The notes below the pieces were generated by a model. That model was not told the origin of the DNA, made no database searches, and saw only the letters and a list, made by a program, of their open reading frames with translations. Position numbers and translations under genes: made by a program. A stretch of 64,000 nt of DNA, from positions 192,001 through 256,000 of the forward strand of contig CAVWLW010000033.1 of NCBI GenBank assembly GCA_963755715.1, in the 5' to 3' direction. Source of the DNA: an uncultured delta proteobacterium. GTDB lineage: Bacteria; Desulfobacterota; Binatia; UBA9968. Positions 1-64,000 of this stretch are shown here, one piece after another (the first letter of the stretch is position 1; every line of letters begins with the position of its first letter).

Positions 1-34
1 CGCCGCCAAAGGGAAATTGCCTGGATGGCTTTTG

Positions 35-70
35 TTTCCCGCCTTCACATCGGTGCGTGAAGGCGGGAAA
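35..70. terminator. 14-bp perfect inverted repeat downstream of the aldolase gene
   Basis: TTTCCCGCCTTCAC-N8-GTGAAGGCGGGAAA; no clear U-tract on the minus strand. Confidence 0.5.
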
Positions 71-89
71 CGGATCACAGGGCTTGCCG

Positions 90-1058
90 CTAACCGAGCA
101 CTTTGGAGTATTTCTCACGCAGCTTGGCGAAGCGTTGGCCGCCTTCGGTTGCCGCTTTGCGAAAATCTTCCGGCATGACGTTATACGGCGGACGAATCGG
201 GCCCGGCTTACAGTATCCCGAGGCGCCCATCAGGATTTTTTCCATTTGAATATTGTACGACGCGAAGACTTCTTGCGAGCCGGTCATTACATGATGGGGC
301 TCGTTCGCCCAGGCGATATCATCGGCGACGGCTTTGGCTTGTTGCGCGTCATGGGCCGCCAGAGCTTTCATGAGCGCTAGACCTACCTGCGGGCCGACCG
401 AAGGAATCCAGCAGGTATTTTGCGACTCGGGCGAAATCTGCGCGAATTCGTAGGCGAGGCCGATGGGCGGCACCAAGTTGACCCGTCCTTTGGTGACATC
501 GACGACTTTTTTCAAAATCGCTTTGCTGGAGAATTTAGCCGACATCACCGTCGGTGCTTTCTCGACCACCGGGCCCCAAAAATCGGCATCGAAGGCGAAA
601 CGGAAGGCGCGCGGGTTGGCATAAACCATGATCGGAAAATCTGGAAACGTTTGCGCCACGTCGGCGTAAAACTTGACCGCCATATCGAGAGTCGCCGGCT
701 GCCACATCGGAATGCCGAGCAGCGTGCCGGTGGCGCCGAGTCCCTTGACGAACTTGATGCGCCGCGCGGTGTCGTGGCCGCTCAACGCCGTCGTGCCGAC
801 GAAAGTCGGGATGCGTCCATGAACGGTTTTCAGCAGACAATCGACGTACGCTTCGTAATCGCTTTGCGCTGTCGTCGCGCACTCGCCCATGGTGCCGAGC
901 GCCATGATGCCCGTGGCGCCGTCGCGCACCAAGCTCTCGGCAAGACGTGCGGTTTCGTCCAAGTCCACCGTGTTCGTGGCGTCGAGACGATCCGCTCCTT
1001 CTTTGGCCGGCGTCGGCATGATGGCTAAGACGCCGCGCAGATCTTTGGCAGTGATCAT
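90..1058 (-). CDS. DHDPS-family hydratase-aldolase, NahE (trans-o-hydroxybenzylidenepyruvate hydratase-aldolase)-like
   Basis: IMPTP..TVDLDETAR, LGTMGECAT, LGIPMW, YANP, YNIQMEK, GPIRPPY resemble the NahE subfamily. Confidence 0.8.
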   Translation of the reverse strand: MITAKDLRGVLAIMPTPAKEGADRLDATNTVDLDETARLAESLVRDGATGIMALGTMGECATTAQSDYEAYVDCLLKTVHGRIPTFVGTTALSGHDTARRIKFVKGLGATGTLLGIPMWQPATLDMAVKFYADVAQTFPDFPIMVYANPRAFRFAFDADFWGPVVEKAPTVMSAKFSSKAILKKVVDVTKGRVNLVPPIGLAYEFAQISPESQNTCWIPSVGPQVGLALMKALAAHDAQQAKAVADDIAWANEPHHVMTGSQEVFASYNIQMEKILMGASGYCKPGPIRPPYNVMPEDFRKAATEGGQRFAKLREKYSKVLG

Positions 1059-1134
1059 AATTTTCCTCCTACATTGGAATTGGCATTATTTGTTTGTTTA
1101 ACACGCGAGGTCGATGCCAATCAACGCGAGACGA

Positions 1135-1831
1135 CTAAATCCGGGTCGGCAGCCGATGGGTTAAAACGATTTCGCGGGGCGAGACGGAAGCGTGATAGGG
1201 CAGCGCTTCGACGCCTGCTCTGATCGCTTTGCGCAGCCAACGGCCGTATTCCGGGTCGATCTCGTCGGCGGGACGAAAGTATTCGCAGTCGCGCCGCTGC
1301 ACGACGAACAGGATCACCGCGCGGTGGCCTTTGCGTTTGAGCCGAATTAATTCTTTCAAGTGTTTGGTGCGCGCGCTCGCTGACGGCGTCGGGGAAGGCG
1401 GCGGCGCCGTCGATACAAGCCGTGACGTTCTTTACTTCGACGTAACAGCAACCGTCGCGGCCGTCCAAACAAAGATCGAGCCGGCTGTGGCGGCCGACTT
1501 TGACTTCTCGACGGACGGTTTCATAACCGCGCAGTTCCGGGATCACGTCCGCGGCGACCGCTTCCGCGACCAAGTGGTTCGGATGCATCGTATTGATGCC
1601 GACCCAGTGCCGATCGATCTGGATCATTTCCCAGGTGAAGGCGAGCTTGCGACCTTTATTTTCGCTGCGCGAGAGATAAACGACGCTGCCCGGCTCTTTG
1701 CAACCGAGCATGCTGCCGGTGTTGGTGCAGTGCGCGGTGACGATGGCGCCGTCGGCGAGGCGGACGTCGGCGAGAAAGCGCTTGTAGCGTTGCACCAGCG
1801 TGCCGCGGATGAGTTTCGCTGTGAAGCGCAT
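1135..1831 (-). CDS. sfsA: DNA/RNA nuclease SfsA (frameshift near 1375)
   Basis: RYKRFLADV, HCTNTGSM, YVEVKNVT, FPDAVS; C-terminus LFVVQR..PADEIDPEY lies in a second frame. Confidence 0.9.
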
Positions 1832-1941
1832 GCATCAAGTTTATAGCCGAAGAGAAAGTTGTTTCACAGCGTTGGCCAATTTCTTGCACTCCCAGGATCG
1901 CTTTGTTAGGGTCGATGAATAATTTCTGATTCGGAGACGGC

Positions 1942-4156
1942 ATGGCGAAGCGACAACTCAAATACGTCGGGCACAGTGTTCCGCGAGTCGACGGCGTCGA
2001 CAAAGTAACCGGCAAAGCAAAATTCGTCGGCGACATCGTCGTCCCCGGCATGCTTTACGGCAAGATCCTTCGCAGTCCGTACCCGCACGCGCGAATTCGC
2101 GCCATCGACGCGACCGAGGCCGAAGCTTTACCCGGAGTCGTCGCGGTGCTGACCGCGGCCGACATCGACGACCTCAACCCGATCTACAATGGGCGACCGA
2201 TTATCGCGATGCATAAAGTCCGCTATGTCGGCGAGCCGGTGGCGGCGGTGGCGGCGCTCGACTTAGCGACGGCGGAAGAGGCGCTCGGCCTGATTCAGGT
2301 CGACTACGAAGAACTGCCGGCGGTAGTCGGTATCGACGCGGCGGTGAAAAAAGACGCGCCGCTCATTCACGAAGAGAAGGGCGGCAACATCGGCACGCAT
2401 GAACAGGTCAGACGCGGCGACGCCGACGCCGGCTTCGCGCAATCGGACGAGATCGTCGAAGACACGTTCACTTTTCCGATGGTCTATCACTACGCGATGG
2501 AACCCCATTCGGTAATCGCTCACTGCGACAGCGATGAAGTAACGGTTTGGTCGTCGGCGCAGCATCCGTTTCAAGTGCGCGGCGATATCGCCAAGCTTTT
2601 CAAATTGGCGCCGGCGAAAGTGCGCCTGATCATCAATTATCTAGGCGGCGGCTACGGCAGCAAATCGTACACAAAATTCGAACCGCTGGTGGTCGCGCTG
2701 GCGCGCAAGGCGCGCCAGCCGGTGCGAATTTGCAATTCGGTCGGCGAATCGATGGTGACGGTGCGCCGTCATGGCGCGCGCGTGCGGATTAAAACCGGCG
2801 TCAAGCGCGACGGCACGATCCTGGCGCGCGAGGCGGAAATCTATCTCGACACCGGCGGTTACGACGACAACGGGCCGCAGGTGACGGCGCGCTCGGCGAC
2901 CCGGATCCTCGGCCCTTACTGGATTCCGAATATTCGCACCGACGCGTATCAGGTTTATACCAACACCGGGTCGGCGGGCTCGTACCGCGCGATCGGCGCG
3001 CCGCAGGTGATTTATGCCGGCGAGTCGCAGATCGAAATCCTTGCGGCGAAGCTCGGCATGGACCCGGCCGAGCTGCGCATGAAAAATCTGCTCAAAGACC
3101 GGCCAGGAGCTCCGGCCGGGGTTGAAAGGCATCGACGCCAATCTGTCCTCGAGTCTCAAGACCCTGGTGCGCGCCAGCGGCTGGAAGAAATCGCTCAAGA
3201 AAAATCACGCTCCAATCGGCATGGGCTGCGCGATCACCAACGCCGGCGCGACGCCGGTGTCGGTGGCGTTGATCCGCATGCAATCGGACGGCATCGCCAA
3301 TATTTCGGCGGGCAGCACGGAAATGGGGCAGGGCGTGCGCACGACGTTAACCCAAATCGCCGCGGAAGAGCTGACCTTGCCGATGGAGAGTTTTCGCATG
3401 CTCGGCGCCGATACCAAGGTGACGCCTTACGACAGCTCGACCGGATCGAGCCGCTCGACGACGCTGATGGGAACGGCGGTGCAAAAAGCGGCGCGCGACT
3501 TGAAACAACAGTTCATAAAAATCGGCGCGCAAACGATGGGTGTAAAACCGAGCCAAGTTCAAGTCGCCGACGGCGCCTTGATCTGCGGCGAATCCCGGCT
3601 GACTTTCAAGGAAGCCTTCGAGCGCCGTTTCGGTAAGGGCTCGGGGGGCGAAATGATCGGGCGCGGCGAAGCCGGACCGGAGATCACGGACAACCAGCTG
3701 CCGGTTTTCTGGGAAGTCGGCATGGGCACTTCGGAGGTCGAGATCGATCATGAGACCGGCGAAGTGAAGCTCAAAAAATTTATCTCCGTCGCCGACGTCG
3801 GCAAGGCGATCCATCCCGACCACTGCGTCGCCCAGGAAGAGGGCGCGGCGATGCAGGGGATCGGCCACACGTTTTTCGAGCAGCTCATTTACGACAATGG
3901 TCAATTGATCAACCCGAATTTGATCGATTACCGGATTCCGACGTTCGCCGACGTGCCGGAGGAATTTCACACGATACTCGTCGAGAACGGCGACGGCCCC
4001 GGACCGTTCGGCGTGCGCGGTATGGCCGAAGGCGGCATTCTTTCGGTCGCGCCGTCGGTGTGCAATGCCATTGATCGTGCGACCGGCGTGCGCATCCGTG
4101 ACTTGCCGCTGACGCCGGAGCGGGTTTGGCGCGCGCTCAAAGATTCTCCAAAATGA
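1942..4156 (+). CDS. Xanthine dehydrogenase-family molybdopterin-binding large subunit (frameshift near 3100)
   Basis: LRSPYPHARI, LGGGYGSK, YRAIG, EMGQG, SSRST, GPFGVRGMAE, DLPLTPE across ORFs 1942-3636 and 3122-4156. Confidence 0.9.
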
Positions 4157-4231
4157 TTATTTATCAGGACGGATTGATCGCGATTAGTCTGTGTCAGCGA
4201 GCGCTTTTACCATCCGCACAGTCGTGAGGCC

Positions 4232-4744
4232 ATGAAAAATTCCACCGATGTATCCGGATTTCAAATTCAAGCGGCAACCAAGGCCGATGTGCCGATAATT
4301 CTTTCGTTCATCAAGAAATTGGCAGACTACGAGCGCTTGTCGCATGAGGTTGTTGCCACTGAGGAGATTCTCCGGGAAACGCTTTTCGGCCGGCGGCGTA
4401 CCGCCGAAGTGGTGCTCGGCTATTTCAAGAAGCAGCCGGTGTGCTTTATGCTCTTCTTTCACAGTTATTCGACATTCCTTGGCCAGCCAGGGATTTACAT
4501 CGAAGACCTCTACGTCGATGAAGCGTTCCGTCGGCGCGGCTTCGGCAGCGCTTTGCTGCGTTATATCGCCAAATTGGCGACGGAGCGGCGTTGCGGTAGG
4601 TTGGAATGGTCGGTGTTGGATTGGAACGAGCCGGCGATCAATTTTTACAAAAAACTTGGCGCGGTGCCGATGAGAGAATGGACGGTATTCCGCATGACCG
4701 GTGAGAAGCTAAAGAAACTCGCCGACGCGGGCATTTCGCGCTAG
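4232..4744 (+). CDS. GNAT N-acetyltransferase (diamine acetyltransferase-like)
   Basis: IYIEDLYV..RRRGFG, LEWSVLDWNEPAINFY. Confidence 0.9.
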   Translation: MKNSTDVSGFQIQAATKADVPIILSFIKKLADYERLSHEVVATEEILRETLFGRRRTAEVVLGYFKKQPVCFMLFFHSYSTFLGQPGIYIEDLYVDEAFRRRGFGSALLRYIAKLATERRCGRLEWSVLDWNEPAINFYKKLGAVPMREWTVFRMTGEKLKKLADAGISR

Positions 4745-4768
4745 ACTGCCGCGCATCGCTGCGCTTTT

Positions 4769-5431
4769 TCAGTGGCTCGCCAGCGGTATTCGGATCTTGA
4801 TATCCGTGCCTTTTCCCGCGGCAGTGTCGAGCGTGAGAGTGCCGCCGATCTTGCGAATCCGTTCCCGCATACCCGCCAGTCCATAATGGCCGGTTCCACC
4901 GACCGACGCGGTATCAAAACCGACGCCGTTATCGCGCAAGCGGGCCTCGCAGACCCTGTCGGTAGTTTTGAGCGCAAGATGCAATTCGGTCGCGCGCGAA
5001 TGGCGCACCGTGTTGAGAATCGCTTCGCGCAAGGTAAAGTAAAGTTCCCTTTCCATAACGATGGGCAAGTTGTGGGCGCCGATGGCGCAGCGAAAATCGA
5101 GCTTGAAACCGGTGCGCGCGCAAAAAATTTCCAATTCTTGCTTGAGCCGCCGTTCCAACGTGCCGGCTTGCAGATCCTCCGCGCTCTGATTCTCGGTGAG
5201 TAGATTGCGGATCTCGATAATCGCCTTGTCGATGTTGTCTTCGATGGTTTGCAGCTCGTTTTCAAGCGCGCTGCGATTGTCGAGCAGTTCGCGGTGACAG
5301 GTTTCCGCGCGCAGCCTCACGCTCGCCAGCGACTGCAACACGCGGTCGTGCAACTCGCGAGAGATCCGCTGTCGTTCCTCCATGACCGCGGTGGCAAGCC
5401 GACTGGTTATTTTTTTTGGGATTTTTTTCAC
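4769..5431 (-). CDS. NarX/DegS-type histidine kinase without a sensor domain
   Basis: ERQRISRELHD H-box, EAILNTVRHS N-box, DNGVGF, GLAGMRER. Confidence 0.85.
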   Translation of the reverse strand: MKKIPKKITSRLATAVMEERQRISRELHDRVLQSLASVRLRAETCHRELLDNRSALENELQTIEDNIDKAIIEIRNLLTENQSAEDLQAGTLERRLKQELEIFCARTGFKLDFRCAIGAHNLPIVMERELYFTLREAILNTVRHSRATELHLALKTTDRVCEARLRDNGVGFDTASVGGTGHYGLAGMRERIRKIGGTLTLDTAAGKGTDIKIRIPLASH

Positions 5432-5518
5432 GGTCCTTTGGCGACGTTGCCTGATTGAGAGGGCTTGGGTAATGGGTTAATTGGGGTTAGGCGCGCTTAG
5501 CTTCCGTCTGATTTCTCT

Positions 5519-6247
5519 TTATGACGCGGCCAGATGCCGGGCCAAAAAGTCGAGAGTTCTCGGCCAGGAAGCTTCGTCGGCGTGGCGGCGATAGCTTTCT
5601 TTCGTGCTATCCATAAACGCATGGCCGGCATTGGCGTAGGAGTGAAATTCATGCGGCTTTTGGAACTTCTTGAGCTCGGCGTCGAGCTTCGCCATGTCTT
5701 CGGGCGACGGATTGCCATCGTCGGCACCAAAGTGGCCCTGGAGCGGACAATGAATTTCCGCGCTCCGTTCGAACGGCGACGGAATGTCCCGTCCCCACGC
5801 GCGAAAAGTGTTGCCCGGATAATAAGCGACCGCTGCTTTGAATGCCGGAATGGCGGCAGCCATGAGATAAACCACCCGCCCGCCCATGCAAAATCCGATA
5901 ATCCCAATCTTTCCGGCGTCGACCGCGCTGTGGTTTTGTAAGAAGCCGACTGTGGCGTTGATGTCGTTGATGATTCTTCGGTCGCTCAGGCGCGACCGTC
6001 GGGTCACGAGGTCGTCTTTACAATCCGGGCCGTCGCGGTGATAAAGGTCGGGCGCGACGGAAAGATAGCCGGCGCCGGCGAGACGCTCGGTCATGTTCCG
6101 CACGAACTCGTCGACGCCGCCTTGATGTTGAATCACGACCATCGCGGGGAACGGGCCCGCGCCGTCCGGCGCGCTCAGATGCAGCCGCATTGAGCTGTTA
6201 TCAGACTCGGTTTGTTGCCAACTCGATGATGTCATTGAATCCTCCAT
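5519..6247 (-). CDS. Dienelactone hydrolase family protein
   Basis: GFCMGG nucleophile, YANAGHAF. Confidence 0.9.
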   Translation of the reverse strand: MEDSMTSSSWQQTESDNSSMRLHLSAPDGAGPFPAMVVIQHQGGVDEFVRNMTERLAGAGYLSVAPDLYHRDGPDCKDDLVTRRSRLSDRRIINDINATVGFLQNHSAVDAGKIGIIGFCMGGRVVYLMAAAIPAFKAAVAYYPGNTFRAWGRDIPSPFERSAEIHCPLQGHFGADDGNPSPEDMAKLDAELKKFQKPHEFHSYANAGHAFMDSTKESYRRHADEASWPRTLDFLARHLAAS

Positions 6248-6297
6248 CCCATGCTTTGGTCCAGCGATTCGAATCTAGCAAGTTTGCCCACCAGCGC

Positions 6298-6999
6298 TCA
6301 ATCATCGAGCAGCGCTAAGATCGACCGCAAGCTGTTGATGCGGTCGGAAGCCGGCGCGGCGGATGTTTTGCCCCGTTCAACCAGGATGCCTTTTAGGCCG
6401 GCTTGGTTGGCGCCGGATAGATCATTTATCTCACTGTCACCAACGTGAAGCGCCTGTGCGGGGGCGAGACCGTGACAGCTCAGCGCGGCATTAAAGATCC
6501 GCCCATCGGGTTTGGCGTAGCCAACCCGGCTGGATACGAAAATATTTTCGAATTGCGCACCCGCGCCCAGACCGTCAAGGATTCGCACTAGCCGTGAATC
6601 GAAGTTCGAGATCACGTCAAGAATTAAATCGCGTTCTTTGAGCGAGGTCAGCGTTTCTAGCACCTCGGGATAGAGCGTCCACGCGTTGGGCGAGGCAAAA
6701 TAAGCGAACAGCTCGGCAAAGTACTCTTCGAAACGGACAAATGGGCTCCACGGCTCAAAGACTTGGGCAACCAAGCTTTTCCACCAATCGCGTTCCAGTG
6801 CGGCCACGGTGTCTTCGGTGGCGCCGGGAAATGCCAGCCGCGGCGCGGCGTCAAAGCACGTTCGGAAGCGCTCCGTGATGTTTGTCGACGAAACCTCTTT
6901 GCCGTGCTTGGCGGCGATCGCCGCATAGCTTTCGCCCACGCTCCTGGCGGGCTTGATCAAGGTGCCCGCCGCGTCAAAAAAAACCGCTTTAATCGTCAT
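6298..6999 (-). CDS. HAD-IA family hydrolase
   Basis: FFDAAGTL, ISNFD, KPD, HVGDS..D. Confidence 0.9.
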   Translation of the reverse strand: MTIKAVFFDAAGTLIKPARSVGESYAAIAAKHGKEVSSTNITERFRTCFDAAPRLAFPGATEDTVAALERDWWKSLVAQVFEPWSPFVRFEEYFAELFAYFASPNAWTLYPEVLETLTSLKERDLILDVISNFDSRLVRILDGLGAGAQFENIFVSSRVGYAKPDGRIFNAALSCHGLAPAQALHVGDSEINDLSGANQAGLKGILVERGKTSAAPASDRINSLRSILALLDD

Positions 7000-7062
7000 G
7001 GCGAGATGTGGAGTGGATAATGCCAATTGCAACGAAGCTAGCATGCTTTATAATTGAAATCG

Positions 7063-7659
7063 ATGCCGGGAAAAGACGCACTCATCATTGTCGATGTACA
7101 AAATGACTTCTGCCTGGGCGGCGCACTCGCCGTTCGAAACGGAGACGAAGTTGTACCGGTGTTGAACCGATATATTGAAAAATTCCTGGATGCCCGGTTG
7201 CCGATCTTTGCCACGCGCGATTGGCATCCGGCAAAAACGATCCATTTCAAAGCCTACGGTGGGATGTGGCCGGTGCATTGCGTGCAAGGAACCCACGGCG
7301 CCGAATTTCATGCCGATTTAAAACTCGCAAAAGAGATTGTCATAATTTCAACCGGTATGGCACCAAGCGAAGATGGCTACTCCGGCTTCCAAGGCCGTGA
7401 CTCAGCCGGCATGCTCCTCGGCGATCTGCTGCGTCAACACGGAGTTGAAAGAATCTTTGTCGGCGGATTGGCCACCGACTACTGCGTAAAGCAGACCGTG
7501 CTTGACGGTTTGAGTCAGGGATTTAAGGTTATGGTGATCGGCGATGCAGTTCGGGGCGTCGATTTAAACCCCAATGACTCCGTGCAGGCTCTCAAAGAGA
7601 TGAGTGAGGCCGGCGCGGTTATGCTTGCCGGGATTGAAAATTTGCACGTCACTGGATAG
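7063..7659 (+). CDS. pncA: Nicotinamidase/pyrazinamidase
   Basis: DVQNDF, DWHP, WPVHC, GLATDYCV. Confidence 0.85.
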   Translation: MPGKDALIIVDVQNDFCLGGALAVRNGDEVVPVLNRYIEKFLDARLPIFATRDWHPAKTIHFKAYGGMWPVHCVQGTHGAEFHADLKLAKEIVIISTGMAPSEDGYSGFQGRDSAGMLLGDLLRQHGVERIFVGGLATDYCVKQTVLDGLSQGFKVMVIGDAVRGVDLNPNDSVQALKEMSEAGAVMLAGIENLHVTG

Positions 7660-7755
7660 TTCCCGCCACTTTCTAGGGTCCGGCCTTTTTAGAGACGACG
7701 CCCCGAGTTGCCTAGATTCCCGTTCTGGTGTCTAATTAGAAAGGTCACTCCAGGT

Positions 7756-8565
7756 GTGAATTTGACAAACAGTTTTCAGTACAGTGAAGAATTGGCTGCG
7801 GCGGAGCAAGCCGCGCGCGAGGCGGGCGCGGCTGTGATGAGCTTGTTCAACGGCAAGTTCGATGTCCGCGAGAAAAGCAAAAATAATCCGGTCACCTCAG
7901 CCGATCTCGAAGCCAATCGTATCATTCGCCAGCGGGTTCTTGAGTCGTTCCCCGCCGACGGTTGGCTATCGGAAGAAGATCAGGACAATTCCGAGCGCTT
8001 AGCTTTGTCGCGGGTGTGGGTCGTCGATCCGATCGACGGGACCAAAGAGTTTATCGAAGGCGTACCGCAATTTGCCGTATCGATTGCCTTTGTGGTCGAC
8101 GGTCGACCGCAGGTCGCGATTGTTTATAACCCCGCGAAGGAGCGTTTTTACAAAGCCGCGCTGGGCCAAGGGGCTTTCTTGAATGACGCCACCATTCACG
8201 TCAGTTCGCGCCGTGACATCAACGGCGCTTCACTTTTGGTGAGCCGCTCCGAGCCGCAAAGAAAATTTCAAGTTTTCGTCGACCACTGTGCGATACGGCC
8301 GGTGGGCAGCATTGCCTATCGGCTCGCCAAAGTGGCGGGCGGTGACGGCGACGCTACCATTACGTTTCGAAACATTCACGAGTGGGATATTTGCGCCGGC
8401 GTGCTGATGATCGAAGAAGCAGGCGGCAAGGTGGTGGACGGCGAGGGCAAGCCGATGCGATTCAATCGCGAGCTGCCCAAGCATCGCGGCGTCGTGGCGA
8501 CCAACAGTCTTTTGAGCGAAGGGTTGCAAAACCTGTGGGCCGACGCCATGGCGGTGAAGAAGTAA
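7756..8565 (+). CDS. Inositol monophosphatase/CysQ family phosphatase
   Basis: LSEE, WVVDPIDGTKEF, EWDICAG. Confidence 0.85.
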   Translation: MNLTNSFQYSEELAAAEQAAREAGAAVMSLFNGKFDVREKSKNNPVTSADLEANRIIRQRVLESFPADGWLSEEDQDNSERLALSRVWVVDPIDGTKEFIEGVPQFAVSIAFVVDGRPQVAIVYNPAKERFYKAALGQGAFLNDATIHVSSRRDINGASLLVSRSEPQRKFQVFVDHCAIRPVGSIAYRLAKVAGGDGDATITFRNIHEWDICAGVLMIEEAGGKVVDGEGKPMRFNRELPKHRGVVATNSLLSEGLQNLWADAMAVKK

Positions 8566-8598
8566 TGCTCTGGCGAAGGATGAGCGAGATCCAAGTTC

Positions 8599-8922
8599 AT
8601 GGGTAAATGTATTTACTGCGCCGCGAGCGCCGGACTGTTGGGACGCGTTTGCGGCGATTGTAAGAAGCTTCTCGCCCGCGTCGCCGAGCTACGCGGCAAG
8701 GTCAGTTACGGACAGTTTCTCGACGGCTTGGAGCAAACCGGAATCGACAAAGAAAAAATCCTGGTGTTTCTGCAAGCCAATCCGGATGGCAAAGGCAGCG
8801 TTCAAGATCAGGTGACCGCGGAGATGACGACCGAGCTGATGAAGGTCATGGGCATTTCCGGGCGCCAAACCGCTAATGAAGTGAAGCGGATTCGCGAGCT
8901 TGTCGACAAAGATTCCGAATAA
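8599..8922 (+). CDS. Hypothetical protein with N-terminal CxxC..CxxC zinc ribbon
   Basis: CIYC..CGDC; co-oriented within the operon. Confidence 0.6.
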   Translation: MGKCIYCAASAGLLGRVCGDCKKLLARVAELRGKVSYGQFLDGLEQTGIDKEKILVFLQANPDGKGSVQDQVTAEMTTELMKVMGISGRQTANEVKRIRELVDKDSE

Positions 8923-8939
8923 CCACGCTCGATCTGCCC

Positions 8940-9419
8940 ATGGCTCTGACGATTTATCTTTCTCTGATTTTTTTGGCGCTCTATCTCATTGGCTTGGCGA
9001 TTCAGCGTTGGCTCTTTTGGCGCGATCGGCGCCGGATGGCTGACGAAAGCCGGGGCGGCGGACGGGTGATCGCAAAGGTGGACGACTTGACGCCTGGGTC
9101 GGTAAAAAAATTCTGGTTGATCTGCCAGAAATATCGCTTGGATGCATTTCTGATCAACGACCGGGGAAGTTTTCACGCCTACGTGAACCGCTGCCGGCAC
9201 ATGCCGACGCCGCTCGACTTTGTCCGCGATGAATTTATCAGCGACGACGGACGCTTTTTGCGTTGTTACACCCATGGCGCGCTTTACGAATTTGCCACCG
9301 GACTGTGCATCGACGGCCCCTGCAAAGGCGAGTCGCTCTATCGTTTACCGGTGCGCGTCGATCGTGGCGAAGTTCTCGTCGCCTGTCCACCGGGCGACCT
9401 GAAGCCGCTGGCGGAGTGA
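8940..9419 (+). CDS. Rieske 2Fe-2S protein, possibly with an N-terminal membrane anchor
   Basis: NRCRH..CYTHGA; hydrophobic N-terminus. Confidence 0.85.
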   Translation: MALTIYLSLIFLALYLIGLAIQRWLFWRDRRRMADESRGGGRVIAKVDDLTPGSVKKFWLICQKYRLDAFLINDRGSFHAYVNRCRHMPTPLDFVRDEFISDDGRFLRCYTHGALYEFATGLCIDGPCKGESLYRLPVRVDRGEVLVACPPGDLKPLAE

Positions 9420-9430
9420 AGGCTGTTAAG

Positions 9431-9808
9431 ATGGGTACAGGACAAAAGAAATCCGTGGGCAAATGGGTCGGCACCGTGGGGGAGCTGGAGCACGGCAAGA
9501 GCAAGAAATTCACTTTGCGCCGTGGCCAGCGCGACCTCGAGGCCTTGCTGGTCAACTACGAAGGCAATTATTTCGCTTACGTCAATCGCTGTCCTCATAC
9601 CGGGATCACGCTCGACTGGGTCAACAACCAGTTTTTTAGCTCGGATAACCGTTATCTCATGTGCGCCACGCACGGCGCGGTGTTCGAGCCGCCGACCGGC
9701 GAATGCGTCTGGGGTCCCTGCTTTGGCCTCGCTTTGCAAAGCGTGCCGATCGAGATCGCCGACGAACGGATCTATGCGAGGCTTCCCGGCGCTGACGATA
9801 ACGAGTGA
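9431..9808 (+). CDS. Rieske 2Fe-2S protein
   Basis: NRCPH..CATHGA..GPC. Confidence 0.85.
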   Translation: MGTGQKKSVGKWVGTVGELEHGKSKKFTLRRGQRDLEALLVNYEGNYFAYVNRCPHTGITLDWVNNQFFSSDNRYLMCATHGAVFEPPTGECVWGPCFGLALQSVPIEIADERIYARLPGADDNE

Positions 9809-9844
9809 TTTTCGTGAGCGGGGATAACCCATTGGGAGGACGCC

Positions 9845-10189
9845 ATGACCGACTGCCTATTTTGCGGCATCGTCGCCGAGAAGATAAAAGCCAACGTCGT
9901 TTTTAAAAACGATTACGTCGTCGTCTTTAAAGACATCAATCCCAAGGCGCCGGTTCATCTTCTGATCATTCCGCGCAAGCACATCGCCGGCGTGCTCGAT
10001 ATCGAGCCAGAGGACGACGCGATCATCGGCGAGATTTTTCAAGTCGCCGCTCAGCTTGCCCGCGATCACGGCATCGCCGAAAGCGGCTTTCGGGTGGCGG
10101 TTAATTCCGGTCCCGACGCCGGTCAGAGTGTTTTTCACTTGCATTATCATCTGCTCGGCGGGCGACAGATGACGTGGCCGCCGGGTTAG
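9845..10189 (+). CDS. hinT: Histidine triad (HIT) nucleotide-binding protein
   Basis: DCLFC, GQSVFHLHYH, WPPG. Confidence 0.9.
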   Translation: MTDCLFCGIVAEKIKANVVFKNDYVVVFKDINPKAPVHLLIIPRKHIAGVLDIEPEDDAIIGEIFQVAAQLARDHGIAESGFRVAVNSGPDAGQSVFHLHYHLLGGRQMTWPPG

Positions 10190-10234
10190 TTCGCGATTCG
10201 ACGTCTTCAGACAATTGCATCAGCGGAGGACAAG

Positions 10235-11490
10235 ATGGCGGATGAATGGCACAGCGCGACGAGTGACATGGCGGTGCGGCAGTTTGACGTGGCCGCGAGC
10301 AAGCTCGGCATCGATGCCAACGTGGCGGCTCGCCTGCGCCGCCCCGATCGGGCGATGATCGTCAGCGTGCCGACTCGCATGGACGACGGCCGCGTGCAGG
10401 TTTTTACCGGCTATCGGGTTCAGCACAACGATGTGCTCGGTCCGTTCAAAGGCGGTATCCGTTATCACCCGGCGGTGAACCTCGGCGAAGTCTCGGCGCT
10501 GGCGATGTGGATGACCTGGAAATGCTCGCTGGTCGGCTTGCCGCTCGGCGGCGCGAAGGGCGGCATCGCTTGCGATCCCGCGCATCTTTCGCGCAGCGAG
10601 CTGCAGTCGATGACGCGGCGTTTTACCGCGGAAATATTGAATATCATCGGACCGGAAGTCGACGTGCCGGCGCCGGATATGGGAACCAACGAGCAGGTGA
10701 TGGCATGGATCATGGACACTTATTCTCAGCACAAGGGCCATGCTGTGCCGGAAATCGTGACGGGCAAGCCGGTGGCGATCGGTGGCACGCTCGGCCGGCG
10801 CGAAGCCACCGGCCGCGGCGTCGTTTATATGATCATTGAAGCGGCGCGCTATCTCGGTATCGATCTCTCCAAGTGCACCGCGGCGGTGCAGGGCTTCGGC
10901 AATGTCGGCTCGGTGGCCGTCAAAGAACTCGCAAACATCGGCGTCAAGATCATCGGGGTTTCCGATCGAACCGGCGGGTTCGTCGACACCAAAGGGTTGC
11001 CGGTGGACAAACTGCTCGAAGTCGCCGACAAGAATCACAGCCTCGAGGGCTGTCCCTACGGCGACAAGATTAGCAATGACGAAGTCTTGGAGCTGAAATG
11101 CGATATCCTGGTTCCGGCAGCGCTCGAGATGCAAATCACAGAAAAAAACGCGGCACGTTGCAATGCCGGATCCTTGCCGAGGGCGCGAACGGTCCGACCA
11201 CGCCCGAAGCCGATGCGATTCTGCACGATAAAGGGGTATTTTTAATCCCGGATATTTTGGCCAATGCCGGTGGGGTCGTGGTGTCGTATTTCGAGTGGGT
11301 GCAGGACTTGCAAAACTTTTTTTGGAACGAGGCGGAGGTCAATAACAAGCTGCGTGAAATTTTGCTCAAAGCTTTCCAAGAAGTGCTCGCAATGAGCCAG
11401 AAGCAATCGGTCAACATGCGTCTGGCGGCGCTGATGATCGGTATCGATCGCGTGGCGCGGGCGATGCTGTGGCGCGGGTTCTACGCGTAG
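10235..11490 (+). CDS. gdhA: Glu/Leu/Phe/Val dehydrogenase, glutamate dehydrogenase (frameshift near 11150)
   Basis: GPFKGGIR, GGAKGG, PAPD, GFGNVG; EGANGP and NAGGVVVSYFEW in a second frame. Confidence 0.9.
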
Positions 11491-11584
11491 CGGCATCGGT
11501 TATTTTACCAGCCGCGAGGACGCCGCATTGAAGCGGCGCCGATAAACTGTTAACCAACAGGGAGCAAATTTTAAGAGGTACGCA

Positions 11585-12145
11585 ATGGTTCAGGCGACCC
11601 AACTCAGACCCGGCATGATCATCATCCATGAGGGCGGCCTTTTTCGGGTGACGGCGGTGCATCATTTGACCCCGGGCAACAAGCGCGGCTTCATGCAAAC
11701 AAAAATGAAAAACTTGAAGACCGGCATCGGCACGGAATACAAATTCCGTTCCGAGGATCGGGTCGATCAAGCGATTCTCGATAACCGGCAAATGCAGTAC
11801 CTTTATGCCGAAGGGGACCTGCACACTTTTATGGATACGGAGACCTACGAGCAAATTACCTTGCCGGCCGAAGACATCGGCGATTTGCTCTCATACCTGT
11901 TGCCGAACTCGGTGGTTGGGATCGAATTTCACGATAGCAAACCGGTGGGGATCAATCCGCCGTCAACCGTTGATTTGGAAGTCGTCGATACCGAGCCTTC
12001 CATGAAAGGCGCCACCGCCAGCGCTTCGTATAAACCGGCGAAGCTAGAGACCGGCGTTATAGTCCAAGTGCCACCATTTGTTCAGGTGGGCGACAAGGTG
12101 CGCGTCGACCCGACTGACGGCTCGTATCAGGAGCGGGTCAAGTAG
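11585..12145 (+). CDS. efp: Elongation factor P
   Basis: MQYLY, FMDTETYEQ, KGATA, KPAKLETG..VPPFV. Confidence 0.95.
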   Translation: MVQATQLRPGMIIIHEGGLFRVTAVHHLTPGNKRGFMQTKMKNLKTGIGTEYKFRSEDRVDQAILDNRQMQYLYAEGDLHTFMDTETYEQITLPAEDIGDLLSYLLPNSVVGIEFHDSKPVGINPPSTVDLEVVDTEPSMKGATASASYKPAKLETGVIVQVPPFVQVGDKVRVDPTDGSYQERVK

Positions 12146-12734
12146 TTTTGATTTTTTCTAAAACCGCTTGGACTTGGCGCTTGAGGTCCTCCAGGCTGCC
12201 ATTATTTTCGATCACATAATCTGCGAGTCGCCGTTTTGCCTCCAAGCTCATCTGCGCATCGATATGCTTCTGGGCTTGTGCCGCGCTGAGATTGTCGCGG
12301 CTTTGTAAGCGGTTTCGTTGAGTGTCGACGTCGCAGGCGACCAGGATCACAGGACGCAGCCATTCTTGTAGGTTGCCTTCGAAGAGCAATGGCACTTCGT
12401 AAACGATCACGGCATAGCCGGCGGCCGCGTGCTCGCGGATGCGTTGTTCGGCCAGCGCGCGGACCTGCGGATGAATAATGGATTCGATTTTTTTTCGTGC
12501 TGCCGCATCATCAAATATGATCGCGCGCAGTTTTTGCCGATCGAGAGTGCGGTCCGGTTGCAGCACTGCGATGCCAAAGGTGTTAACAATCTCGGTCCAA
12601 GCTTGGTGGCCGGGTTCGACCACCTCGCGCGCCAGGACATCCGCGTTGATGATCGCGGCGCCCTGGCGCTTGAGAATTTCCGCAACCGTGCTTTTCCCCG
12701 AGGCGATGCCGCCGGTTAAGCCGACTAATTTCAC
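12138..12734 (-). CDS. coaE: Dephospho-CoA kinase
   Basis: GLTGGIASGKS, LDRQKL, IIHP, VPLLFE. Confidence 0.95.
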   Translation of the reverse strand: MKLVGLTGGIASGKSTVAEILKRQGAAIINADVLAREVVEPGHQAWTEIVNTFGIAVLQPDRTLDRQKLRAIIFDDAAARKKIESIIHPQVRALAEQRIREHAAAGYAVIVYEVPLLFEGNLQEWLRPVILVACDVDTQRNRLQSRDNLSAAQAQKHIDAQMSLEAKRRLADYVIENNGSLEDLKRQVQAVLEKIKTT

Positions 12735-12823
12735 GCCACACTAATGGCAAAATAGCAGCCGGCATTCAAGCAACGCCTAAGCAGGACGAATATGTTATGA
12801 TGGTGTTGGAGGTCGTGCTTCAC

Positions 12824-13078
12824 ATGGCCCAAGTGGTGATCTATACAACGAGTTATTGTCCGTATTGTACCGGTGCCAAGTCTTTACTACGGTCGAAAGA
12901 GGTAACTTTCGAAGAGATCGACGTAACCCATGATCCGCAGCGGCGAGCCGAAATGGAAACGCGCTCAGGGCGGTTCACAGTGCCGCAAATATTTATCGAT
13001 GGCGAGCCGATCGGCGGTTACGACGATGCGCGGCAACTGGACGCAAGCGGCGAGCTGGATCGTTTGTTGGGGCGGTAA
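12824..13078 (+). CDS. grxC: Glutaredoxin 3
   Basis: CPYC, TVPQIFI, IGGYDD. Confidence 0.95.
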   Translation: MAQVVIYTTSYCPYCTGAKSLLRSKEVTFEEIDVTHDPQRRAEMETRSGRFTVPQIFIDGEPIGGYDDARQLDASGELDRLLGR

Positions 13079-13150
13079 ATGTTAGGCGATGACAACAGTA
13101 AATCCGTATTGAAGTTGACGGTTCGCGTCCGGAAACGATCAGCGGGAAAC

Positions 13151-13226
13151 TGGAGGCGGCGAGCGGATTCGAACCGCTGCATCGAGGTTTTGCAGACCTC
13201 TCCCTTAACCACTTGGGTACGCCGCC
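13151..13226 (-). tRNA. tRNA-Cys(GCA)
   Basis: GGCGGCG acceptor stem, GAGGT-CTGCAAA-ACCTC anticodon arm, GGTTCGAATCC T-loop, encoded CCA. Confidence 0.97.
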
Positions 13227-13331
13227 CTCGCCATGACAGGTAACATGAACGTTCGCCGACTTTCAACAACGGCGTAAATTATTGACAACCTAGAGCGAAA
13301 CACGTAATTAAAAAATTTAGGAGTTTTTGCT

Positions 13332-14681
13332 ATGGCGACGATGATTACCAGTGATTGCATTAATTGCGGGGCCTGTGAGCCGGAGTGCCCGAATAACGCA
13401 ATCAGCCAGGGTGATCCCGTTTATGTGATCGATCCGCTGCTGTGCACCGAGTGCGTCGGCTTTCATGACTACGAAGCCTGCGCGGCGGTTTGCCCGGTCG
13501 ATGTTTGTGTGACCGATCAAAACAATATTGAAAGCGAAGAGGTTCTTATCGCGCGCGCGCGCGCGTTGCATCCCGAGACCGACTTTGGCGAGAATTTTCA
13601 ATCTCGTTTCAGAAAAGGACCAGCCGACGGCGCAGCGGCTCCGAGCGTCCAAGCAGAGGCTCAGGTAGAAAAACCCGCCGCCGCTGCTGCTCCGATCCCG
13701 GCATCAAAGCCAGCCGCGGTGCCAAGTTCGCAGATAGCTAAAACACCATCACCTCCTCCGCCGCTCGCTGCCGCGCCGAAACCTGTGCCTGCCAAAAAAG
13801 AGCCGCGGCCGAAAAAAACTTTTCCGCACGAGCTATCGATTAGCTATGAAGAAGCGGCGAAGGAATACGGTCGCGCCGGAACAACTCTTAAAGGAATAGC
13901 TTGGTGGATGGTAATTTTACTCCAGCCGGTGATCGGTGCGTTGCCGCACAGTATCAAGAAGCGGCTCGAAATGGCGATGCAGACACCATTGTTCACTGCG
14001 GCCGGGAGCACCGGACTCAATATTGTTCACAACGCAGTTTTGTATCCGCTGGTTTGTATGGCGATCGCCGCGGCAACCAACGGTGTGCAGGTGATATTTA
14101 GCCAAGATATCAACAAGTACGTTGTGATCGGATTATTACTCGCCACGGTGGAAGGAGTTATTCGATTAAAAGATGGTATTTTTAAGGCTAAGCCGGCGAA
14201 TGAAATGACTTTCCTGCCTTCTTTTTACGGCGTGCCGCTGGCCATAGCTGCCGATTTTCTCCTGGCCAAATATACCGGGTTGGTCAGAGAGATTCCTGTT
14301 CCGGTAGAAGGCTTTTACTCCAAAGGGTTTGTCGACAAGCTTGAAAGAGAGCGACGTTACGGCAACGTTTATACGGTGGAGGATCGTGGCGCGTCTTATC
14401 TCGTGCGCATGGAGTTTCCACGCTGGATACCGGATATTGGTATAGCCAGCCGGACACAATTATCGGACGAAATGCCGGACTACGATTACGACTTGCTATT
14501 GCAAGACGAACAGCTCGTCGTCAAGGGAAAATGTTCGGACGAGAAAGTGCGGAAGATTTCCTCTAGCGTGGGAGCCTTTCCGCCGGAGTTCACAACGGTG
14601 ATTCCATTTCGCGACAGAATTGTCGGGCTGGCGCACCATTTCGAAAATAAACTTCTCGAAGTATTGCTGGTAAAAGCATAA
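13332..14681 (+). CDS. YfhL-like 2[4Fe-4S] ferredoxin fused to a membrane domain and a C-terminal beta domain
   Basis: CINCGACEPECP and CTECVG..C..VCP; Pro/Ala/Lys linker; several hydrophobic helices. Confidence 0.8.
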   Translation: MATMITSDCINCGACEPECPNNAISQGDPVYVIDPLLCTECVGFHDYEACAAVCPVDVCVTDQNNIESEEVLIARARALHPETDFGENFQSRFRKGPADGAAAPSVQAEAQVEKPAAAAAPIPASKPAAVPSSQIAKTPSPPPPLAAAPKPVPAKKEPRPKKTFPHELSISYEEAAKEYGRAGTTLKGIAWWMVILLQPVIGALPHSIKKRLEMAMQTPLFTAAGSTGLNIVHNAVLYPLVCMAIAAATNGVQVIFSQDINKYVVIGLLLATVEGVIRLKDGIFKAKPANEMTFLPSFYGVPLAIAADFLLAKYTGLVREIPVPVEGFYSKGFVDKLERERRYGNVYTVEDRGASYLVRMEFPRWIPDIGIASRTQLSDEMPDYDYDLLLQDEQLVVKGKCSDEKVRKISSSVGAFPPEFTTVIPFRDRIVGLAHHFENKLLEVLLVKA

Positions 14682-14697
14682 GAGCGATCGCGGGAGC

Positions 14698-15237
14698 GTG
14701 AAGATCGATAGCGAAGCCAAAACAGGGCTGAATTCTTTCGAAGGGCCACAGGAGGATCTCGCCTGTGGCCCTTTTGCGTCCGGCGACATCGTGCGATTTC
14801 GTCCGATGACCACAGCGGATTTAGATGAGGTCATGGTCATTGAACGGACCTCGTTTCGCTTTCCGTGGAGTACCGGGTTTTTTCTGCAGGAACTGCAAGT
14901 CGCATGCGCGCGTTCGATCCTCGCTGAGATTGATGGCCGAATTGTCGGCTATGTTCTTTTCTGGATGCTACCGGGCGCATTGGATATTCATAACATCGCG
15001 GTGCATGTCGATTTTCGCCGGCGCGGCATTGCTCGTGTGCTCTTGGGGCAGGTCGTTAGCGAAGCCAAACGCCAATCTAATGTTCGTGTGATGCTTGAGG
15101 TTCGTCGATCAAATATTCAAGCGCAAAAACTTTATGAATCACTGGGGTTTGTCGCCACAGGGATACGTAAAGGCTACTATTCCGATGACGGCGAAGATGC
15201 CTTAGCGATGACGCTTGAACTCGTCTCCAAGGACTGA
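14698..15237 (+). CDS. rimI: Ribosomal protein alanine N-acetyltransferase (start may be 14806)
   Basis: HNIAV..RRRGIA, LEVRRSN, RKGYY..EDA. Confidence 0.9.
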   Translation: MKIDSEAKTGLNSFEGPQEDLACGPFASGDIVRFRPMTTADLDEVMVIERTSFRFPWSTGFFLQELQVACARSILAEIDGRIVGYVLFWMLPGALDIHNIAVHVDFRRRGIARVLLGQVVSEAKRQSNVRVMLEVRRSNIQAQKLYESLGFVATGIRKGYYSDDGEDALAMTLELVSKD

Positions 15238-15338
15238 ATTACAACTTCAAACCTGTCTATTTGTTGATTTTTAGTGAATATTAATATTCGACGTTTAAAC
15301 TATTGAAAGCACAGTTCTTTCAGTACTTCGCCCTGCCC

Positions 15339-15368
15339 TTGACGCCTTCTCGATGTCTGGTGTATAAC
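15339..15368 (+). promoter_or_regulatory. Sigma70-type promoter of carD
   Basis: TTGACG-18nt-TATAAC, about 260 nt upstream of the ATG. Confidence 0.55.
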
Positions 15369-15630
15369 TAATCTGTTAGAAAGAAGTTAAATAGCGGTCA
15401 GCTTTACCGACCGCTAATTTTTTTGATAGGTCCCCCGAGGTCGGGGGGACGAAAGAGAGCGGCGCTTTAGAGATGTTTTGTCCACAAACTAACTCCAGTC
15501 AGCCGCTCAGCCAAGTCAGCTTCTCCCAATCCTTCTCTCCTCAGCAACAGCTTCAAGCCTTCATTAGTCAGTCCCAGCGCAAATTCAGTATTGGTCAAAG
15601 CGGTGAAAGTTTTGATTCAGGAGGATCCAT

Positions 15631-16113
15631 ATGTTCAAGGTAGGCGAGAAAGTCGTTTACCCTGCCCACGGGGTAGGGGAAATTGAAGCGATACGTTCCC
15701 ATGTAATATCGGGTACCGAGAGAAAGTTTTATATGCTGCGCATTCTCGAGTCCGATATGAAGATCATGATACCGATCGACAATGTAGAATCGGTGGGCTT
15801 GCGTAAAATAATTGACCGCGCCATGGTTACCAAAGTATATAAAGTCTTACGCCAGAAAAAGGTCGAAACCGACCAACAGACTTGGAATCGCCGCTATCGC
15901 GAATACACGGAAAAAATCAAGACCGGATCCATCCTTGAGATAGCCAAGGTATTGCGCGATTTATTTGTTCTCAAAGGCGACAAGGAACTTTCCTTTGGTG
16001 AGCGAAAGATGTTGGACACGGCGCGTAATCTTTTAGTTAAAGAGTTGTCGATCGCGCGCTCTCATTCCGAAGAAAAGATCATGGAAGAGTTGCGCCATAT
16101 TTTTACTCACTGA
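15631..16113 (+). CDS. carD: CarD/CdnL transcription factor
   Basis: FKVGEKVVYPAHGVG, WNRRYRE, LSFGERKML. Confidence 0.95.
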   Translation: MFKVGEKVVYPAHGVGEIEAIRSHVISGTERKFYMLRILESDMKIMIPIDNVESVGLRKIIDRAMVTKVYKVLRQKKVETDQQTWNRRYREYTEKIKTGSILEIAKVLRDLFVLKGDKELSFGERKMLDTARNLLVKELSIARSHSEEKIMEELRHIFTH

Positions 16114-16140
16114 CCTGGCCTGATTTATTATTGTTTTCCA

Positions 16141-16175
16141 AGAGCCGAGAGCATTGCCCTCGGCTCTTTTGTTTT
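16141..16175 (+). terminator. Intrinsic terminator after carD
   Basis: AGAGCCGAG-loop-CTCGGCTCT followed by TTTGTTTT. Confidence 0.7.
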
Positions 16176-16181
16176 GCGCCC

Positions 16182-16883
16182 ATGAATCATGTAACCGCAA
16201 TCATTCTTGCTGCCGGGACAGGCCGCCGGATCGGCGGCGACCTGTCCAAGACCTATTTGCCTGTGGCTGGGCGGCCATTGGTGCTGCGCACCTTGGATCG
16301 AATGTTCTCGTCGACGCTGATCGAAAAGGTGATCTTGGTGATCGGCGTGGCTGATCTTGAGCATTGTACAGCGATGTTGCGCACCGATCCGGCGCTGCAA
16401 AAACGTTCTTGGATTTTGCAGACCGGTGGCGCGACGCGCCAACAATCCGCTAGGCGCGGTTTAGAGAAGATTGCGCTGGATACCAATCTCGTCGTCATCC
16501 ACGACGGTGCTCGGCCTTTTGCGTCGACCGAACTCATCGATCGCTGCATCGATGCCGCGGCCATCCACGGCGCAGCGGTGCCGGGATTACCGGTGCGCGA
16601 TACGATTAAAGTTGTGTCAGGAGAGCAATGGATTGAAAGTACACCGGACCGAAACAAGCTCTGGGAAATACAAACGCCGCAGGTCTTTCAGCGCGAGTTG
16701 ATTGTCGCGGCACATGAACAAGCGGCGAAGGAAAGCGCGGAATTTACCGACGACGCGATGGTGGTGGAGCGGTTCGGCAAGCCGGTTTTCGTGGTTCAAG
16801 GTGAACCAACGAATATTAAAATCACCGTGCTCGAAGACTTGTGGTTCGCCGAAACCTTGATCCGGCAAGGCCGGGTGCCTTAG
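16182..16883 (+). CDS. ispD: 2-C-methyl-D-erythritol 4-phosphate cytidylyltransferase
   Basis: ILAAGTG, HDGARP, QTPQ, TDD, NIKIT. Confidence 0.95.
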   Translation: MNHVTAIILAAGTGRRIGGDLSKTYLPVAGRPLVLRTLDRMFSSTLIEKVILVIGVADLEHCTAMLRTDPALQKRSWILQTGGATRQQSARRGLEKIALDTNLVVIHDGARPFASTELIDRCIDAAAIHGAAVPGLPVRDTIKVVSGEQWIESTPDRNKLWEIQTPQVFQRELIVAAHEQAAKESAEFTDDAMVVERFGKPVFVVQGEPTNIKITVLEDLWFAETLIRQGRVP

Positions 16884-17692
16884 ACGGCTTTTTTTTGCAT
16901 GACCTCGTTCAGGCTGCCGCTGCGGAACCCTTGCAGATCGACGCTTACGTAGTTGAATCCAACTTCTTTGAATCTCTTCACGATGGCATCCCGGGTCGCC
17001 TTGTCGAACAGGCGGTCGATTTCCTGTTGCGCAACTTCGATTCTTGCGAGGTCGCCGTGAAAACGCACGCGAAACTCGCGGAAGTGAAGCGACTTCATGA
17101 AGACTTCACAGCTGCCGACTTTGTGTAACCGTTCGAGAGTGATTGTCGTTCCATAAGGAAATCGCGAAGAAAGGCATGGGCTCGATGGCTTATCCCATGT
17201 CGGCAGGTCGAGCTCACGGCTATAACGCCGGATGTCATCCTTTGTTATCTCGGCTTCGACCAAAGGATGCCGTACGCCCCATTCATTTGCCGCTTTCAGT
17301 CCGGGCCGATGATCCTGCAAATCGTCCAGATTGGTCCCGTCGACAATCGTGGCTATGCCGAGCTTGTCGGCCTCGGCGCGACAGATCCGATACAATTCGT
17401 CTTTGCAGAAAAAACAGCGATTCACCGGATTCTGCGCATACGACGGATTTGCCAATTCATGGGACTCAAGGACAATGTGACGGCAGCCCAAGCGACCGGC
17501 GAATTCTTTGGCAGCGTCGAGATCCCACGGCGGCGCGCTGGGTGAAGATGCGGTCAATGCCACAACCCCGTCACCAAGAGCGAGATGCGCGGCTTTGAGC
17601 AGGAAAGTCGAATCAACGCCGGCAGAAAACGCGACCAACAACGAATCGTGTTCGCGAAGGAGCTGGGTCAGGCGTTCGAATTTTGCGTCCAT
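16880..17692 (-). CDS. larE: ATP-dependent sulfur transferase LarE
   Basis: [10 protein letters not shown]-loop, [29 protein letters not shown]. Confidence 0.9.
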
Positions 17693-18621
17693 CGTTTGTC
17701 GCTAAAAAGATCCGTGCTCAGATAATGTTCGCCCTTGTCGGCAAAGATAGTGACGACGACATGGCCTTTGCCCAAACTCTTGGCTACCTTCAACGCGGCG
17801 CAACAGGCGGCGCCCGAAGAAATACCGACGAGCAGCCCTTCTTCGGCCGCCAACCGACGCGCATGATGGGTCGCTTCTTCGTCGCTGACTTTAATTATTT
17901 CGTCAAGGATCTGTCGATTCAAGACCGCCGGAACAAAGCCGGCGCCGATTCCTTGGATTTTGTGATAACCGGGTTCTCCTCCGGAAATCACCGGTGAAGC
18001 CGCGGGTTCCACCGCGCAAATCCGCACGCCCTTCATCTTCTCCTTCAGCACTTCGCCGACTCCGGTAATCGTCCCGCCGGTGCCCACGCCGGCGACGAAC
18101 GCGTCGATGCGTTTAAACTGCTTCAGTAATTCGACGGCCGTGGTCTTTCGATGCACATCCGGATTTGCCGGATTGTTGAACTGCTGCGGCATGAAATATT
18201 CGCCATTTTGCTCTAGTAACTCCTCGGCTTTGTGAATTGCCCCGCCCATCCCTTTGGTATCAGGGGTCAAGATCAAACGCGCACCATAAGCGCAGAGCAG
18301 GCTGCGGCGCTCTTCGCTCATCGTGTCGGGCATCGTCAATATCAGCCGATAACCCTTAACGGCGGCGATCAAGGCAAGACCGATCCCCGTGTTGCCGCTA
18401 GTCGGTTCGACGATCGTCGCACCGGGCTTGAGCTTTCCTTGGCGCTCGGCCGTCTCAATCATGTTGAGACAGATGCGATCCTTGACTGAACCTCCCGGGT
18501 TAAATGATTCCATTTTCGCCCATACTTCGGCGTCATCTTTCCCCGGCAGTGTCCTTAGCTTAACCACGGGGGTGGAGCCGATGAGATCCAGAACGGATCG
18601 GGCGCCATTCAAGTTCGTCAC
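17668..18621 (-). CDS. cysK: Cysteine synthase A
   Basis: [29 protein letters not shown]. Confidence 0.95.
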
Positions 18622-18647
18622 TGATTTGCTCGTCTTTCGTTAAAGGC

Positions 18648-19733
18648 GTGAAATTAGAATTGCCGCTCAGCAAATGCTATATTTTCGACTCCTTAAAGTC
18701 AATGAAAACAGCGGCTGCCAATGACTCCGCGTTGGTTCGAGACCGGATCTGCGCGATATTTCCCGGCGCTCTCGGCGACTTCGTCTGTTTCCTCCCGGCG
18801 CTACGGATACTGGCGGATGCTGCCGACGTGGACCTTTTCGCGCGCGGCGAATTCGCCACGCTTGTTCCCCGCGGAGTTGCGGCGCGCTCGCTGGAGCGGC
18901 CCGAAGTCCGCAACCTCTTCGTTGAAGATGAAGTCGCGCTGGAATCTCTGCAGGGTTTCTTCGGCGCTTACTCTGCGGTTTATTCATGGTTGGGAAGTCA
19001 ACAAAAAGAGTTTGTCCGCCGGCTGCAACGGGTCGCGCCCGGCAAAGCGCGCATATTTCCTTTCGCGCCCACCCATGCGCGGTTACACCAGACCGATTAT
19101 TATCTCGGCTGTTTGAACTTAAGTTCGCTCGCCGGCGCTCAACCGGTAATCGAGCTGAATCGGCACGAAGCGGCCTGGTGCGATGAATTTTTTTCACTGC
19201 ACGACCTTCATCGCCGTCCGATTTTAGCGATGGCCGCCGGAAGCGGCGCGCGGGAAAAAAATTGGCCGGAGGAATTTTTTCTAGCTGTCGCCGAGTGGTG
19301 GCGCGATCGCATCGGCGGCGCAATCATTTTACTCGTCGGTCCGGTCGAGGAAGAGCGCGGCGGCATTGAACGGCTTGATCGCCAGTGTGTCGTGGTGCGT
19401 GGATTAAGTTTGTCGCAGGTCGCGGCGTTGATCGCGCGCAGCCATGTTTATCTGGGTAACGACAGCGGCGTATCGCATGTCGCCGCGGCTACTGGTGTTC
19501 GGAGCGTCGTTCTGTTCGGTCCTTCCGCCGCCGAGCAATGGGCGCCGCGCGGGCGAAAAGTCGAGATCCTTAGCCGTAACATCGAGTGCTCGCCCTGTTC
19601 GGAGCGGCTGATGAAAAATTGCTGGCATCGTTCTTGTTTGACCGCTTTCGAATCCAAGGAAGTTATCAGGTTCTTAGCGCACTTGCCGGAGGTCCTTACC
19701 TTGACAAGGGCTAGGCCAGGGATTACAGTTTGA
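18648..19733 (+). CDS. Glycosyltransferase family 9 (heptosyltransferase-like)
   Basis: GALGD, KNWP, GNDSGVSH, LFGP. Confidence 0.85.
   Translation: MKLELPLSKCYIFDSLKSMKTAAANDSALVRDRICAIFPGALGDFVCFLPALRILADAADVDLFARGEFATLVPRGVAARSLERPEVRNLFVEDEVALESLQGFFGAYSAVYSWLGSQQKEFVRRLQRVAPGKARIFPFAPTHARLHQTDYYLGCLNLSSLAGAQPVIELNRHEAAWCDEFFSLHDLHRRPILAMAAGSGAREKNWPEEFFLAVAEWWRDRIGGAIILLVGPVEEERGGIERLDRQCVVVRGLSLSQVAALIARSHVYLGNDSGVSHVAAATGVRSVVLFGPSAAEQWAPRGRKVEILSRNIECSPCSERLMKNCWHRSCLTAFESKEVIRFLAHLPEVLTLTRARPGITV
19701..19729 (+). promoter_or_regulatory. Sigma70-type promoter upstream of DUF1844-degP
   Basis: TTGACA-17nt-TACAGT. Confidence 0.55.
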
Positions 19734-19913
19734 GCCAAGCATAGCCAACAAAAATTGCGCAAAAACATTGATTTAATACTGAGGCGTGTAGAGAGTGTGC
19801 GCCGGGCCGGCGCATATTAAGATCCTTACTGCGCAAAACGACGCCTGAGAATCCAGCGGCATGCGCGCCGCGTGATTCCCAGGCTTTTTTTCGCGTCTAT
19901 TCAGGAGTCCAGC

Positions 19914-20348
19914 ATGGCTAATGAGGAAGGAAAACCAGCTGAAGGCAAAGGATTTACGATCCAGGATCGGCGGCGTTTCTCGCCCGATACCGGTGAAGCC
20001 CGCGAAAAGGTGTCCGAAGAAACCGAAGGGACTTCGCGCGCGGCCGAGCAGAGCGCCGAAAGCGCTGGGCGTTCTGAGGCGGTGGAGCAAGAACCGCTGC
20101 CGGAGATCAACTTTTCGACCTTCGTTATCAGTTTGAGCACGCAAGCGCTCATGCATCTCGGGGAGATCGGCAATCCGATCAGCGGAAAAGTTGAAACCGA
20201 CGTGCCGGTGGCGAAACAGATGATCGATATTTTGGCCATGCTCAAAGATAAAACGCGAGGCAATCTCGACCCGAACGAAGATCGTTTGATGCAAGATATT
20301 CTCTTCGATCTGCGCATGAAGTATGTCGAAGCGGTTAAGAAGCGATAG
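19914..20348 (+). CDS. DUF1844-like protein
   Basis: FVISLSTQALMHLG, IDILAML..KTRGNL, LRMKYV. Confidence 0.8.
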   Translation: MANEEGKPAEGKGFTIQDRRRFSPDTGEAREKVSEETEGTSRAAEQSAESAGRSEAVEQEPLPEINFSTFVISLSTQALMHLGEIGNPISGKVETDVPVAKQMIDILAMLKDKTRGNLDPNEDRLMQDILFDLRMKYVEAVKKR

Positions 20349-20357
20349 GAGTTAGCG

Positions 20358-21860
20358 ATGAAGTTGAGCGACATCTGGGGCAGCGGCGTAAGCTTTAAAG
20401 GGGTTGTGTTGACCGCGTTGATCTCGCTCGCGGTCGGACTTGGGATCAGCGCCAGTTTGGATTGGCTCGCGCCTGGCCGGGCGGTGAATTTCATGGGTGA
20501 CGCCGGCACACCGGAGTCGCGCACATCCGCCGGTTTGCCGGATTTCGTGAATCTGGCGAAAAAAGTAAAGCCGCTTGTCGTCAATATATCGACCACTCAA
20601 GTGAGCGAAGGGCGCGGTTCGCCGCAAGAGTTCGGCAGCCCGTTCGGCGGCGGCGAAGAAGATCCGTTCAACGATTTTTGGCGGCGCTTTTTCGGTAATC
20701 CGCAACCGCGCGGCCCACAGCGCCAGCGCAGCCTGGGCTCCGGCTTTATCATCGATGGTGACGGGTCGATTCTGACCAACAACCATGTAGTCGAGAATGC
20801 ATCCAAGATCGTCGTCAAACTTTCCAACGATCAGGAGTATGAAGCGAAGGTCATCGGTCGGGATCAAAAAACCGACATCGCGATTATCAAGATCAACGCT
20901 ACAACTAGCCTTCCCGTCGCCGGCTTGGGCGACTCCGACCAGCTCGAGGTCGGTGAATGGGTCGTTGCGATCGGCAATCCTTTCGGACTGGACAGCACAG
21001 TGACTTCTGGGATCGTCAGCGCCAAAGGGCGTCACATCGGTCAGGGGCCGTACGATAATTTCATTCAAACGGACGCGTCGATCAATCCGGGCAACTCCGG
21101 CGGACCGCTGATCAATCTGCGCGGCGAGGTCATCGGCATCAACACCGCCATCTTCAGCCGGACCGGCGGCAACATCGGCATCGGCTTTGCTATCCCGATC
21201 AATCTCGTGAAAGAACTGCTACCGCAGTTGCGCGGCAAAGGTAAAGTCACACGCGGCTATCTCGGCGTGCTGATTCAAAAGGTCACGCCGGAAATCGGTG
21301 AAAGCCTGGGCATGGAAAAAAGTTACGGCGCCTTGGTCGCCAACGTTTCCAAGGACGGGCCGGCCGATAAAGCGGGGGTCAAAGTCGGTGATGTGATCGT
21401 CGAATTCGACGGCAAGGAGGTCAAAGATTCGGGTGACCTGCCGATCATCGTCGCGCGCACGCCGGTGGATAAAAAAGTCCGGATGAAGGTCTTGCGCGAC
21501 AAGAAAGAGATCGCGCTCAGCGTCGCTGTCGGTGAGCTCAAAGAAGAAGAAGTTGTCGCCGCTGTGCCTGAGAAAGGCGAGTTGGGGCTCACCGTCCAAA
21601 GGCTGACGCCGCAAATGGCGGAAAGCCTCGGACTGGAAAAATCCGAAGGCGTCGTCATCACCTCCGTGGAAGCCGGCAGCGCCGGTGATGAAGCGGGAAT
21701 TCGCCGTGGCGATATCATCCTCGAAGTCGATCGCAAGGCCGTGCGCAACGTAGACGAGTATAAAAAGGCGGTCGCCGGATCGCGTAAGGGACGCGGCGTG
21801 CTCTTTTTGGTGCGGCGCGGCGATAGCACGATTTTTTTGGCGCTCAAGCCGCAGCGCTGA
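20358..21860 (+). CDS. degP: HtrA/DegP-DegQ serine protease with two PDZ domains
   Basis: LTNNHV, TDIA, INPGNSGG, two PDZ domains. Confidence 0.92.
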   Translation: MKLSDIWGSGVSFKGVVLTALISLAVGLGISASLDWLAPGRAVNFMGDAGTPESRTSAGLPDFVNLAKKVKPLVVNISTTQVSEGRGSPQEFGSPFGGGEEDPFNDFWRRFFGNPQPRGPQRQRSLGSGFIIDGDGSILTNNHVVENASKIVVKLSNDQEYEAKVIGRDQKTDIAIIKINATTSLPVAGLGDSDQLEVGEWVVAIGNPFGLDSTVTSGIVSAKGRHIGQGPYDNFIQTDASINPGNSGGPLINLRGEVIGINTAIFSRTGGNIGIGFAIPINLVKELLPQLRGKGKVTRGYLGVLIQKVTPEIGESLGMEKSYGALVANVSKDGPADKAGVKVGDVIVEFDGKEVKDSGDLPIIVARTPVDKKVRMKVLRDKKEIALSVAVGELKEEEVVAAVPEKGELGLTVQRLTPQMAESLGLEKSEGVVITSVEAGSAGDEAGIRRGDIILEVDRKAVRNVDEYKKAVAGSRKGRGVLFLVRRGDSTIFLALKPQR

Positions 21861-21888
21861 GCTTGGTTCGATTCCAAACGCGTAGATG

Positions 21889-21933
21889 CAAAACGAGGCG
21901 CGGTGATTTACCCGGCCTCGTTTTGTTGCTTTT
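21889..21933 (+). terminator. Terminator after degP
   Basis: CAAAACGAGGC..GCCTCGTTTTG followed by a T-rich tail. Confidence 0.6.
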
Positions 21934-21972
21934 GGCTTCGGTCTGCGCGAGAATCTATCTACCTTTGAGGCG

Positions 21973-24249
21973 TTGGGTTTGATTAAGTCCAAACTTCGAG
22001 TTTTCAGCGTATCCTTAGTTATTATTCTGGTTATTACCTCCAGCGGTTTGGTTTTCGGGGCGTGGTACTTGAAGCGTCTCGAGGATACCATCACGGAAAA
22101 GTTCGAGGGACGGAAATGGGTTTTTCCGTCCAAAATTTATTCTGACAGTTACCTCCTTTACATCGGCATCAGCGTGCGGCTCGAAGAACTGGCCGAGAAA
22201 TTGCGCCGCCTCGGCTATTTCGAAAGCCCCGCCGAACCGAAATCCAAGGGAGAATACCGGATCGCCAAAGCCGACAATCTCATCGAAATCTATCTTCACG
22301 ATTTCGATTTTCCGACCGAACATTTCAAAGGGATTCCCGTGCGCATCTCGCTTCAGGGCACGATCGTTCGCCGCATCGAAAGCATGGCGACCGGCAAAGA
22401 GATGTTTTCCCTGGAACTCGAGCCCGAGCTGGTGACGGGTCTTTACGAGCGCATCTGGCAGGAACGCAAAGTCGTCAAGCTATCCGAAGTGCCGCCGCTG
22501 CTCGTGAAATCGGTGTTGGCGGTGGAAGACGAGCGCTTTTACAGCCATCACGGCATCGATCCTATCGGCATTCTGCGCGCCATGTGGGTGAATCTGCGCA
22601 GCATGAGCTTTCAGCAGGGCGGCAGTACGCTCACCCAGCAGTTGGTGAAAAATTTTTTTCTGACCGACGAGCGAACGATCAGTCGCAAAATTCCCGAGGC
22701 CGTCATGGCCCTGATCGCGGAGCGAAAATATTCCAAGGAGACGATCCTCGAAAACTATCTCAATGAAATCTATCTGGGCCAACGCGGTTCCCAAGGCATT
22801 TTCGGCGTGTGGGAGGCCGCGCAGTTTTATTTTTCCAAGCCGCTCTCCGATTTGACGGTGGGCGAGTCGGCGCTCTTGGCCGGACTGATTCGCGCGCCCA
22901 ATCGCTTGTCGCCCTATCGCAGCGCCGAAGCGGCGACTCGGCGGCGCAACGTCGTATTGGCCAAATTGCTCGATGACCGGATCATCACGCGTCGGCAATA
23001 CGATTTTGCCATGCGCGAAAAACTTCCCCAGCGTGCCGTGGTGAAAGTGACGAATGATGCGCCGTTCTATGTCGATTATTTGCGCCGCGAGCTCGAGGAA
23101 AATTATTCCAACGCGGTCCTGACCAAAGAAGGGCTGCGGATCTACAGCAGCCTCGACTTGAACATTCAACGAATCGCCGAGCGGGCGCTGGTCGAAGGGC
23201 TTAAAAAGCTCGAAGCGGCTCACCCGGCGTTGCGCCGCAAGGGCGACGACAGCTTAGAAGGGGCGATCGTCGTGTTGCGGCCTCAAACCGGTGAGATCAA
23301 GGCGATGGTCGGCGGTCGCAATTATCCCAAGTCGCAATTCAATCGAGTGTTTCAAGCCCGGCGCCAGCCGGGTTCAGTTTTCAAGCCTTTCGTCTATTTG
23401 GCGGCGCTGATGTACGGCGGGCAGAGCGGCGTTAAGTATACGCCCGAAACGATCATCAACGACAGCCAGTTCACCTGGAACTATGATGGCCGGGACTGGC
23501 AACCGAGTAACTATAACAACCAATACTTCGGCGCGGTGACGTTTCGCCGCGCCTTGGAAAACTCGCTCAATTCCGCGACCAGCCGCGTGGCGCAGGACGT
23601 CGGCATCCGGCGCGTGCGCGAACTCGCAAAACGCTTGGGCATTCAAAGCCCGCTGCCGGCGGTGCCTTCGCTTGCGTTGGGCGCCGCCGAGGTGACGCCG
23701 TTGGAAGTCGCGGTCGCGTTTTCCACCTTGGCCAACGGCGGCGTGCGCTCTCGACCGCTGGCGGTCAGAAACGTGATCGATCAAAATGCCCAATTACTAG
23801 AGAAGCGTGATGTTCGCAATGAACAGGTCCTAAGTCCGCAGATAGCTTACATGATGAACGAGCTGCTCAAGGGCGTGTTGGATCGGGGCACCGCCGCGAT
23901 GGCTCGACGGTGGGGATTTACCCGGCCGGCGGCCGGCAAAACCGGCACGACGAATGATTACAAAGACGCCTGGTTTGTCGGTTATACGCCGGATTTGCTC
24001 GCGGTCGTGTGGGTTGGCTTCGATGGTCAGAGCAAGCTTAACCTCTCGGGCGCGGAAGCGGCCCTGCCGATCTGGACGGAATTTATGAAAAACGCCACGG
24101 CCAACATGCCGGTAACCGACTTCATCGAGCCGGCGCCGCTGCCCGGCGAAGATGTTCCAGGAAATTGCGCGCCGGGACAGGATAACGGAGCGGGAAGCGC
24201 TCCTTGTCCGCCCGCAGTGCAAACTCGCGCGCCCGCGGAGGCGCTGTAA
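21973..24249 (+). CDS. mrcB: Penicillin-binding protein 1B
   Basis: UB2H-like insert, EDERF..H, GGSTLTQQ, SVFK, SLN, KTG. Confidence 0.92.
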   Translation: MGLIKSKLRVFSVSLVIILVITSSGLVFGAWYLKRLEDTITEKFEGRKWVFPSKIYSDSYLLYIGISVRLEELAEKLRRLGYFESPAEPKSKGEYRIAKADNLIEIYLHDFDFPTEHFKGIPVRISLQGTIVRRIESMATGKEMFSLELEPELVTGLYERIWQERKVVKLSEVPPLLVKSVLAVEDERFYSHHGIDPIGILRAMWVNLRSMSFQQGGSTLTQQLVKNFFLTDERTISRKIPEAVMALIAERKYSKETILENYLNEIYLGQRGSQGIFGVWEAAQFYFSKPLSDLTVGESALLAGLIRAPNRLSPYRSAEAATRRRNVVLAKLLDDRIITRRQYDFAMREKLPQRAVVKVTNDAPFYVDYLRRELEENYSNAVLTKEGLRIYSSLDLNIQRIAERALVEGLKKLEAAHPALRRKGDDSLEGAIVVLRPQTGEIKAMVGGRNYPKSQFNRVFQARRQPGSVFKPFVYLAALMYGGQSGVKYTPETIINDSQFTWNYDGRDWQPSNYNNQYFGAVTFRRALENSLNSATSRVAQDVGIRRVRELAKRLGIQSPLPAVPSLALGAAEVTPLEVAVAFSTLANGGVRSRPLAVRNVIDQNAQLLEKRDVRNEQVLSPQIAYMMNELLKGVLDRGTAAMARRWGFTRPAAGKTGTTNDYKDAWFVGYTPDLLAVVWVGFDGQSKLNLSGAEAALPIWTEFMKNATANMPVTDFIEPAPLPGEDVPGNCAPGQDNGAGSAPCPPAVQTRAPAEAL

Positions 24250-24263
24250 AAATTTCGCCGGTC

Positions 24264-25034
24264 ATGGTTTCTGTCGCTCGCCAAATATTTTTTGGCGCTA
24301 TCGCGCTCGCTGTGGGCGCTTACGGTTGCGCGCCGCAGCAGCCCTACCGTAGGCCTTTGCCGCCGAACGATGGCAACATTTCCGCGCCGCGATTTCCGCC
24401 GGCACCGCCGCCGGCTCCCGTACCGCCGCCCGAATTGGCGCGCAAGCCGCTGCCCCAGGAAGGCAAAATTCGCGAGCAGGACTTGAAGTCCAAGTCACCC
24501 GCGCCGAATATTCCAGGCCGAGATGGTAAAGACTCCTCCCGCCCCTCGAGCCCGGCGGAGAGTTCGGCTTCGCCGGAGTCAACTCCGGCGCCGTTGCCGG
24601 ACGATAGTTCATTGCTTGCCAAAATTACTCCCGGCATCTCGCCGCAACGCGCGGCGTCGTTGCGGCTCACCGACGAAGGCAGCAAGCTGCTCGACGCCGG
24701 CGAAGCCGCCAAGGCGCTCACGCGCTTGGAAAGAACCATCGTGATCGACTCCACCAACCCCTATGGATATTTTTATCTAGCCAAGGCGCAGTATCGTTTG
24801 GGGCGATACCGAGAATCGCTGAATTTTCTCGATATTGTCGAACCGCGGTTACGCTCGGAGCCCTTCTGGATGGCCGAGGTACAGGCGCTGCGCGGCGACA
24901 ACTATCGGGCGCTGGGCCAAGTGCAGCGGGCGGAAGCGAGCTACGTTCAGTCCCTGCGTTTTAATTCCGGCAATCGCAGCGCCGCCGACGGCTTGAGTCG
25001 TTTGCAAGGCGACCCGCAATCGGTTAACAAATAG
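24264..25034 (+). CDS. TPR lipoprotein, LpoP-like candidate PBP1b activator
   Basis: Lipobox GAYGC, long Pro-rich linker, C-terminal TPRs, directly downstream of mrcB. Confidence 0.65.
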   Translation: MVSVARQIFFGAIALAVGAYGCAPQQPYRRPLPPNDGNISAPRFPPAPPPAPVPPPELARKPLPQEGKIREQDLKSKSPAPNIPGRDGKDSSRPSSPAESSASPESTPAPLPDDSSLLAKITPGISPQRAASLRLTDEGSKLLDAGEAAKALTRLERTIVIDSTNPYGYFYLAKAQYRLGRYRESLNFLDIVEPRLRSEPFWMAEVQALRGDNYRALGQVQRAEASYVQSLRFNSGNRSAADGLSRLQGDPQSVNK

Positions 25035-25046
25035 CGCTCTTCTCCA

Positions 25047-26048
25047 ATGTTAATTCTCGGTGTGGAAACTTCCTGCGATGACACCGCTGCGGCCGTGTTG
25101 CGAGACGGACGGACGATTCTCGCCAACGTGGTTTCTTCGCAAGACCAGGTGCATGGCCCCTATGGCGGCGTGGTGCCGGAGCTCGCTTCGCGCCAGCATA
25201 TCAAAACCATTTTGCCGATCGTCGACGGCGCCTTACAAAAAGCCAATGTGAGATTGCAAGATCTGGACGGCATCGCCGTCACGTACGGCCCCGGCTTGGT
25301 CGGGTCTTTGCTCGTCGGACTGTCCCTGGTCAAAGGCATGTCGTTTCGTTCGGGCATCCCCTACGTCGGCGTCAATCATCTCGAAGCCCATTTGCTGGCG
25401 ATCCATCTCGAACATGAAGTTTCGTTTCCTTATATCGCGTTGCTCGCGTCCGGCGGGCATACGCTGCTCTATCGCGTGAATGGCGTCGGCGACTACGTTC
25501 ACCTGGGCGGTACTCGCGACGACGCGGCGGGCGAGGCCTTCGACAAAGTGGCCAAGATGATGGGGCTTGGCTATCCGGGGGGACGGATTATCGACCAACT
25601 GGCGCAAAGCGGCGATGCCAGAGCCATTCGTTTCCCGCGCGCGCGCTTTCACAAGAGCGCCTACGAGTTTAGCTTCAGCGGTATTAAGACTGCGGTGTGG
25701 CATTACCTAAAGACTCAACAAGGCAAGGAACAGACGGAACGACAACAAGCCGACATCGCCGCAAGCTTTCAGGAAGCGATCGTCGATATGTTGGTAGAGC
25801 CGGCGATCCGGGCGGCGTTGGCCAACGGCGTCAAGCGCATTGTGCTGTCCGGCGGCGTCGCCGCCAACAGCCGGCTGCGCGCCAGCATGAAAGAGAAAGC
25901 GGATGGTGCAGGTGTGCAAGTCTTCTATCCCGCGCCGAAGTTCTGCACGGATAACGGCGCGATGATCGCTCTGGCTGGATATCATGCGCTCCAACGCGGG
26001 CGACGTGATGATTATCATCTCAACGCCGACGCCGACTTGACGCTCTAA
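25047..26048 (+). CDS. tsaD: tRNA threonylcarbamoyltransferase
   Basis: ETSCDDT, HLEAH, SGGH, DDAAGE, TDNGAMI. Confidence 0.97.
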   Translation: MLILGVETSCDDTAAAVLRDGRTILANVVSSQDQVHGPYGGVVPELASRQHIKTILPIVDGALQKANVRLQDLDGIAVTYGPGLVGSLLVGLSLVKGMSFRSGIPYVGVNHLEAHLLAIHLEHEVSFPYIALLASGGHTLLYRVNGVGDYVHLGGTRDDAAGEAFDKVAKMMGLGYPGGRIIDQLAQSGDARAIRFPRARFHKSAYEFSFSGIKTAVWHYLKTQQGKEQTERQQADIAASFQEAIVDMLVEPAIRAALANGVKRIVLSGGVAANSRLRASMKEKADGAGVQVFYPAPKFCTDNGAMIALAGYHALQRGRRDDYHLNADADLTL

Positions 26049-26086
26049 TTTATTTCAATCGATTCGATTTCAAAAGGCTCAAGGGG

Positions 26087-26971
26087 ATGGCGACCCTTTA
26101 CGAAGAAGTTCGCGCGGCGCTGCGCGAATCGAATTTCAAACCGCGCAAGAGCCGGGGACAAAATTTCTTAATTCATGAGCGCGTGATTGATTCGATTATT
26201 CGACTACTCGATCTTTCGGCGGCGGACGAGATCATCGAAATCGGCCCCGGCTTGGGTTTTCTAACGCGGCGTCTGCTTGAGCACGCAGGCCAAGTCTGGG
26301 CGGTCGAAATCGATCCTCTACTGGTCGAGCGTCTGCGCGCCAGCGCGCTCGGCGCCGATCCGAAGCTACATCTGATCCAGGGCGATATTTTGCAAATTTC
26401 ATTGGCGAAGATTTTTGCCAGGAAGAAAATCAAGCTCGCCGGTAATCTGCCTTACAATATTGCCACCCAGGTCTTGTTTCGGATCTTTGAATGGCGCGAG
26501 CATTTTTCCTCCTTGGTTCTGATGGTTCAAAAAGAGGTCGCCGATCGAATTGTCAGCGGCCCGGGCACGAAAGATTACGGCGCGCTGTCGATTTTATGCC
26601 AGGTACACGGACGGATAACCGGCAAGGTTTCGGTTTCGCCGGAGGCCTTTTTCCCGCGCCCGAAGGTGCGTTCGACCGTGCTTAAGATCGAGCTTTTTCC
26701 CGAGGCGCGGCTTGAGATCGATCAATGGCCGGTGCTGCGCAATTTGGTGCGCGCTGCGTTTGCCCAGCGGCGCAAGACGCTCGGCAATGCGCTCGCGGCT
26801 TTTTCGAAGCGTACGCGGGACACGGTCGAAGATTTTCTTCGTTCACAAGAGATAGATCCGCGCCGGCGCGGTGAGACCCTCAGTGTCGATGAGTTTATCC
26901 GGCTCGCCCATGCGGCGCACGGCCAGTTTTTCTTTTCCGGCGACAACGAAATACTGAACGCGGAACACTGA
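26087..26971 (+). CDS. rsmA: 16S rRNA dimethyladenosine transferase
   Basis: GQNFL, EIGPGLG, NLPY, QRRKTL. Confidence 0.97.
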   Translation: MATLYEEVRAALRESNFKPRKSRGQNFLIHERVIDSIIRLLDLSAADEIIEIGPGLGFLTRRLLEHAGQVWAVEIDPLLVERLRASALGADPKLHLIQGDILQISLAKIFARKKIKLAGNLPYNIATQVLFRIFEWREHFSSLVLMVQKEVADRIVSGPGTKDYGALSILCQVHGRITGKVSVSPEAFFPRPKVRSTVLKIELFPEARLEIDQWPVLRNLVRAAFAQRRKTLGNALAAFSKRTRDTVEDFLRSQEIDPRRRGETLSVDEFIRLAHAAHGQFFFSGDNEILNAEH

Positions 26972-26975
26972 CTTT

Positions 26976-27797
26976 ATGCCCGAACTGCCCGAAGTCGAAA
27001 CCGTTTGCCGCAGCTTGCGGCCGCATCTCGTGGGCCGAACCATCCGCCGGGTACGTGTGTTGGAGCCGCGCTTGCGGCTGCCGGTGGACGAGAAGGGGCT
27101 TAAAGCGCTGGCGGGAAAGCGGATCGACGCGATCACGCGGATCGCCAAATACATCGTGTTTGATTTGTCCGGCGATACGGTTTGGGTTTTTCATCTCGGC
27201 ATGTCGGGCAAACTGATCTGCGTCGCGCCGAGCACGGCGCGAAAGAAGCACGATCACATCATTGTCCACCTCGACGATGGCGCCGAGTTGCGCTATCACG
27301 ATCCGCGCCGCTTTGGCTTGTCGCTGGTGACGAAAAGGCGGGCTTTACATGAATTGCCACAGCTTCACCGGATCGGGTTAGATCCCTTCGATCCCGCCCT
27401 AAGCGCGGATTATCTGTTTCGCTTCACGCGCTCATCCGAACGCCGCATTCGCGACCTACTTCTCGATCAACAGATCATCGCCGGCCTTGGCAATATCTAC
27501 GCCAACGAGATCCTGGCGTTGGCCGGCATCAAGCCGACCACGCGCGCGCATCGCTTAACGCGCAAGCAGGTTCAGGTGCTCGCGCAACTCATTCCCAAGC
27601 TGCTCGGCGACGCGATTCGCTGGTGCGGCACGTCGTTTTCCGACTATCGCGATGGCGACGATAAATCCGGCGAGTTTCAGAATCATTTACGGGTCTACGA
27701 CCGCGACGGCGAGCGCTGCCGGGTTTGTCCGAGCGTGATCAAGCGGGTGGCGATCGGCAACCGCAGCGCGTTTTATTGTCCGACATGCCAAAGATAA
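26976..27797 (+). CDS. mutM: Formamidopyrimidine-DNA glycosylase
   Basis: MPELPEVE, HLGMSG, GLGNIY, C-terminal zinc finger. Confidence 0.97.
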   Translation: MPELPEVETVCRSLRPHLVGRTIRRVRVLEPRLRLPVDEKGLKALAGKRIDAITRIAKYIVFDLSGDTVWVFHLGMSGKLICVAPSTARKKHDHIIVHLDDGAELRYHDPRRFGLSLVTKRRALHELPQLHRIGLDPFDPALSADYLFRFTRSSERRIRDLLLDQQIIAGLGNIYANEILALAGIKPTTRAHRLTRKQVQVLAQLIPKLLGDAIRWCGTSFSDYRDGDDKSGEFQNHLRVYDRDGERCRVCPSVIKRVAIGNRSAFYCPTCQR

Positions 27798-27803
27798 ATT
27801 CTT

Positions 27804-27844
27804 GGTTCCAATCGTTCAAAACGTTCCGGTCGTTCCAATCGTTT
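27804..27844. repeat. Short GTTC-unit direct repeat tract (REP-like)
   Basis: gttccaatc/gttcaaaac/gttccggtc/gttccaatc 9-nt periodicity. Confidence 0.55.
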
Positions 27845-27869
27845 CGGGCGTCCTGAGCGGCGATCTAAC

Positions 27870-29126
27870 GTGTTTGGCATCATGAAATCACCGGCTTCAA
27901 ACAAGGATCAGCTTCTTTCGCCGCTCAGGCACCGGGATTTTCGCCTGTTTTGGACCGGGCTGCTGCTTTCCAGCGTGGGCAGCCAGTTCACTCAAGTGGC
28001 GATGGCGTGGCAAATTTATGAGCTTACCAATTCGCCGCTGCAGATCGGTCTGATCGGCCTGGTCCGCGCCGTGCCGCAAATGATTATTCTCCTGTTCGGC
28101 GGTTTGCTCGCCGACGCGATGAACCGGCGCAAGTTGATGATGGTCACGCAAGGGAGTTTATTTTTTGTTTCAGGATCGCTGGCGTTGATAGCGTTGGCCG
28201 GCCATGTGACGCCGTTAAAACTTTACGGCGTGACGGTGTTCTTGGCGTTTTTTAGCTCTCTCGAGGTGCCATCGCGCCAGGCGATCGTCACCAACCTCGT
28301 GCCGGCGGAAGATCTATCGCGCGCCTTGGCGATCTTCAGCACCCAACGGCAGATCGCCACCATCGCCGGACCGTCGATCGCCGGCGTCGTCTTAGCGTTC
28401 GCCGGTCCCGCGCTCTGCTACGCCGTAGACGCGTTCTCTTGGCTGGTGATGCTCGGGGCGCTGGCATTGATTCGCGCCCAGTTGCCTGAGCGCGGTGGCT
28501 GGCGCACGATCAGTCTCGATTCACTGCGCGCGGGTTTTAGTTTTGTCTGGGGCCACGCCGTCATTTTTCCGTTTCTGATGATGGATTTTGGCGCGAATAT
28601 TTTCGGCACGATGCGCTCGCTCTTTCCCATTTATGCGCGCGATATTCTTACCGTTGGGCCGCGGGGCTTGGGCCTGCTGTATGCGGCCAGCGCGGCCGGC
28701 TCTTTGCTCGGTGCATTGGCGTTCAGCCTGTGGGGACCGGCGCGCCGGGCCGGCCGCTGGATTCTTTTCGGCGTGACGATCTACGGCGTGTGCCTGTTCT
28801 GCTTCGCCCAATCGCATTGGTTTTGGCTGTCGATCGCGCTTCTGATCGGCGCCGGAATCGGCGATACGATCAGCGCGATTTTGCGCTCGACGATCAATCA
28901 GTTGAGCACGCCCGATGATTTGCGCGGGCGCATGTCTTCGATCAATAGTATCTTTACCAACAGCGGACCGCAGTTAGGCCAATTCCAACTCGGTGCTCTG
29001 GCCGCGGCGATCGGCACGGAATTCGCTGCCACCACCGGGGCCGTGGCGATTCTTGCCATCGTGGCGCTTTTGGCCGTCCGCTTCCCGCACGTGAGGGAAT
29101 ATCGGATCGGCCCGCCAAAAAGTTAG
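27870..29126 (+). CDS. MFS transporter (DHA3/EntS-like)
   Basis: About 12 TM segments, RDFRLFW, GLLADAMNRR. Confidence 0.9.
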   Translation: MFGIMKSPASNKDQLLSPLRHRDFRLFWTGLLLSSVGSQFTQVAMAWQIYELTNSPLQIGLIGLVRAVPQMIILLFGGLLADAMNRRKLMMVTQGSLFFVSGSLALIALAGHVTPLKLYGVTVFLAFFSSLEVPSRQAIVTNLVPAEDLSRALAIFSTQRQIATIAGPSIAGVVLAFAGPALCYAVDAFSWLVMLGALALIRAQLPERGGWRTISLDSLRAGFSFVWGHAVIFPFLMMDFGANIFGTMRSLFPIYARDILTVGPRGLGLLYAASAAGSLLGALAFSLWGPARRAGRWILFGVTIYGVCLFCFAQSHWFWLSIALLIGAGIGDTISAILRSTINQLSTPDDLRGRMSSINSIFTNSGPQLGQFQLGALAAAIGTEFAATTGAVAILAIVALLAVRFPHVREYRIGPPKS

Positions 29127-29182
29127 CGTTGGGCACGCTCGGCTAGCCGAGATAATTCGGCTGGATCGGAAAGGCGGAGTCG

Positions 29183-30124
29183 CTAAGATCGAACGGCGCC
29201 GTCGGCGGGATTTCTTTGCTGCTTGATGACATTCATCGCCAGGGAAATCATTGAGCCGACGTCGCTCAGGGTCGCCGGCAAAATTAGCGTATTGCCGGCT
29301 TGAGCCAGTTTGCCGAATTCGATGAGATAATTTTCCGCGACGCGTAGTTGCACCGCCTCGAAACCGCCAGGTTGCTGGATGGCTTCGGCGACTTTTCTGA
29401 TCCCGCTGGAGGTCGCATCGGCAATCGCGAGGATCGCCGCGGCCTGTCCTTCGGCTTCGTTGATTTGCTGTTGTTTCTTTCCTTCCGAGGCTTTAATCGC
29501 CTGCTGCTTCTCGCCTTCCGCGCTGTTGATGGCGGCGTCTCTCTGGCCTTCCGAAGTCAGGATCAGCGCGCGTTTTTCGCGCTCGGCGCGCATCTGTTTT
29601 TCCATCGCGGCGAGAATATCTTGAGGCGGCGTAATATTCTTGATCTCGTAGCGCATCACTTTGATGCCCCAGGGTTCCGACGCTTTGTCCAATTCGCTGA
29701 CCACCTGGGTATTGATGTTGGTGCGCTCCTCGAAGGTACGGTCGAGCTCGATCTTGCCGAGCTCGCTGCGCAACGTGGTTTGGGCAAGCTGCGTGATGCC
29801 GAAAATGTAGTCGCCGATGCCGTAAGAAGCCCGCTCTGGATTTAAAACTTTTTGGTAGAGCACGCCGTCGACCGAGACCTGGACATTATCGCGCGTGATG
29901 CAAACTTGCGGCGGGATATCGATCGCCTGTTCCTTGAGGGAGTGCTTGTAACGAATCACATCGAGAAAAGGGACGAGGATATGAAAACCGGCGCCCAGGG
30001 TACCGCTATACTTACCCAAACGCTCGACGACGAAGGCGCTCTGCTGCGGCACCACGACGGCGGTCTTGGCAACGATGATGATGACGAGAAAGGCGAGAAC
30101 GATGACGACGATAAATCCGCCCAT
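29183..30124 (-). CDS. SPFH/stomatin-like (QmcA/paraslipin) protein
   Basis: VVERLGKY, ITRDNV, AEREKRA. Confidence 0.92.
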   Translation of the reverse strand: MGGFIVVIVLAFLVIIIVAKTAVVVPQQSAFVVERLGKYSGTLGAGFHILVPFLDVIRYKHSLKEQAIDIPPQVCITRDNVQVSVDGVLYQKVLNPERASYGIGDYIFGITQLAQTTLRSELGKIELDRTFEERTNINTQVVSELDKASEPWGIKVMRYEIKNITPPQDILAAMEKQMRAEREKRALILTSEGQRDAAINSAEGEKQQAIKASEGKKQQQINEAEGQAAAILAIADATSSGIRKVAEAIQQPGGFEAVQLRVAENYLIEFGKLAQAGNTLILPATLSDVGSMISLAMNVIKQQRNPADGAVRS

Positions 30125-30137
30125 ACTTGTCTCCGTT

Positions 30138-30572
30138 TCAGTTTGATTCGGCGCGCACGAAAATCATCAGACCTTCGACGCGCTCAACTCTGCAGCGCTG
30201 ACCGCGGGCTAGAGGCTGATCCCCGATATTGCGCGTGTTCCACGACGTGCCGCGCATTTCCGCTTTACCCACGCTGTTCACCGAAATGTCTTCAAGGGGC
30301 ACGGCGACTTCGCCCACCAGGCTGTCGACGCTTTCCGAAGGGCGACCGCGCGTCAACTGCAGCAATTTTTCACGGAAGAGCCAAAGGCAAAGTACCGAGA
30401 CGGCGGAGAATAGGATAAATTGAAACCAGGGAGGGCCTGCGGCTTGAAGGCCGACCAGGATGCCGACGATAACGGCGCCGATGCCGAAGAAAAGTATATA
30501 AAAGCCGCCCGGAGTCGTAAGCTCCGCGAGGAAAAGTAGAAGACCCAGTAGGATCCACAGCCACCAGTCCAT
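30138..30572 (-). CDS. NfeD family protein
   Basis: TM N-terminus plus OB-fold, adjacent to SPFH. Confidence 0.85.
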   Translation of the reverse strand: MDWWLWILLGLLLFLAELTTPGGFYILFFGIGAVIVGILVGLQAAGPPWFQFILFSAVSVLCLWLFREKLLQLTRGRPSESVDSLVGEVAVPLEDISVNSVGKAEMRGTSWNTRNIGDQPLARGQRCRVERVEGLMIFVRAESN

Positions 30573-30653
30573 AATGTATTCTCGCCGTTGCGCGAGCTGA
30601 ACCTAGCCGAGGTCCGCCGGTATTTCAACCTCCGTGATCGTTACACGCTTGGG

Positions 30654-31401
30654 TTATCGCGACGGATGATGGCGATATTTCTTTTCGATGCCAAATAGGT
30701 TGATGAACTCGCCGAAAACGCGCGCGCTCAGCTCATGGAGTCGCGCTATGTGCTCCGGCGTATCTCGCGTGAATGCGCTCGGGATCGATCGTCCCGCCGA
30801 GCGCCGCGATTTCCTTACGGTTCTCGGCGACCCGCAGCCAGCGATGAATCATCGGCTCGTCGACTTCCAGATGAAATTGAAAGCCGTAGACGTTGTTGCC
30901 GTAACGAAACGCCTGGTTGGCGCACAGGGAAGAAAAGGCGAGATGGCGAGTGCTTTTGGGGATATCGAAGGTCTCGCCGTGCCACTGAAAGATTTTCTCC
31001 GTTGTTTGAAACATCATCAGTAGCGGATCGTTCTCCGCGTGATCGGTCGGCGAGACGTCGTACCAGCCGATTTCCTTTTCCTTGTTCGCGTAGACGTCGG
31101 CGCCGAGAGTTTTCGCGATCAATTGCGCGCCCAGACAGATCCCCAGCACCGGCAGGTTTTTTTTCATCGCCTCTTCGATCAATTTCATTTCGATCGTCAG
31201 ATGCGCTAGCCGCCCGGTGTCGTTGACGCTCATCGGTCCGCCTAAAACGACCAGGCCGTCGTACCCATTCAGGCTAGGCTCGGCATCCGGATGGCGCGCG
31301 AAATTCACGTAGCGGATGCGAAATCCGGCGCGCTTCAAAAGCGGATTGAGAGTGCCCAAGATCTCGTGCGGCACATGCTGAAAGACGAGGAGCTTTTTCA
31401 T
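30654..31401 (-). CDS. Class I glutamine amidotransferase (frameshift near 30770)
   Basis: LGGPMS, GICLGAQ, QWHGE, QFHLE. Confidence 0.88.
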
Positions 31402-31530
31402 GGGCAATGGTTCGAGACAATTATAACGAGATGCGCAGAAAAATTAAAATGCCTCGGGCGCGAACGCAAAAACCGCTAGTGGCGGATGGCTGCGAGTGAT
31501 AATAGTTAGCGTAGAACGGCGAGGATCACG

Positions 31531-33093
31531 ATGAAGAATCGAGAGACCGATGCGGCTTGGCAGTACCATAACGGCACGAAACATTCTTACCAAAGCGTTC
31601 GAACGAGCCCGCACTATTTGGACTGGGACAACCAGCCGATTCCTTTAAAAATCTACTCGGCGCTCGAACCGATTTCTTTGCCGGAACATTTATCGTCTTC
31701 GGGAGTGCCGGCGCTTTCGGCCATAGCGAGCGGCGCGGTGGAAACTGCCGCGACTGCCCACGCGCCAATCGCTCGCGGAAATTCTATTTCTTTCCGCCGG
31801 AGTCACCCGGCGAAGAGCTTATCCGGGCGGCGAGATGCTCTTTCGCGCGGCGGCCTGCACGGGCGCGCTCTATCACATCGATCTTTATCTTGTCTGCGGC
31901 GATCTGGAGGATCTCGATGCAGGGGTCTACCAATTCAGTCCGCAAGATTTCTCGCTGCGACGTTTGCGAGCAGGGGATTATCGTTCGATTGTTATTAAAT
32001 GCCAGCGGCGAGGAATCCTCAATTGCCAACGCGCCCTGCGTGATCGTCAGCGCGTCCACGTTCTGGCGCAATGCCTGGAAGTACCAGGCGCGCGCTTATC
32101 GCCACTGCTACTGGGACAACGGCACGATCCTCGCCAATCTTTTGGCCGCTTCGGCGGCGCGCAAGATTCCCGCAAAGGTTGTTCTCGGCTTTGTCGATGC
32201 GATAGTGAATCGGCTTTTGGGTCTGGACAGCCGGCGCGAGGCGCCGCTTTCGCTCGTGGCGCTGGGCCCATCATCGGCAACGAAGATCGGTCCGTCTCCG
32301 CCGATGCCAGCTGCTGGTGTTGGAAACTACACCGCTATCGAGATCCGAAATCGATTACCCCGCGATGAGAGATATGCATGAGGCGTCGTCCTTGGAAAGC
32401 GAAGAGGAAGTTGATGCGTGGCGCGAGGAAACGAGAACGGCGGAAGGCGAAAGAATAAAGGATGAAGACGGCGACAAGCAAATTTTTCCTTTGCAGCTTT
32501 TGAGCAATCAAGACCTTCCTCAAGACACAATCGAGGAGGTGGTCGTTCGGCGCGGATCGACGCGCGAGTTTTCCCGCGATTCGATCACGCTTTGCACAGC
32601 TCTCGACTATGCTCGGCAGCGCGACCCGTGGCATCGAGGCGGATCTTCTCGCTCCGAGCAGGAGTCTTCGTTTAATGAACTCTATTTGATCGTTCATGCG
32701 GTCGAAGGCCTTCCGTCCGGCGCCTACGTCTTTCGCCGCCAGGAGCGCGCATTGGAGTTGCTCAAAGAAGGGGACTTTCGCCGCGAAGCGGGCTATCTCG
32801 GCTTGGGTCAGGAGATTCCGGCGGATTGCAGTGTCAATGTTTATTTTCTGGCGGACCTTGAAAGTATTCTTAAGCGTTTCGGCAATCGCGGCTATCGTGT
32901 GGCACAGCTCGAAGCGGCGATCATGGGCGGAAAGCTTTATTTGGCTGCCTATGCCCAGCGCCTCGGCGCCTCCGGGCTGACATTCTTCGATGACGACGTT
33001 ACTGAATTTTTCTCGCCCCACGCCGCCGGCAAGAGCGTAATGTTTCTGGTTGCGTTGGGAAAGTCGGCAAAGCGGAAAACGGTCCATCCGTAA
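31531..33093 (+). CDS. SagB/ThcOx-like tandem nitroreductase (several frameshifts)
   Basis: YHNGTKH, FRAAACTGALYH, WKYQARAYRH, RRGSTREF, GYRVAQLE, GLTFFDD spread over frames. Confidence 0.8.
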
Positions 33094-33139
33094 TTGAGAC
33101 CACGAGTCTTCCCACGAGCACGTTCGCAACGTGCGCGGC

Positions 33140-34042
33140 TCACCTATAGCTCATCGCGCCGCGCGGCAGCAGAACATCAATCTCTGTGGGAATAGGCAGC
33201 GCACCTTTACTGACCGCCAGCGTATCCGTATTAAGCATTCGCGTTTTCATACCCGCGCTGAACTGTTGAATCAAATAGGGACTGTCGCGATGGTGCATCG
33301 GTATGGCGATCTTCGGTTTTAGCTGAGCCAGGACTTCCTTGGCGAGGTCCGGTCCCATCGTACGCCCACCGCCGATCGGCGTGAGTGCCACGTCGACCTT
33401 GCCGAACGCTTTAATCTGTTGCTCGTTTAGTTTTTGGCTCAAGTCACCCAAATGCGCGATGCAGAGTGTGCCCAGGTCGAAGACGAACGCGGAGCCTTTG
33501 ATGCCTTCGACGATTTCGGCGTTTTGATGGATGGGCACGTTATAGATAAGCGTGTCTTTGACGCTCGTGCTGACTTTGTTCCAGTCCGCGCCATAATTCG
33601 TCAGGCCGCGCAGGATCACGGGGTTGCCCAGGACGATTTGGACGGCGTTGTGGTTGAACATCTCTTTGCCGACCGTGACCACATCGCCGATCACGTTCGG
33701 GTTCGGATACCATCCCGGCCCCAATGGATCGGTGACGATTCGCGTTCCTTTACTGGTGGTGATGAGAAAGAAATTGTGGCCGAAGTATTGAATCGTCGCG
33801 TCGACATTCGCCGCGTAGGCAAGCGAGCCAATCCCGCGCGCCACGTCGGGATCGCGGCAAGCCGACTGAGAGGGGAGGGTAAAGATGAGCAGCGAACTGA
33901 TGAAAACTACCGAACCGAGGATTAACCGAAGTGTTCTAAATGGACGAAGCAGTTCATGAGGCTCACGACCACAAATACGGCTTTTGCCCCAACGCCGCAT
34001 ATCCATGAAGAGCAGGCTATTGGATTGAAATGGAAAAAACAA
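33140..34042 (-). CDS. Secreted MBL-fold protein (start uncertain)
   Basis: YFGHNFF, TDP, HLGD, IPMH. Confidence 0.75.
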   Translation of the reverse strand: MFFPFQSNSLLFMDMRRWGKSRICGREPHELLRPFRTLRLILGSVVFISSLLIFTLPSQSACRDPDVARGIGSLAYAANVDATIQYFGHNFFLITTSKGTRIVTDPLGPGWYPNPNVIGDVVTVGKEMFNHNAVQIVLGNPVILRGLTNYGADWNKVSTSVKDTLIYNVPIHQNAEIVEGIKGSAFVFDLGTLCIAHLGDLSQKLNEQQIKAFGKVDVALTPIGGGRTMGPDLAKEVLAQLKPKIAIPMHHRDSPYLIQQFSAGMKTRMLNTDTLAVSKGALPIPTEIDVLLPRGAMSYR

Positions 34043-34163
34043 TCGCGAGCGCTACTCGACGGAATGGATATTCTGTCGAGCCACGCACGATGTCCGCATG
34101 ATCCTTACGGTTGTTCGGAGCCTCATCCCGGCTGCGCTATTCCCTGTCTACCAGCGCGACGCG

Positions 34164-34898
34164 CTAACGGCTCAAATGCGGCTCGATGCCTTTGATGAGC
34201 CGGTCCATATCGCCATTAAAGTCAGGGTCAGCTCGGATTTGAATGCCGTTGCGATAGGCGAGCGACTTTAGTGAGGGAGGTAGGTCCTCTTCCAACGGCA
34301 TCGACGCCTTTCGGACCAGAACGGGAATCACGGGTATGTTTCGACCCAAGGCGACTTCCAGCTCGATCCTCAACTGATCGCGAGGATCGTCGATGCGCCG
34401 TTTACCCGTGGCGCTGCCTCGCTCAATCCATTGATCCCCGATCACCGCGATCAACACGCGACACTGGCTGAGGGCATTTTCTAGATGCTGTCGGAAGTCG
34501 ATTCCCAGTGGAATCGAGTCCACGTCTTTGAAAACTACATCCCTGGCAAAACGTTGCAAAAGTCGCTCGTGAATCCTTCCCGTAACGTCGGCGCTATCAT
34601 CCCGGCGATAGGAAATAAACACGCTTCCGCGCGGGTGACCTTGTGTCGATGGAAAACTCGCCGGCTTTGGCTGCTGCGCTGGCGGCTCGCTAACACGCGG
34701 CGCTTCGCCACTCTTGTTTGTGAAGGATCTAAAAAGAAAAAATCCGACAGCCGCTATGACTATTATGCCAATGCCCCATGCGATCCATGTGACATCGGAT
34801 TGGCTCTTTTCCGGCGTGTATGCCTCCTGCCCAAACGCAATCGCCGAGCCAAACGCAAGTAGCGGCGCAAGGAAATATCCAACGGGTTTCGGCGTCAT
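34164..34898 (-). CDS. Membrane-anchored TIR-domain protein
   Basis: RBS AGGAGGAG; signal peptide, TM helix, VFISYRRDD, DVDSIPLG, RIELEVAL, IPVIPVL. Confidence 0.85.
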   Translation of the reverse strand: MTPKPVGYFLAPLLAFGSAIAFGQEAYTPEKSQSDVTWIAWGIGIIVIAAVGFFLFRSFTNKSGEAPRVSEPPAQQPKPASFPSTQGHPRGSVFISYRRDDSADVTGRIHERLLQRFARDVVFKDVDSIPLGIDFRQHLENALSQCRVLIAVIGDQWIERGSATGKRRIDDPRDQLRIELEVALGRNIPVIPVLVRKASMPLEEDLPPSLKSLAYRNGIQIRADPDFNGDMDRLIKGIEPHLSR

Positions 34899-34947
34899 CG
34901 AGATACTCCTCCTAATCTTTACGGCTTGCACGCCACTCCACTCACGT

Positions 34948-35517
34948 TCATGATACACGCACGGCCCGGATCAAATGGTCCAAATCGGCTTTGATCGTTT
35001 CGAACGGCGCGCCGGGGATAGCATCGCCTTTCTGCTCGTTCATTTCCGCAGCCGTTATCTCCGCGCTGATGTTTGTTAATTGGGGGGCTAAGTCAGGCTT
35101 AACAAGCGTCTGCACGTCGTGCAGCGATATCGCGGCGCGGTCAAGTTCCTTGATTGCCCGGTCGGTCTCCCTCATCGCTTCCGTGAACACTTCGGCATTG
35201 GCTATGTGAAATTTTACGTCAAGGAGGTCCGTCTCGGCGGGGCTCGATGCGCGCAAGAATTCCCACTGGGATGCGTTGTACTCCATCAACCATTCGTTAA
35301 AAAACTTTCCCCGGCGCCAGGTATCATTGAGGAACGCTGCCGCGCGGCTGAACGCTGCTGGCATCCGTGAACTCCGCGCAGATTCACCGTCCACTGTAAA
35401 AACGTATCGCTCCCATTGGTCGCGACCGGGGCCAAAAACAGTGGCTGAGTGTTGGATGCTAAGAAGGGTTATAAGGAGAAGGACAAAACACAAATTGAGA
35501 AAAGCGTATCTCCACAT
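34948..35517 (-). CDS. Hypothetical protein with N-terminal TM/signal and helical domain
   Basis: 189-aa ORF with AAGGAG RBS, co-oriented upstream of the TIR gene. Confidence 0.55.
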   Translation of the reverse strand: MWRYAFLNLCFVLLLITLLSIQHSATVFGPGRDQWERYVFTVDGESARSSRMPAAFSRAAAFLNDTWRRGKFFNEWLMEYNASQWEFLRASSPAETDLLDVKFHIANAEVFTEAMRETDRAIKELDRAAISLHDVQTLVKPDLAPQLTNISAEITAAEMNEQKGDAIPGAPFETIKADLDHLIRAVRVS

Positions 35518-35882
35518 ACAAGTCTCCTTCTATCGATACTTCACAAGGTCATCCTATTTAATGCGTATCCACCCGAGATTCTACACCAAACAAAGTGTCG
35601 GGTCATCTGGGGTCGGGTCAGGCGTCTCAATGAGAGACTGAGCTGCTCCGCAATGCGTATCGCATAAGACGATCCCGTCGAGGTCGGTAAACTTCTATTG
35701 ATAATGCTCCCACTGCCGTGGTGCATGGTTTCTTGATCCACATCGGGCTCGCTCGAGTTGAACTGCAACAAAGCCGACCGGGTTACAGTGACCTTGCCGC
35801 TTTCGCCCGATCAGCGAAGGTTACCGACAGCTCATCACAAACGGGTAAAGCCGGAAGGCGACTCCTTTGCTTCATCATCTTG

Positions 35883-38207
35883 TCATGGTTCCCCGGGGAG
35901 CGGGCCGAACGCTGCCGGCGGCCGGCGGTGTTTGGTCACCGCTTCGTATGCCGAAGCGGCTTTTAAGATCGTCGATTCCTCCCCCGGGCCGGCCCAGAAC
36001 GACAAGCTGATCGGCAAGCCCGGCGCATCGAGCAAGGTCCGTTCGGTGCCCGAAACACTCCGATAGCTTCTGGTGTCGGAACTGAGCGCGAACTTGGGCT
36101 CGTAGACCACGCGATTGAAACCGGCCGGCACGACGATTTCCGGGATACCTGCGTCGGCGGTGAACGCGTAACGGTTGCTCGGCCGGCTGTTGATCTCGGG
36201 TTCTACCGGCCCGCCGATCTTCGGGATCGGAATCGTGGTCAGTGGATTTACCAGGACATCGAGATTGTTTTCGCGCATCACTTTGAGCACCACCCGTTGC
36301 ATCACTTCGCGCATTTTGATGCGTTCGGTGAGTCCGTCGGAGCGAATGTCGTTAAGATTCTGCCAATTGATGAACGCCGCCAGCTTATCGCCGGAATAGT
36401 AAGTCGCATTAGCGTTGAGTGTGGGCCAGTCTTTGACCTTGGCGTCGCCGCGGCGCAACAAGTATTGGCTGAGATGAAATCTGAAGCTCGACGTGCGCGG
36501 AAAATTTGTAATGCGGCGTAGATTGAGATTGGGTGGGAAGGGCTCCAGCCCCTCGGCGGCGCGGGCCATATATTCCGCCGGTGAAAGTGTGCCGCCGCCG
36601 GGCGTTTTGCCGACGTTGACATTGATCTTGCTCGCGAAGAGGGGAAACTCCGCCTCGCCGGTGCTGTTCGTCTTGAACAGATATTCGGGCATATGGAACG
36701 GCAGGATTTCCGCGAGCGCTTCTTGAAAGGTCGGTTTCAGATTGGGGATCGTCGGATCGTCCGGATAGAGCGGATCGACGGACTCAAATAATTGGGCGCC
36801 CAATTTGTCGCGCAGGATGCTCTTGATCTCTTTATCGATCTGATCGCTGATAGCGGCGTCATTGGGCGTGTGCTTGACCATGAATTCGCGCACGATGCCG
36901 ATGCGCATGCCGGCCAGGCTCTTTTGCTGGGCAAAACTGGCGTAGGGTTTTTGCGCGATCAACGCCTTGGGCAGCGCGGTATAAATATCGCGGGGGTCGT
37001 AGTAGCCGCGCTTTGGATCCTGCAAGGCGTCGAGGACGATCGCGGTGTCTTTGACCGTGCGGCAGTGAATCCCGGCTCGATCGATAAACGGGTCGGCGCC
37101 GATACCGCCGCCGAATGAGATGATCGCTTTACCGGTATTCAAGTTGGCGAGACCGTTATACGCCGCGGGAACGCGGCAGGAGCCGCCGGTTTCTTCGCAA
37201 ATCGAGCAGGTGACCAGATTGGCTGCCACAGACACACCTGAACCCGAGCTTGACGCCGCTTGCGCGGGAGCGCGCTCGGTATCGTAGGGGTTACAGGGAT
37301 TGCCGGCCCAGGTGCTACGGGAATTGCCCGCGCCGAGTACGACGGCATCTGCCTTGGCCGCGCCGCCGGGATCGCCGCTGGCGCCGTTGTATTCGCTCAA
37401 GTTGGCCTTGGCGAGAATGATCGCGCCCTTGGCGCGAAGCTGCGCCACAATCGTCGAGTCCGCCGGAGCCGCGTCCATGCCGTAGGCAACGTCCGCACCG
37501 CCCGTCGAGCGCATATCCTTGGTGTCAAAAATGTCTTTGATCGAAAACGGCGTGCAGTAAAGCGGCAGCGCGGCGAGATTCGGGTTGGCGCCGAACTGGC
37601 GGTCCAACTCCCGCGCCCGTTCAAGTCCGTCGGGCTGGGCGCGGAATGCCTCGCAGCTCTGACTGCAAGTGTTCGGCAGCGCGCCTTTCGACGGATGCAG
37701 GTCGCACGTGGCTTTACAGGTCGCGGAGCGTTCGCCGCGGATGTTGACGGTGCTTAGCGAGCGCAGCTTGCCCGCATTTTTCACGCCGCGAATGTAGCCG
37801 TAGGTTTGCAGCTTTGCCGGATCGGAAATCGTCGCCTGCATGACGCCGGGTTGCAGCGGCGTTCCCGTGTACTTGGCGACGTCGGGAAAGAAATTCTTCG
37901 GATCGCCGGCGTCATTGGGATTTACGGGCGCGACACACATGCCGTCGTAGGCGCGGATTCGGTTGAGGTAGGCTTGCACCACCTGCTCGCAGGTGATTTG
38001 CCGCGACTTGATCGCGCGGTGGATATCTTCGATCCTTGCTTCTTCGAGATGAAACTTCGATGGTGCCGGCGCCTTGGCGGCCGACGGCGGCTTGGCGACT
38101 TGTGCGTAGATTATCGCCGGCACAATGTTCAACAGGCTGATTGCCGCGACCCAGATCGTTAAACAGCGCTTCAAAGCGCTCCCGACGTTCGCAATGTCCT
38201 CCATCAT
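35883..38207 (-). CDS. Amidase signature family protein (large, probably exported)
   Basis: SIKD, SSSGSG, EETGGSCR. Confidence 0.88.
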   Translation of the reverse strand: MMEDIANVGSALKRCLTIWVAAISLLNIVPAIIYAQVAKPPSAAKAPAPSKFHLEEARIEDIHRAIKSRQITCEQVVQAYLNRIRAYDGMCVAPVNPNDAGDPKNFFPDVAKYTGTPLQPGVMQATISDPAKLQTYGYIRGVKNAGKLRSLSTVNIRGERSATCKATCDLHPSKGALPNTCSQSCEAFRAQPDGLERARELDRQFGANPNLAALPLYCTPFSIKDIFDTKDMRSTGGADVAYGMDAAPADSTIVAQLRAKGAIILAKANLSEYNGASGDPGGAAKADAVVLGAGNSRSTWAGNPCNPYDTERAPAQAASSSGSGVSVAANLVTCSICEETGGSCRVPAAYNGLANLNTGKAIISFGGGIGADPFIDRAGIHCRTVKDTAIVLDALQDPKRGYYDPRDIYTALPKALIAQKPYASFAQQKSLAGMRIGIVREFMVKHTPNDAAISDQIDKEIKSILRDKLGAQLFESVDPLYPDDPTIPNLKPTFQEALAEILPFHMPEYLFKTNSTGEAEFPLFASKINVNVGKTPGGGTLSPAEYMARAAEGLEPFPPNLNLRRITNFPRTSSFRFHLSQYLLRRGDAKVKDWPTLNANATYYSGDKLAAFINWQNLNDIRSDGLTERIKMREVMQRVVLKVMRENNLDVLVNPLTTIPIPKIGGPVEPEINSRPSNRYAFTADAGIPEIVVPAGFNRVVYEPKFALSSDTRSYRSVSGTERTLLDAPGLPISLSFWAGPGEESTILKAASAYEAVTKHRRPPAAFGPLPGEP

Positions 38208-38359
38208 GGCTGCCTCCTGGGATATAAATTCGAACTTCTTCTATCATGTTTGTCGTCCATCGGGGGAAATTTTGCAGCAACACCCCTTGTCTCACTCCCT
38301 TGGTTAATTTTCCGGCCTTTGGTACGTTTCGAAAAAACCCGGCTGATCGGAGGTGCGCG

Positions 38360-39322
38360 ATGAAAAACATTCTTGTGGCTGCGGTGACGATTCTATTGTC
38401 TCTCGCCGGCGCCGTTCGCGCCGCAGATAAGATTAGAATCGGAGTGCCGCAACAGGTCGTGCATTGGATGGTTTTTCCTTTGGCGCAACAAAAGGGCTTT
38501 TTCAAAGAGGAAGGATTCGACGCGGAAATCGTTCGCATCACCGGTCCGTCCGGCAGATCGGCTCTGATGAGCGGCGATATCGATTATTACACGACCATCG
38601 CTTTCATCGTTCAATCGGCGATCTTAGGTTTGCCGGTCAAAGTCGTCGCCGCTTATGTGACCTGTCCGCCCTTCGTGTTGATGTCGCGCCCCGAGTTCAA
38701 GTCGGCGCAGGATCTGAAGGGCAAAACCATGGGCATCGGCGCGCCGCCTGGCAGCTCGCCGGACGTGATCGCCAAGCTTTCGCTCAGGCACATTGGCTTG
38801 AATCCGGATAGGGACGTGAAGTTCGTCTACTTGAACTCGCACGAGCGAACGTTTCTCGCTCTCGAACAGGGACTCTATGCCGTGGGATTGATACCGCCGC
38901 CCTTCGATTTTCAGGGGAAAAAGCTTGGCTTCAACTCGCTCGCTCGAGCCGACGAGATTCTCACCTACCCCGAAGACGGATTGATCGCCACCGTGAAAAA
39001 AATCAAAGAGAAGCCTGACGAAGTAAAGCGCGTGATTCGCGCCGGCATCAAGGCCAATCGGTATATCCGGACGCAGCGCGAGGGAACGATCCAATTTTTG
39101 ATGGAATGGCAGAAAGTCAATCGGGAAACGGCGAGCGCCAACTACGACAGCGCCGTGCGGGTTTTCAACGACGACGGCGCGCTGCCGGAAGCCGGCCTGC
39201 GGTTGATCATCGACGAAGCGAAAAAAACCGCTAAAGTGGAGCGCGAAATACCCCTCAACGAAATCGCCGATCTTTCGATCCTGAGAGAAGCACAAAAGGA
39301 GCTGGGAATTAAGCCGAAATAG
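38360..39322 (+). CDS. ABC transporter substrate-binding protein (SsuA/NMT1-like)
   Basis: Signal peptide, KGFFKEEG, DLKGKT. Confidence 0.85.
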   Translation: MKNILVAAVTILLSLAGAVRAADKIRIGVPQQVVHWMVFPLAQQKGFFKEEGFDAEIVRITGPSGRSALMSGDIDYYTTIAFIVQSAILGLPVKVVAAYVTCPPFVLMSRPEFKSAQDLKGKTMGIGAPPGSSPDVIAKLSLRHIGLNPDRDVKFVYLNSHERTFLALEQGLYAVGLIPPPFDFQGKKLGFNSLARADEILTYPEDGLIATVKKIKEKPDEVKRVIRAGIKANRYIRTQREGTIQFLMEWQKVNRETASANYDSAVRVFNDDGALPEAGLRLIIDEAKKTAKVEREIPLNEIADLSILREAQKELGIKPK

Positions 39323-39354
39323 TCGCAACTGTCGCGCGCGTCAATGGGAGGCGG

Positions 39355-39744
39355 TCACGGGTTTGCGTACGTAATGGCCGAAATCACCGCGCCTTGCGGG
39401 TCCTGGATCACGCAGAAGCGACCGACGGTCGGGATATCCTGTGGTCCCATCAAGATCTTTCCCCCAAGTTGCTGCACGTTTTTGGCGACTGCATCGACGT
39501 CAGTGACGGTAACATAGCATGCCCAGTGCGGAGGCATGCCTGGCGCTTGCGACGGTATCGACATTATTCCACCGATGCCCTTTCCACCGACTTTTACGAC
39601 CGTGTAAGTCATGCCGGGCGTGACACTCATCTCTTCAGTTGTCCAACCGAACAGCTTTGTGTAAAAGTCCTTGGCCGCATTGGCATCGGTGGTCATCAAT
39701 TCGCACCAACTGAAAGCACCGTGGGTTTTTAATTGTTCATCCAT
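39355..39744 (-). CDS. VOC/glyoxalase family protein
   Basis: WCELMTTD, FYTKLFGW, DPQGA. Confidence 0.9.
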   Translation of the reverse strand: MDEQLKTHGAFSWCELMTTDANAAKDFYTKLFGWTTEEMSVTPGMTYTVVKVGGKGIGGIMSIPSQAPGMPPHWACYVTVTDVDAVAKNVQQLGGKILMGPQDIPTVGRFCVIQDPQGAVISAITYANP

Positions 39745-40019
39745 CTTTGTGTCCTCCGTGCCTTGACTCTAACACCGGCGCAACCGCCGACAAGGGCTGG
39801 GCTGATCGATATGAAGTCAAGGCAGCTTGGAAGTTTGTTCGGAACGGCAGCAAATTTCTGCCAGTTTGTTCGTAATAAGAGGATGCGCCAAGCCGATCGT
39901 CGGGCGGTCTGGTATTTCGAGATTGATCATGGAAACATAATTTATCCCCGAAGTTTCCGGAAGTTTCGTCGCGCTGATTCTCCAAGTCCGGAGCCAGGCG
40001 TTCCGGCTGGGATCAGCTA

Positions 40020-41579
40020 ATGCCGCCCCAAGATTTGACTAACGATTCCGTCAAACGACTTTTGCCGTGGCTGGTCGCCATAGCCGTATTTATGGAGTCG
40101 CTCGACACGACCATCCTGAACACGGCGGTGCCGGCGATCGCGGCGGCGCTCCAGGTGGCGCCTCTCAGCATGAAGGCGGTTCTCTCCAGCTACACTTTAA
40201 GCTTGGCGGTCTTCATTCCGGTGAGCGGCTGGATGGCGGATCGCTATGGAACCCGCCGGGTATTTTCCGCCGCGATTGGCATGTTCACGATCGGATCGAT
40301 CCTGTGCGGAATCTCTAATAGCATTCACATGCTCGTCATTTGCCGTATTCTTCAGGGCTGCGGCGGGGCGATGATGGTGCCGGTCGGCCGCTTAACCATG
40401 GTTCGAACATTCGCCAAATCGGAACTCATCCGCGCCATGAGCTTCGTCGCCGTCCCGGCACTCGTTGGCCCGATGCTGGGCCCTGTAGCCGGCGGCGTCA
40501 TCGTGGGATTTCTTCACTGGCGGATGATTTTCTTCATCAATGTGCCGATCGGTCTCCTCGGCCTGTATTTCATTTATCGCCACCTGCCGGACTATCGCGA
40601 AGTACGCATCGACCCGCTCGATATCACCGGTATGATTCTCTTTGGCGCCGGCGTCGCGCTTCTGTCGTACGTCTTGGAAGTGTTTGGCGAGCACACTCTG
40701 AGCGTTGTGGAAATACTCGGCCTGTTGGCGCTCTCCATCGTGCTGCTCTCGGGCTATGGGCGCCACGCGACGACGACACTACATCCGCTGCTGCGTCTCG
40801 GCCTGTTTCGCATCCGAACTTTCCGCGCCGCAGTCGCCGGCGGCTTCATCACGCGTCTGGGCGTGGGTGGAATGCCGTTTCTTCTTCCGCTGCTTTACCA
40901 GGTCGGACTCGGCTACACGCCGGTGCAATCTGGATTCCTGATTATGCCTCAAGCCCTCGCGGCAATGAGCTTGAAAATGTCTATGCCTCTCGTGCTGACG
41001 CGTTTCGGCTACCGCCGGGTGCTGATCTACAACACAGTGATCATTGGCACGATCCTCGTGCTGTTCTCCACCATCGGGCCGGGGACGCCGGTCTGGCTCA
41101 TCGTGCTTCAAGCCTTCTGTTTCGGATTTTTTTCCTCGCTGCAATACACGAGTATGAATACGCTCGTGTACGCCGATGTCAGTGAAAGCGACACCAGCAT
41201 GGCAAGCACCATCGCAAGCACCGTTCAACAGATGTCGATCAGCTTCGGCGTTGCAGCGGCCTCGTTGGCAGCGGCGCTCTTCATCCCCGATCGGTTTAAC
41301 TCCGACGCCGCGCAGATGATCCATGGCGTGCACCAGGCTTTCCTGGTGCTCGGCGGGCTAACCATTCTTTCCACGATAGTTTTTCGTGAATTGAAACCCA
41401 ATGATGGTGACAACGTCAGCCAGCACAACGTCATCGTCCCGCAAGGCCCACAGGAAATCGCCGTCACACCAGCGGCCGCAAGACCTCTGATCCTCAACGA
41501 TCGAAGCGCGGACCGCGAGTCAGTTGAATTTAATTTGGGCAATCCCAACAATATCTTCATTTTCCCCGTATATAATTGA
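40020..41579 (+). CDS. DHA2-family MFS transporter
   Basis: LDTTILNTA, GWMADRYG, about 14 TM segments. Confidence 0.9.
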   Translation: MPPQDLTNDSVKRLLPWLVAIAVFMESLDTTILNTAVPAIAAALQVAPLSMKAVLSSYTLSLAVFIPVSGWMADRYGTRRVFSAAIGMFTIGSILCGISNSIHMLVICRILQGCGGAMMVPVGRLTMVRTFAKSELIRAMSFVAVPALVGPMLGPVAGGVIVGFLHWRMIFFINVPIGLLGLYFIYRHLPDYREVRIDPLDITGMILFGAGVALLSYVLEVFGEHTLSVVEILGLLALSIVLLSGYGRHATTTLHPLLRLGLFRIRTFRAAVAGGFITRLGVGGMPFLLPLLYQVGLGYTPVQSGFLIMPQALAAMSLKMSMPLVLTRFGYRRVLIYNTVIIGTILVLFSTIGPGTPVWLIVLQAFCFGFFSSLQYTSMNTLVYADVSESDTSMASTIASTVQQMSISFGVAAASLAAALFIPDRFNSDAAQMIHGVHQAFLVLGGLTILSTIVFRELKPNDGDNVSQHNVIVPQGPQEIAVTPAAARPLILNDRSADRESVEFNLGNPNNIFIFPVYN

Positions 41580-41733
41580 GCTTGCCAAAAATCAGCACGA
41601 GCATTCAAAAGGGGAGCATGAAAATTCGGATGAACTCCGCGTGAAGTTCAGCGCGGCGGGACGCTTTGTTCGAGCGCGTCACTTGTTCGCAGCCGATGAG
41701 TGAGAAGCTGAGAAAGAAAGGCCGCTGTTAGCG

Positions 41734-42720
41734 CTAGACAAAAATCGCCTTGGGAATCATTCCGTGGATCCCTTTTGTACCGTTCACCACTTGAGTTACG
41801 TGATAATCCACCGCAACACTGGCGATCATGTAGGCCTCTTCTCTTGTCAGATGCGGAAATCGCTCTACAATAAAGTCGATAGTTTCGCGCACGGCCATCT
41901 TCATCGCCTCATCGAAGTTCGAATTTAGCCCCATAACGATCCAGTGGGTGGCGGTTTCCGCGCGGGGCCATCTGAGTTGCATATCCTTGCGGACAAAAAA
42001 CTGGAATCGGCCTCTAAGCCCGGTCTCAATCGCATTCAGATCAACTTCACCGTGGCCTTGGGCGGCGTGACCGTCTCCAGCTGAAAAGAGCCCGCCTCGA
42101 ACATGGATTGGCATATAGAGAACGGTGCCCGTGCCGAGGTCTTTGATGTCGATATTCCCAGTATGCACGCCAGGGGGAGCGGTGCTTACACGTCCCATGC
42201 TGGGATGAGGGGCTACGCCCATCGTGCCAAAGAACGGTTTGTTCACGGGGACAACAACCCCTTTAGCCACGTCAGCTGTCTTCTTGTGCCGGTCGATGGG
42301 AATGACTCGTTGCCAGAAGCGAGTGAAATCGTCGGGCAAAGCACCCGTAGAAGGGCGCTGCCTGTTGTAACCGTAGCTGTACGCTAGCTCGACCTCCAAA
42401 ATCTGCACCTCAAGCACGTCGCCAGGCTCGGCTCCGTTGACGTAAACCGGCCCCACCATAATGTGAGGCCCCGGACCGCGGTCCTTTACCTCCCGATAGA
42501 TCGCACGGTAGTCCTCCGGGATCTCGCTCGCCGCGAAGCCGGCGCGCTCGGCTTCCGACGGGTCCAACCTCGGCACGTCTTCAATAATGACGACATCACC
42601 GGAATCGACGGTTAGCGCCGGCTTGACCGCGGCGCTGAAATAGCCCCAGTGCACATTCGTCGGATTGGCTTTAATCTCATAGATGTTGTGTGGCTGAATC
42701 TGAGCTTCACTTCGGGCCAT
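41734..42720 (-). CDS. Acetamidase/formamidase family protein
   Basis: HWGYF, GAEPGD, GNIDIK, GDGHAAQGHGE. Confidence 0.9.
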   Translation of the reverse strand: MARSEAQIQPHNIYEIKANPTNVHWGYFSAAVKPALTVDSGDVVIIEDVPRLDPSEAERAGFAASEIPEDYRAIYREVKDRGPGPHIMVGPVYVNGAEPGDVLEVQILEVELAYSYGYNRQRPSTGALPDDFTRFWQRVIPIDRHKKTADVAKGVVVPVNKPFFGTMGVAPHPSMGRVSTAPPGVHTGNIDIKDLGTGTVLYMPIHVRGGLFSAGDGHAAQGHGEVDLNAIETGLRGRFQFFVRKDMQLRWPRAETATHWIVMGLNSNFDEAMKMAVRETIDFIVERFPHLTREEAYMIASVAVDYHVTQVVNGTKGIHGMIPKAIFV

Positions 42721-42872
42721 CTAATCCTCCTGGGGCTTTACAGCATCTAGCGCATCACGATGATTTTTTTCGGGCTCGACAAACTCGCTTTTTCAATTTC
42801 AATACGGCTGGGAATGGCTGATGTCAAACTCAATTTTTTCTCAGCGAGGCGCCGCTAGGAGATCCGCTTTGT

Positions 42873-43904
42873 TCAAGAGTCCTTGGGCACCAAAAGTTCT
42901 CTTAATTTTCCTACCAGAGTTGGGCTGAGAGTGAAAAAGTCCCGTACAATGTTTTCCAATTCCCTGGCATATATAGGGTTGATTGCCAAGTTGGATTTCT
43001 TTGCCTCGGACAAGAAGTCCGGATCTTTCATAGTTGCGACAAAGGCATCCTGTAGCAGTTTGACTCGATCCTTTGGCGTCCCTGGTGGGAGCGAATAGGG
43101 CTGAGTGATCACAGCGGGATCGATGATCCCTGTCTTGATCAATTGACGGGCTTCATCGTTTTTGGCTAAGTCGAGAGCATTGGGCACGCCCAATAGCTCA
43201 GCATGCTTCTGCGCTGCCGCTTGTATTACGACTTTCACGTCTCCGGAAGCTAACTGTTGGCTCCAATTTACTTTCATCGTCTCCCAGGGCCAACAGCCGC
43301 CTGCTACCTCGCGGGCGTCTGCCGCCAATCGGATCTCAGCGGTGCCTTTATATCCTTCAACGAGTTGTATAGGGAGATTTAGAACCGCCTTCAGGACTCT
43401 GGGAATATCGGAGGTGGAAGCCCCAGGGGCAATGCCGCCTATTTTGACGGGCGTCGTCGCCACAAGCCAACTGTCAACGCTCGTGATACCGCTTGCCTTA
43501 GTCAAGGCACAGACGGGACTGTCGGGTTTTGGGGTTCCGATCCATTCAAATCTTCGGGCATCGAACTCAATTCCCTTCGTGCCAAGAACCTGCTGCAAGA
43601 CCAGCAACCCAATCCAGTTGCCGATAGTCAGGCCATCGGGCTTAGCGATATTGTAGAGGTAGTTGGCCGCAATCATCATTCCGGCTCCGGGCATGTAGTC
43701 AATATTAATTGTAGGGTTGCCAGGGATGTGTTTCCCCATGTGGCGCGAGATCGCACGAGAATAAGCGTCGAAGCCTCCTCCTGGTGGAGTACCAAGGACA
43801 ATGCGAATGACTTTGCCCTTAAAGAATTCTTGGGCTGTTGCCGTCGATGTAAAGAAGGCAAAGCACAAGATACTCATATACAGCAATGGGCGTCGGCAGA
43901 TCAT
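42873..43904 (-). CDS. Bug/TctC-like solute-binding protein (orphan)
   Basis: PGGGFD, MPGAG, PDGLT, GYKG. Confidence 0.85.
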   Translation of the reverse strand: MICRRPLLYMSILCFAFFTSTATAQEFFKGKVIRIVLGTPPGGGFDAYSRAISRHMGKHIPGNPTINIDYMPGAGMMIAANYLYNIAKPDGLTIGNWIGLLVLQQVLGTKGIEFDARRFEWIGTPKPDSPVCALTKASGITSVDSWLVATTPVKIGGIAPGASTSDIPRVLKAVLNLPIQLVEGYKGTAEIRLAADAREVAGGCWPWETMKVNWSQQLASGDVKVVIQAAAQKHAELLGVPNALDLAKNDEARQLIKTGIIDPAVITQPYSLPPGTPKDRVKLLQDAFVATMKDPDFLSEAKKSNLAINPIYARELENIVRDFFTLSPTLVGKLRELLVPKDS

Positions 43905-44129
43905 GACGTTCCCCCTTAGGATTCAAGCGAATTAGTTAGCGCCAGCTGAACGCGCTGCAGCTTAGATAAAATAAAAATATTCGACAATAGCAACTTCGGC
44001 GTTATTTCTCTGAGGATTATTCTCTTAGAGGAATCTCCGAGCGCGGTCTTTACCTAGAATCGACTGAAGCCTCAGGAGAAATTCCAGCGGGCACAAAACT
44101 AACTATCTTGCGTGAGCGTTTCGTCCCCT

Positions 44130-45128
44130 TCACACTGTTACGGAGTCCTCGTGCGATCTCAAAAAATTCTCCCACGCGGAACGTGACGGGGCGACTTTTT
44201 CCTGTAGCTTCTGCTTGCCGCCTTCGCTCATTGGTGTGAAGTTGAGCGCCGCTTGGACGTTTTGTTCGAGCGGCGCGAGTTGTTCGCAGCCGATGATGAC
44301 GCTAGCGACCGGTTGGCTCAAGTTGAACTGCAAAAGCTCGGCGGGGGAGGCGCGACCGGCACCGCTGCCGACGAGCATGCCTTGGCCCATGACTTTCATC
44401 GACAGGATGCCCACGTTTTTCTGCAGCGCTACCGGCAGAGCGGATTGTTCGAAGGCGGGGATCGGTTCCATTTTGCGCTGGGCGACGGGGTTGGCGGATT
44501 GGGCGGCGTTGAGCGACATCAAGACGGTGTCGAAGTCGTGGCGGCGCAAGGCTTCGGCCATGGCGGCGCCGTCGTTGTGGCCGGTGATGCCGATGAAGCG
44601 GACGACTTTCTGTTTTTTCAATTCCTGTATTGCCGCGAGCACGCCGTCGGGTTTGCCGATGCGTTCGAGGTCGTCGAGATTGTTCAAGCTGTGGATCTGA
44701 ATCAGATCCACGTAATCGCTTTGCAAGTACTTTAAACTCGTTTCCACCGAACGGAGCGCGCCGTCACGGTCTCGTGGGTCGATCTTGGTAGCGAGGAAGA
44801 TTTCTTTCCGCCGCGTCTTTAGAAATTCGCCCAGCCGCTTTTCGCTCAATCTTTCGATTGGACGCCGTGTGTACGAACCTGCGGTGTCGAAATAATTGAT
44901 GCCGAAGTCAAACGCTTTCTCCAATAGTGCCTGAGCGGCGTCTTCGTTTTCGATGGAGCAGAAGCGCGTGCCGGAGCCGAAGCCGATGCAGGAAACCATC
45001 TCGCCAGTCTTGCCCAGGCGGCGCTTCGGCAGTGAGCTCGCCGCGCCCCATGATTGTTCCGCCGCGCCGAGCACGACGGCGGCGGTGGTGGTTTTCAGAA
45101 ATTCGCGACGGGACCAACGTGTTTTCAT
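44130..45128 (-). CDS. Aldo/keto reductase with Tat signal
   Basis: SRREFLK, YFDTA..Y, ATK, IGITGH. Confidence 0.88.
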   Translation of the reverse strand: MKTRWSRREFLKTTTAAVVLGAAEQSWGAASSLPKRRLGKTGEMVSCIGFGSGTRFCSIENEDAAQALLEKAFDFGINYFDTAGSYTRRPIERLSEKRLGEFLKTRRKEIFLATKIDPRDRDGALRSVETSLKYLQSDYVDLIQIHSLNNLDDLERIGKPDGVLAAIQELKKQKVVRFIGITGHNDGAAMAEALRRHDFDTVLMSLNAAQSANPVAQRKMEPIPAFEQSALPVALQKNVGILSMKVMGQGMLVGSGAGRASPAELLQFNLSQPVASVIIGCEQLAPLEQNVQAALNFTPMSEGGKQKLQEKVAPSRSAWENFLRSHEDSVTV

Positions 45129-45438
45129 AGTGGCTCCTTTCTGGTTGCGCAGCGAGATTTTATCACGGCCATCATAACCCAATTCGCAGTCTCGCTGTCA
45201 ATCCTCATGATTACGCTCTTTCGCTGAGTATCGGCCCGGCCGATCCAATGAATATCTAAGCCGCGACGCTGAGCGCCGGGAGAAAAGTCGCGATGCATCG
45301 TTCGCCGGGCTTTCGTGGGTGGCTCATGTTTCGCCACAATTTGCTATGTCCAAATTGACGCGCCACGACGTTGTCGAATTTTAAGCAGGTACTGCTCCTT
45401 TGGATGAGTGAAACTACAGCAACCAGGAGGTACAAGGG

Positions 45439-46360
45439 TCAGTTTTGATGACGTTGCTCGATCGCCAACTTTTCGACGAGCGCATTCTTTACCAATTCTA
45501 CGTTGGTATTTGGAGAATGGCGATGCGCTTCGACGATCATGAGCTGGGTGTTCGGTAAGCCGCCCTCTTTGATTGTGAGAATTTTCAGAGATTTTCTTCG
45601 GACTTCGTCCTTCACCGTAAAATGCGGCAAGACCGTGACGCCAACGCCCGCGCGCGCAGCTTCTTTCCTCGCCCGAAGATTACTTATCGCCATGCCGTTC
45701 GCCGGTAAGGGAAAGTGATACTTCTCCAACGCATCGTCGAGCACGACGGGAAAGTCAATACATTTCTTACACGTGGATAAAAGGCACGGTCTGAAGCTCG
45801 CTCGGGAAACCATCTTTTGTTCGTCAAATCCGATCTGTCGAAGCGATAACGAAGCTGATAGCCGCTCAGATCTGGCGGCACGATGACGATCGATCCACTC
45901 GGCGCGCTGTCCGCCAGCAAGACGGCGAGATCAAGGCTGCCTTGTTGAAGAGACTCGTAGGTAATCGCTCGAGCTTGCGACAGGAACGTCAATTTTAACT
46001 TGGGAAATTGTTTTGAGATGCTGCCAATCACTTCCGGCAAAACATAAATTCCCACGGAGCGGGTCGCGCGATGTGTACTTCCTCCAAATTGCGATTTTTG
46101 AGCGCCAGCAAAGCACCTTGTATGGCGTCGGTTTGAGCAATGACCTCGTGCGCGAAATCGAGAAACAATTCTCCTTCTTTGGTGAGTCTGAATTGGCGCT
46201 GCGATCGCTCGATGAACTTAGATCCGGCTTGTTCTTCGAGCTTGGCGATTTGAGTGCTGATCGCGGCCTGCGACTTGTGCACGCGTGCGGTTGCGCGGCT
46301 GAAGCTCTTGCATGCGCAGACCGCTATCAAGGTCCGAAGATAGTCAGTCGTCAGGTCCAT
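45439..46360 (-). pseudogene. LysR-family regulator split over three frames (pseudogene or sequencing error)
   Basis: HTH SFSRAT..SQAAIS..LEE; substrate-binding domain in ORFs 45684-46055 and 45439-45813. Confidence 0.7.
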
Positions 46361-46585
46361 AACGGAAACGAATCATAGTATCAAAACAATTTATTTGACA
46401 AGGATTGAAATCCTGGCAAGAGGCGTTGAGGAAAGCTTTGCGAAGTGGAGGGCAGGAGCAAGTCAACCAAAATAAAAACTAAAATCAGGAGGCTAACATG
46501 AAAGACCCTGATCCGTAGGTAACTATTTCATGATGTGATTTTGCCAGATCTGCTTTACGGCAATCTAAAGACATAGCGAGAAAGG

Positions 46586-47008
46586 GTGGCCATGTTGAAA
46601 TCCGTATGCGTGCTCTTCGCGGTATTGTTGGTCGCGCCGCTGGCCTCCGCGGAAGTCTTCAAATGTGTGGGAAAATATGGCGAGGCTCTCTATCAGAATT
46701 TTCCCTGCCAGTTTGTGTCGATGGGCGGGATGCCAATGGATACTCCGGGCCCAAAGGAATTACCCGCGGACGTCCCGGGGGCAAAGAAATCACCCACGGA
46801 TGTCTCCGGCGCAAAGAAATCACCCACTGCGTCCGCAGCGCCGCGCGCCGGCATGACGGGCGACGAAGTCAGAGCCATTTGGGGAGAGCCCACGGAGATC
46901 ATTCAGGAGGAGCCGGGCGAAGGTAGTCGCTTCGAGGTCTGGTCATATGGTGACTCTCGCTCCGTGCGCTTTGATCGCAAAAGGCGCGTGTCCTCCGTAC
47001 AAAAGTAG
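46586..47008 (+). CDS. Secreted DUF4124-like protein with C-terminal BamE-like domain
   Basis: Signal peptide, VFKC..G..YQNFPC, GMTGDEVRAIWGEP..WSY. Confidence 0.65.
   Translation: MAMLKSVCVLFAVLLVAPLASAEVFKCVGKYGEALYQNFPCQFVSMGGMPMDTPGPKELPADVPGAKKSPTDVSGAKKSPTASAAPRAGMTGDEVRAIWGEPTEIIQEEPGEGSRFEVWSYGDSRSVRFDRKRRVSSVQK
46751..46834 (+). repeat. About three 30-bp in-frame tandem repeats
   Basis: PKELPADVPG/AKKSPTDVSG/AKKSPTAS. Confidence 0.8.
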
Positions 47009-47150
47009 AATGTGGCGCTCGGGAGGATTGGTCGCGCCTCAAACAAAGCGAGCGATCCGCTCATACAGGCCGCTATCCTTTAGGATTACGTTAAGCAGAA
47101 GCACGGGGGTTGTCTATCGTATCAAAAGCTGAGGTGAAAGGAATAGTCAA

Positions 47151-48789
47151 ATGAAACGACATCCATGCAATACGCAAAGGCGCGTACTGCGCACAGCAAT
47201 ATTCGCGGCTAGTTTGGCCATTCTGGCATTCGGCGGCAACGCACTGGCGGCCAGTGTAAGCCAAAGCGGCGAGCAGAAGAACATGCGTCGCGTGGGGCAT
47301 ACCGACCTGCAAGGGCGGCCTGGCTACCAACCGAACGTTATTCAGTACCCGGATGGAAGATTCATTGCATTCGCCGGCACGCACAGCAATATTCCGGTAA
47401 CCAAACCGGGCTTTACTTTTTTGCCGAACCCGCTGAACAACAATACGGATGAGCCGAACGGAACGATGATCATTGACGTCACCGATCCGAGTAATACGAA
47501 GGAGATGTCCCATATTCCGGTTCCGGTCGCCGGCGGCCAGGCGCAAATGGCGCGGATGTGCCTGGGCTCCGACCTGAACGAGGACCTACGGGGCAAGGTT
47601 TATTTGATGCGCAACATCCAGGGCAATACCGCCCAAATGTCCGGCTACGAAGTCTGGGACGTGACCGATATCAAAAAGCCGGTGCTCGCGTCGGCGCTGC
47701 GGGGGATACGCTCCACGCACAAGCTCTGGTGGGAGTGCGACACCGGCATCGCCTACATGCCGGGCAGCAAGGACTCCGGGCCCTATGGCGTCAAGCGCAG
47801 TCGATGGTAATCGTCGACTGGCAAAACCCGCTACGCTCCTCCAATCTACCTCCGCACGTTCGGTTTGGTCGGTGCGGCAACCAGGCTCGACCGGTGCAGT
47901 GGCCACTTCGCTCCATGGTGCGATCTCGGCGCACGAACATCCTGATGCGGCTAACAAACTGGCCCGTGGGGCCACAGCCGACGACATCATCGGGAACCGC
48001 GTGTACGGGGCATGGGGCGTCGGCGACGATGGCGTGTTGACGATTCTGGACCGGAAGAAGCTCCTACCGCCGCTTAGTGGTGGTCGTGGCGGTAACGTAC
48101 ATGGGCGACCCTGACGCAGCCGACGGAAGCTGACTTGCTGGCTCCGCTGGCCGGGATTCTTTACATGTCCCCGACCAAGGCGGCCACACCTCGATGCCGG
48201 TGTTCGGGTTAAAACCGGCGAGCTATCAGAGCTTCACCGAGTTCCAGACGCGCGACATCGTGCTCTTGGCGTCGGAAGCGACGGCCGACCTGTGTGACGA
48301 GGCGCCGCACTGGAGCTTCGTCGTCGATGTGTCCGTGGAAAATTCGAAGTCCGCCCCTCCAGGCACCAGGGTGCAGCCGAATGTCTTTCAGGGACCCATG
48401 GTCCTGTAGACGATGTCGGTCGATCCGATTTGATGGCGATAAATATCCGCGCGGCAACTACTGCGCGCGTGGAGCGCGCTTCGGTATGCACTCGAGCGAG
48501 GAGAACTTCAATAATCCGTTGTACGGTAAGCTGACGGCGATCGCGCTACTTCACGGGGGGCGTGCGGATTTGGGACATCCGCGAGCCGCAGGCCCCGGTC
48601 GAAGTCGCGTTTTACGTACCTGAGTCCAACGCCAACACCAATCCCGACGGTTACATGACCAACAACGTCGAGATCGACGATCGTGGCTTTATCTACGTGG
48701 TCGATCGTAATGGCGCAGGGTTCGACATCCTGCAGCTGACAGGAAAGGCGCTCGACATCGCCTTCCCGGCGGCACGGCCACTCAGGTAG
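47151..48789 (+). CDS. Secreted LVIVD-repeat beta-propeller protein (multiple frameshifts)
   Basis: NMRRVGHTDLQGR, IIDVTDP, HKLWWEC, RIWDIREP..EVAFYVP, IYVVDR. Confidence 0.7.
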
Positions 48790-48806
48790 ACTGCATTGGC
48801 TAACGC

Positions 48807-48842
48807 ACACAGGGCACGCGAGAATGGCGTGCCCTGTGTTTT
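48807..48842 (+). terminator. Intrinsic terminator
   Basis: CACAGGGCACGC-loop-GCGTGCCCTGTG followed by TTTT. Confidence 0.7.
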
Positions 48843-48923
48843 GCTTTCGTGCATCGTGCGAGCGGCTTTGTGCGGCTCTTCGTCGCATGATCGTCGATGC
48901 ACGCAGAAACGAGCGAGCTCATT

Positions 48924-49323
48924 ATGAAAGGACTTTTATTTACGCTGTTCTGTGGCGCCGTCCTGATGACACTGGCAGCGCCGGCGATGTCTCACGACTG
49001 CAGGGTGCGGGATGCTTACCTTCGCGGTGCTTATGAAGGTGACTGCGACGAACGCACCGAGATGGCGCAAGGGAAGGGCGAAGCCAAGGGAGCCGACATG
49101 TATGTCGGTGACTTCGTCAAGGGCAAACCGACCGGGAAAGGCCTCTATACTATGGGAGAACGGCGCGCGCCTGGACGGAAGCTTTAAGGAAGGCAAAGCC
49201 CATGGCCCAGGAGTCTACGTGAGCGCCAAGGGTATGCGCTACGAAGGACAATTCGTCAATGGCAAGCTGGAAGGATTGAAGATCGCCGATTGTCCTTCAA
49301 CGCCCGGGCCGCTCAGCTGCTGA
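48924..49323 (+). CDS. Secreted MORN-repeat protein (frameshift near 49150)
   Basis: YEGDC, YVGDFVKGKPTGKG, GSFKEGKAHGPG, YEGQFVNGK. Confidence 0.75.
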
Positions 49324-49621
49324 GATTGTGTTCGCCGACCGATATTGAGCAATGCCAAACGATTGACGCCGGCAACCAAGAAAAAATTTCTAGGCAAAGA
49401 AAATTAAAAGAGATGATCAACAGACTGCGAGGTACAAACAATAATGCTCTCATGACCAGCTGGCGCGGCTGAACCAGGCGGGACTGGACGCGGGTGTGCC
49501 GGCGCCGCATGGGACAGGGTGCGGACAAGACCACCACAAAGTTCTGCCACATCGATAAAAAGCAGTAAGAAAGAACTTTCACTGTGGACTAAAGGGGAAA
49601 GATGTGGGTTTTTCTTCCTTT

Positions 49622-49668
49622 GATCCTTCGAGGGCATAATGTTATGAACGTTATGCCCTCGAAGGATC
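49622..49668. repeat. 18-bp perfect inverted repeat
   Basis: GATCCTTCGAGGGCATAA-N11-TTATGCCCTCGAAGGATC. Confidence 0.9.
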
Positions 49669-49830
49669 GACTTTCGCTAAATTCTATCCCACTCATCATC
49701 ATCACCAAGAAACCGAATAGGGTTTTTTTCTCTGGCTACTGGTGCCGGGGGTTGCGGGCATGCCAGTATTTTTGATAGAGGGCTGCTTCTATCGTGACTG
49801 CTACGGAGCCTCAATGACTGGCAACGGAGG

Positions 49831-50823
49831 GTGAGTTCAATGAAATTAAATTTTAACCGACTGTTGTTCTTAGCGCCAATGATTCTGTTCTCATGGCAGA
49901 CAGTTCAAGCGTGGGAACCCACCAAACCCATTGAGTTTGTCATACCGGCCGGCACCGGCGGCGGCGCCGATCAGATGGCGCGGCTGATCAGTGGCATCGC
50001 CGAAAAAAATAAGCTGTCGCCTCGGCCTTTGATCGCCATCAATAAATCGGGCGGCGCCGGGGCTGAGGGATTTCTCTACGTCAAGGAGAAAAAAGGCGAT
50101 CCGCATGTGATCATCATCACGCTGTCCAACCTTTTTACGACTCCACTGCACACCGGGGTGCCATTCAACTGGAAGGACTTAACGCCGATCGCGCGCATGG
50201 CCCTCGATCAGTTTATTCTGTGGGTGAACGCCGAAACGTCCTACAAGACCGCGAAGGAATATATCGCAGCTGTGAAGGCTCAATCGGCCGGAAGCAATAG
50301 AATGAAGATGGGTGGCACGGGCTCGGCGCAAGAAGATCAAATCATCACGATCCAGCTGGAACAGGCGTTGGGAGTCAAGTTTACGTACGTGCCATTTAAA
50401 GGCGGTGGCGAGGTCTGTGTGAATCTGGTCGGCAAGCACATCGATTCGACAGTCAATAATCCCGCCGAATGTGTGAGTCACTGGAAGGCGGGCCGCGTGC
50501 GACCGCTGGCAGTTTTCGACACCGCGCGAATTGCCGATGAGAATTGGAAAGGGATACCTACGATCAAGGAAGCGCTCGGCGCCGACATCCACTATCTCAT
50601 GCTGCGCGGCATCTTCGGCGCGCCCGGAATACCGAAAGATGCCGTGCAATGGTACATCGATTTTCTGAAAAAAGTTTACGATTCGGCAGAGTTCAAGAAA
50701 TATCTTTCCGAAGGCGCGCTGAAGCCCGCGTTTGCGACCGGCGATGAGTACGTCAAGTGGATCGAGGCCAACGAACAGCTCCATAAAGATTTGATGGCCA
50801 AGGGCGGATTGCTCAACAAGTGA
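49831..50823 (+). CDS. tctC: Tripartite tricarboxylate transporter substrate-binding protein
   Basis: PAGTGGGAD, NKSGGAG, YVPFKGGG. Confidence 0.9.
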   Translation: MSSMKLNFNRLLFLAPMILFSWQTVQAWEPTKPIEFVIPAGTGGGADQMARLISGIAEKNKLSPRPLIAINKSGGAGAEGFLYVKEKKGDPHVIIITLSNLFTTPLHTGVPFNWKDLTPIARMALDQFILWVNAETSYKTAKEYIAAVKAQSAGSNRMKMGGTGSAQEDQIITIQLEQALGVKFTYVPFKGGGEVCVNLVGKHIDSTVNNPAECVSHWKAGRVRPLAVFDTARIADENWKGIPTIKEALGADIHYLMLRGIFGAPGIPKDAVQWYIDFLKKVYDSAEFKKYLSEGALKPAFATGDEYVKWIEANEQLHKDLMAKGGLLNK

Positions 50824-50824
50824 G

Positions 50825-51286
50825 ATGCGCACCGCGGATTTCATCACCGCTGCTATTTTGCTGCTGTTGGGCGTCGTCGTTCTCTTCGATGCCATCCGCC
50901 TCGGTTTCGGTTGGGGCACAGATGGCCCAAAGAGCGGATTCTTCCCGTTTTGGCTGGCGCTCATTATGGTCGTGACTTGTGGATTAATTATTCTTCAGAC
51001 TTTGCGGCGACCGTCCGGTGAAACATTTGTCACGCGGCAACAGCTCGGTCCGGTCCTCAAAGTGATTTGGCCCGCAACGGCGATGGTGCTACTCACGCAT
51101 TTCGTCGGCCTGTATGTCGCCGCTGCCCTTTATATCGGCTTTTACATGCGCTGGGTCGGACGCCACTCCTGGTTTAGCGTAGTTGGAATTGCGGTTGCGG
51201 TCCCTGTTATCAGTTTCGTCATTTTTGAATTGTGGTTCTTGGTGCCGATGCCGAAGGGACCGCTCGAGAACTGGCTGGGCTACTGA
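50825..51286 (+). CDS. tctB: TTT small permease
   Basis: 4 TM segments, GFFPFW, VPMPKG. Confidence 0.88.
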   Translation: MRTADFITAAILLLLGVVVLFDAIRLGFGWGTDGPKSGFFPFWLALIMVVTCGLIILQTLRRPSGETFVTRQQLGPVLKVIWPATAMVLLTHFVGLYVAAALYIGFYMRWVGRHSWFSVVGIAVAVPVISFVIFELWFLVPMPKGPLENWLGY

Positions 51287-52806
51287 TGGGGCTGGAAAAT
51301 ATTTTTCTCGGGTTTGAGCAGGCACTGGCGCACCAGAACTTGCTTTATGCTGCCATCGGCATCACTCTTGGCACGATCATCGGCGTGCTTCCGGGCTTGG
51401 GCGGCGCAAACGGGGTCGCGATTTTGTTGCCGCTCACACTGCGCATGCCGCCGACCTCGGCGATCATCCTGCTCACATCTATTTATTGGGGAGCGCTGTT
51501 CGGCGGCGCCATCACTTCGGTGCTGTTCAACATCCCCGGCGAGCCGTGGTCCGTGGCGACCACGTTTGACGGTTACCCGCTGGCGCGACAGGGGAAAAGT
51601 GGCCAAGCGCTGACGGCTGCGTTCACTTCCTCGTTCATCGGGGCTCTGTTTGCAACCGTGCTCATCACTTTTTTTGCCCCTCTACTTGCCGACGTGGCGC
51701 TCAGATTCGGCCCGCCGGAAATATTTTCGATTCAACTGCTGACCTTCTCCGCGTTCGTTGGCCTGGGCGGAGGCAATCCTCTTAAAACCGTGGTCTCGAT
51801 CATGATCGGATTTATATTGGCTACGGTTGGTCTCGATATCGTCACTGGGCAGCTGCGCATGACGTTCGGCGTTACCTCGCTCATGCAGGGCTTTGATTTT
51901 ATCATAGCCGTCATCGGCCTCTTCGGGATCGGCGAGATCATGCTTTCCGTCGAGGAAGGGCTGAGCTTCAAAGGGGTCAGCAGCAAGATGAACCTCTTCG
52001 TGGTTCTGGAAACCTGGAAAATTTTGCCGCGCTATTGGCGCACATTCATGCGCAGTTGTCTCATCGGGTTTTGGATGGGCTTCAAACCTGGCGGCGCGAC
52101 TCCCGCTTCGTTCATGAGCTACTCCTTCGCAAAACGCTTCTCCAAAAACCCCGAAGAGTTCGGCAAGGGTGCACTGGAAGGCGTCGTCGCCCCGGAGACA
52201 GCAGCCCATGCCGCAGGTGTCGCGGCGATGCTGCCAATGATCACGCTGGGAATCCCGGGGTCGCCGACTGCGGCCGTGATGCTCGGCGGACTGATCATAT
52301 GGGGACTGCAACCCGGTCCATTGCTCTTCACGGAGAAGCCGGAGTTCGTCTGGGGACTAATCGCGAGCATGTACACCGGCAACATCCTCGGCGTGCTTAT
52401 GGTTCTGGCGTTCGTACCTTTTTTCGCGGCCATTCTGCGCATTCCATTTGCGATTCTCACGCCACTCATCGTCGTGCTCTGCGCTATCGGTTCGTACGCT
52501 GTGCACAACGCCATGATCGATGTTTGGTATATGCTGCTGTTCGGGGTGGTGGGATACGTTTTCAAGAAACTTGATTACCCATTGGCGCCTCTGGTCCTGG
52601 CGCTGGTCCTGGGTGATATGGCGGAGAACGCACTGCGGCAGAGCCTGATCATGTCGCAAGGATCATTGGCCATTTTTCTAAATCGACCGATCGCCGGAGT
52701 GATCACAGCCGTGGCCTTGTTATTTTTCATGATGCCCATCATCACGCCGTGGTGGCGGCGATTACGCGGACTGCCCGCGGCAACGCCGGCTCCTCGGGAA
52801 ATTTGA
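51286..52806 (+). CDS. tctA: TTT large permease
   Basis: GVLPGLG, NIPGE, APETA, LGIPGS, PGP. Confidence 0.93.
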   Translation: MGLENIFLGFEQALAHQNLLYAAIGITLGTIIGVLPGLGGANGVAILLPLTLRMPPTSAIILLTSIYWGALFGGAITSVLFNIPGEPWSVATTFDGYPLARQGKSGQALTAAFTSSFIGALFATVLITFFAPLLADVALRFGPPEIFSIQLLTFSAFVGLGGGNPLKTVVSIMIGFILATVGLDIVTGQLRMTFGVTSLMQGFDFIIAVIGLFGIGEIMLSVEEGLSFKGVSSKMNLFVVLETWKILPRYWRTFMRSCLIGFWMGFKPGGATPASFMSYSFAKRFSKNPEEFGKGALEGVVAPETAAHAAGVAAMLPMITLGIPGSPTAAVMLGGLIIWGLQPGPLLFTEKPEFVWGLIASMYTGNILGVLMVLAFVPFFAAILRIPFAILTPLIVVLCAIGSYAVHNAMIDVWYMLLFGVVGYVFKKLDYPLAPLVLALVLGDMAENALRQSLIMSQGSLAIFLNRPIAGVITAVALLFFMMPIITPWWRRLRGLPAATPAPREI

Positions 52807-52827
52807 TCGTCGCTTAGAGACTCGTCG

Positions 52828-53511
52828 ATGGAACTAATAGTTCAGCCAGAGTTCTGGGCTCGTTGGCTAGGGATTGTCGTCATCGATCTCTCACTCGCCG
52901 GTGATAATGCTTTAGTGATCGCCATGGCGGTGCTTAGCTTACCCCCTCGGCAACGAATGATTGGCTTGATCGGCGGAACTGTCGGCGCCGTGGTGCTGCG
53001 CATCGTCCTCATCGCGGTCATCACGCAGATACTTCTTATTCCGTTTCTTCAAGCGCTCGGCGGCCTGGTTCTAGTTTGGATCGCCATGAAGCTGGTGCGA
53101 CAGGACGCGAGCGACACGAAGGGGCACAAAGTACGTGAGGTCGCCACACTTTGGGAAGCGATCGGAATCATCATCGTTGCGGACCTGATCATGAGTCTCG
53201 ACAATGTCTTAGCGGTGGCCGCCACCGCGCACGGTGACCTTACACTCGTGCTTTTTGGCATCGGACTTTCCATTCCGATCGTGATTTGCGGCAGCACTCT
53301 GTTGGCGCGCCTTATGGATCGCTTCCGTTGGATCGTGTGGCTCGGTGGAGGCGTGCTTGGCTGGGTGGCGGGAGATCTCGCCATCACTGACACATTGGTC
53401 CGCGCCTCCATCGGCTCGTGGGACTCGATCCTGCATTGGGCTTTGCCTAGCCTGTTGGCTGCTACAGCGATAATGCTGGGCTGGCGGAGTGCTTATGTCG
53501 CGAGCCGATAA
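52828..53511 (+). CDS. TerC/YjbE family membrane protein
   Basis: DLSLAGDNALVIA, ADLIMSLDNVLA. Confidence 0.9.
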   Translation: MELIVQPEFWARWLGIVVIDLSLAGDNALVIAMAVLSLPPRQRMIGLIGGTVGAVVLRIVLIAVITQILLIPFLQALGGLVLVWIAMKLVRQDASDTKGHKVREVATLWEAIGIIIVADLIMSLDNVLAVAATAHGDLTLVLFGIGLSIPIVICGSTLLARLMDRFRWIVWLGGGVLGWVAGDLAITDTLVRASIGSWDSILHWALPSLLAATAIMLGWRSAYVASR

Positions 53512-53595
53512 CCAGGCGACCGCGGGCAGGTTCTCCTGCGCGAACTGGCTGTCTATCTCTCTTCAAAACTTCGAAAATTTTCTCCTGACCTTCTG

Positions 53596-53638
53596 TTGAC
53601 AACGTGGTCGGGGCTGGATAGAAAACTGGTCTGACCAG
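53596..53638 (+). promoter_or_regulatory. Sigma70 promoter plus FadR-type operator
   Basis: TTGACA-17nt-TAGAAA followed by the palindrome CTGGTCTGACCAG. Confidence 0.75.
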
Positions 53639-53654
53639 CAGACAGCTGGACCCT

Positions 53655-54349
53655 ATGCTTAAAGTCATAAAAAAGACGCGCATCCACGAGGAAGTTTTCA
53701 GTCAGATTCACGAGCTGATCAAGCAAGGTCGACTCAAGGCCCGCGACCAACTGCCGTCGGAGCGCGAACTGGCCGAGACCTTCAAAGTCAGCAGGACTTC
53801 GGTGCGCGAGGCGCTCCGCACATTGGAAAGTCAGGGGCTCATCGTCAGCAAAACCGGCATGGGCAATTTCGTCGTCGATCTTCCGGTTGAAGCTCTGGTG
53901 GGACCGCTCGCGCGATTGCTGATCGACGAAAAAAAGGCGCTCGCGGATGTCTTCGAGCTGCGCAAGCTGATCGAACCGCATATCGCCGCCTTGGCGGCCG
54001 AGCGCGCAACGGCGACAGACGTCGCGAAACTGAAAAAGATCGTCGCCAAGCAAACCGAAGCGGTGAGTCGCGGCGAGACCGGAGTCGAAGCCGACGCTGA
54101 ATTGCATTTATGCATCAGCCGCGCCACGCAAAATCAGGCGCTGCAGAAATTGGTGTCGGGGTTGATGGAAATGTTCAGCCGCAGCCGCGAAGAGTCGTTG
54201 CAGACGGATAAGCGGCGAAAGGCATCCATCGAGACTCACCGAAGGATCATCGCCGCTATCGAAAAGCATGACCGCATCAAGGCTCGCAAAGAAATGAATT
54301 GCACATCGAGCAGGTCGAAGCGAGCGTGTTGCTGTCCAGCCGGGTATAA
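53655..54349 (+). CDS. GntR/FadR-family regulator (frameshift near 54297)
   Basis: LPSERELAETFKVSRTSVREAL, FCD domain; terminal HIEQVE..RV* in another frame. Confidence 0.9.
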
Positions 54350-54390
54350 AAAAACCAGCGTAACGAGGTCACCAAAGAGAGGAGGGTTTG

Positions 54391-55590
54391 ATGATCAAAT
54401 GCGTAGAGGTCAACTATCGAGGTATCTTTCAAAAGAACCTGGGTAAAAAGATCGGCAGCGACATTGTCATGATCGCCAGCCGCATGGGCCAGAAAGCCTT
54501 TTCCAACGGGCGCTACAGCGATTCGCCGGAAAGAAACGGCATCCCGTGCAAGTATTTTGCTTTCGTTTCGCCGGATCTTGCCGAGGAGGAACTGGAAGCG
54601 GAATGCGGCGCCAAGCTCGAGATCGATGAAGCCAACATCTCCGTCGTCTTGGACGACACGATGTGCAAGGGTGTCGAGCCGTGGGGATGGCACGGTATCC
54701 GCCCGATCAATGAACGGGTGGTCAAGGACGGCTGCCTCCTGGTGGTGTCCAAGAAAACACCGGAAGAGCTGTTAAAATTCATCGGCAAGAAGCCGTACAA
54801 CTATCGAATCGCAATCCTCGACGGCGACGCCAGTCTCGCTGGACTTTGGGTCAACAAGGATGACATGACCCATGAGCACATCTTGGGCGGCATCGCAGCC
54901 ATCGATCCGACGCTTATCAGCATCGAGGCGGTTGAAGCTTATCTGATGGACAAGACAAAGCAGAAGCACCGTGTTGAGGCCGCGCGCGCGGCATTCGAGT
55001 CGCTCAGGCAGGAGGCTAAGCCTCCTAAAGTAACGACCGTGACACCGGAAGACGGAATCGTGTGGCTGCATGAGATACCCGTGCTGCCCAAGTGGTTCGA
55101 GATGCAAGAGGGAGCTGTAGTTCCGGCAGTGAAGCGCGGTTTCGAAATGGGACCGAGGGGACAAAACAGAAACCCCGGCTTCAAGCGCGGCACGACCAAG
55201 ACGCAGAGACCCGCGGTCAGGTTCGATCTCTGCACCAAGTGCACGCTCTGCTGGGTCGAGTGTCCGGACGAGTGTTTCGATCCGACCACGGATGGCTTTT
55301 ACGACATCGACTATCAGTATTGCGTCGGTTGCGGGAAATGCGCTCAAGTATGTCCGGTTAAAGAATGCATCGTCATGGTGGATGAACTCCAATTCAAGGA
55401 CGACTCGAGTCCGTGGGAACACTGGAAAAGGGATTCCAACGACTACATTCAGTGGGTAGAGGACAAAAAGGGCAAAGACCGGGTTTCTTACCCCTTCGTC
55501 ACCGGCAAGGGCATGACCGTTACTCAGGGAGATGTGATGCCCGAGGGCAAGATAGTGCCCGTGAGAAAAACCGAGGAGGTCGAAGTATGA
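54391..55590 (+). CDS. Oxalate oxidoreductase-like gamma/delta fusion subunit
   Basis: RYSDSPERNG gamma motif; CTKCTLCWVECP and CVGCGKCAQVCP. Confidence 0.8.
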   Translation: MIKCVEVNYRGIFQKNLGKKIGSDIVMIASRMGQKAFSNGRYSDSPERNGIPCKYFAFVSPDLAEEELEAECGAKLEIDEANISVVLDDTMCKGVEPWGWHGIRPINERVVKDGCLLVVSKKTPEELLKFIGKKPYNYRIAILDGDASLAGLWVNKDDMTHEHILGGIAAIDPTLISIEAVEAYLMDKTKQKHRVEAARAAFESLRQEAKPPKVTTVTPEDGIVWLHEIPVLPKWFEMQEGAVVPAVKRGFEMGPRGQNRNPGFKRGTTKTQRPAVRFDLCTKCTLCWVECPDECFDPTTDGFYDIDYQYCVGCGKCAQVCPVKECIVMVDELQFKDDSSPWEHWKRDSNDYIQWVEDKKGKDRVSYPFVTGKGMTVTQGDVMPEGKIVPVRKTEEVEV

Positions 55591-56830
55591 GTGTCGCACT
55601 CGCAACAGCCAAATCAGATCAATCAGGGGTCTACGAGCGGGAAGACCTTTTAAACGGCTGCCAGGCGGTCGCGCAGGGCGTGTGTCTCGCCGACGTGGAT
55701 GTGATCGCCGCTTATCCGATCCGTCCCTACACCGAAGTGATGGACGCCCTCTCGAAGCTGATCGCCGACGGGAAATTCGACGCCGAGTACATCATCGCCG
55801 ACAGCGAGCATTCCCAATTCGAGATCGTCAAGCACGCCAGCTCGGTGAACGCGCGCGCCTTCGGCGGTTCGAGCGGCACGGGCTGGATGTACGGTATGGA
55901 AGCGCTGGTCGTTACCGCGACCGACCGTCTTCCGCCTCTTTTCGTGGTCGGCAACCGCGCTTTGGATGATCCCGGCGCTTTCGGCGTCGAGCACAACGAC
56001 GCGATGTCGGTCCGCGACATGGGCTGGCTTCTCTGCTGGGTCACGACGCCGCAGGAGGCGCTCGAACACGTGCTGATCGGCTACCGCATCGCCGAGGACA
56101 AGACAGTCAGGATGCCGATGGGATTGGCGATGGACGGCGCCTTTCTCACCCACTCGCAACACATGGTCAAAATCCCATCGGTGGAGGCGGCGAAGAAATT
56201 CCTGCCGCAGTACGATCTCGCCGAGCGGCGGCTCCATCCCGACAACCCGATCTCGGTCGCGCCGCAAGCCAACGAGGATTGGGTTATGGAGATTCGCAGG
56301 CAAAATTGGGAAGCCGCCAAGCGGGCGCGCGGTGTCATCAAGGATGCTTATAAGGAATTCAACGATATTTTCGGCGATCGCTACGCCGCGCCTTACTATT
56401 TCGACGAGTTCATGACCGACGACGCGGAAGCGGTCCTGATCGGCGTTGGTACGGTGGCAGCTCCAGCGCGCACGGCGGTCAGGCGCTTGCGTGAGAAGGG
56501 ACAGAAGGTCGGCTACGTGGAATCTGCGCTGGTTCCGGCCCTTCCCGACGGTGGAGCTGCGCGAGTCCCTGAGCCGCTTTAAAGCGGTCGGTGTCGTCGA
56601 CAGGGACTTCGCTCACGGCTCGCCCGACAATTGCGGCATCTTGATGCACGAAGTCCGATCCTGCCTCTATCCGGCGAAGAACCGGCCGGCGATCGTTAAT
56701 TTCATGGGTGGTTTGGGCGGGCGCGATCTGTCGATCGCCGACTGCTCAGAAGATGTTCGAAATCACCCAACAGGCGGCGAAGAAAGATTCCCTGGATGAA
56801 TACGTAACCTGGATCGGCCTAAGAGAGTAA
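55587..56830 (+). CDS. Oxalate oxidoreductase-like alpha subunit (frameshifts near 56520 and 56745)
   Basis: YPIRP, DSEH, GNRALDDPG, RWFRPFP, GLGGRD; ATGA overlap with the previous gene. Confidence 0.8.
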
Positions 56831-56844
56831 ATAGGAGAAACATT

Positions 56845-57840
56845 ATGTCGACCGTACCGACAATCGATTACGAGAAAGTCAAAGGCGTTCACAAAATTCC
56901 GCTGGAAGAGCTCTATACTTCCGGCCATCGGACCTGCCAGGGCTGCGAGTCGGCGACGACCATGCGCGGCTTCATCAAGGTTGCGGGTTCGCGCTCGGTG
57001 GTCACAGGAGCAACCGGTTGCATGTACGTGGCCAACACTTCGTACATGACCACGCCGTGGATCGTGCCGTGGATGCACACGCAGCTCGGCGCCGGCGGCT
57101 CTTCGGCCGTGGGCATGGCGGCGGGCCTGCGAGCGCTCAAGCGCAAGGGCAAGATCAAAGACGAGAAGATCAACGTCATCAATTTCTCCGGCGATCTCGG
57201 CGCCGGCGATATGGGCATCGGCGGCATCTCCGCCGCGTTGCAGAGCGATTACGACTTGCTGATTATCATGTACGACAACGAATCGGCCGCCAATACCGAT
57301 ATCCAAGCAACAGGCTCGACGACTTACGGCGCGCAGACGACCTTCACGCCTCCGGGAACCAAGCATCCGATCATGCAGAGGCGCTGGAAGAAGAACGTCG
57401 CCGGCATGCTTGCCGTCGGCCATCCGACCTGCCGTTACGTTGCCACTGCCTGCGCTACCTTTCCGCCGACGGATTATCTGAACAAGGTCCAAAAGGCGCT
57501 CGCCATCGGCGGCCCGACCTTCATCCACACCTACGATCCCTGTCCAAAGGGTTGGGACTATCATCCGCGCTACTCCAACGAGCTTGGCGAGTTGGGAATC
57601 AAATGCGGCATCTATCCGCTGTATGAAATCGTCGACGGCAACGTCATTTACACCTGGGACGCGCGCAAGACGGGCAAGGGACGCATTCCGGTCAAGGAGT
57701 TTATCTCCAAGCAGGGGCGCTTCGATCATCTCAAAGAAGAACACTACGCGCATATTCAAAACATGGTCGATCAAATGTGGGAAGAGTGGCAGATTCCCGG
57801 TGTCGCGCCATTGCGAGGGATTCTGAAGGCTAGGATTTAG
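56845..57840 (+). CDS. Oxalate oxidoreductase-like beta (ThDP/4Fe-4S) subunit
   Basis: GHRTCQGC, TGC, SGD..DNESAANT, PCPKGW. Confidence 0.85.
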   Translation: MSTVPTIDYEKVKGVHKIPLEELYTSGHRTCQGCESATTMRGFIKVAGSRSVVTGATGCMYVANTSYMTTPWIVPWMHTQLGAGGSSAVGMAAGLRALKRKGKIKDEKINVINFSGDLGAGDMGIGGISAALQSDYDLLIIMYDNESAANTDIQATGSTTYGAQTTFTPPGTKHPIMQRRWKKNVAGMLAVGHPTCRYVATACATFPPTDYLNKVQKALAIGGPTFIHTYDPCPKGWDYHPRYSNELGELGIKCGIYPLYEIVDGNVIYTWDARKTGKGRIPVKEFISKQGRFDHLKEEHYAHIQNMVDQMWEEWQIPGVAPLRGILKARI

Positions 57841-57888
57841 GGAAACTGCGGCAATAAGCTTTCCGCTTCGGTTCTGCCCAATTAACTC

Positions 57889-57928
57889 CCGCTGACATGC
57901 ACGGACGAAAGGCCGCGCATGTCAGCGG
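57889..57928. terminator. Strong hairpin after the beta subunit
   Basis: CCGCTGACATGC..GCATGTCAGCGG 12-bp stem. Confidence 0.55.
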
Positions 57929-58332
57929 TGAGAAGATTTTATCAAGCCAAACATCGCCGATCGCCACGTGCGACGCTCGTCGATAGACCGCCACTCAGTG
58001 GACGGGTGTAAAGCTTGAGCACGACCGCTAGATTCTGTATCCTAAGGAGGAAGCTTGAGAGACTGCAAGCATCGGCGAGTAAACGAACAGGTAGACCAAG
58101 CGTTCCAGACCTAAGTCTGACAGTTCATCCGCGCGATATTTGTCTCAGCTTTACAAAAAGATTTTTCACGCGCTGAGTTAGACCGTTGAATAACGAACGG
58201 GCCGGCAAAGCGATGCTTAATGTGCTTGCCGCGGTCGATCGCGCTGAATAGGTCTGTTGGCCAGTCGACGCTGGATTGGCTTGCAACGGTCGAACTTAAT
58301 TTTTTCAGGCAACGAGTCGAAGGGAGGCAATC

Positions 58333-60045
58333 ATGGCAACGACCGGCGAAACTAAAAAAGAAGCTAGCGGCCCAGTGATCTCCGGCGGGCATCTGGTCGC
58401 CAAAGCGTTAAAGAATGAAGGCGTCGAAGTGATCTGGACGCTTTGCGGCGGCCATATCATCGACATCTACGACGGCTGCATCGACGAAGGCATCAAGATC
58501 ATCGACGTGCGCCATGAGCAGGTCGCGGCCCACGCCGCCGACGGCTACTCACGCCAGAGCGGGAAGATCGGTTGTGTCGTAACGACCGCCGGACCGGGCA
58601 CGACTAACGCGATGACGGGCATCGCCAATGCCTTTCGCGCCGAGAGTCCGCTCTTGATGATCGGCGGGCAGGGCGCGCTCTCGCAGCACAAGATGGGCTC
58701 CCTGCAAGATCTGCCGCACGTCGATATCATGTCGCCGATAACGAAATTCGCCGCCACCGTGCCGCATACAGAACGCATCGCCGACATGGTGTCGATGGCT
58801 TTTCGCGAGTCGGTGAACGGGGCGCCGGGGCCGAGCTATCTCGAAATCCCGCGTGACGTGCTCGACGCTAAAGTGCCGCTCGAACGGGCGCGTATCCCCA
58901 AGCCTGGTGCCTATCGCGCCTCGACTAAATCTGTCGGCGATCCGGCCGACATTGAAAAACTTGCAGACATTCTGGCCAAATCCGAACGGCCGGCAGCATT
59001 GTTCGGTACCCAGGTCTGGACCTGTCGCGGCCACGATGCGGCGGTGGAATTTTGCCGCGCTCTCAATGTTCCCGGTTACATGAACGGCTCAGGACGCGGC
59101 ATCTTCGCGCCCGGCGATCCGCATGGTTTCAATCGCACGCGTAGTTTGGCGTTCGACAAAGCCGACGTGATCCTGATCGTCGGCTGTCCGTTCGATTTTC
59201 GTCTCGGTTATGGGAGGCGTTTGCGCGCCGATGCGACCGTCGTGCAGATCGATCTCGATTATCGCAACGTCGGCAAGAACCGCGACGTTTCGCTCGGCAT
59301 GGTCGGCGATTGCGGCGCGATTCTCAAGGCCGTAGAGCAGGCCGCGTCCGGCCGCGCCTCGAAAGGCAACGCGCAGCGCGCCGAGTGGATGAAAGAGCTC
59401 CGCGCCGCGGAGGCCAAGGCGTACGAAAAACTCTTGCCGTCGTTCAAATCGGAGTCCGTGCCGATCAATCCTTATCGGGTCGCTTACGAGATCAACGAAT
59501 TTCTGACCGACAACACGGTTTACATCGGCGACGGCGGCGATGTGGTCACGATCACCGCGACGGCCGTGGAGCCGCGCAAAGCCGGCAACTGGATGGATCC
59601 GGGTCCGCTCGGCACGCTCGGTGTCGGCACTTCGTTCGCGATGGCGACCAAGTTCGTTCATCCGAAAAAAGAAGTGCTGTGCTACTACGGCGACGGCTCG
59701 TTCGGCATGACGGCGTGGGACATGGAAACCGCGCAGCGCTTCAAATTGCCCTACATGGCCGTGATCGGCAACAACTCAGCGATGAATCAGATCCGCTGCG
59801 GCCAGATCGGTAAGTATGGTCCCGAGCGCGGCGGCGTGGGCAATAAGCTTGGCGACGTGGATTTCGAGAAATTCGCCGACTGTTTCGGTGGCTGGGGCAT
59901 CGCGGTGCGCGAGCCGAGCCAGATTCGTCCCGCGTTGGAAAAAGCGCGCGAACGGGTCGCCGGCGGTCAGTGTGCCATCGTCAACATCTGGGTCGACATC
60001 AATGAATACGCGCCAGGCACCAAGGCGCAGACGATGTACAAATGA
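58333..60045 (+). CDS. ThDP-dependent enzyme, oxalyl-CoA decarboxylase/2-hydroxyacyl-CoA lyase-like
   Basis: RHEQ, TAGPG, MDPGPLGTLG, GDGSFG..NN; directly upstream of frc. Confidence 0.75.
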   Translation: MATTGETKKEASGPVISGGHLVAKALKNEGVEVIWTLCGGHIIDIYDGCIDEGIKIIDVRHEQVAAHAADGYSRQSGKIGCVVTTAGPGTTNAMTGIANAFRAESPLLMIGGQGALSQHKMGSLQDLPHVDIMSPITKFAATVPHTERIADMVSMAFRESVNGAPGPSYLEIPRDVLDAKVPLERARIPKPGAYRASTKSVGDPADIEKLADILAKSERPAALFGTQVWTCRGHDAAVEFCRALNVPGYMNGSGRGIFAPGDPHGFNRTRSLAFDKADVILIVGCPFDFRLGYGRRLRADATVVQIDLDYRNVGKNRDVSLGMVGDCGAILKAVEQAASGRASKGNAQRAEWMKELRAAEAKAYEKLLPSFKSESVPINPYRVAYEINEFLTDNTVYIGDGGDVVTITATAVEPRKAGNWMDPGPLGTLGVGTSFAMATKFVHPKKEVLCYYGDGSFGMTAWDMETAQRFKLPYMAVIGNNSAMNQIRCGQIGKYGPERGGVGNKLGDVDFEKFADCFGGWGIAVREPSQIRPALEKARERVAGGQCAIVNIWVDINEYAPGTKAQTMYK

Positions 60046-60091
60046 CAGCTGCCTAGAGCAAAACCGGACGCGAAGACGCAAGCATGGCATT

Positions 60092-60171
60092 CACCACGAA
60101 GGACACGAAGAGCACGAAGTTCGGAATATCAATAGTACGAACCCTTCGTGTCCTTCGTGATCTTCGTGGTG
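60092..60171. repeat. REP-like palindrome built from CACGAAG units
   Basis: CACCACGAAGGACACGAAGAGCACGAAG..CTTCGTGTCCTTCGTGATCTTCGTGGTG. Confidence 0.8.
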
Positions 60172-60203
60172 AGATTGAATTTTCTTAAGGAGAAAATAAG
60201 TCG

Positions 60204-61444
60204 ATGGCAAAAGCGCTTGATGGAGTTCGCATACTCGATATGACCCACGTGCAGTCCGGGCCGACTTGCACGCAAATGTTGGCGTGGTTCGGCGCCGACG
60301 TGATCAAAGTCGAACTGCCCGGCCGCGGCGACATCACGCGCGGCCAACTGCGCGACAAGCCGAATGTCGACAGCCTCTATTTCACCATGCTCAATTGCAA
60401 CAAGCGGAGCATCACGATCAATACCAAAACGAAAAGGGCAAAGAAATTTTTCGCGAACTGATCAAGGTGTTGTGACGTGATCGTGGAGAACTTCGCGCCC
60501 GGAGCGCTGGACCGGCAAGGGTTCACTTGGGAAGCGATTCACGGGCTCAATCCGCGGATCATTTACGCGTCGGTGAAGGGCTTCGGACCCGGTCCTTACG
60601 AAGATTGCAAAGTTTACGAGAACGTCGCCCAGTGCACCGGCGGTGCGGCGAGCACGACCGGATTCGACGACGGCCCGCCGCTGGTGACCGGCGCGCAGAT
60701 CGGCGACTCCGGCACCGGGATGCATTTCGTCGCCGGAATTTTGCGGCGCTTTTTCAACGTGAAAAAGGCTGGAAGGGGACAGCGCGTCACTTGCGCGATG
60801 CAGGATACGGTGCTCAATCTCTGCCGTGTCAAGCTGCGTGATCAACAACGACTCGCCGCCGGACCGCTGGAGGAATATCCGCAATATCCCAATGGCGTCT
60901 TCGGCGACGCCGTGCCGCGCGCGGGCAATGCATCGGGCGGCGGCCAGCCGGGCTGGGCGGTGCGCACCAAAGGCGGCGGACCGAACGATTATATTTACGT
61001 CATCATTCAGCCGCCGGGTTGGGAGCCGTTGATGAAGCTCTGCGGCCGGCCCGAGCTGATCACCGATCCTGAATGGGCGACGCCGGAAAAGCGTTTGCCG
61101 AAGCTCGGTCAATGTTTCGAGATCATCGAGCAGTGGACGATGACCCTCGATAAGTTGGAGGTCATGCGCAAGCTCAACGAGATTCGACGTGCCGTGCGGG
61201 CCGATCCTCGACATGCGCGAGATCGCGGAAGAGCGAGCGCTGCGCGAAACCGGCACGGTCGTCGAAGTGGATCATCCGAAGCGGGGAAAATTTCTGACGG
61301 TCGGTAATCCGATCAAGCTGTCGGATTCGCCGACGGATGTTAAACGTCGCCGTTCCTGGGCGAGCACACGGACGAGATCTTGCGATCCATCGTCGGCTGG
61401 AGCGATCAGAGATGACGACGGCGCGAAAAGAGGGCGCGATCTAA
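60204..61444 (+). CDS. frc: Formyl-CoA:oxalate CoA-transferase (several frameshifts)
   Basis: [46 protein letters not shown]. Confidence 0.9.
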
Positions 61445-61527
61445 ATCCTGCAACCCTGAGGCGACAAAACTGATTCACCACAAATTTGTACGGTTCGATT
61501 TTGGTTTAGATCGAACTGCGTTCAAGA

Positions 61528-61602
61528 AAGATTTCTCGCTTCCCGCTCGAAATGACATTCGCTATTGCACGACTGTCATCTCGAACGAATGTGAGAGATC
61601 TT
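61528..61602. repeat. REP-like imperfect inverted repeat
   Basis: AAGATTTCTCGC..CTCGAAATGACA / TGTCATCTCGAAC..GTGAGAGATCTT. Confidence 0.7.
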
Positions 61603-61663
61603 TCTAAATCCAACAGCGCGCGCTTCATAAGCGCCCAACCTAACCGAATTTTCGGAGGTGTCG

Positions 61664-63774
61664 ATGAATAAAAAAACTTTGCGCGCCACGATCAACTCCG
61701 ACTCGCCGCCGGACGCGGGCTTAAGCGCGCCGAGGCGCAAGAATTCTGCGACGCCTACGGTATTCCGACGCCGAAACAAGCGCTAGCGAAAACTGCAGCC
61801 GAAGCGGTGAAAATCGCTGCACGATTAGGGTTCCCCGTCGTCCTAAAAATTGTCTCGGACGATATTCTTCACAAAACCGAAGCGGGTGGCGTGATCGTTG
61901 GACTCAATAATGCAGCTGATGTTCGGCGCGCTTTCGATCGTCTCGTCAAAAACGCCAAGGGATACAAGAAAAACGCCAGCATCCAAGGTGTTCAGGTCCA
62001 ACAGATGCTCAAGGGCGGACAGGAAGTCCTGGTCGGCGCTGTGACGGATCCGAGTTTTGGCAAAATGATTGCGTTCGCTTTGGGCGGCGTACTGGTCGAA
62101 GTGATGAAAGACATCACGTTTCGCATGACGCCGGTCGGCAAGAAAGAGGCGCTCTCGATGCTGGATTCAATTGCCGCGGCGGAAGTGCTGCGCGGCGTGC
62201 GCGGCGCGAAAGGCGTGAGCCGCTCCGCGCTGGCCGATATCATCGCCAAAGTTTCCAAGATGGTAAACGATTTTCCCGAGATTCTCGAAGTCGACCTCAA
62301 TCCGATCTTCGCGACGGAGAAGGGCGCGCGCGCCGTCGATGTGCGTATCGTGATCGGCGATAAGCCGCAAACGCGCCAGCATTTCGATCAAAGCGCGATT
62401 CTCGCCGCCATGCAGCGTATCATGAACCCGCGCTCCGTCGCCGTAATCGGCGCTTCCGCCGAGGACGGCAAGATCGGCAACTCCGTGATGAAAAATCTCA
62501 TTAACGGCGGCTATCAGGGCGCGATCTATCCGATCCATCCGAAAGCTCAGGAGATCCTGGGGCGCAAGGCCTATCCGAGCGTGCTCGACGTCGCCGAGGA
62601 AATCGACGTCGCAGTGTTCGCGATACCGGCGAAATTTTGCGCCGCGGCGATGGATGAAGTGGGGCGGAAAAAAATTCCCGGCGCGGTCATGATTCCTTCC
62701 GGCTTCGCCGAGGTCGGCGAGCAGGCGCTGCAAGACGAGCTGCTCGGCGTCGCCCGCAAGCACAACGTGCGCATCATGGGGCCGAATATTTACGGATTTT
62801 ATTACACGCCGCAAAATCTCTGCGCGACTTTCTGCACTCCTTACGACGTCAAGGGCAAAGTCGCGCTCAGCTCGCAATCGGGCGGGGTCGGCATGTCGAT
62901 CATCGGCTTTTCGCGCACCACGCGCATGGGCGTGTCGGCGATCGTCGGATTAGGCAACAAATCGGACCTCGATGAAGACGATCTGCTGACCTATTTCGAG
63001 CAGGACGAAAACACTCAAGTCATCGCCATGCATTGCGAGGATTTAAAAGACGGCCGGTCTTTCGCCGAAGTAGCAAGCCGCGTTTCAAAAAAGAAACCCA
63101 TCGTCATGCTCAAGGCGGGCCGCACGGCGCTGGGCGCGCGCGCCGCGGCATCGCACACCGGCGCCTTGGCCGGCAACGACAAGATCTACGACGACGTGCT
63201 GCGCAATTGCGGCGTCATTCGGGCGAAGAGTTTAAACGATATGTTGCAGTTCGCGCGCGGCCTGCAAGTGCTGCCGACGCCGAAGGGAGAAAATATCGTG
63301 ATCATCACCGGAGCCGGCGGATCGGGCGTTCTCTTGTCGGATGCCTGCGTCGACAACGGCTTGTCGCTCATGAAAATGCCGCCGGACATGGACGCCGCGT
63401 TTCGCAAATTTATCCCGCCCTTCGGCGCCGCCGGCAATCCCGTCGACATCACCGGCGGCGAGCCGCCGACGACTTATGCGAACACGATTCGCTACGCGCT
63501 CGGCGAGCCGCGCATTCATTCGCTGATTCTCGGCTACTGGCACACGATCATCACGCCGCCGATGGTCTTCGCCAAACTTTGCGCCGAAGTTGTTCAAGAA
63601 GCGCGCGACAAAGGCATCGATAAACCGGTGGTAGCGTCACTCGTCGGCGACGTGCAGGTGGAAGAGGCGAGCGAGTATCTCTACGAGCGCGGCATCGTGG
63701 CTTATCCGTACACGACGGAGCTGCCGGTTGCGGTGCTCGGCGCGAAGTACAAATGGGCGCGCGGGGCGGGGTGA
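61664..63774 (+). CDS. ADP-forming acyl-CoA synthetase, ATP-grasp domain N-terminal (frameshift in first 150 nt)
   Basis: HKTEAGGV, DLNP, VAVIGAS, GPN, SQSGG, SHTGALAG, NPVD. Confidence 0.88.
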
Positions 63775-64000
63775 TGTAGATTAAGTTGTACAGTCGGAGG
63801 GTAATCAAAGTGATAGTTGTTCGATTGGTGGCCGTCAGGTAGTGAAGCGAAGGGTCGGCAGATTGACCCGCCAAGCTCAGTTTATCTAAGAGACTCTGCG
63901 ACCTTATTGTTTTTTCCACCCGAGCCACAAAGTTTCCATCGAGACATCGCTCAAGGACGCGAAAAGAGTTATTCATTATTCATGCTGGGGCGTTTAATTC

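Follow-up and report, generated by a model that had tools for sequence, protein, structure and literature searches.

A stretch of 64,000 nucleotides (the window) from an uncultured soil bacterium assigned to Ca. Binatia carries eleven genes at positions 49831-63774. All lie on the plus strand, in the order given by an earlier note, which had read them as two oxalate routes sharing one locus: tctC, tctB, tctA, terC, fadR, oorD, oorA, oorB, a gene for a ThDP-dependent enzyme, frc, and a gene for an ADP-forming acyl-CoA ligase. The genes and the predicted control elements between them are as follows.

49831..50823, plus strand: tctC, periplasmic binding protein of a tripartite tricarboxylate transporter (TTT), probable oxalate importer (PF03401)
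50825..51286, plus strand: tctB, small membrane subunit (PF07331)
51286..52806, plus strand: tctA, large membrane subunit (PF01970)
52828..53511, plus strand: terC, TerC/YjbE-family membrane protein, accessory (TIGR03717)
53596..53624, plus strand: predicted sigma-70 promoter of fadR-oorDAB, TTGACA, 17 nt, TAGAAA (read from the sequence)
53626..53638, plus strand: predicted FadR/PdhR-type operator palindrome CTGGTCTGACCAG, directly 3' of the -10 (pattern match)
53655..54394, plus strand: fadR, FadR-subfamily GntR repressor (PF00392 and PF07729, GntR and FCD); assembly frameshift near 54300, intact in locus L003
54391..55590, plus strand: oorD, domain III joined with a 2x[4Fe-4S] ferredoxin domain (best NCBIfam match NF045790, 93.1 bits, cut-off 230; best PDB match 5c4i_B)
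55587..56830, plus strand: oorA, OOR-II alpha, assembly frameshifts near 56520 and 56743 (5c4i_A, E 5e-74; motifs; tree)
56845..57840, plus strand: oorB, OOR-II beta, binding ThDP and the proximal [4Fe-4S] (5c4i_C, E 3e-78)
58015..58043, plus strand: predicted second promoter, for the ThDP-frc-ligase module, TTGAGC, 17 nt including TG, TATCCT (alignment)
58333..60045, plus strand: probable non-canonical oxalyl-CoA decarboxylase, a ThDP-dependent enzyme whose HACL/Oxc-like family is unnamed (NCBIfam scores; context)
60204..61444, plus strand: frc, formyl-CoA:oxalate CoA-transferase, several assembly frameshifts from 60434 to about 61420 (TIGR03253)
61664..63774, plus strand: ADP-forming acyl-CoA ligase, fused beta-alpha type, probable oxalate-CoA priming ligase (best models under cut-off); 5' end frameshifted near 61700, start placed at 61807 by the ORF caller

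Four of the eleven genes (fadR, oorA, frc and the ligase gene) are frameshifted in this assembly, as they would be in a strain whose cluster is decaying into pseudogenes and whose dual route is inoperative. We consider this highly improbable. All four genes are intact in the near-identical MAG loci L001 (95.6% at the nucleotide level) and L003, and contigs from independent public runs carry the intact letter count at 54296, 56519, 56743, 60433, 60465, 60740 and 60762. Unrelated neighbors are broken in the same way, a LysR gene into three pieces and an LVIVD-like gene into four. We therefore reject the pseudogene reading; the single-base frameshifts are assembly indels. Near-identical pieces are also present in RNA-labelled soil runs; three of six such runs were compared, and each covers 28 of 30 bins with contigs for which DNA carry-over is possible and which therefore give no ranking of the modules by expression.

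The full TTT gene set lies together (Pfam TctC, TctB and TctA), and tctA probably starts at the ATG at 51286, as judged from the N terminus of L003 tctA, rather than at the 51232 given by the ORF caller. TctC from the window is 81% identical to its L003 orthologue, and the latter is 60% identical to the TctC adjoining a Moorella-type oor operon in L105; TctABC is a probable oxalate importer. An OxlT antiporter was not found in this genome (best match 24.5%). The terC product reached 204.9 bits on the YjbE model TIGR03717 (cut-off 134.8), and among all loci compared terC was seen again only in L105, which carries a Moorella-type oxidoreductase (OOR-I), and L052, which carries one of the window's type (OOR-II).

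The cluster divides into two modules with separate promoters: module 1 (fadR-oorD-oorA-oorB) and module 2 (ThDP enzyme-frc-ligase). A single 11-gene operon was rejected because two promoters are conserved and the TTT genes shift position: L003 and L125 have them divergent, other loci downstream. TTGACA or a near match occurs at the same place 5' of most fadR orthologues, and the operator pattern is present in 25 of 34 fadR upstream regions; it matches once in the 64-kb window against 0.08 expected, with at least one match in 8 of 100 shuffles. The module 2 promoter pattern was found in 15 of the 20 upstream regions, the same sequences from which it was derived, and twice in the window. No FadR operator was found at this second promoter. 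A generic promoter and terminator scan returned nothing above chance (4 vs 6.5; 13 vs 17.5), and the fadR-oorDAB promoter was absent from its output. The leader of the ThDP gene, roughly 290 nt long, gave no credible Rfam match (three at chance level) and no consensus fold (-0.17 kcal/mol). In L125 and L132, oorDAB is missing and fadR lies directly 5' of the ThDP gene, indicating that one regulator serves either arm. Differential use of the two routes, suggested previously, would be allowed by the separate predicted promoters, and the arrangement would fit an oxic formate route combined with an inducible route to low-potential electrons.

Judged by sequence, the oxidoreductase of module 1 is a member of a sister clade (OOR-II) of the Moorella oxalate oxidoreductase (OOR). 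The alpha/beta/delta architecture is present, with delta made of domain III and 2x[4Fe-4S]; OorD has a C-terminal extension of about 60 aa, and its N-terminal motif YRG[IV][FY]QK recurs in 60/60 orthologues. All three subunits fall under the NCBIfam OOR cut-offs (NF045790/1/2): intact OOR-II alphas score 374-377 bits on NF045791 (cut-off 500; L001, 374.2) and OorB 333 bits on NF045792 (cut-off 590), while Moorella-type control alphas reach 566-587 bits on NF045791. In an IQ-TREE phylogeny of 36 rows, YPIRP-type alphas formed a single clade (100/100) that excluded the 20 YPITP-type rows, with OOR-I and OOR-II as sisters, and a 67-row tree gave the same result. The rows were drawn from 179 alpha sequences, short fragments and near-copies being omitted, and Moorella-type proxies passing NF045791 stand in for the Moorella thermoacetica enzyme (MtOOR) itself. 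The alpha subunit thus groups with OOR, and a PFOR/VOR identity is rejected by its motifs and the tree. The OOR label of the earlier note holds as far as this grouping goes, but the enzyme belongs to a divergent sister clade that lacks Asp116 and stays below every OOR cut-off. Databases label OOR-II 'pyruvate ferredoxin oxidoreductase'. The fold does not separate the two, since Foldseek gave TM 0.92 to OOR and 0.91 to archaeal PFOR for an AlphaFold model of alpha (pLDDT 89.1). The genome has two more POR_N genes at other places.

YPIRPY is present in the window alpha, and [YF]PIRPY in 66/66 alphas from the loci. Alignment to 5c4i showed that Arg109-alpha is kept, as are Gln211-alpha and Asn143-beta, which we take to be among the positions with a role in OOR. 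According to the part of PMC5020499 on these residues, YPIRP is unique to OOR, Arg31 binds oxalate, Arg109 has a role in MtOOR, and Asp116 is important in its mechanism. Asp116-alpha, in the mobile active-site loop, is Asp in Moorella-type sequences but Ala in the window and in 66/66 OOR-II alphas; Tyr141-beta is likewise Ala throughout the clade (77/77). Position 113 is an invariant Asp in OOR-II and Pro in OOR-I, and this Asp113 could stand in for Asp116. The glycine-rich loop of domain III serves in CoA binding. OorD has no GRGGQG loop, and a GxGGxG loop was found in 0/60 OOR-II deltas, compared with HGRGGQG in 3/3 PFOR gamma controls; the MtOOR and OOR-I deltas examined also lack it. On the proposed reading, OorDAB would oxidize oxalate without CoA.

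In module 2, Frc is genuine, as the earlier note had it. On TIGR03253 (cut-off 504.2) the intact L001 orthologue scores 684.9 bits and the window copy, read through its frameshifts, 525.6; the L003 protein is 59% identical to E. coli Frc. Gln17, Asp169 and the glycine loop, the residues listed in the relevant part of PMC10192776, are kept (E. coli Frc aligns at HVQSGP, GDSG and GGGQ).

The name Oxc, given to the ThDP enzyme by the earlier note, was not confirmed in the sense of canonical Oxc. The protein scores 431.6 bits on PRK05858 (cut-off 587), 323.3 on the HACL model NF058623 (cut-off 600; orthologues 341-375) and 220.7 on the Oxc model TIGR03254 (cut-off 739.4), and is 25% identical to E. 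coli Oxc. Tyr120/Glu121, described in part of PMC7190790 as the oxalyl-positioning pair of Oxc, is missing, GSLQD standing in place of the E. coli GDYEE. The cofactor-activating Glu (Glu56 type) is present (RHEQ aligned with E. coli Oxc) but is superfamily-wide and not diagnostic, and the Tyr483-type region reads IRCG in the window, IRYG in isolate orthologues and IYRG in E. coli, in an ambiguous alignment register. Because the enzyme fails Oxc membership, the supposedly classic route is itself a variant. Family members are annotated 'acetolactate synthase'; 7,832 matches at E <= 1e-100 among 8,000 scored may include distant ThDP relatives.

From genomic context, the ThDP enzyme likely substitutes for canonical Oxc. 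Its gene adjoins frc, and in isolate loci oxlT lies nearby; records from Phyllobacterium, Streptomyces, Cupriavidus, Caballeronia and Nonomuraea show it with frc, the ligase gene, and oxlT and/or panE. The ligase gene adjoins the ThDP gene and frc in 5/5 isolate records examined, panE is present in 4/5, and in 4/5 an MFS gene of the oxalate/formate antiporter type is no more than about 7.5 kb away, its product being 55% identical to OxlT in three and 24% in Streptomyces. The solved structure nearest to the ligase is 8wzu, an ADP-forming 4-hydroxybutyrate-CoA ligase. Formate and ATP production, as envisaged in the earlier note, does not follow: by stoichiometry every formyl-CoA would come from an oxalyl-CoA whose thioester has to be paid for, and the genome yielded no OxlT. 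Net ATP from the ligase is unlikely on this reasoning, and we reject substrate-level ATP formation by it.

Canonical oxc was found neither in this genome nor in 60 relatives; among these 61, 38 have frc and 40 the ThDP orthologue, and the ThDP gene lies beside frc in 37 of the 38 frc-positive genomes, although relatives are not independent samples. Within this genus module 2 is the usual route, to which module 1 has been added under the control of FadR. Of 80 OOR-II loci, 11 have both modules, all of them within the Binatia-like group, and either module is found alone elsewhere, so that conserved linkage is confined to part of one Binatia lineage. Frc was not found in 24/24 other OOR-II genomes (chosen from loci without a nearby frc; completeness not given). 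A phylum-wide sample of 301 genomes gave two OOR-II-level matches and seven weaker ones (four OOR-I, three PFOR), and a search of plasmids gave no OOR-II (best 36%). In distant taxa, independent links between OOR-II and oxalate genes were seen: of 42 distant loci, five have oxlT, three panE and two frc, with OxlT over its cut-off in L043, L048 and L049 and Frc in L049; 33 of the 42 show no oxalate marker in the sequence available, many contigs being short. In the Acidobacteria loci L048 and L049, frc adjoins OOR-II and neither decarboxylase was found in the genomes, a combination that a two-arm model leaves unexplained. Hosts of OOR-II include presumed aerobes (Binatia, Chloroflexota, Acidobacteriota and Thermoplasmata).

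Either arm could act on something other than oxalate. OOR-II may have turned to glyoxylate, mesoxalate or another small 2-oxoacid, leaving oxalate to the CoA module: Asp116 and Tyr141-beta are both Ala throughout the clade, identity to MtOOR is 41%, all OOR cut-offs are missed, and a tartronate-semialdehyde-reductase-type gene lies near three distant OOR-II loci. We regard such a change as unlikely, given that Arg31 never varies and fits a second carboxylate, that Asp113 could replace Asp116, and that the regulator and transporter cassette is the one seen at Moorella-type OOR. Moreover, five Acidobacteria carry oxalate-type genes beside OOR-II with neither type of oxalyl-CoA decarboxylase found, so OOR-II is likely the oxalate-oxidizing step there.

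Conversely, the ThDP enzyme may be a 2-hydroxyacyl-CoA lyase, in which case only OOR-II would handle oxalate and there would be no dual route; the ligase would activate a small hydroxy acid (glycolate, for example), the lyase would yield formyl-CoA and an aldehyde, and Frc would dispose of the formyl-CoA. The HACL model outscores Oxc (323 vs 221-234 bits), the top PDB matches are HACL/HACS enzymes, L-Q replaces the Tyr-Glu of Oxc, a formaldehyde or aldehyde dehydrogenase gene is nearby in two isolate loci, and Binatota are described as methylotrophs in part of PMC8262859. However, the enzyme is under the HACL cut-off too, and antiporter-type MFS genes and panE each accompany 4/5 isolate loci. 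A cut-off-passing Frc of the oxalate type is encoded beside it in those 37 of 38 genomes, all lacking a detected canonical oxc, and its gene shares the FadR that also heads oorDAB. The lyase reading therefore seems improbable to us.

We think it probable that both arms consume TTT-imported oxalate, one yielding low-potential electrons and the other formate. Two oxalate routes at one locus most likely stand, with a variant as the key enzyme of each. The locus would be an oxalate-use island of two independently mobile modules, supplied by TctABC. In module 1, a separate clade with its own motifs and a conserved operator, an oxalate-related effector would release FadR from the operator overlapping its promoter, allowing transcription of fadR-oorD-oorA-oorB. 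OorDAB would bind oxalate via Arg31/Arg109 at ThDP and oxidize it to 2 CO2 without CoA, passing the two electrons along three [4Fe-4S] clusters to an acceptor, a ferredoxin or flavoprotein, whose gene would lie outside the locus; the gene cluster itself has no gene for an electron acceptor. In module 2, with its genuine Frc, separate promoter and near-obligate ThDP-frc pairing, the ligase would prime oxalyl-CoA, the non-canonical ThDP enzyme would convert it to formyl-CoA, and Frc would move CoA to the next oxalate, releasing formate for oxidation by formate dehydrogenase or use as a C1 unit, with no net substrate-level ATP. More tentatively, at somewhat under an even chance, soil Binatia may combine an OOR class without Asp116 (perhaps with Asp113 instead) and without Cdc48, in organisms with aerobic chains, with a widespread decarboxylase primed by an ADP-forming oxalate-CoA ligase, under separate control and with an oxygen-driven shift between formate and electrons.

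Oxalotrophy surveys, as described in parts of PMC13409138 and PMC10192776, rest on oxc, frc, oxdC and oxlT, and would miss both key enzymes; with neither canonical oxc nor OxlT found, this genome would score as frc-only. Part of PMC10192776 reports 31,497 frc versus 2,452 oxc transcripts in soil metatranscriptomes, and part of PMC13184526 several phenotypically oxalotrophic Burkholderia s.l. strains without oxc. On the more tentative reading given above, the ThDP decarboxylase family would explain part of this gap and some oxc-less oxalotrophs; it is a testable candidate with culturable carriers. OOR-II would likewise add common soil lineages to the one acetogen in which oxalate is oxidized at the ferredoxin level, and it provides a natural test of what Asp116 does.

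Compared with MtOOR (EC 1.2.7.10; PDB 5C4I/5EXD/5EXE; NF045790-2), OOR-II has the same division into alpha (domains I-II), beta (VI) and delta (III-V), and shares YPIRP/Arg31, Arg109, Gln211, Asn143-beta and the absence of a GRGGQG loop, and it forms a sister clade in the tree. At the Moorella-type loci L105-L108, fadR and oorDAB also stand in this order, with TTT or OxlT genes next. The differences are an alpha identity of 41%, a loop reading DDPGAF instead of DPPGDF (Asp116 lost, Asp113 new), Ala for Tyr141-beta and a delta about 80 aa longer. A Cdc48-type ATPase adjoins 4/4 OOR-I loci but none of the OOR-II loci compared. With the Oxc/Frc pathway known from Oxalobacter formigenes, E. coli (yfdEVUW) and Paraburkholderia phytofirmans, the locus shares a true Frc, whose gene directly follows that for a ThDP enzyme of this superfamily. 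Here, though, the ThDP enzyme has no Tyr-Glu pair and 25% identity to E. coli Oxc, an ADP-forming ligase would take the place of a CoA-transferase in priming, and uptake would be by TTT instead of OxlT, so that no antiport-driven proton motive force would arise. The 2-hydroxyacyl-CoA lyases/synthases (PDB 8VZA, 7PT3, 6XN8; NF058623) and PRK05858 give the ThDP enzyme its top sequence scores and share the L-Q motif, with formyl-CoA released or used; yet it stays under both cut-offs, in a distinct family 64-76% identical across phyla and tied to frc. The ligase misses every curated cut-off of the ADP-forming acyl-CoA synthetases and has its ATP-grasp domain N-terminal, but shares CoA-binding, flavodoxin-like and ATP-grasp domains with the Nitrosopumilus-type 4-hydroxybutyrate-CoA ligase (8WZU) and archaeal ACD (4XYL), and its SHTG motif aligns with both.

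ORF calling and family scans bore out the eleven co-oriented genes that the earlier note had placed at 49831-63774. All are on the + strand, in the order tctC, tctB, tctA, terC, fadR, oorD, oorA, oorB, a ThDP enzyme gene, frc and a gene for an ADP-forming acyl-CoA ligase. The host genome comprises 7.4 Mb in 76 contigs (window, G000:C33:192001-256000), and oorB is matched best, at 100%, by a Ca. Binatia MAG (locus L001). Single-base indels occur in fadR, oorA, frc and the 5' end of the ligase gene. Since they are missing from L001 (95.6% nucleotide identity) or the homologous locus L003, contigs of independent runs have as many letters as the intact genes at seven of the places, and the unrelated neighbouring LysR and LVIVD-like genes are broken up likewise, we treated the indels as assembly errors and substituted intact orthologues in our analyses; we infer a long-read origin. 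Upstream of the cluster (44130-48760) lie genes for an aldo/keto reductase, a LysR regulator and a secreted protein that we label LVIVD-like (no Pfam hit), homologues of which are found close to the cluster as well in L003, L007, L012, L013, L018 or L125. Intergenic sequences at 60060-60180 and 61500-61620 resemble inverted repeats; near 61557-61590, depth is high and read ends are loose, which suggests a repeat that recurs across the genome.

All three oxidoreductase subunits have the Moorella oxalate oxidoreductase (OOR) as best match (5c4i_A, _C and _B), and all miss the NCBIfam OOR cut-offs (bits: alpha, 374-377/500; beta, 333/590; delta, 93/230). YPIRP, Arg109, Gln211 and Asn143-beta are present in the window enzyme, and we take the last two to be functional residues of OOR. 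According to PMC5020499, OOR alone has YPIRP, with Arg31 where YPITP has Thr; this motif binds oxalate, and the mechanism is driven by Arg31 and Asp116. The alpha loop reads DDPGAF in the window and DPPGDF in the Moorella type, so that Ala replaces Asp116 and an Asp stands at position 113, as it does in 66/66 alpha subunits taken from the 80 best OOR-II loci (see below). The delta N terminus carries YRG[IV][FY]QK in all 60 orthologues, none of which has GxGGxG; HGRGGQG, the domain III glycine loop that presumably binds CoA, was present in 3/3 PFOR gamma controls.

Phylogeny, a check proposed in the earlier note, placed the oxidoreductase with OOR: in an IQ-TREE analysis of 36 of 179 alpha sequences, the 16 YPIRP rows grouped together (100/100), to the exclusion of the 20 YPITP-type rows. 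In this YPIRP clade, OOR-I (Moorella type; 6 rows, 100/99), where five proxies passing NF045791 stand in for the M. thermoacetica sequence itself, and OOR-II (window type; 9 rows, 100/99) were sister groups, with one odd sequence beside OOR-II. FastTree on 67 rows gave the same outcome. The predicted alpha fold is not diagnostic, because its TM score to an archaeal PFOR (0.91) is close to that to 5c4i (0.92). A second OOR-II subclade (58-61% identity) occurs in related Binatia (L111, L113, L114, P0241), which shares the DDPGAF loop and likewise has fadR upstream; in a further sequence, P0246, the loop is of a third type, DDPGNF.

The Oxc/Frc assignment of the earlier note stood for Frc (TIGR03253, 684.9/504.2; 59% to E. 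coli Frc) but not for a canonical Oxc: the ThDP enzyme scored 220.7/739.4 for Oxc, 323.3/600 for HACL and 431.6/587 for PRK05858, all below cut-off. Its identity to E. coli Oxc is 25%, and GDYEE of Oxc is GSLQD in the ThDP enzyme; the Tyr-Glu pair of Oxc positions the oxalyl group (PMC7190790). Across 61 genomes (the host and 60 relatives), Frc was over cut-off in 38, a ThDP orthologue was present in 40 and canonical oxc in none; the ThDP gene and frc were adjacent in 37 of the 38, the exception having frc near a contig start. Nine plasmid-collection records carry orthologues (64-71% identity). In the five examined, the ThDP gene lies directly 5' of frc with the same ligase nearby, accompanied by an OxlT-type transporter in four and PanE in four. 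The four carrier replicons scanned had no canonical oxc, which is present on other Cupriavidus and Caballeronia replicons. This context (frc, ligase, OxlT-type and PanE neighbours, and no canonical oxc in frc genomes) points to an Oxc role for the ThDP enzyme. Such a role has been inferred for an frc-linked ThDP subfamily of B. xenovorans, which may be canonical or of the window family (PMC2776528).

Linkage across MAGs, also raised earlier, was found among Binatia-like loci and not beyond: in the best 80 of 269 OOR-II loci, the ThDP gene and frc were present at 11 (11/38 Binatia-like, 0/42 distant), including 10 of the 28 that extend 2.5 kb or more downstream and 1 of the 8 with both flanks long. 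Nine paired loci are co-oriented like the window; the other two are divergent, a TTT transporter lying in between. Of the 31 genomes of the host genus, the ThDP gene is present in 22 and a close oorB in 11; the two genes adjoin in ten of these 11, and the remaining contig stops just past oorB. In other genera of the family, OOR-II occurs with no CoA module (ThDP enzyme, frc, ligase), and another family has the CoA module without OOR-II in 18/19 genomes. Because these genomes are related, the counts are not independent of one another. At the 42 distant loci we found oxlT five times (over cut-off at L043, L048 and L049), panE three, frc two and an AMP-forming ligase six; all four were absent from 33, within the sequence compared per locus. 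Neither canonical Oxc nor the window-type ThDP enzyme was found in five Acidobacteria with oxalate-type neighbours, nor Frc in 24 further OOR-II genomes picked from loci without nearby frc (completeness unstated in both sets). In most cases, then, OOR-II is not accompanied by the CoA route.

Two acidobacterial loci (L048:2107-10975, L049:2805-12608) hold oxlT, a 358-aa gene, frc, fadR and oorDAB together; the 358-aa gene had no NCBIfam match at E <= 1e-30, and no oxalyl-CoA decarboxylase of either type was found in these genomes. At L061:6439-7671, and in L055, L058, L060 and L072 (mostly Dehalococcoidia/Chloroflexota), oorB is followed by a gene resembling FAD/NAD ferredoxin reductases, possibly an NAD-coupling partner of OOR-II; NirB and PadH are its best-scoring models, both below cut-off.

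Candidate regulatory features were located as follows.

53626-53638: palindrome CTGGTCTGACCAG, after predicted promoter TTGACA-17-TAGAAA, upstream of fadR
58015-58043: second promoter-like element, upstream of the ThDP gene
L125:9217-11886 and L132:8911-11531: fadR immediately followed by the ThDP gene, oorDAB absent

The palindrome recurs in 25/34 fadR upstream regions; the window has a single match, against 0.08 expected. The second element, which has no fadR-type palindrome, lies upstream of the ThDP gene at 15/20 loci, the pattern being drawn from those same sequences. In L125 and L132, fadR sits immediately 5' of the ThDP gene, oorDAB is missing and the second element was not found, which suggests that a single effector suits both arms; their arrangement is either a natural deletion form of the cluster or its state before an insertion. 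The ~290-nt leader 5' of the ThDP gene (58044-58332) is patchily conserved, with no Rfam match or consensus fold. Contigs from three RNA-labelled soil runs contained near-identical pieces of oor genes, and of the ThDP gene in one run, indicating presence in RNA libraries rather than levels.

From the gene content, clade positions, motifs, linkage and promoter conservation observed directly, we propose that TctABC would import oxalate, OorDAB would oxidize it without CoA, and the ThDP enzyme would decarboxylate oxalyl-CoA. The OorDAB reaction is quite probable and the ThDP reaction very nearly as probable; both together have a better than even chance, and an oxygen-dependent switch between the arms is plausible. 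Another substrate for OOR-II would accord with the missed cut-offs and the altered loop, and a hydroxyacyl-CoA lyase with the higher HACL score; given the YPIRP clade on one side and the frc-linked context on the other, we consider each unlikely, and equally so. Decay of the cluster, as the indels might be read, is highly improbable beside their intact counterparts. Every formyl-CoA derives from an oxalyl-CoA, so the ligase in reverse would give no net ATP, which speaks against the formate/ATP production envisaged earlier; priming is its more likely role. In the host genome, one formate dehydrogenase passes its cut-off, three subunits of the heme-copper oxidase family are encoded, and OxlT was not found (best 24.5%). 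Stand-alone formyltransferase-like genes occur at L125:16779-17693 (~3.5 kb 3' of frc, past the ligase) and at G000:C33:310094-311005 in the host, ~54 kb past the window.

Our literature search returned no description of the module pairing, the OOR-II clade or this decarboxylase family, although subscription papers, primary OOR papers and supplements may bear on this. It also found nothing linking Binatia with oxalate, a word with 0 occurrences in the main text of a Binatota survey (PMC8262859). The two putative enzyme families are of greater interest than their co-location.

Among known systems, the ADP-forming 4-hydroxybutyrate-CoA ligase resembles the cluster ligase, whose domain order is reversed. 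A Cdc48-type AAA+ ATPase comes first in 4/4 OOR-I operons fetched and in none of the OOR-II loci fetched; the host genome gave partial AAA-domain matches only.

L105:4962-7127: Cdc48-type AAA+ ATPase
L106:4729-6897: Cdc48-type AAA+ ATPase
L107:386-2530: Cdc48-type AAA+ ATPase
L108:9-1085: Cdc48-type AAA+ ATPase

These four OOR-I loci share the order fadR-oorD-oorA-oorB, followed by TTT (TctC 60% and 42% identical to that of L003) or by an OxlT that passes TIGR04259, and TerC is also encoded at L105.
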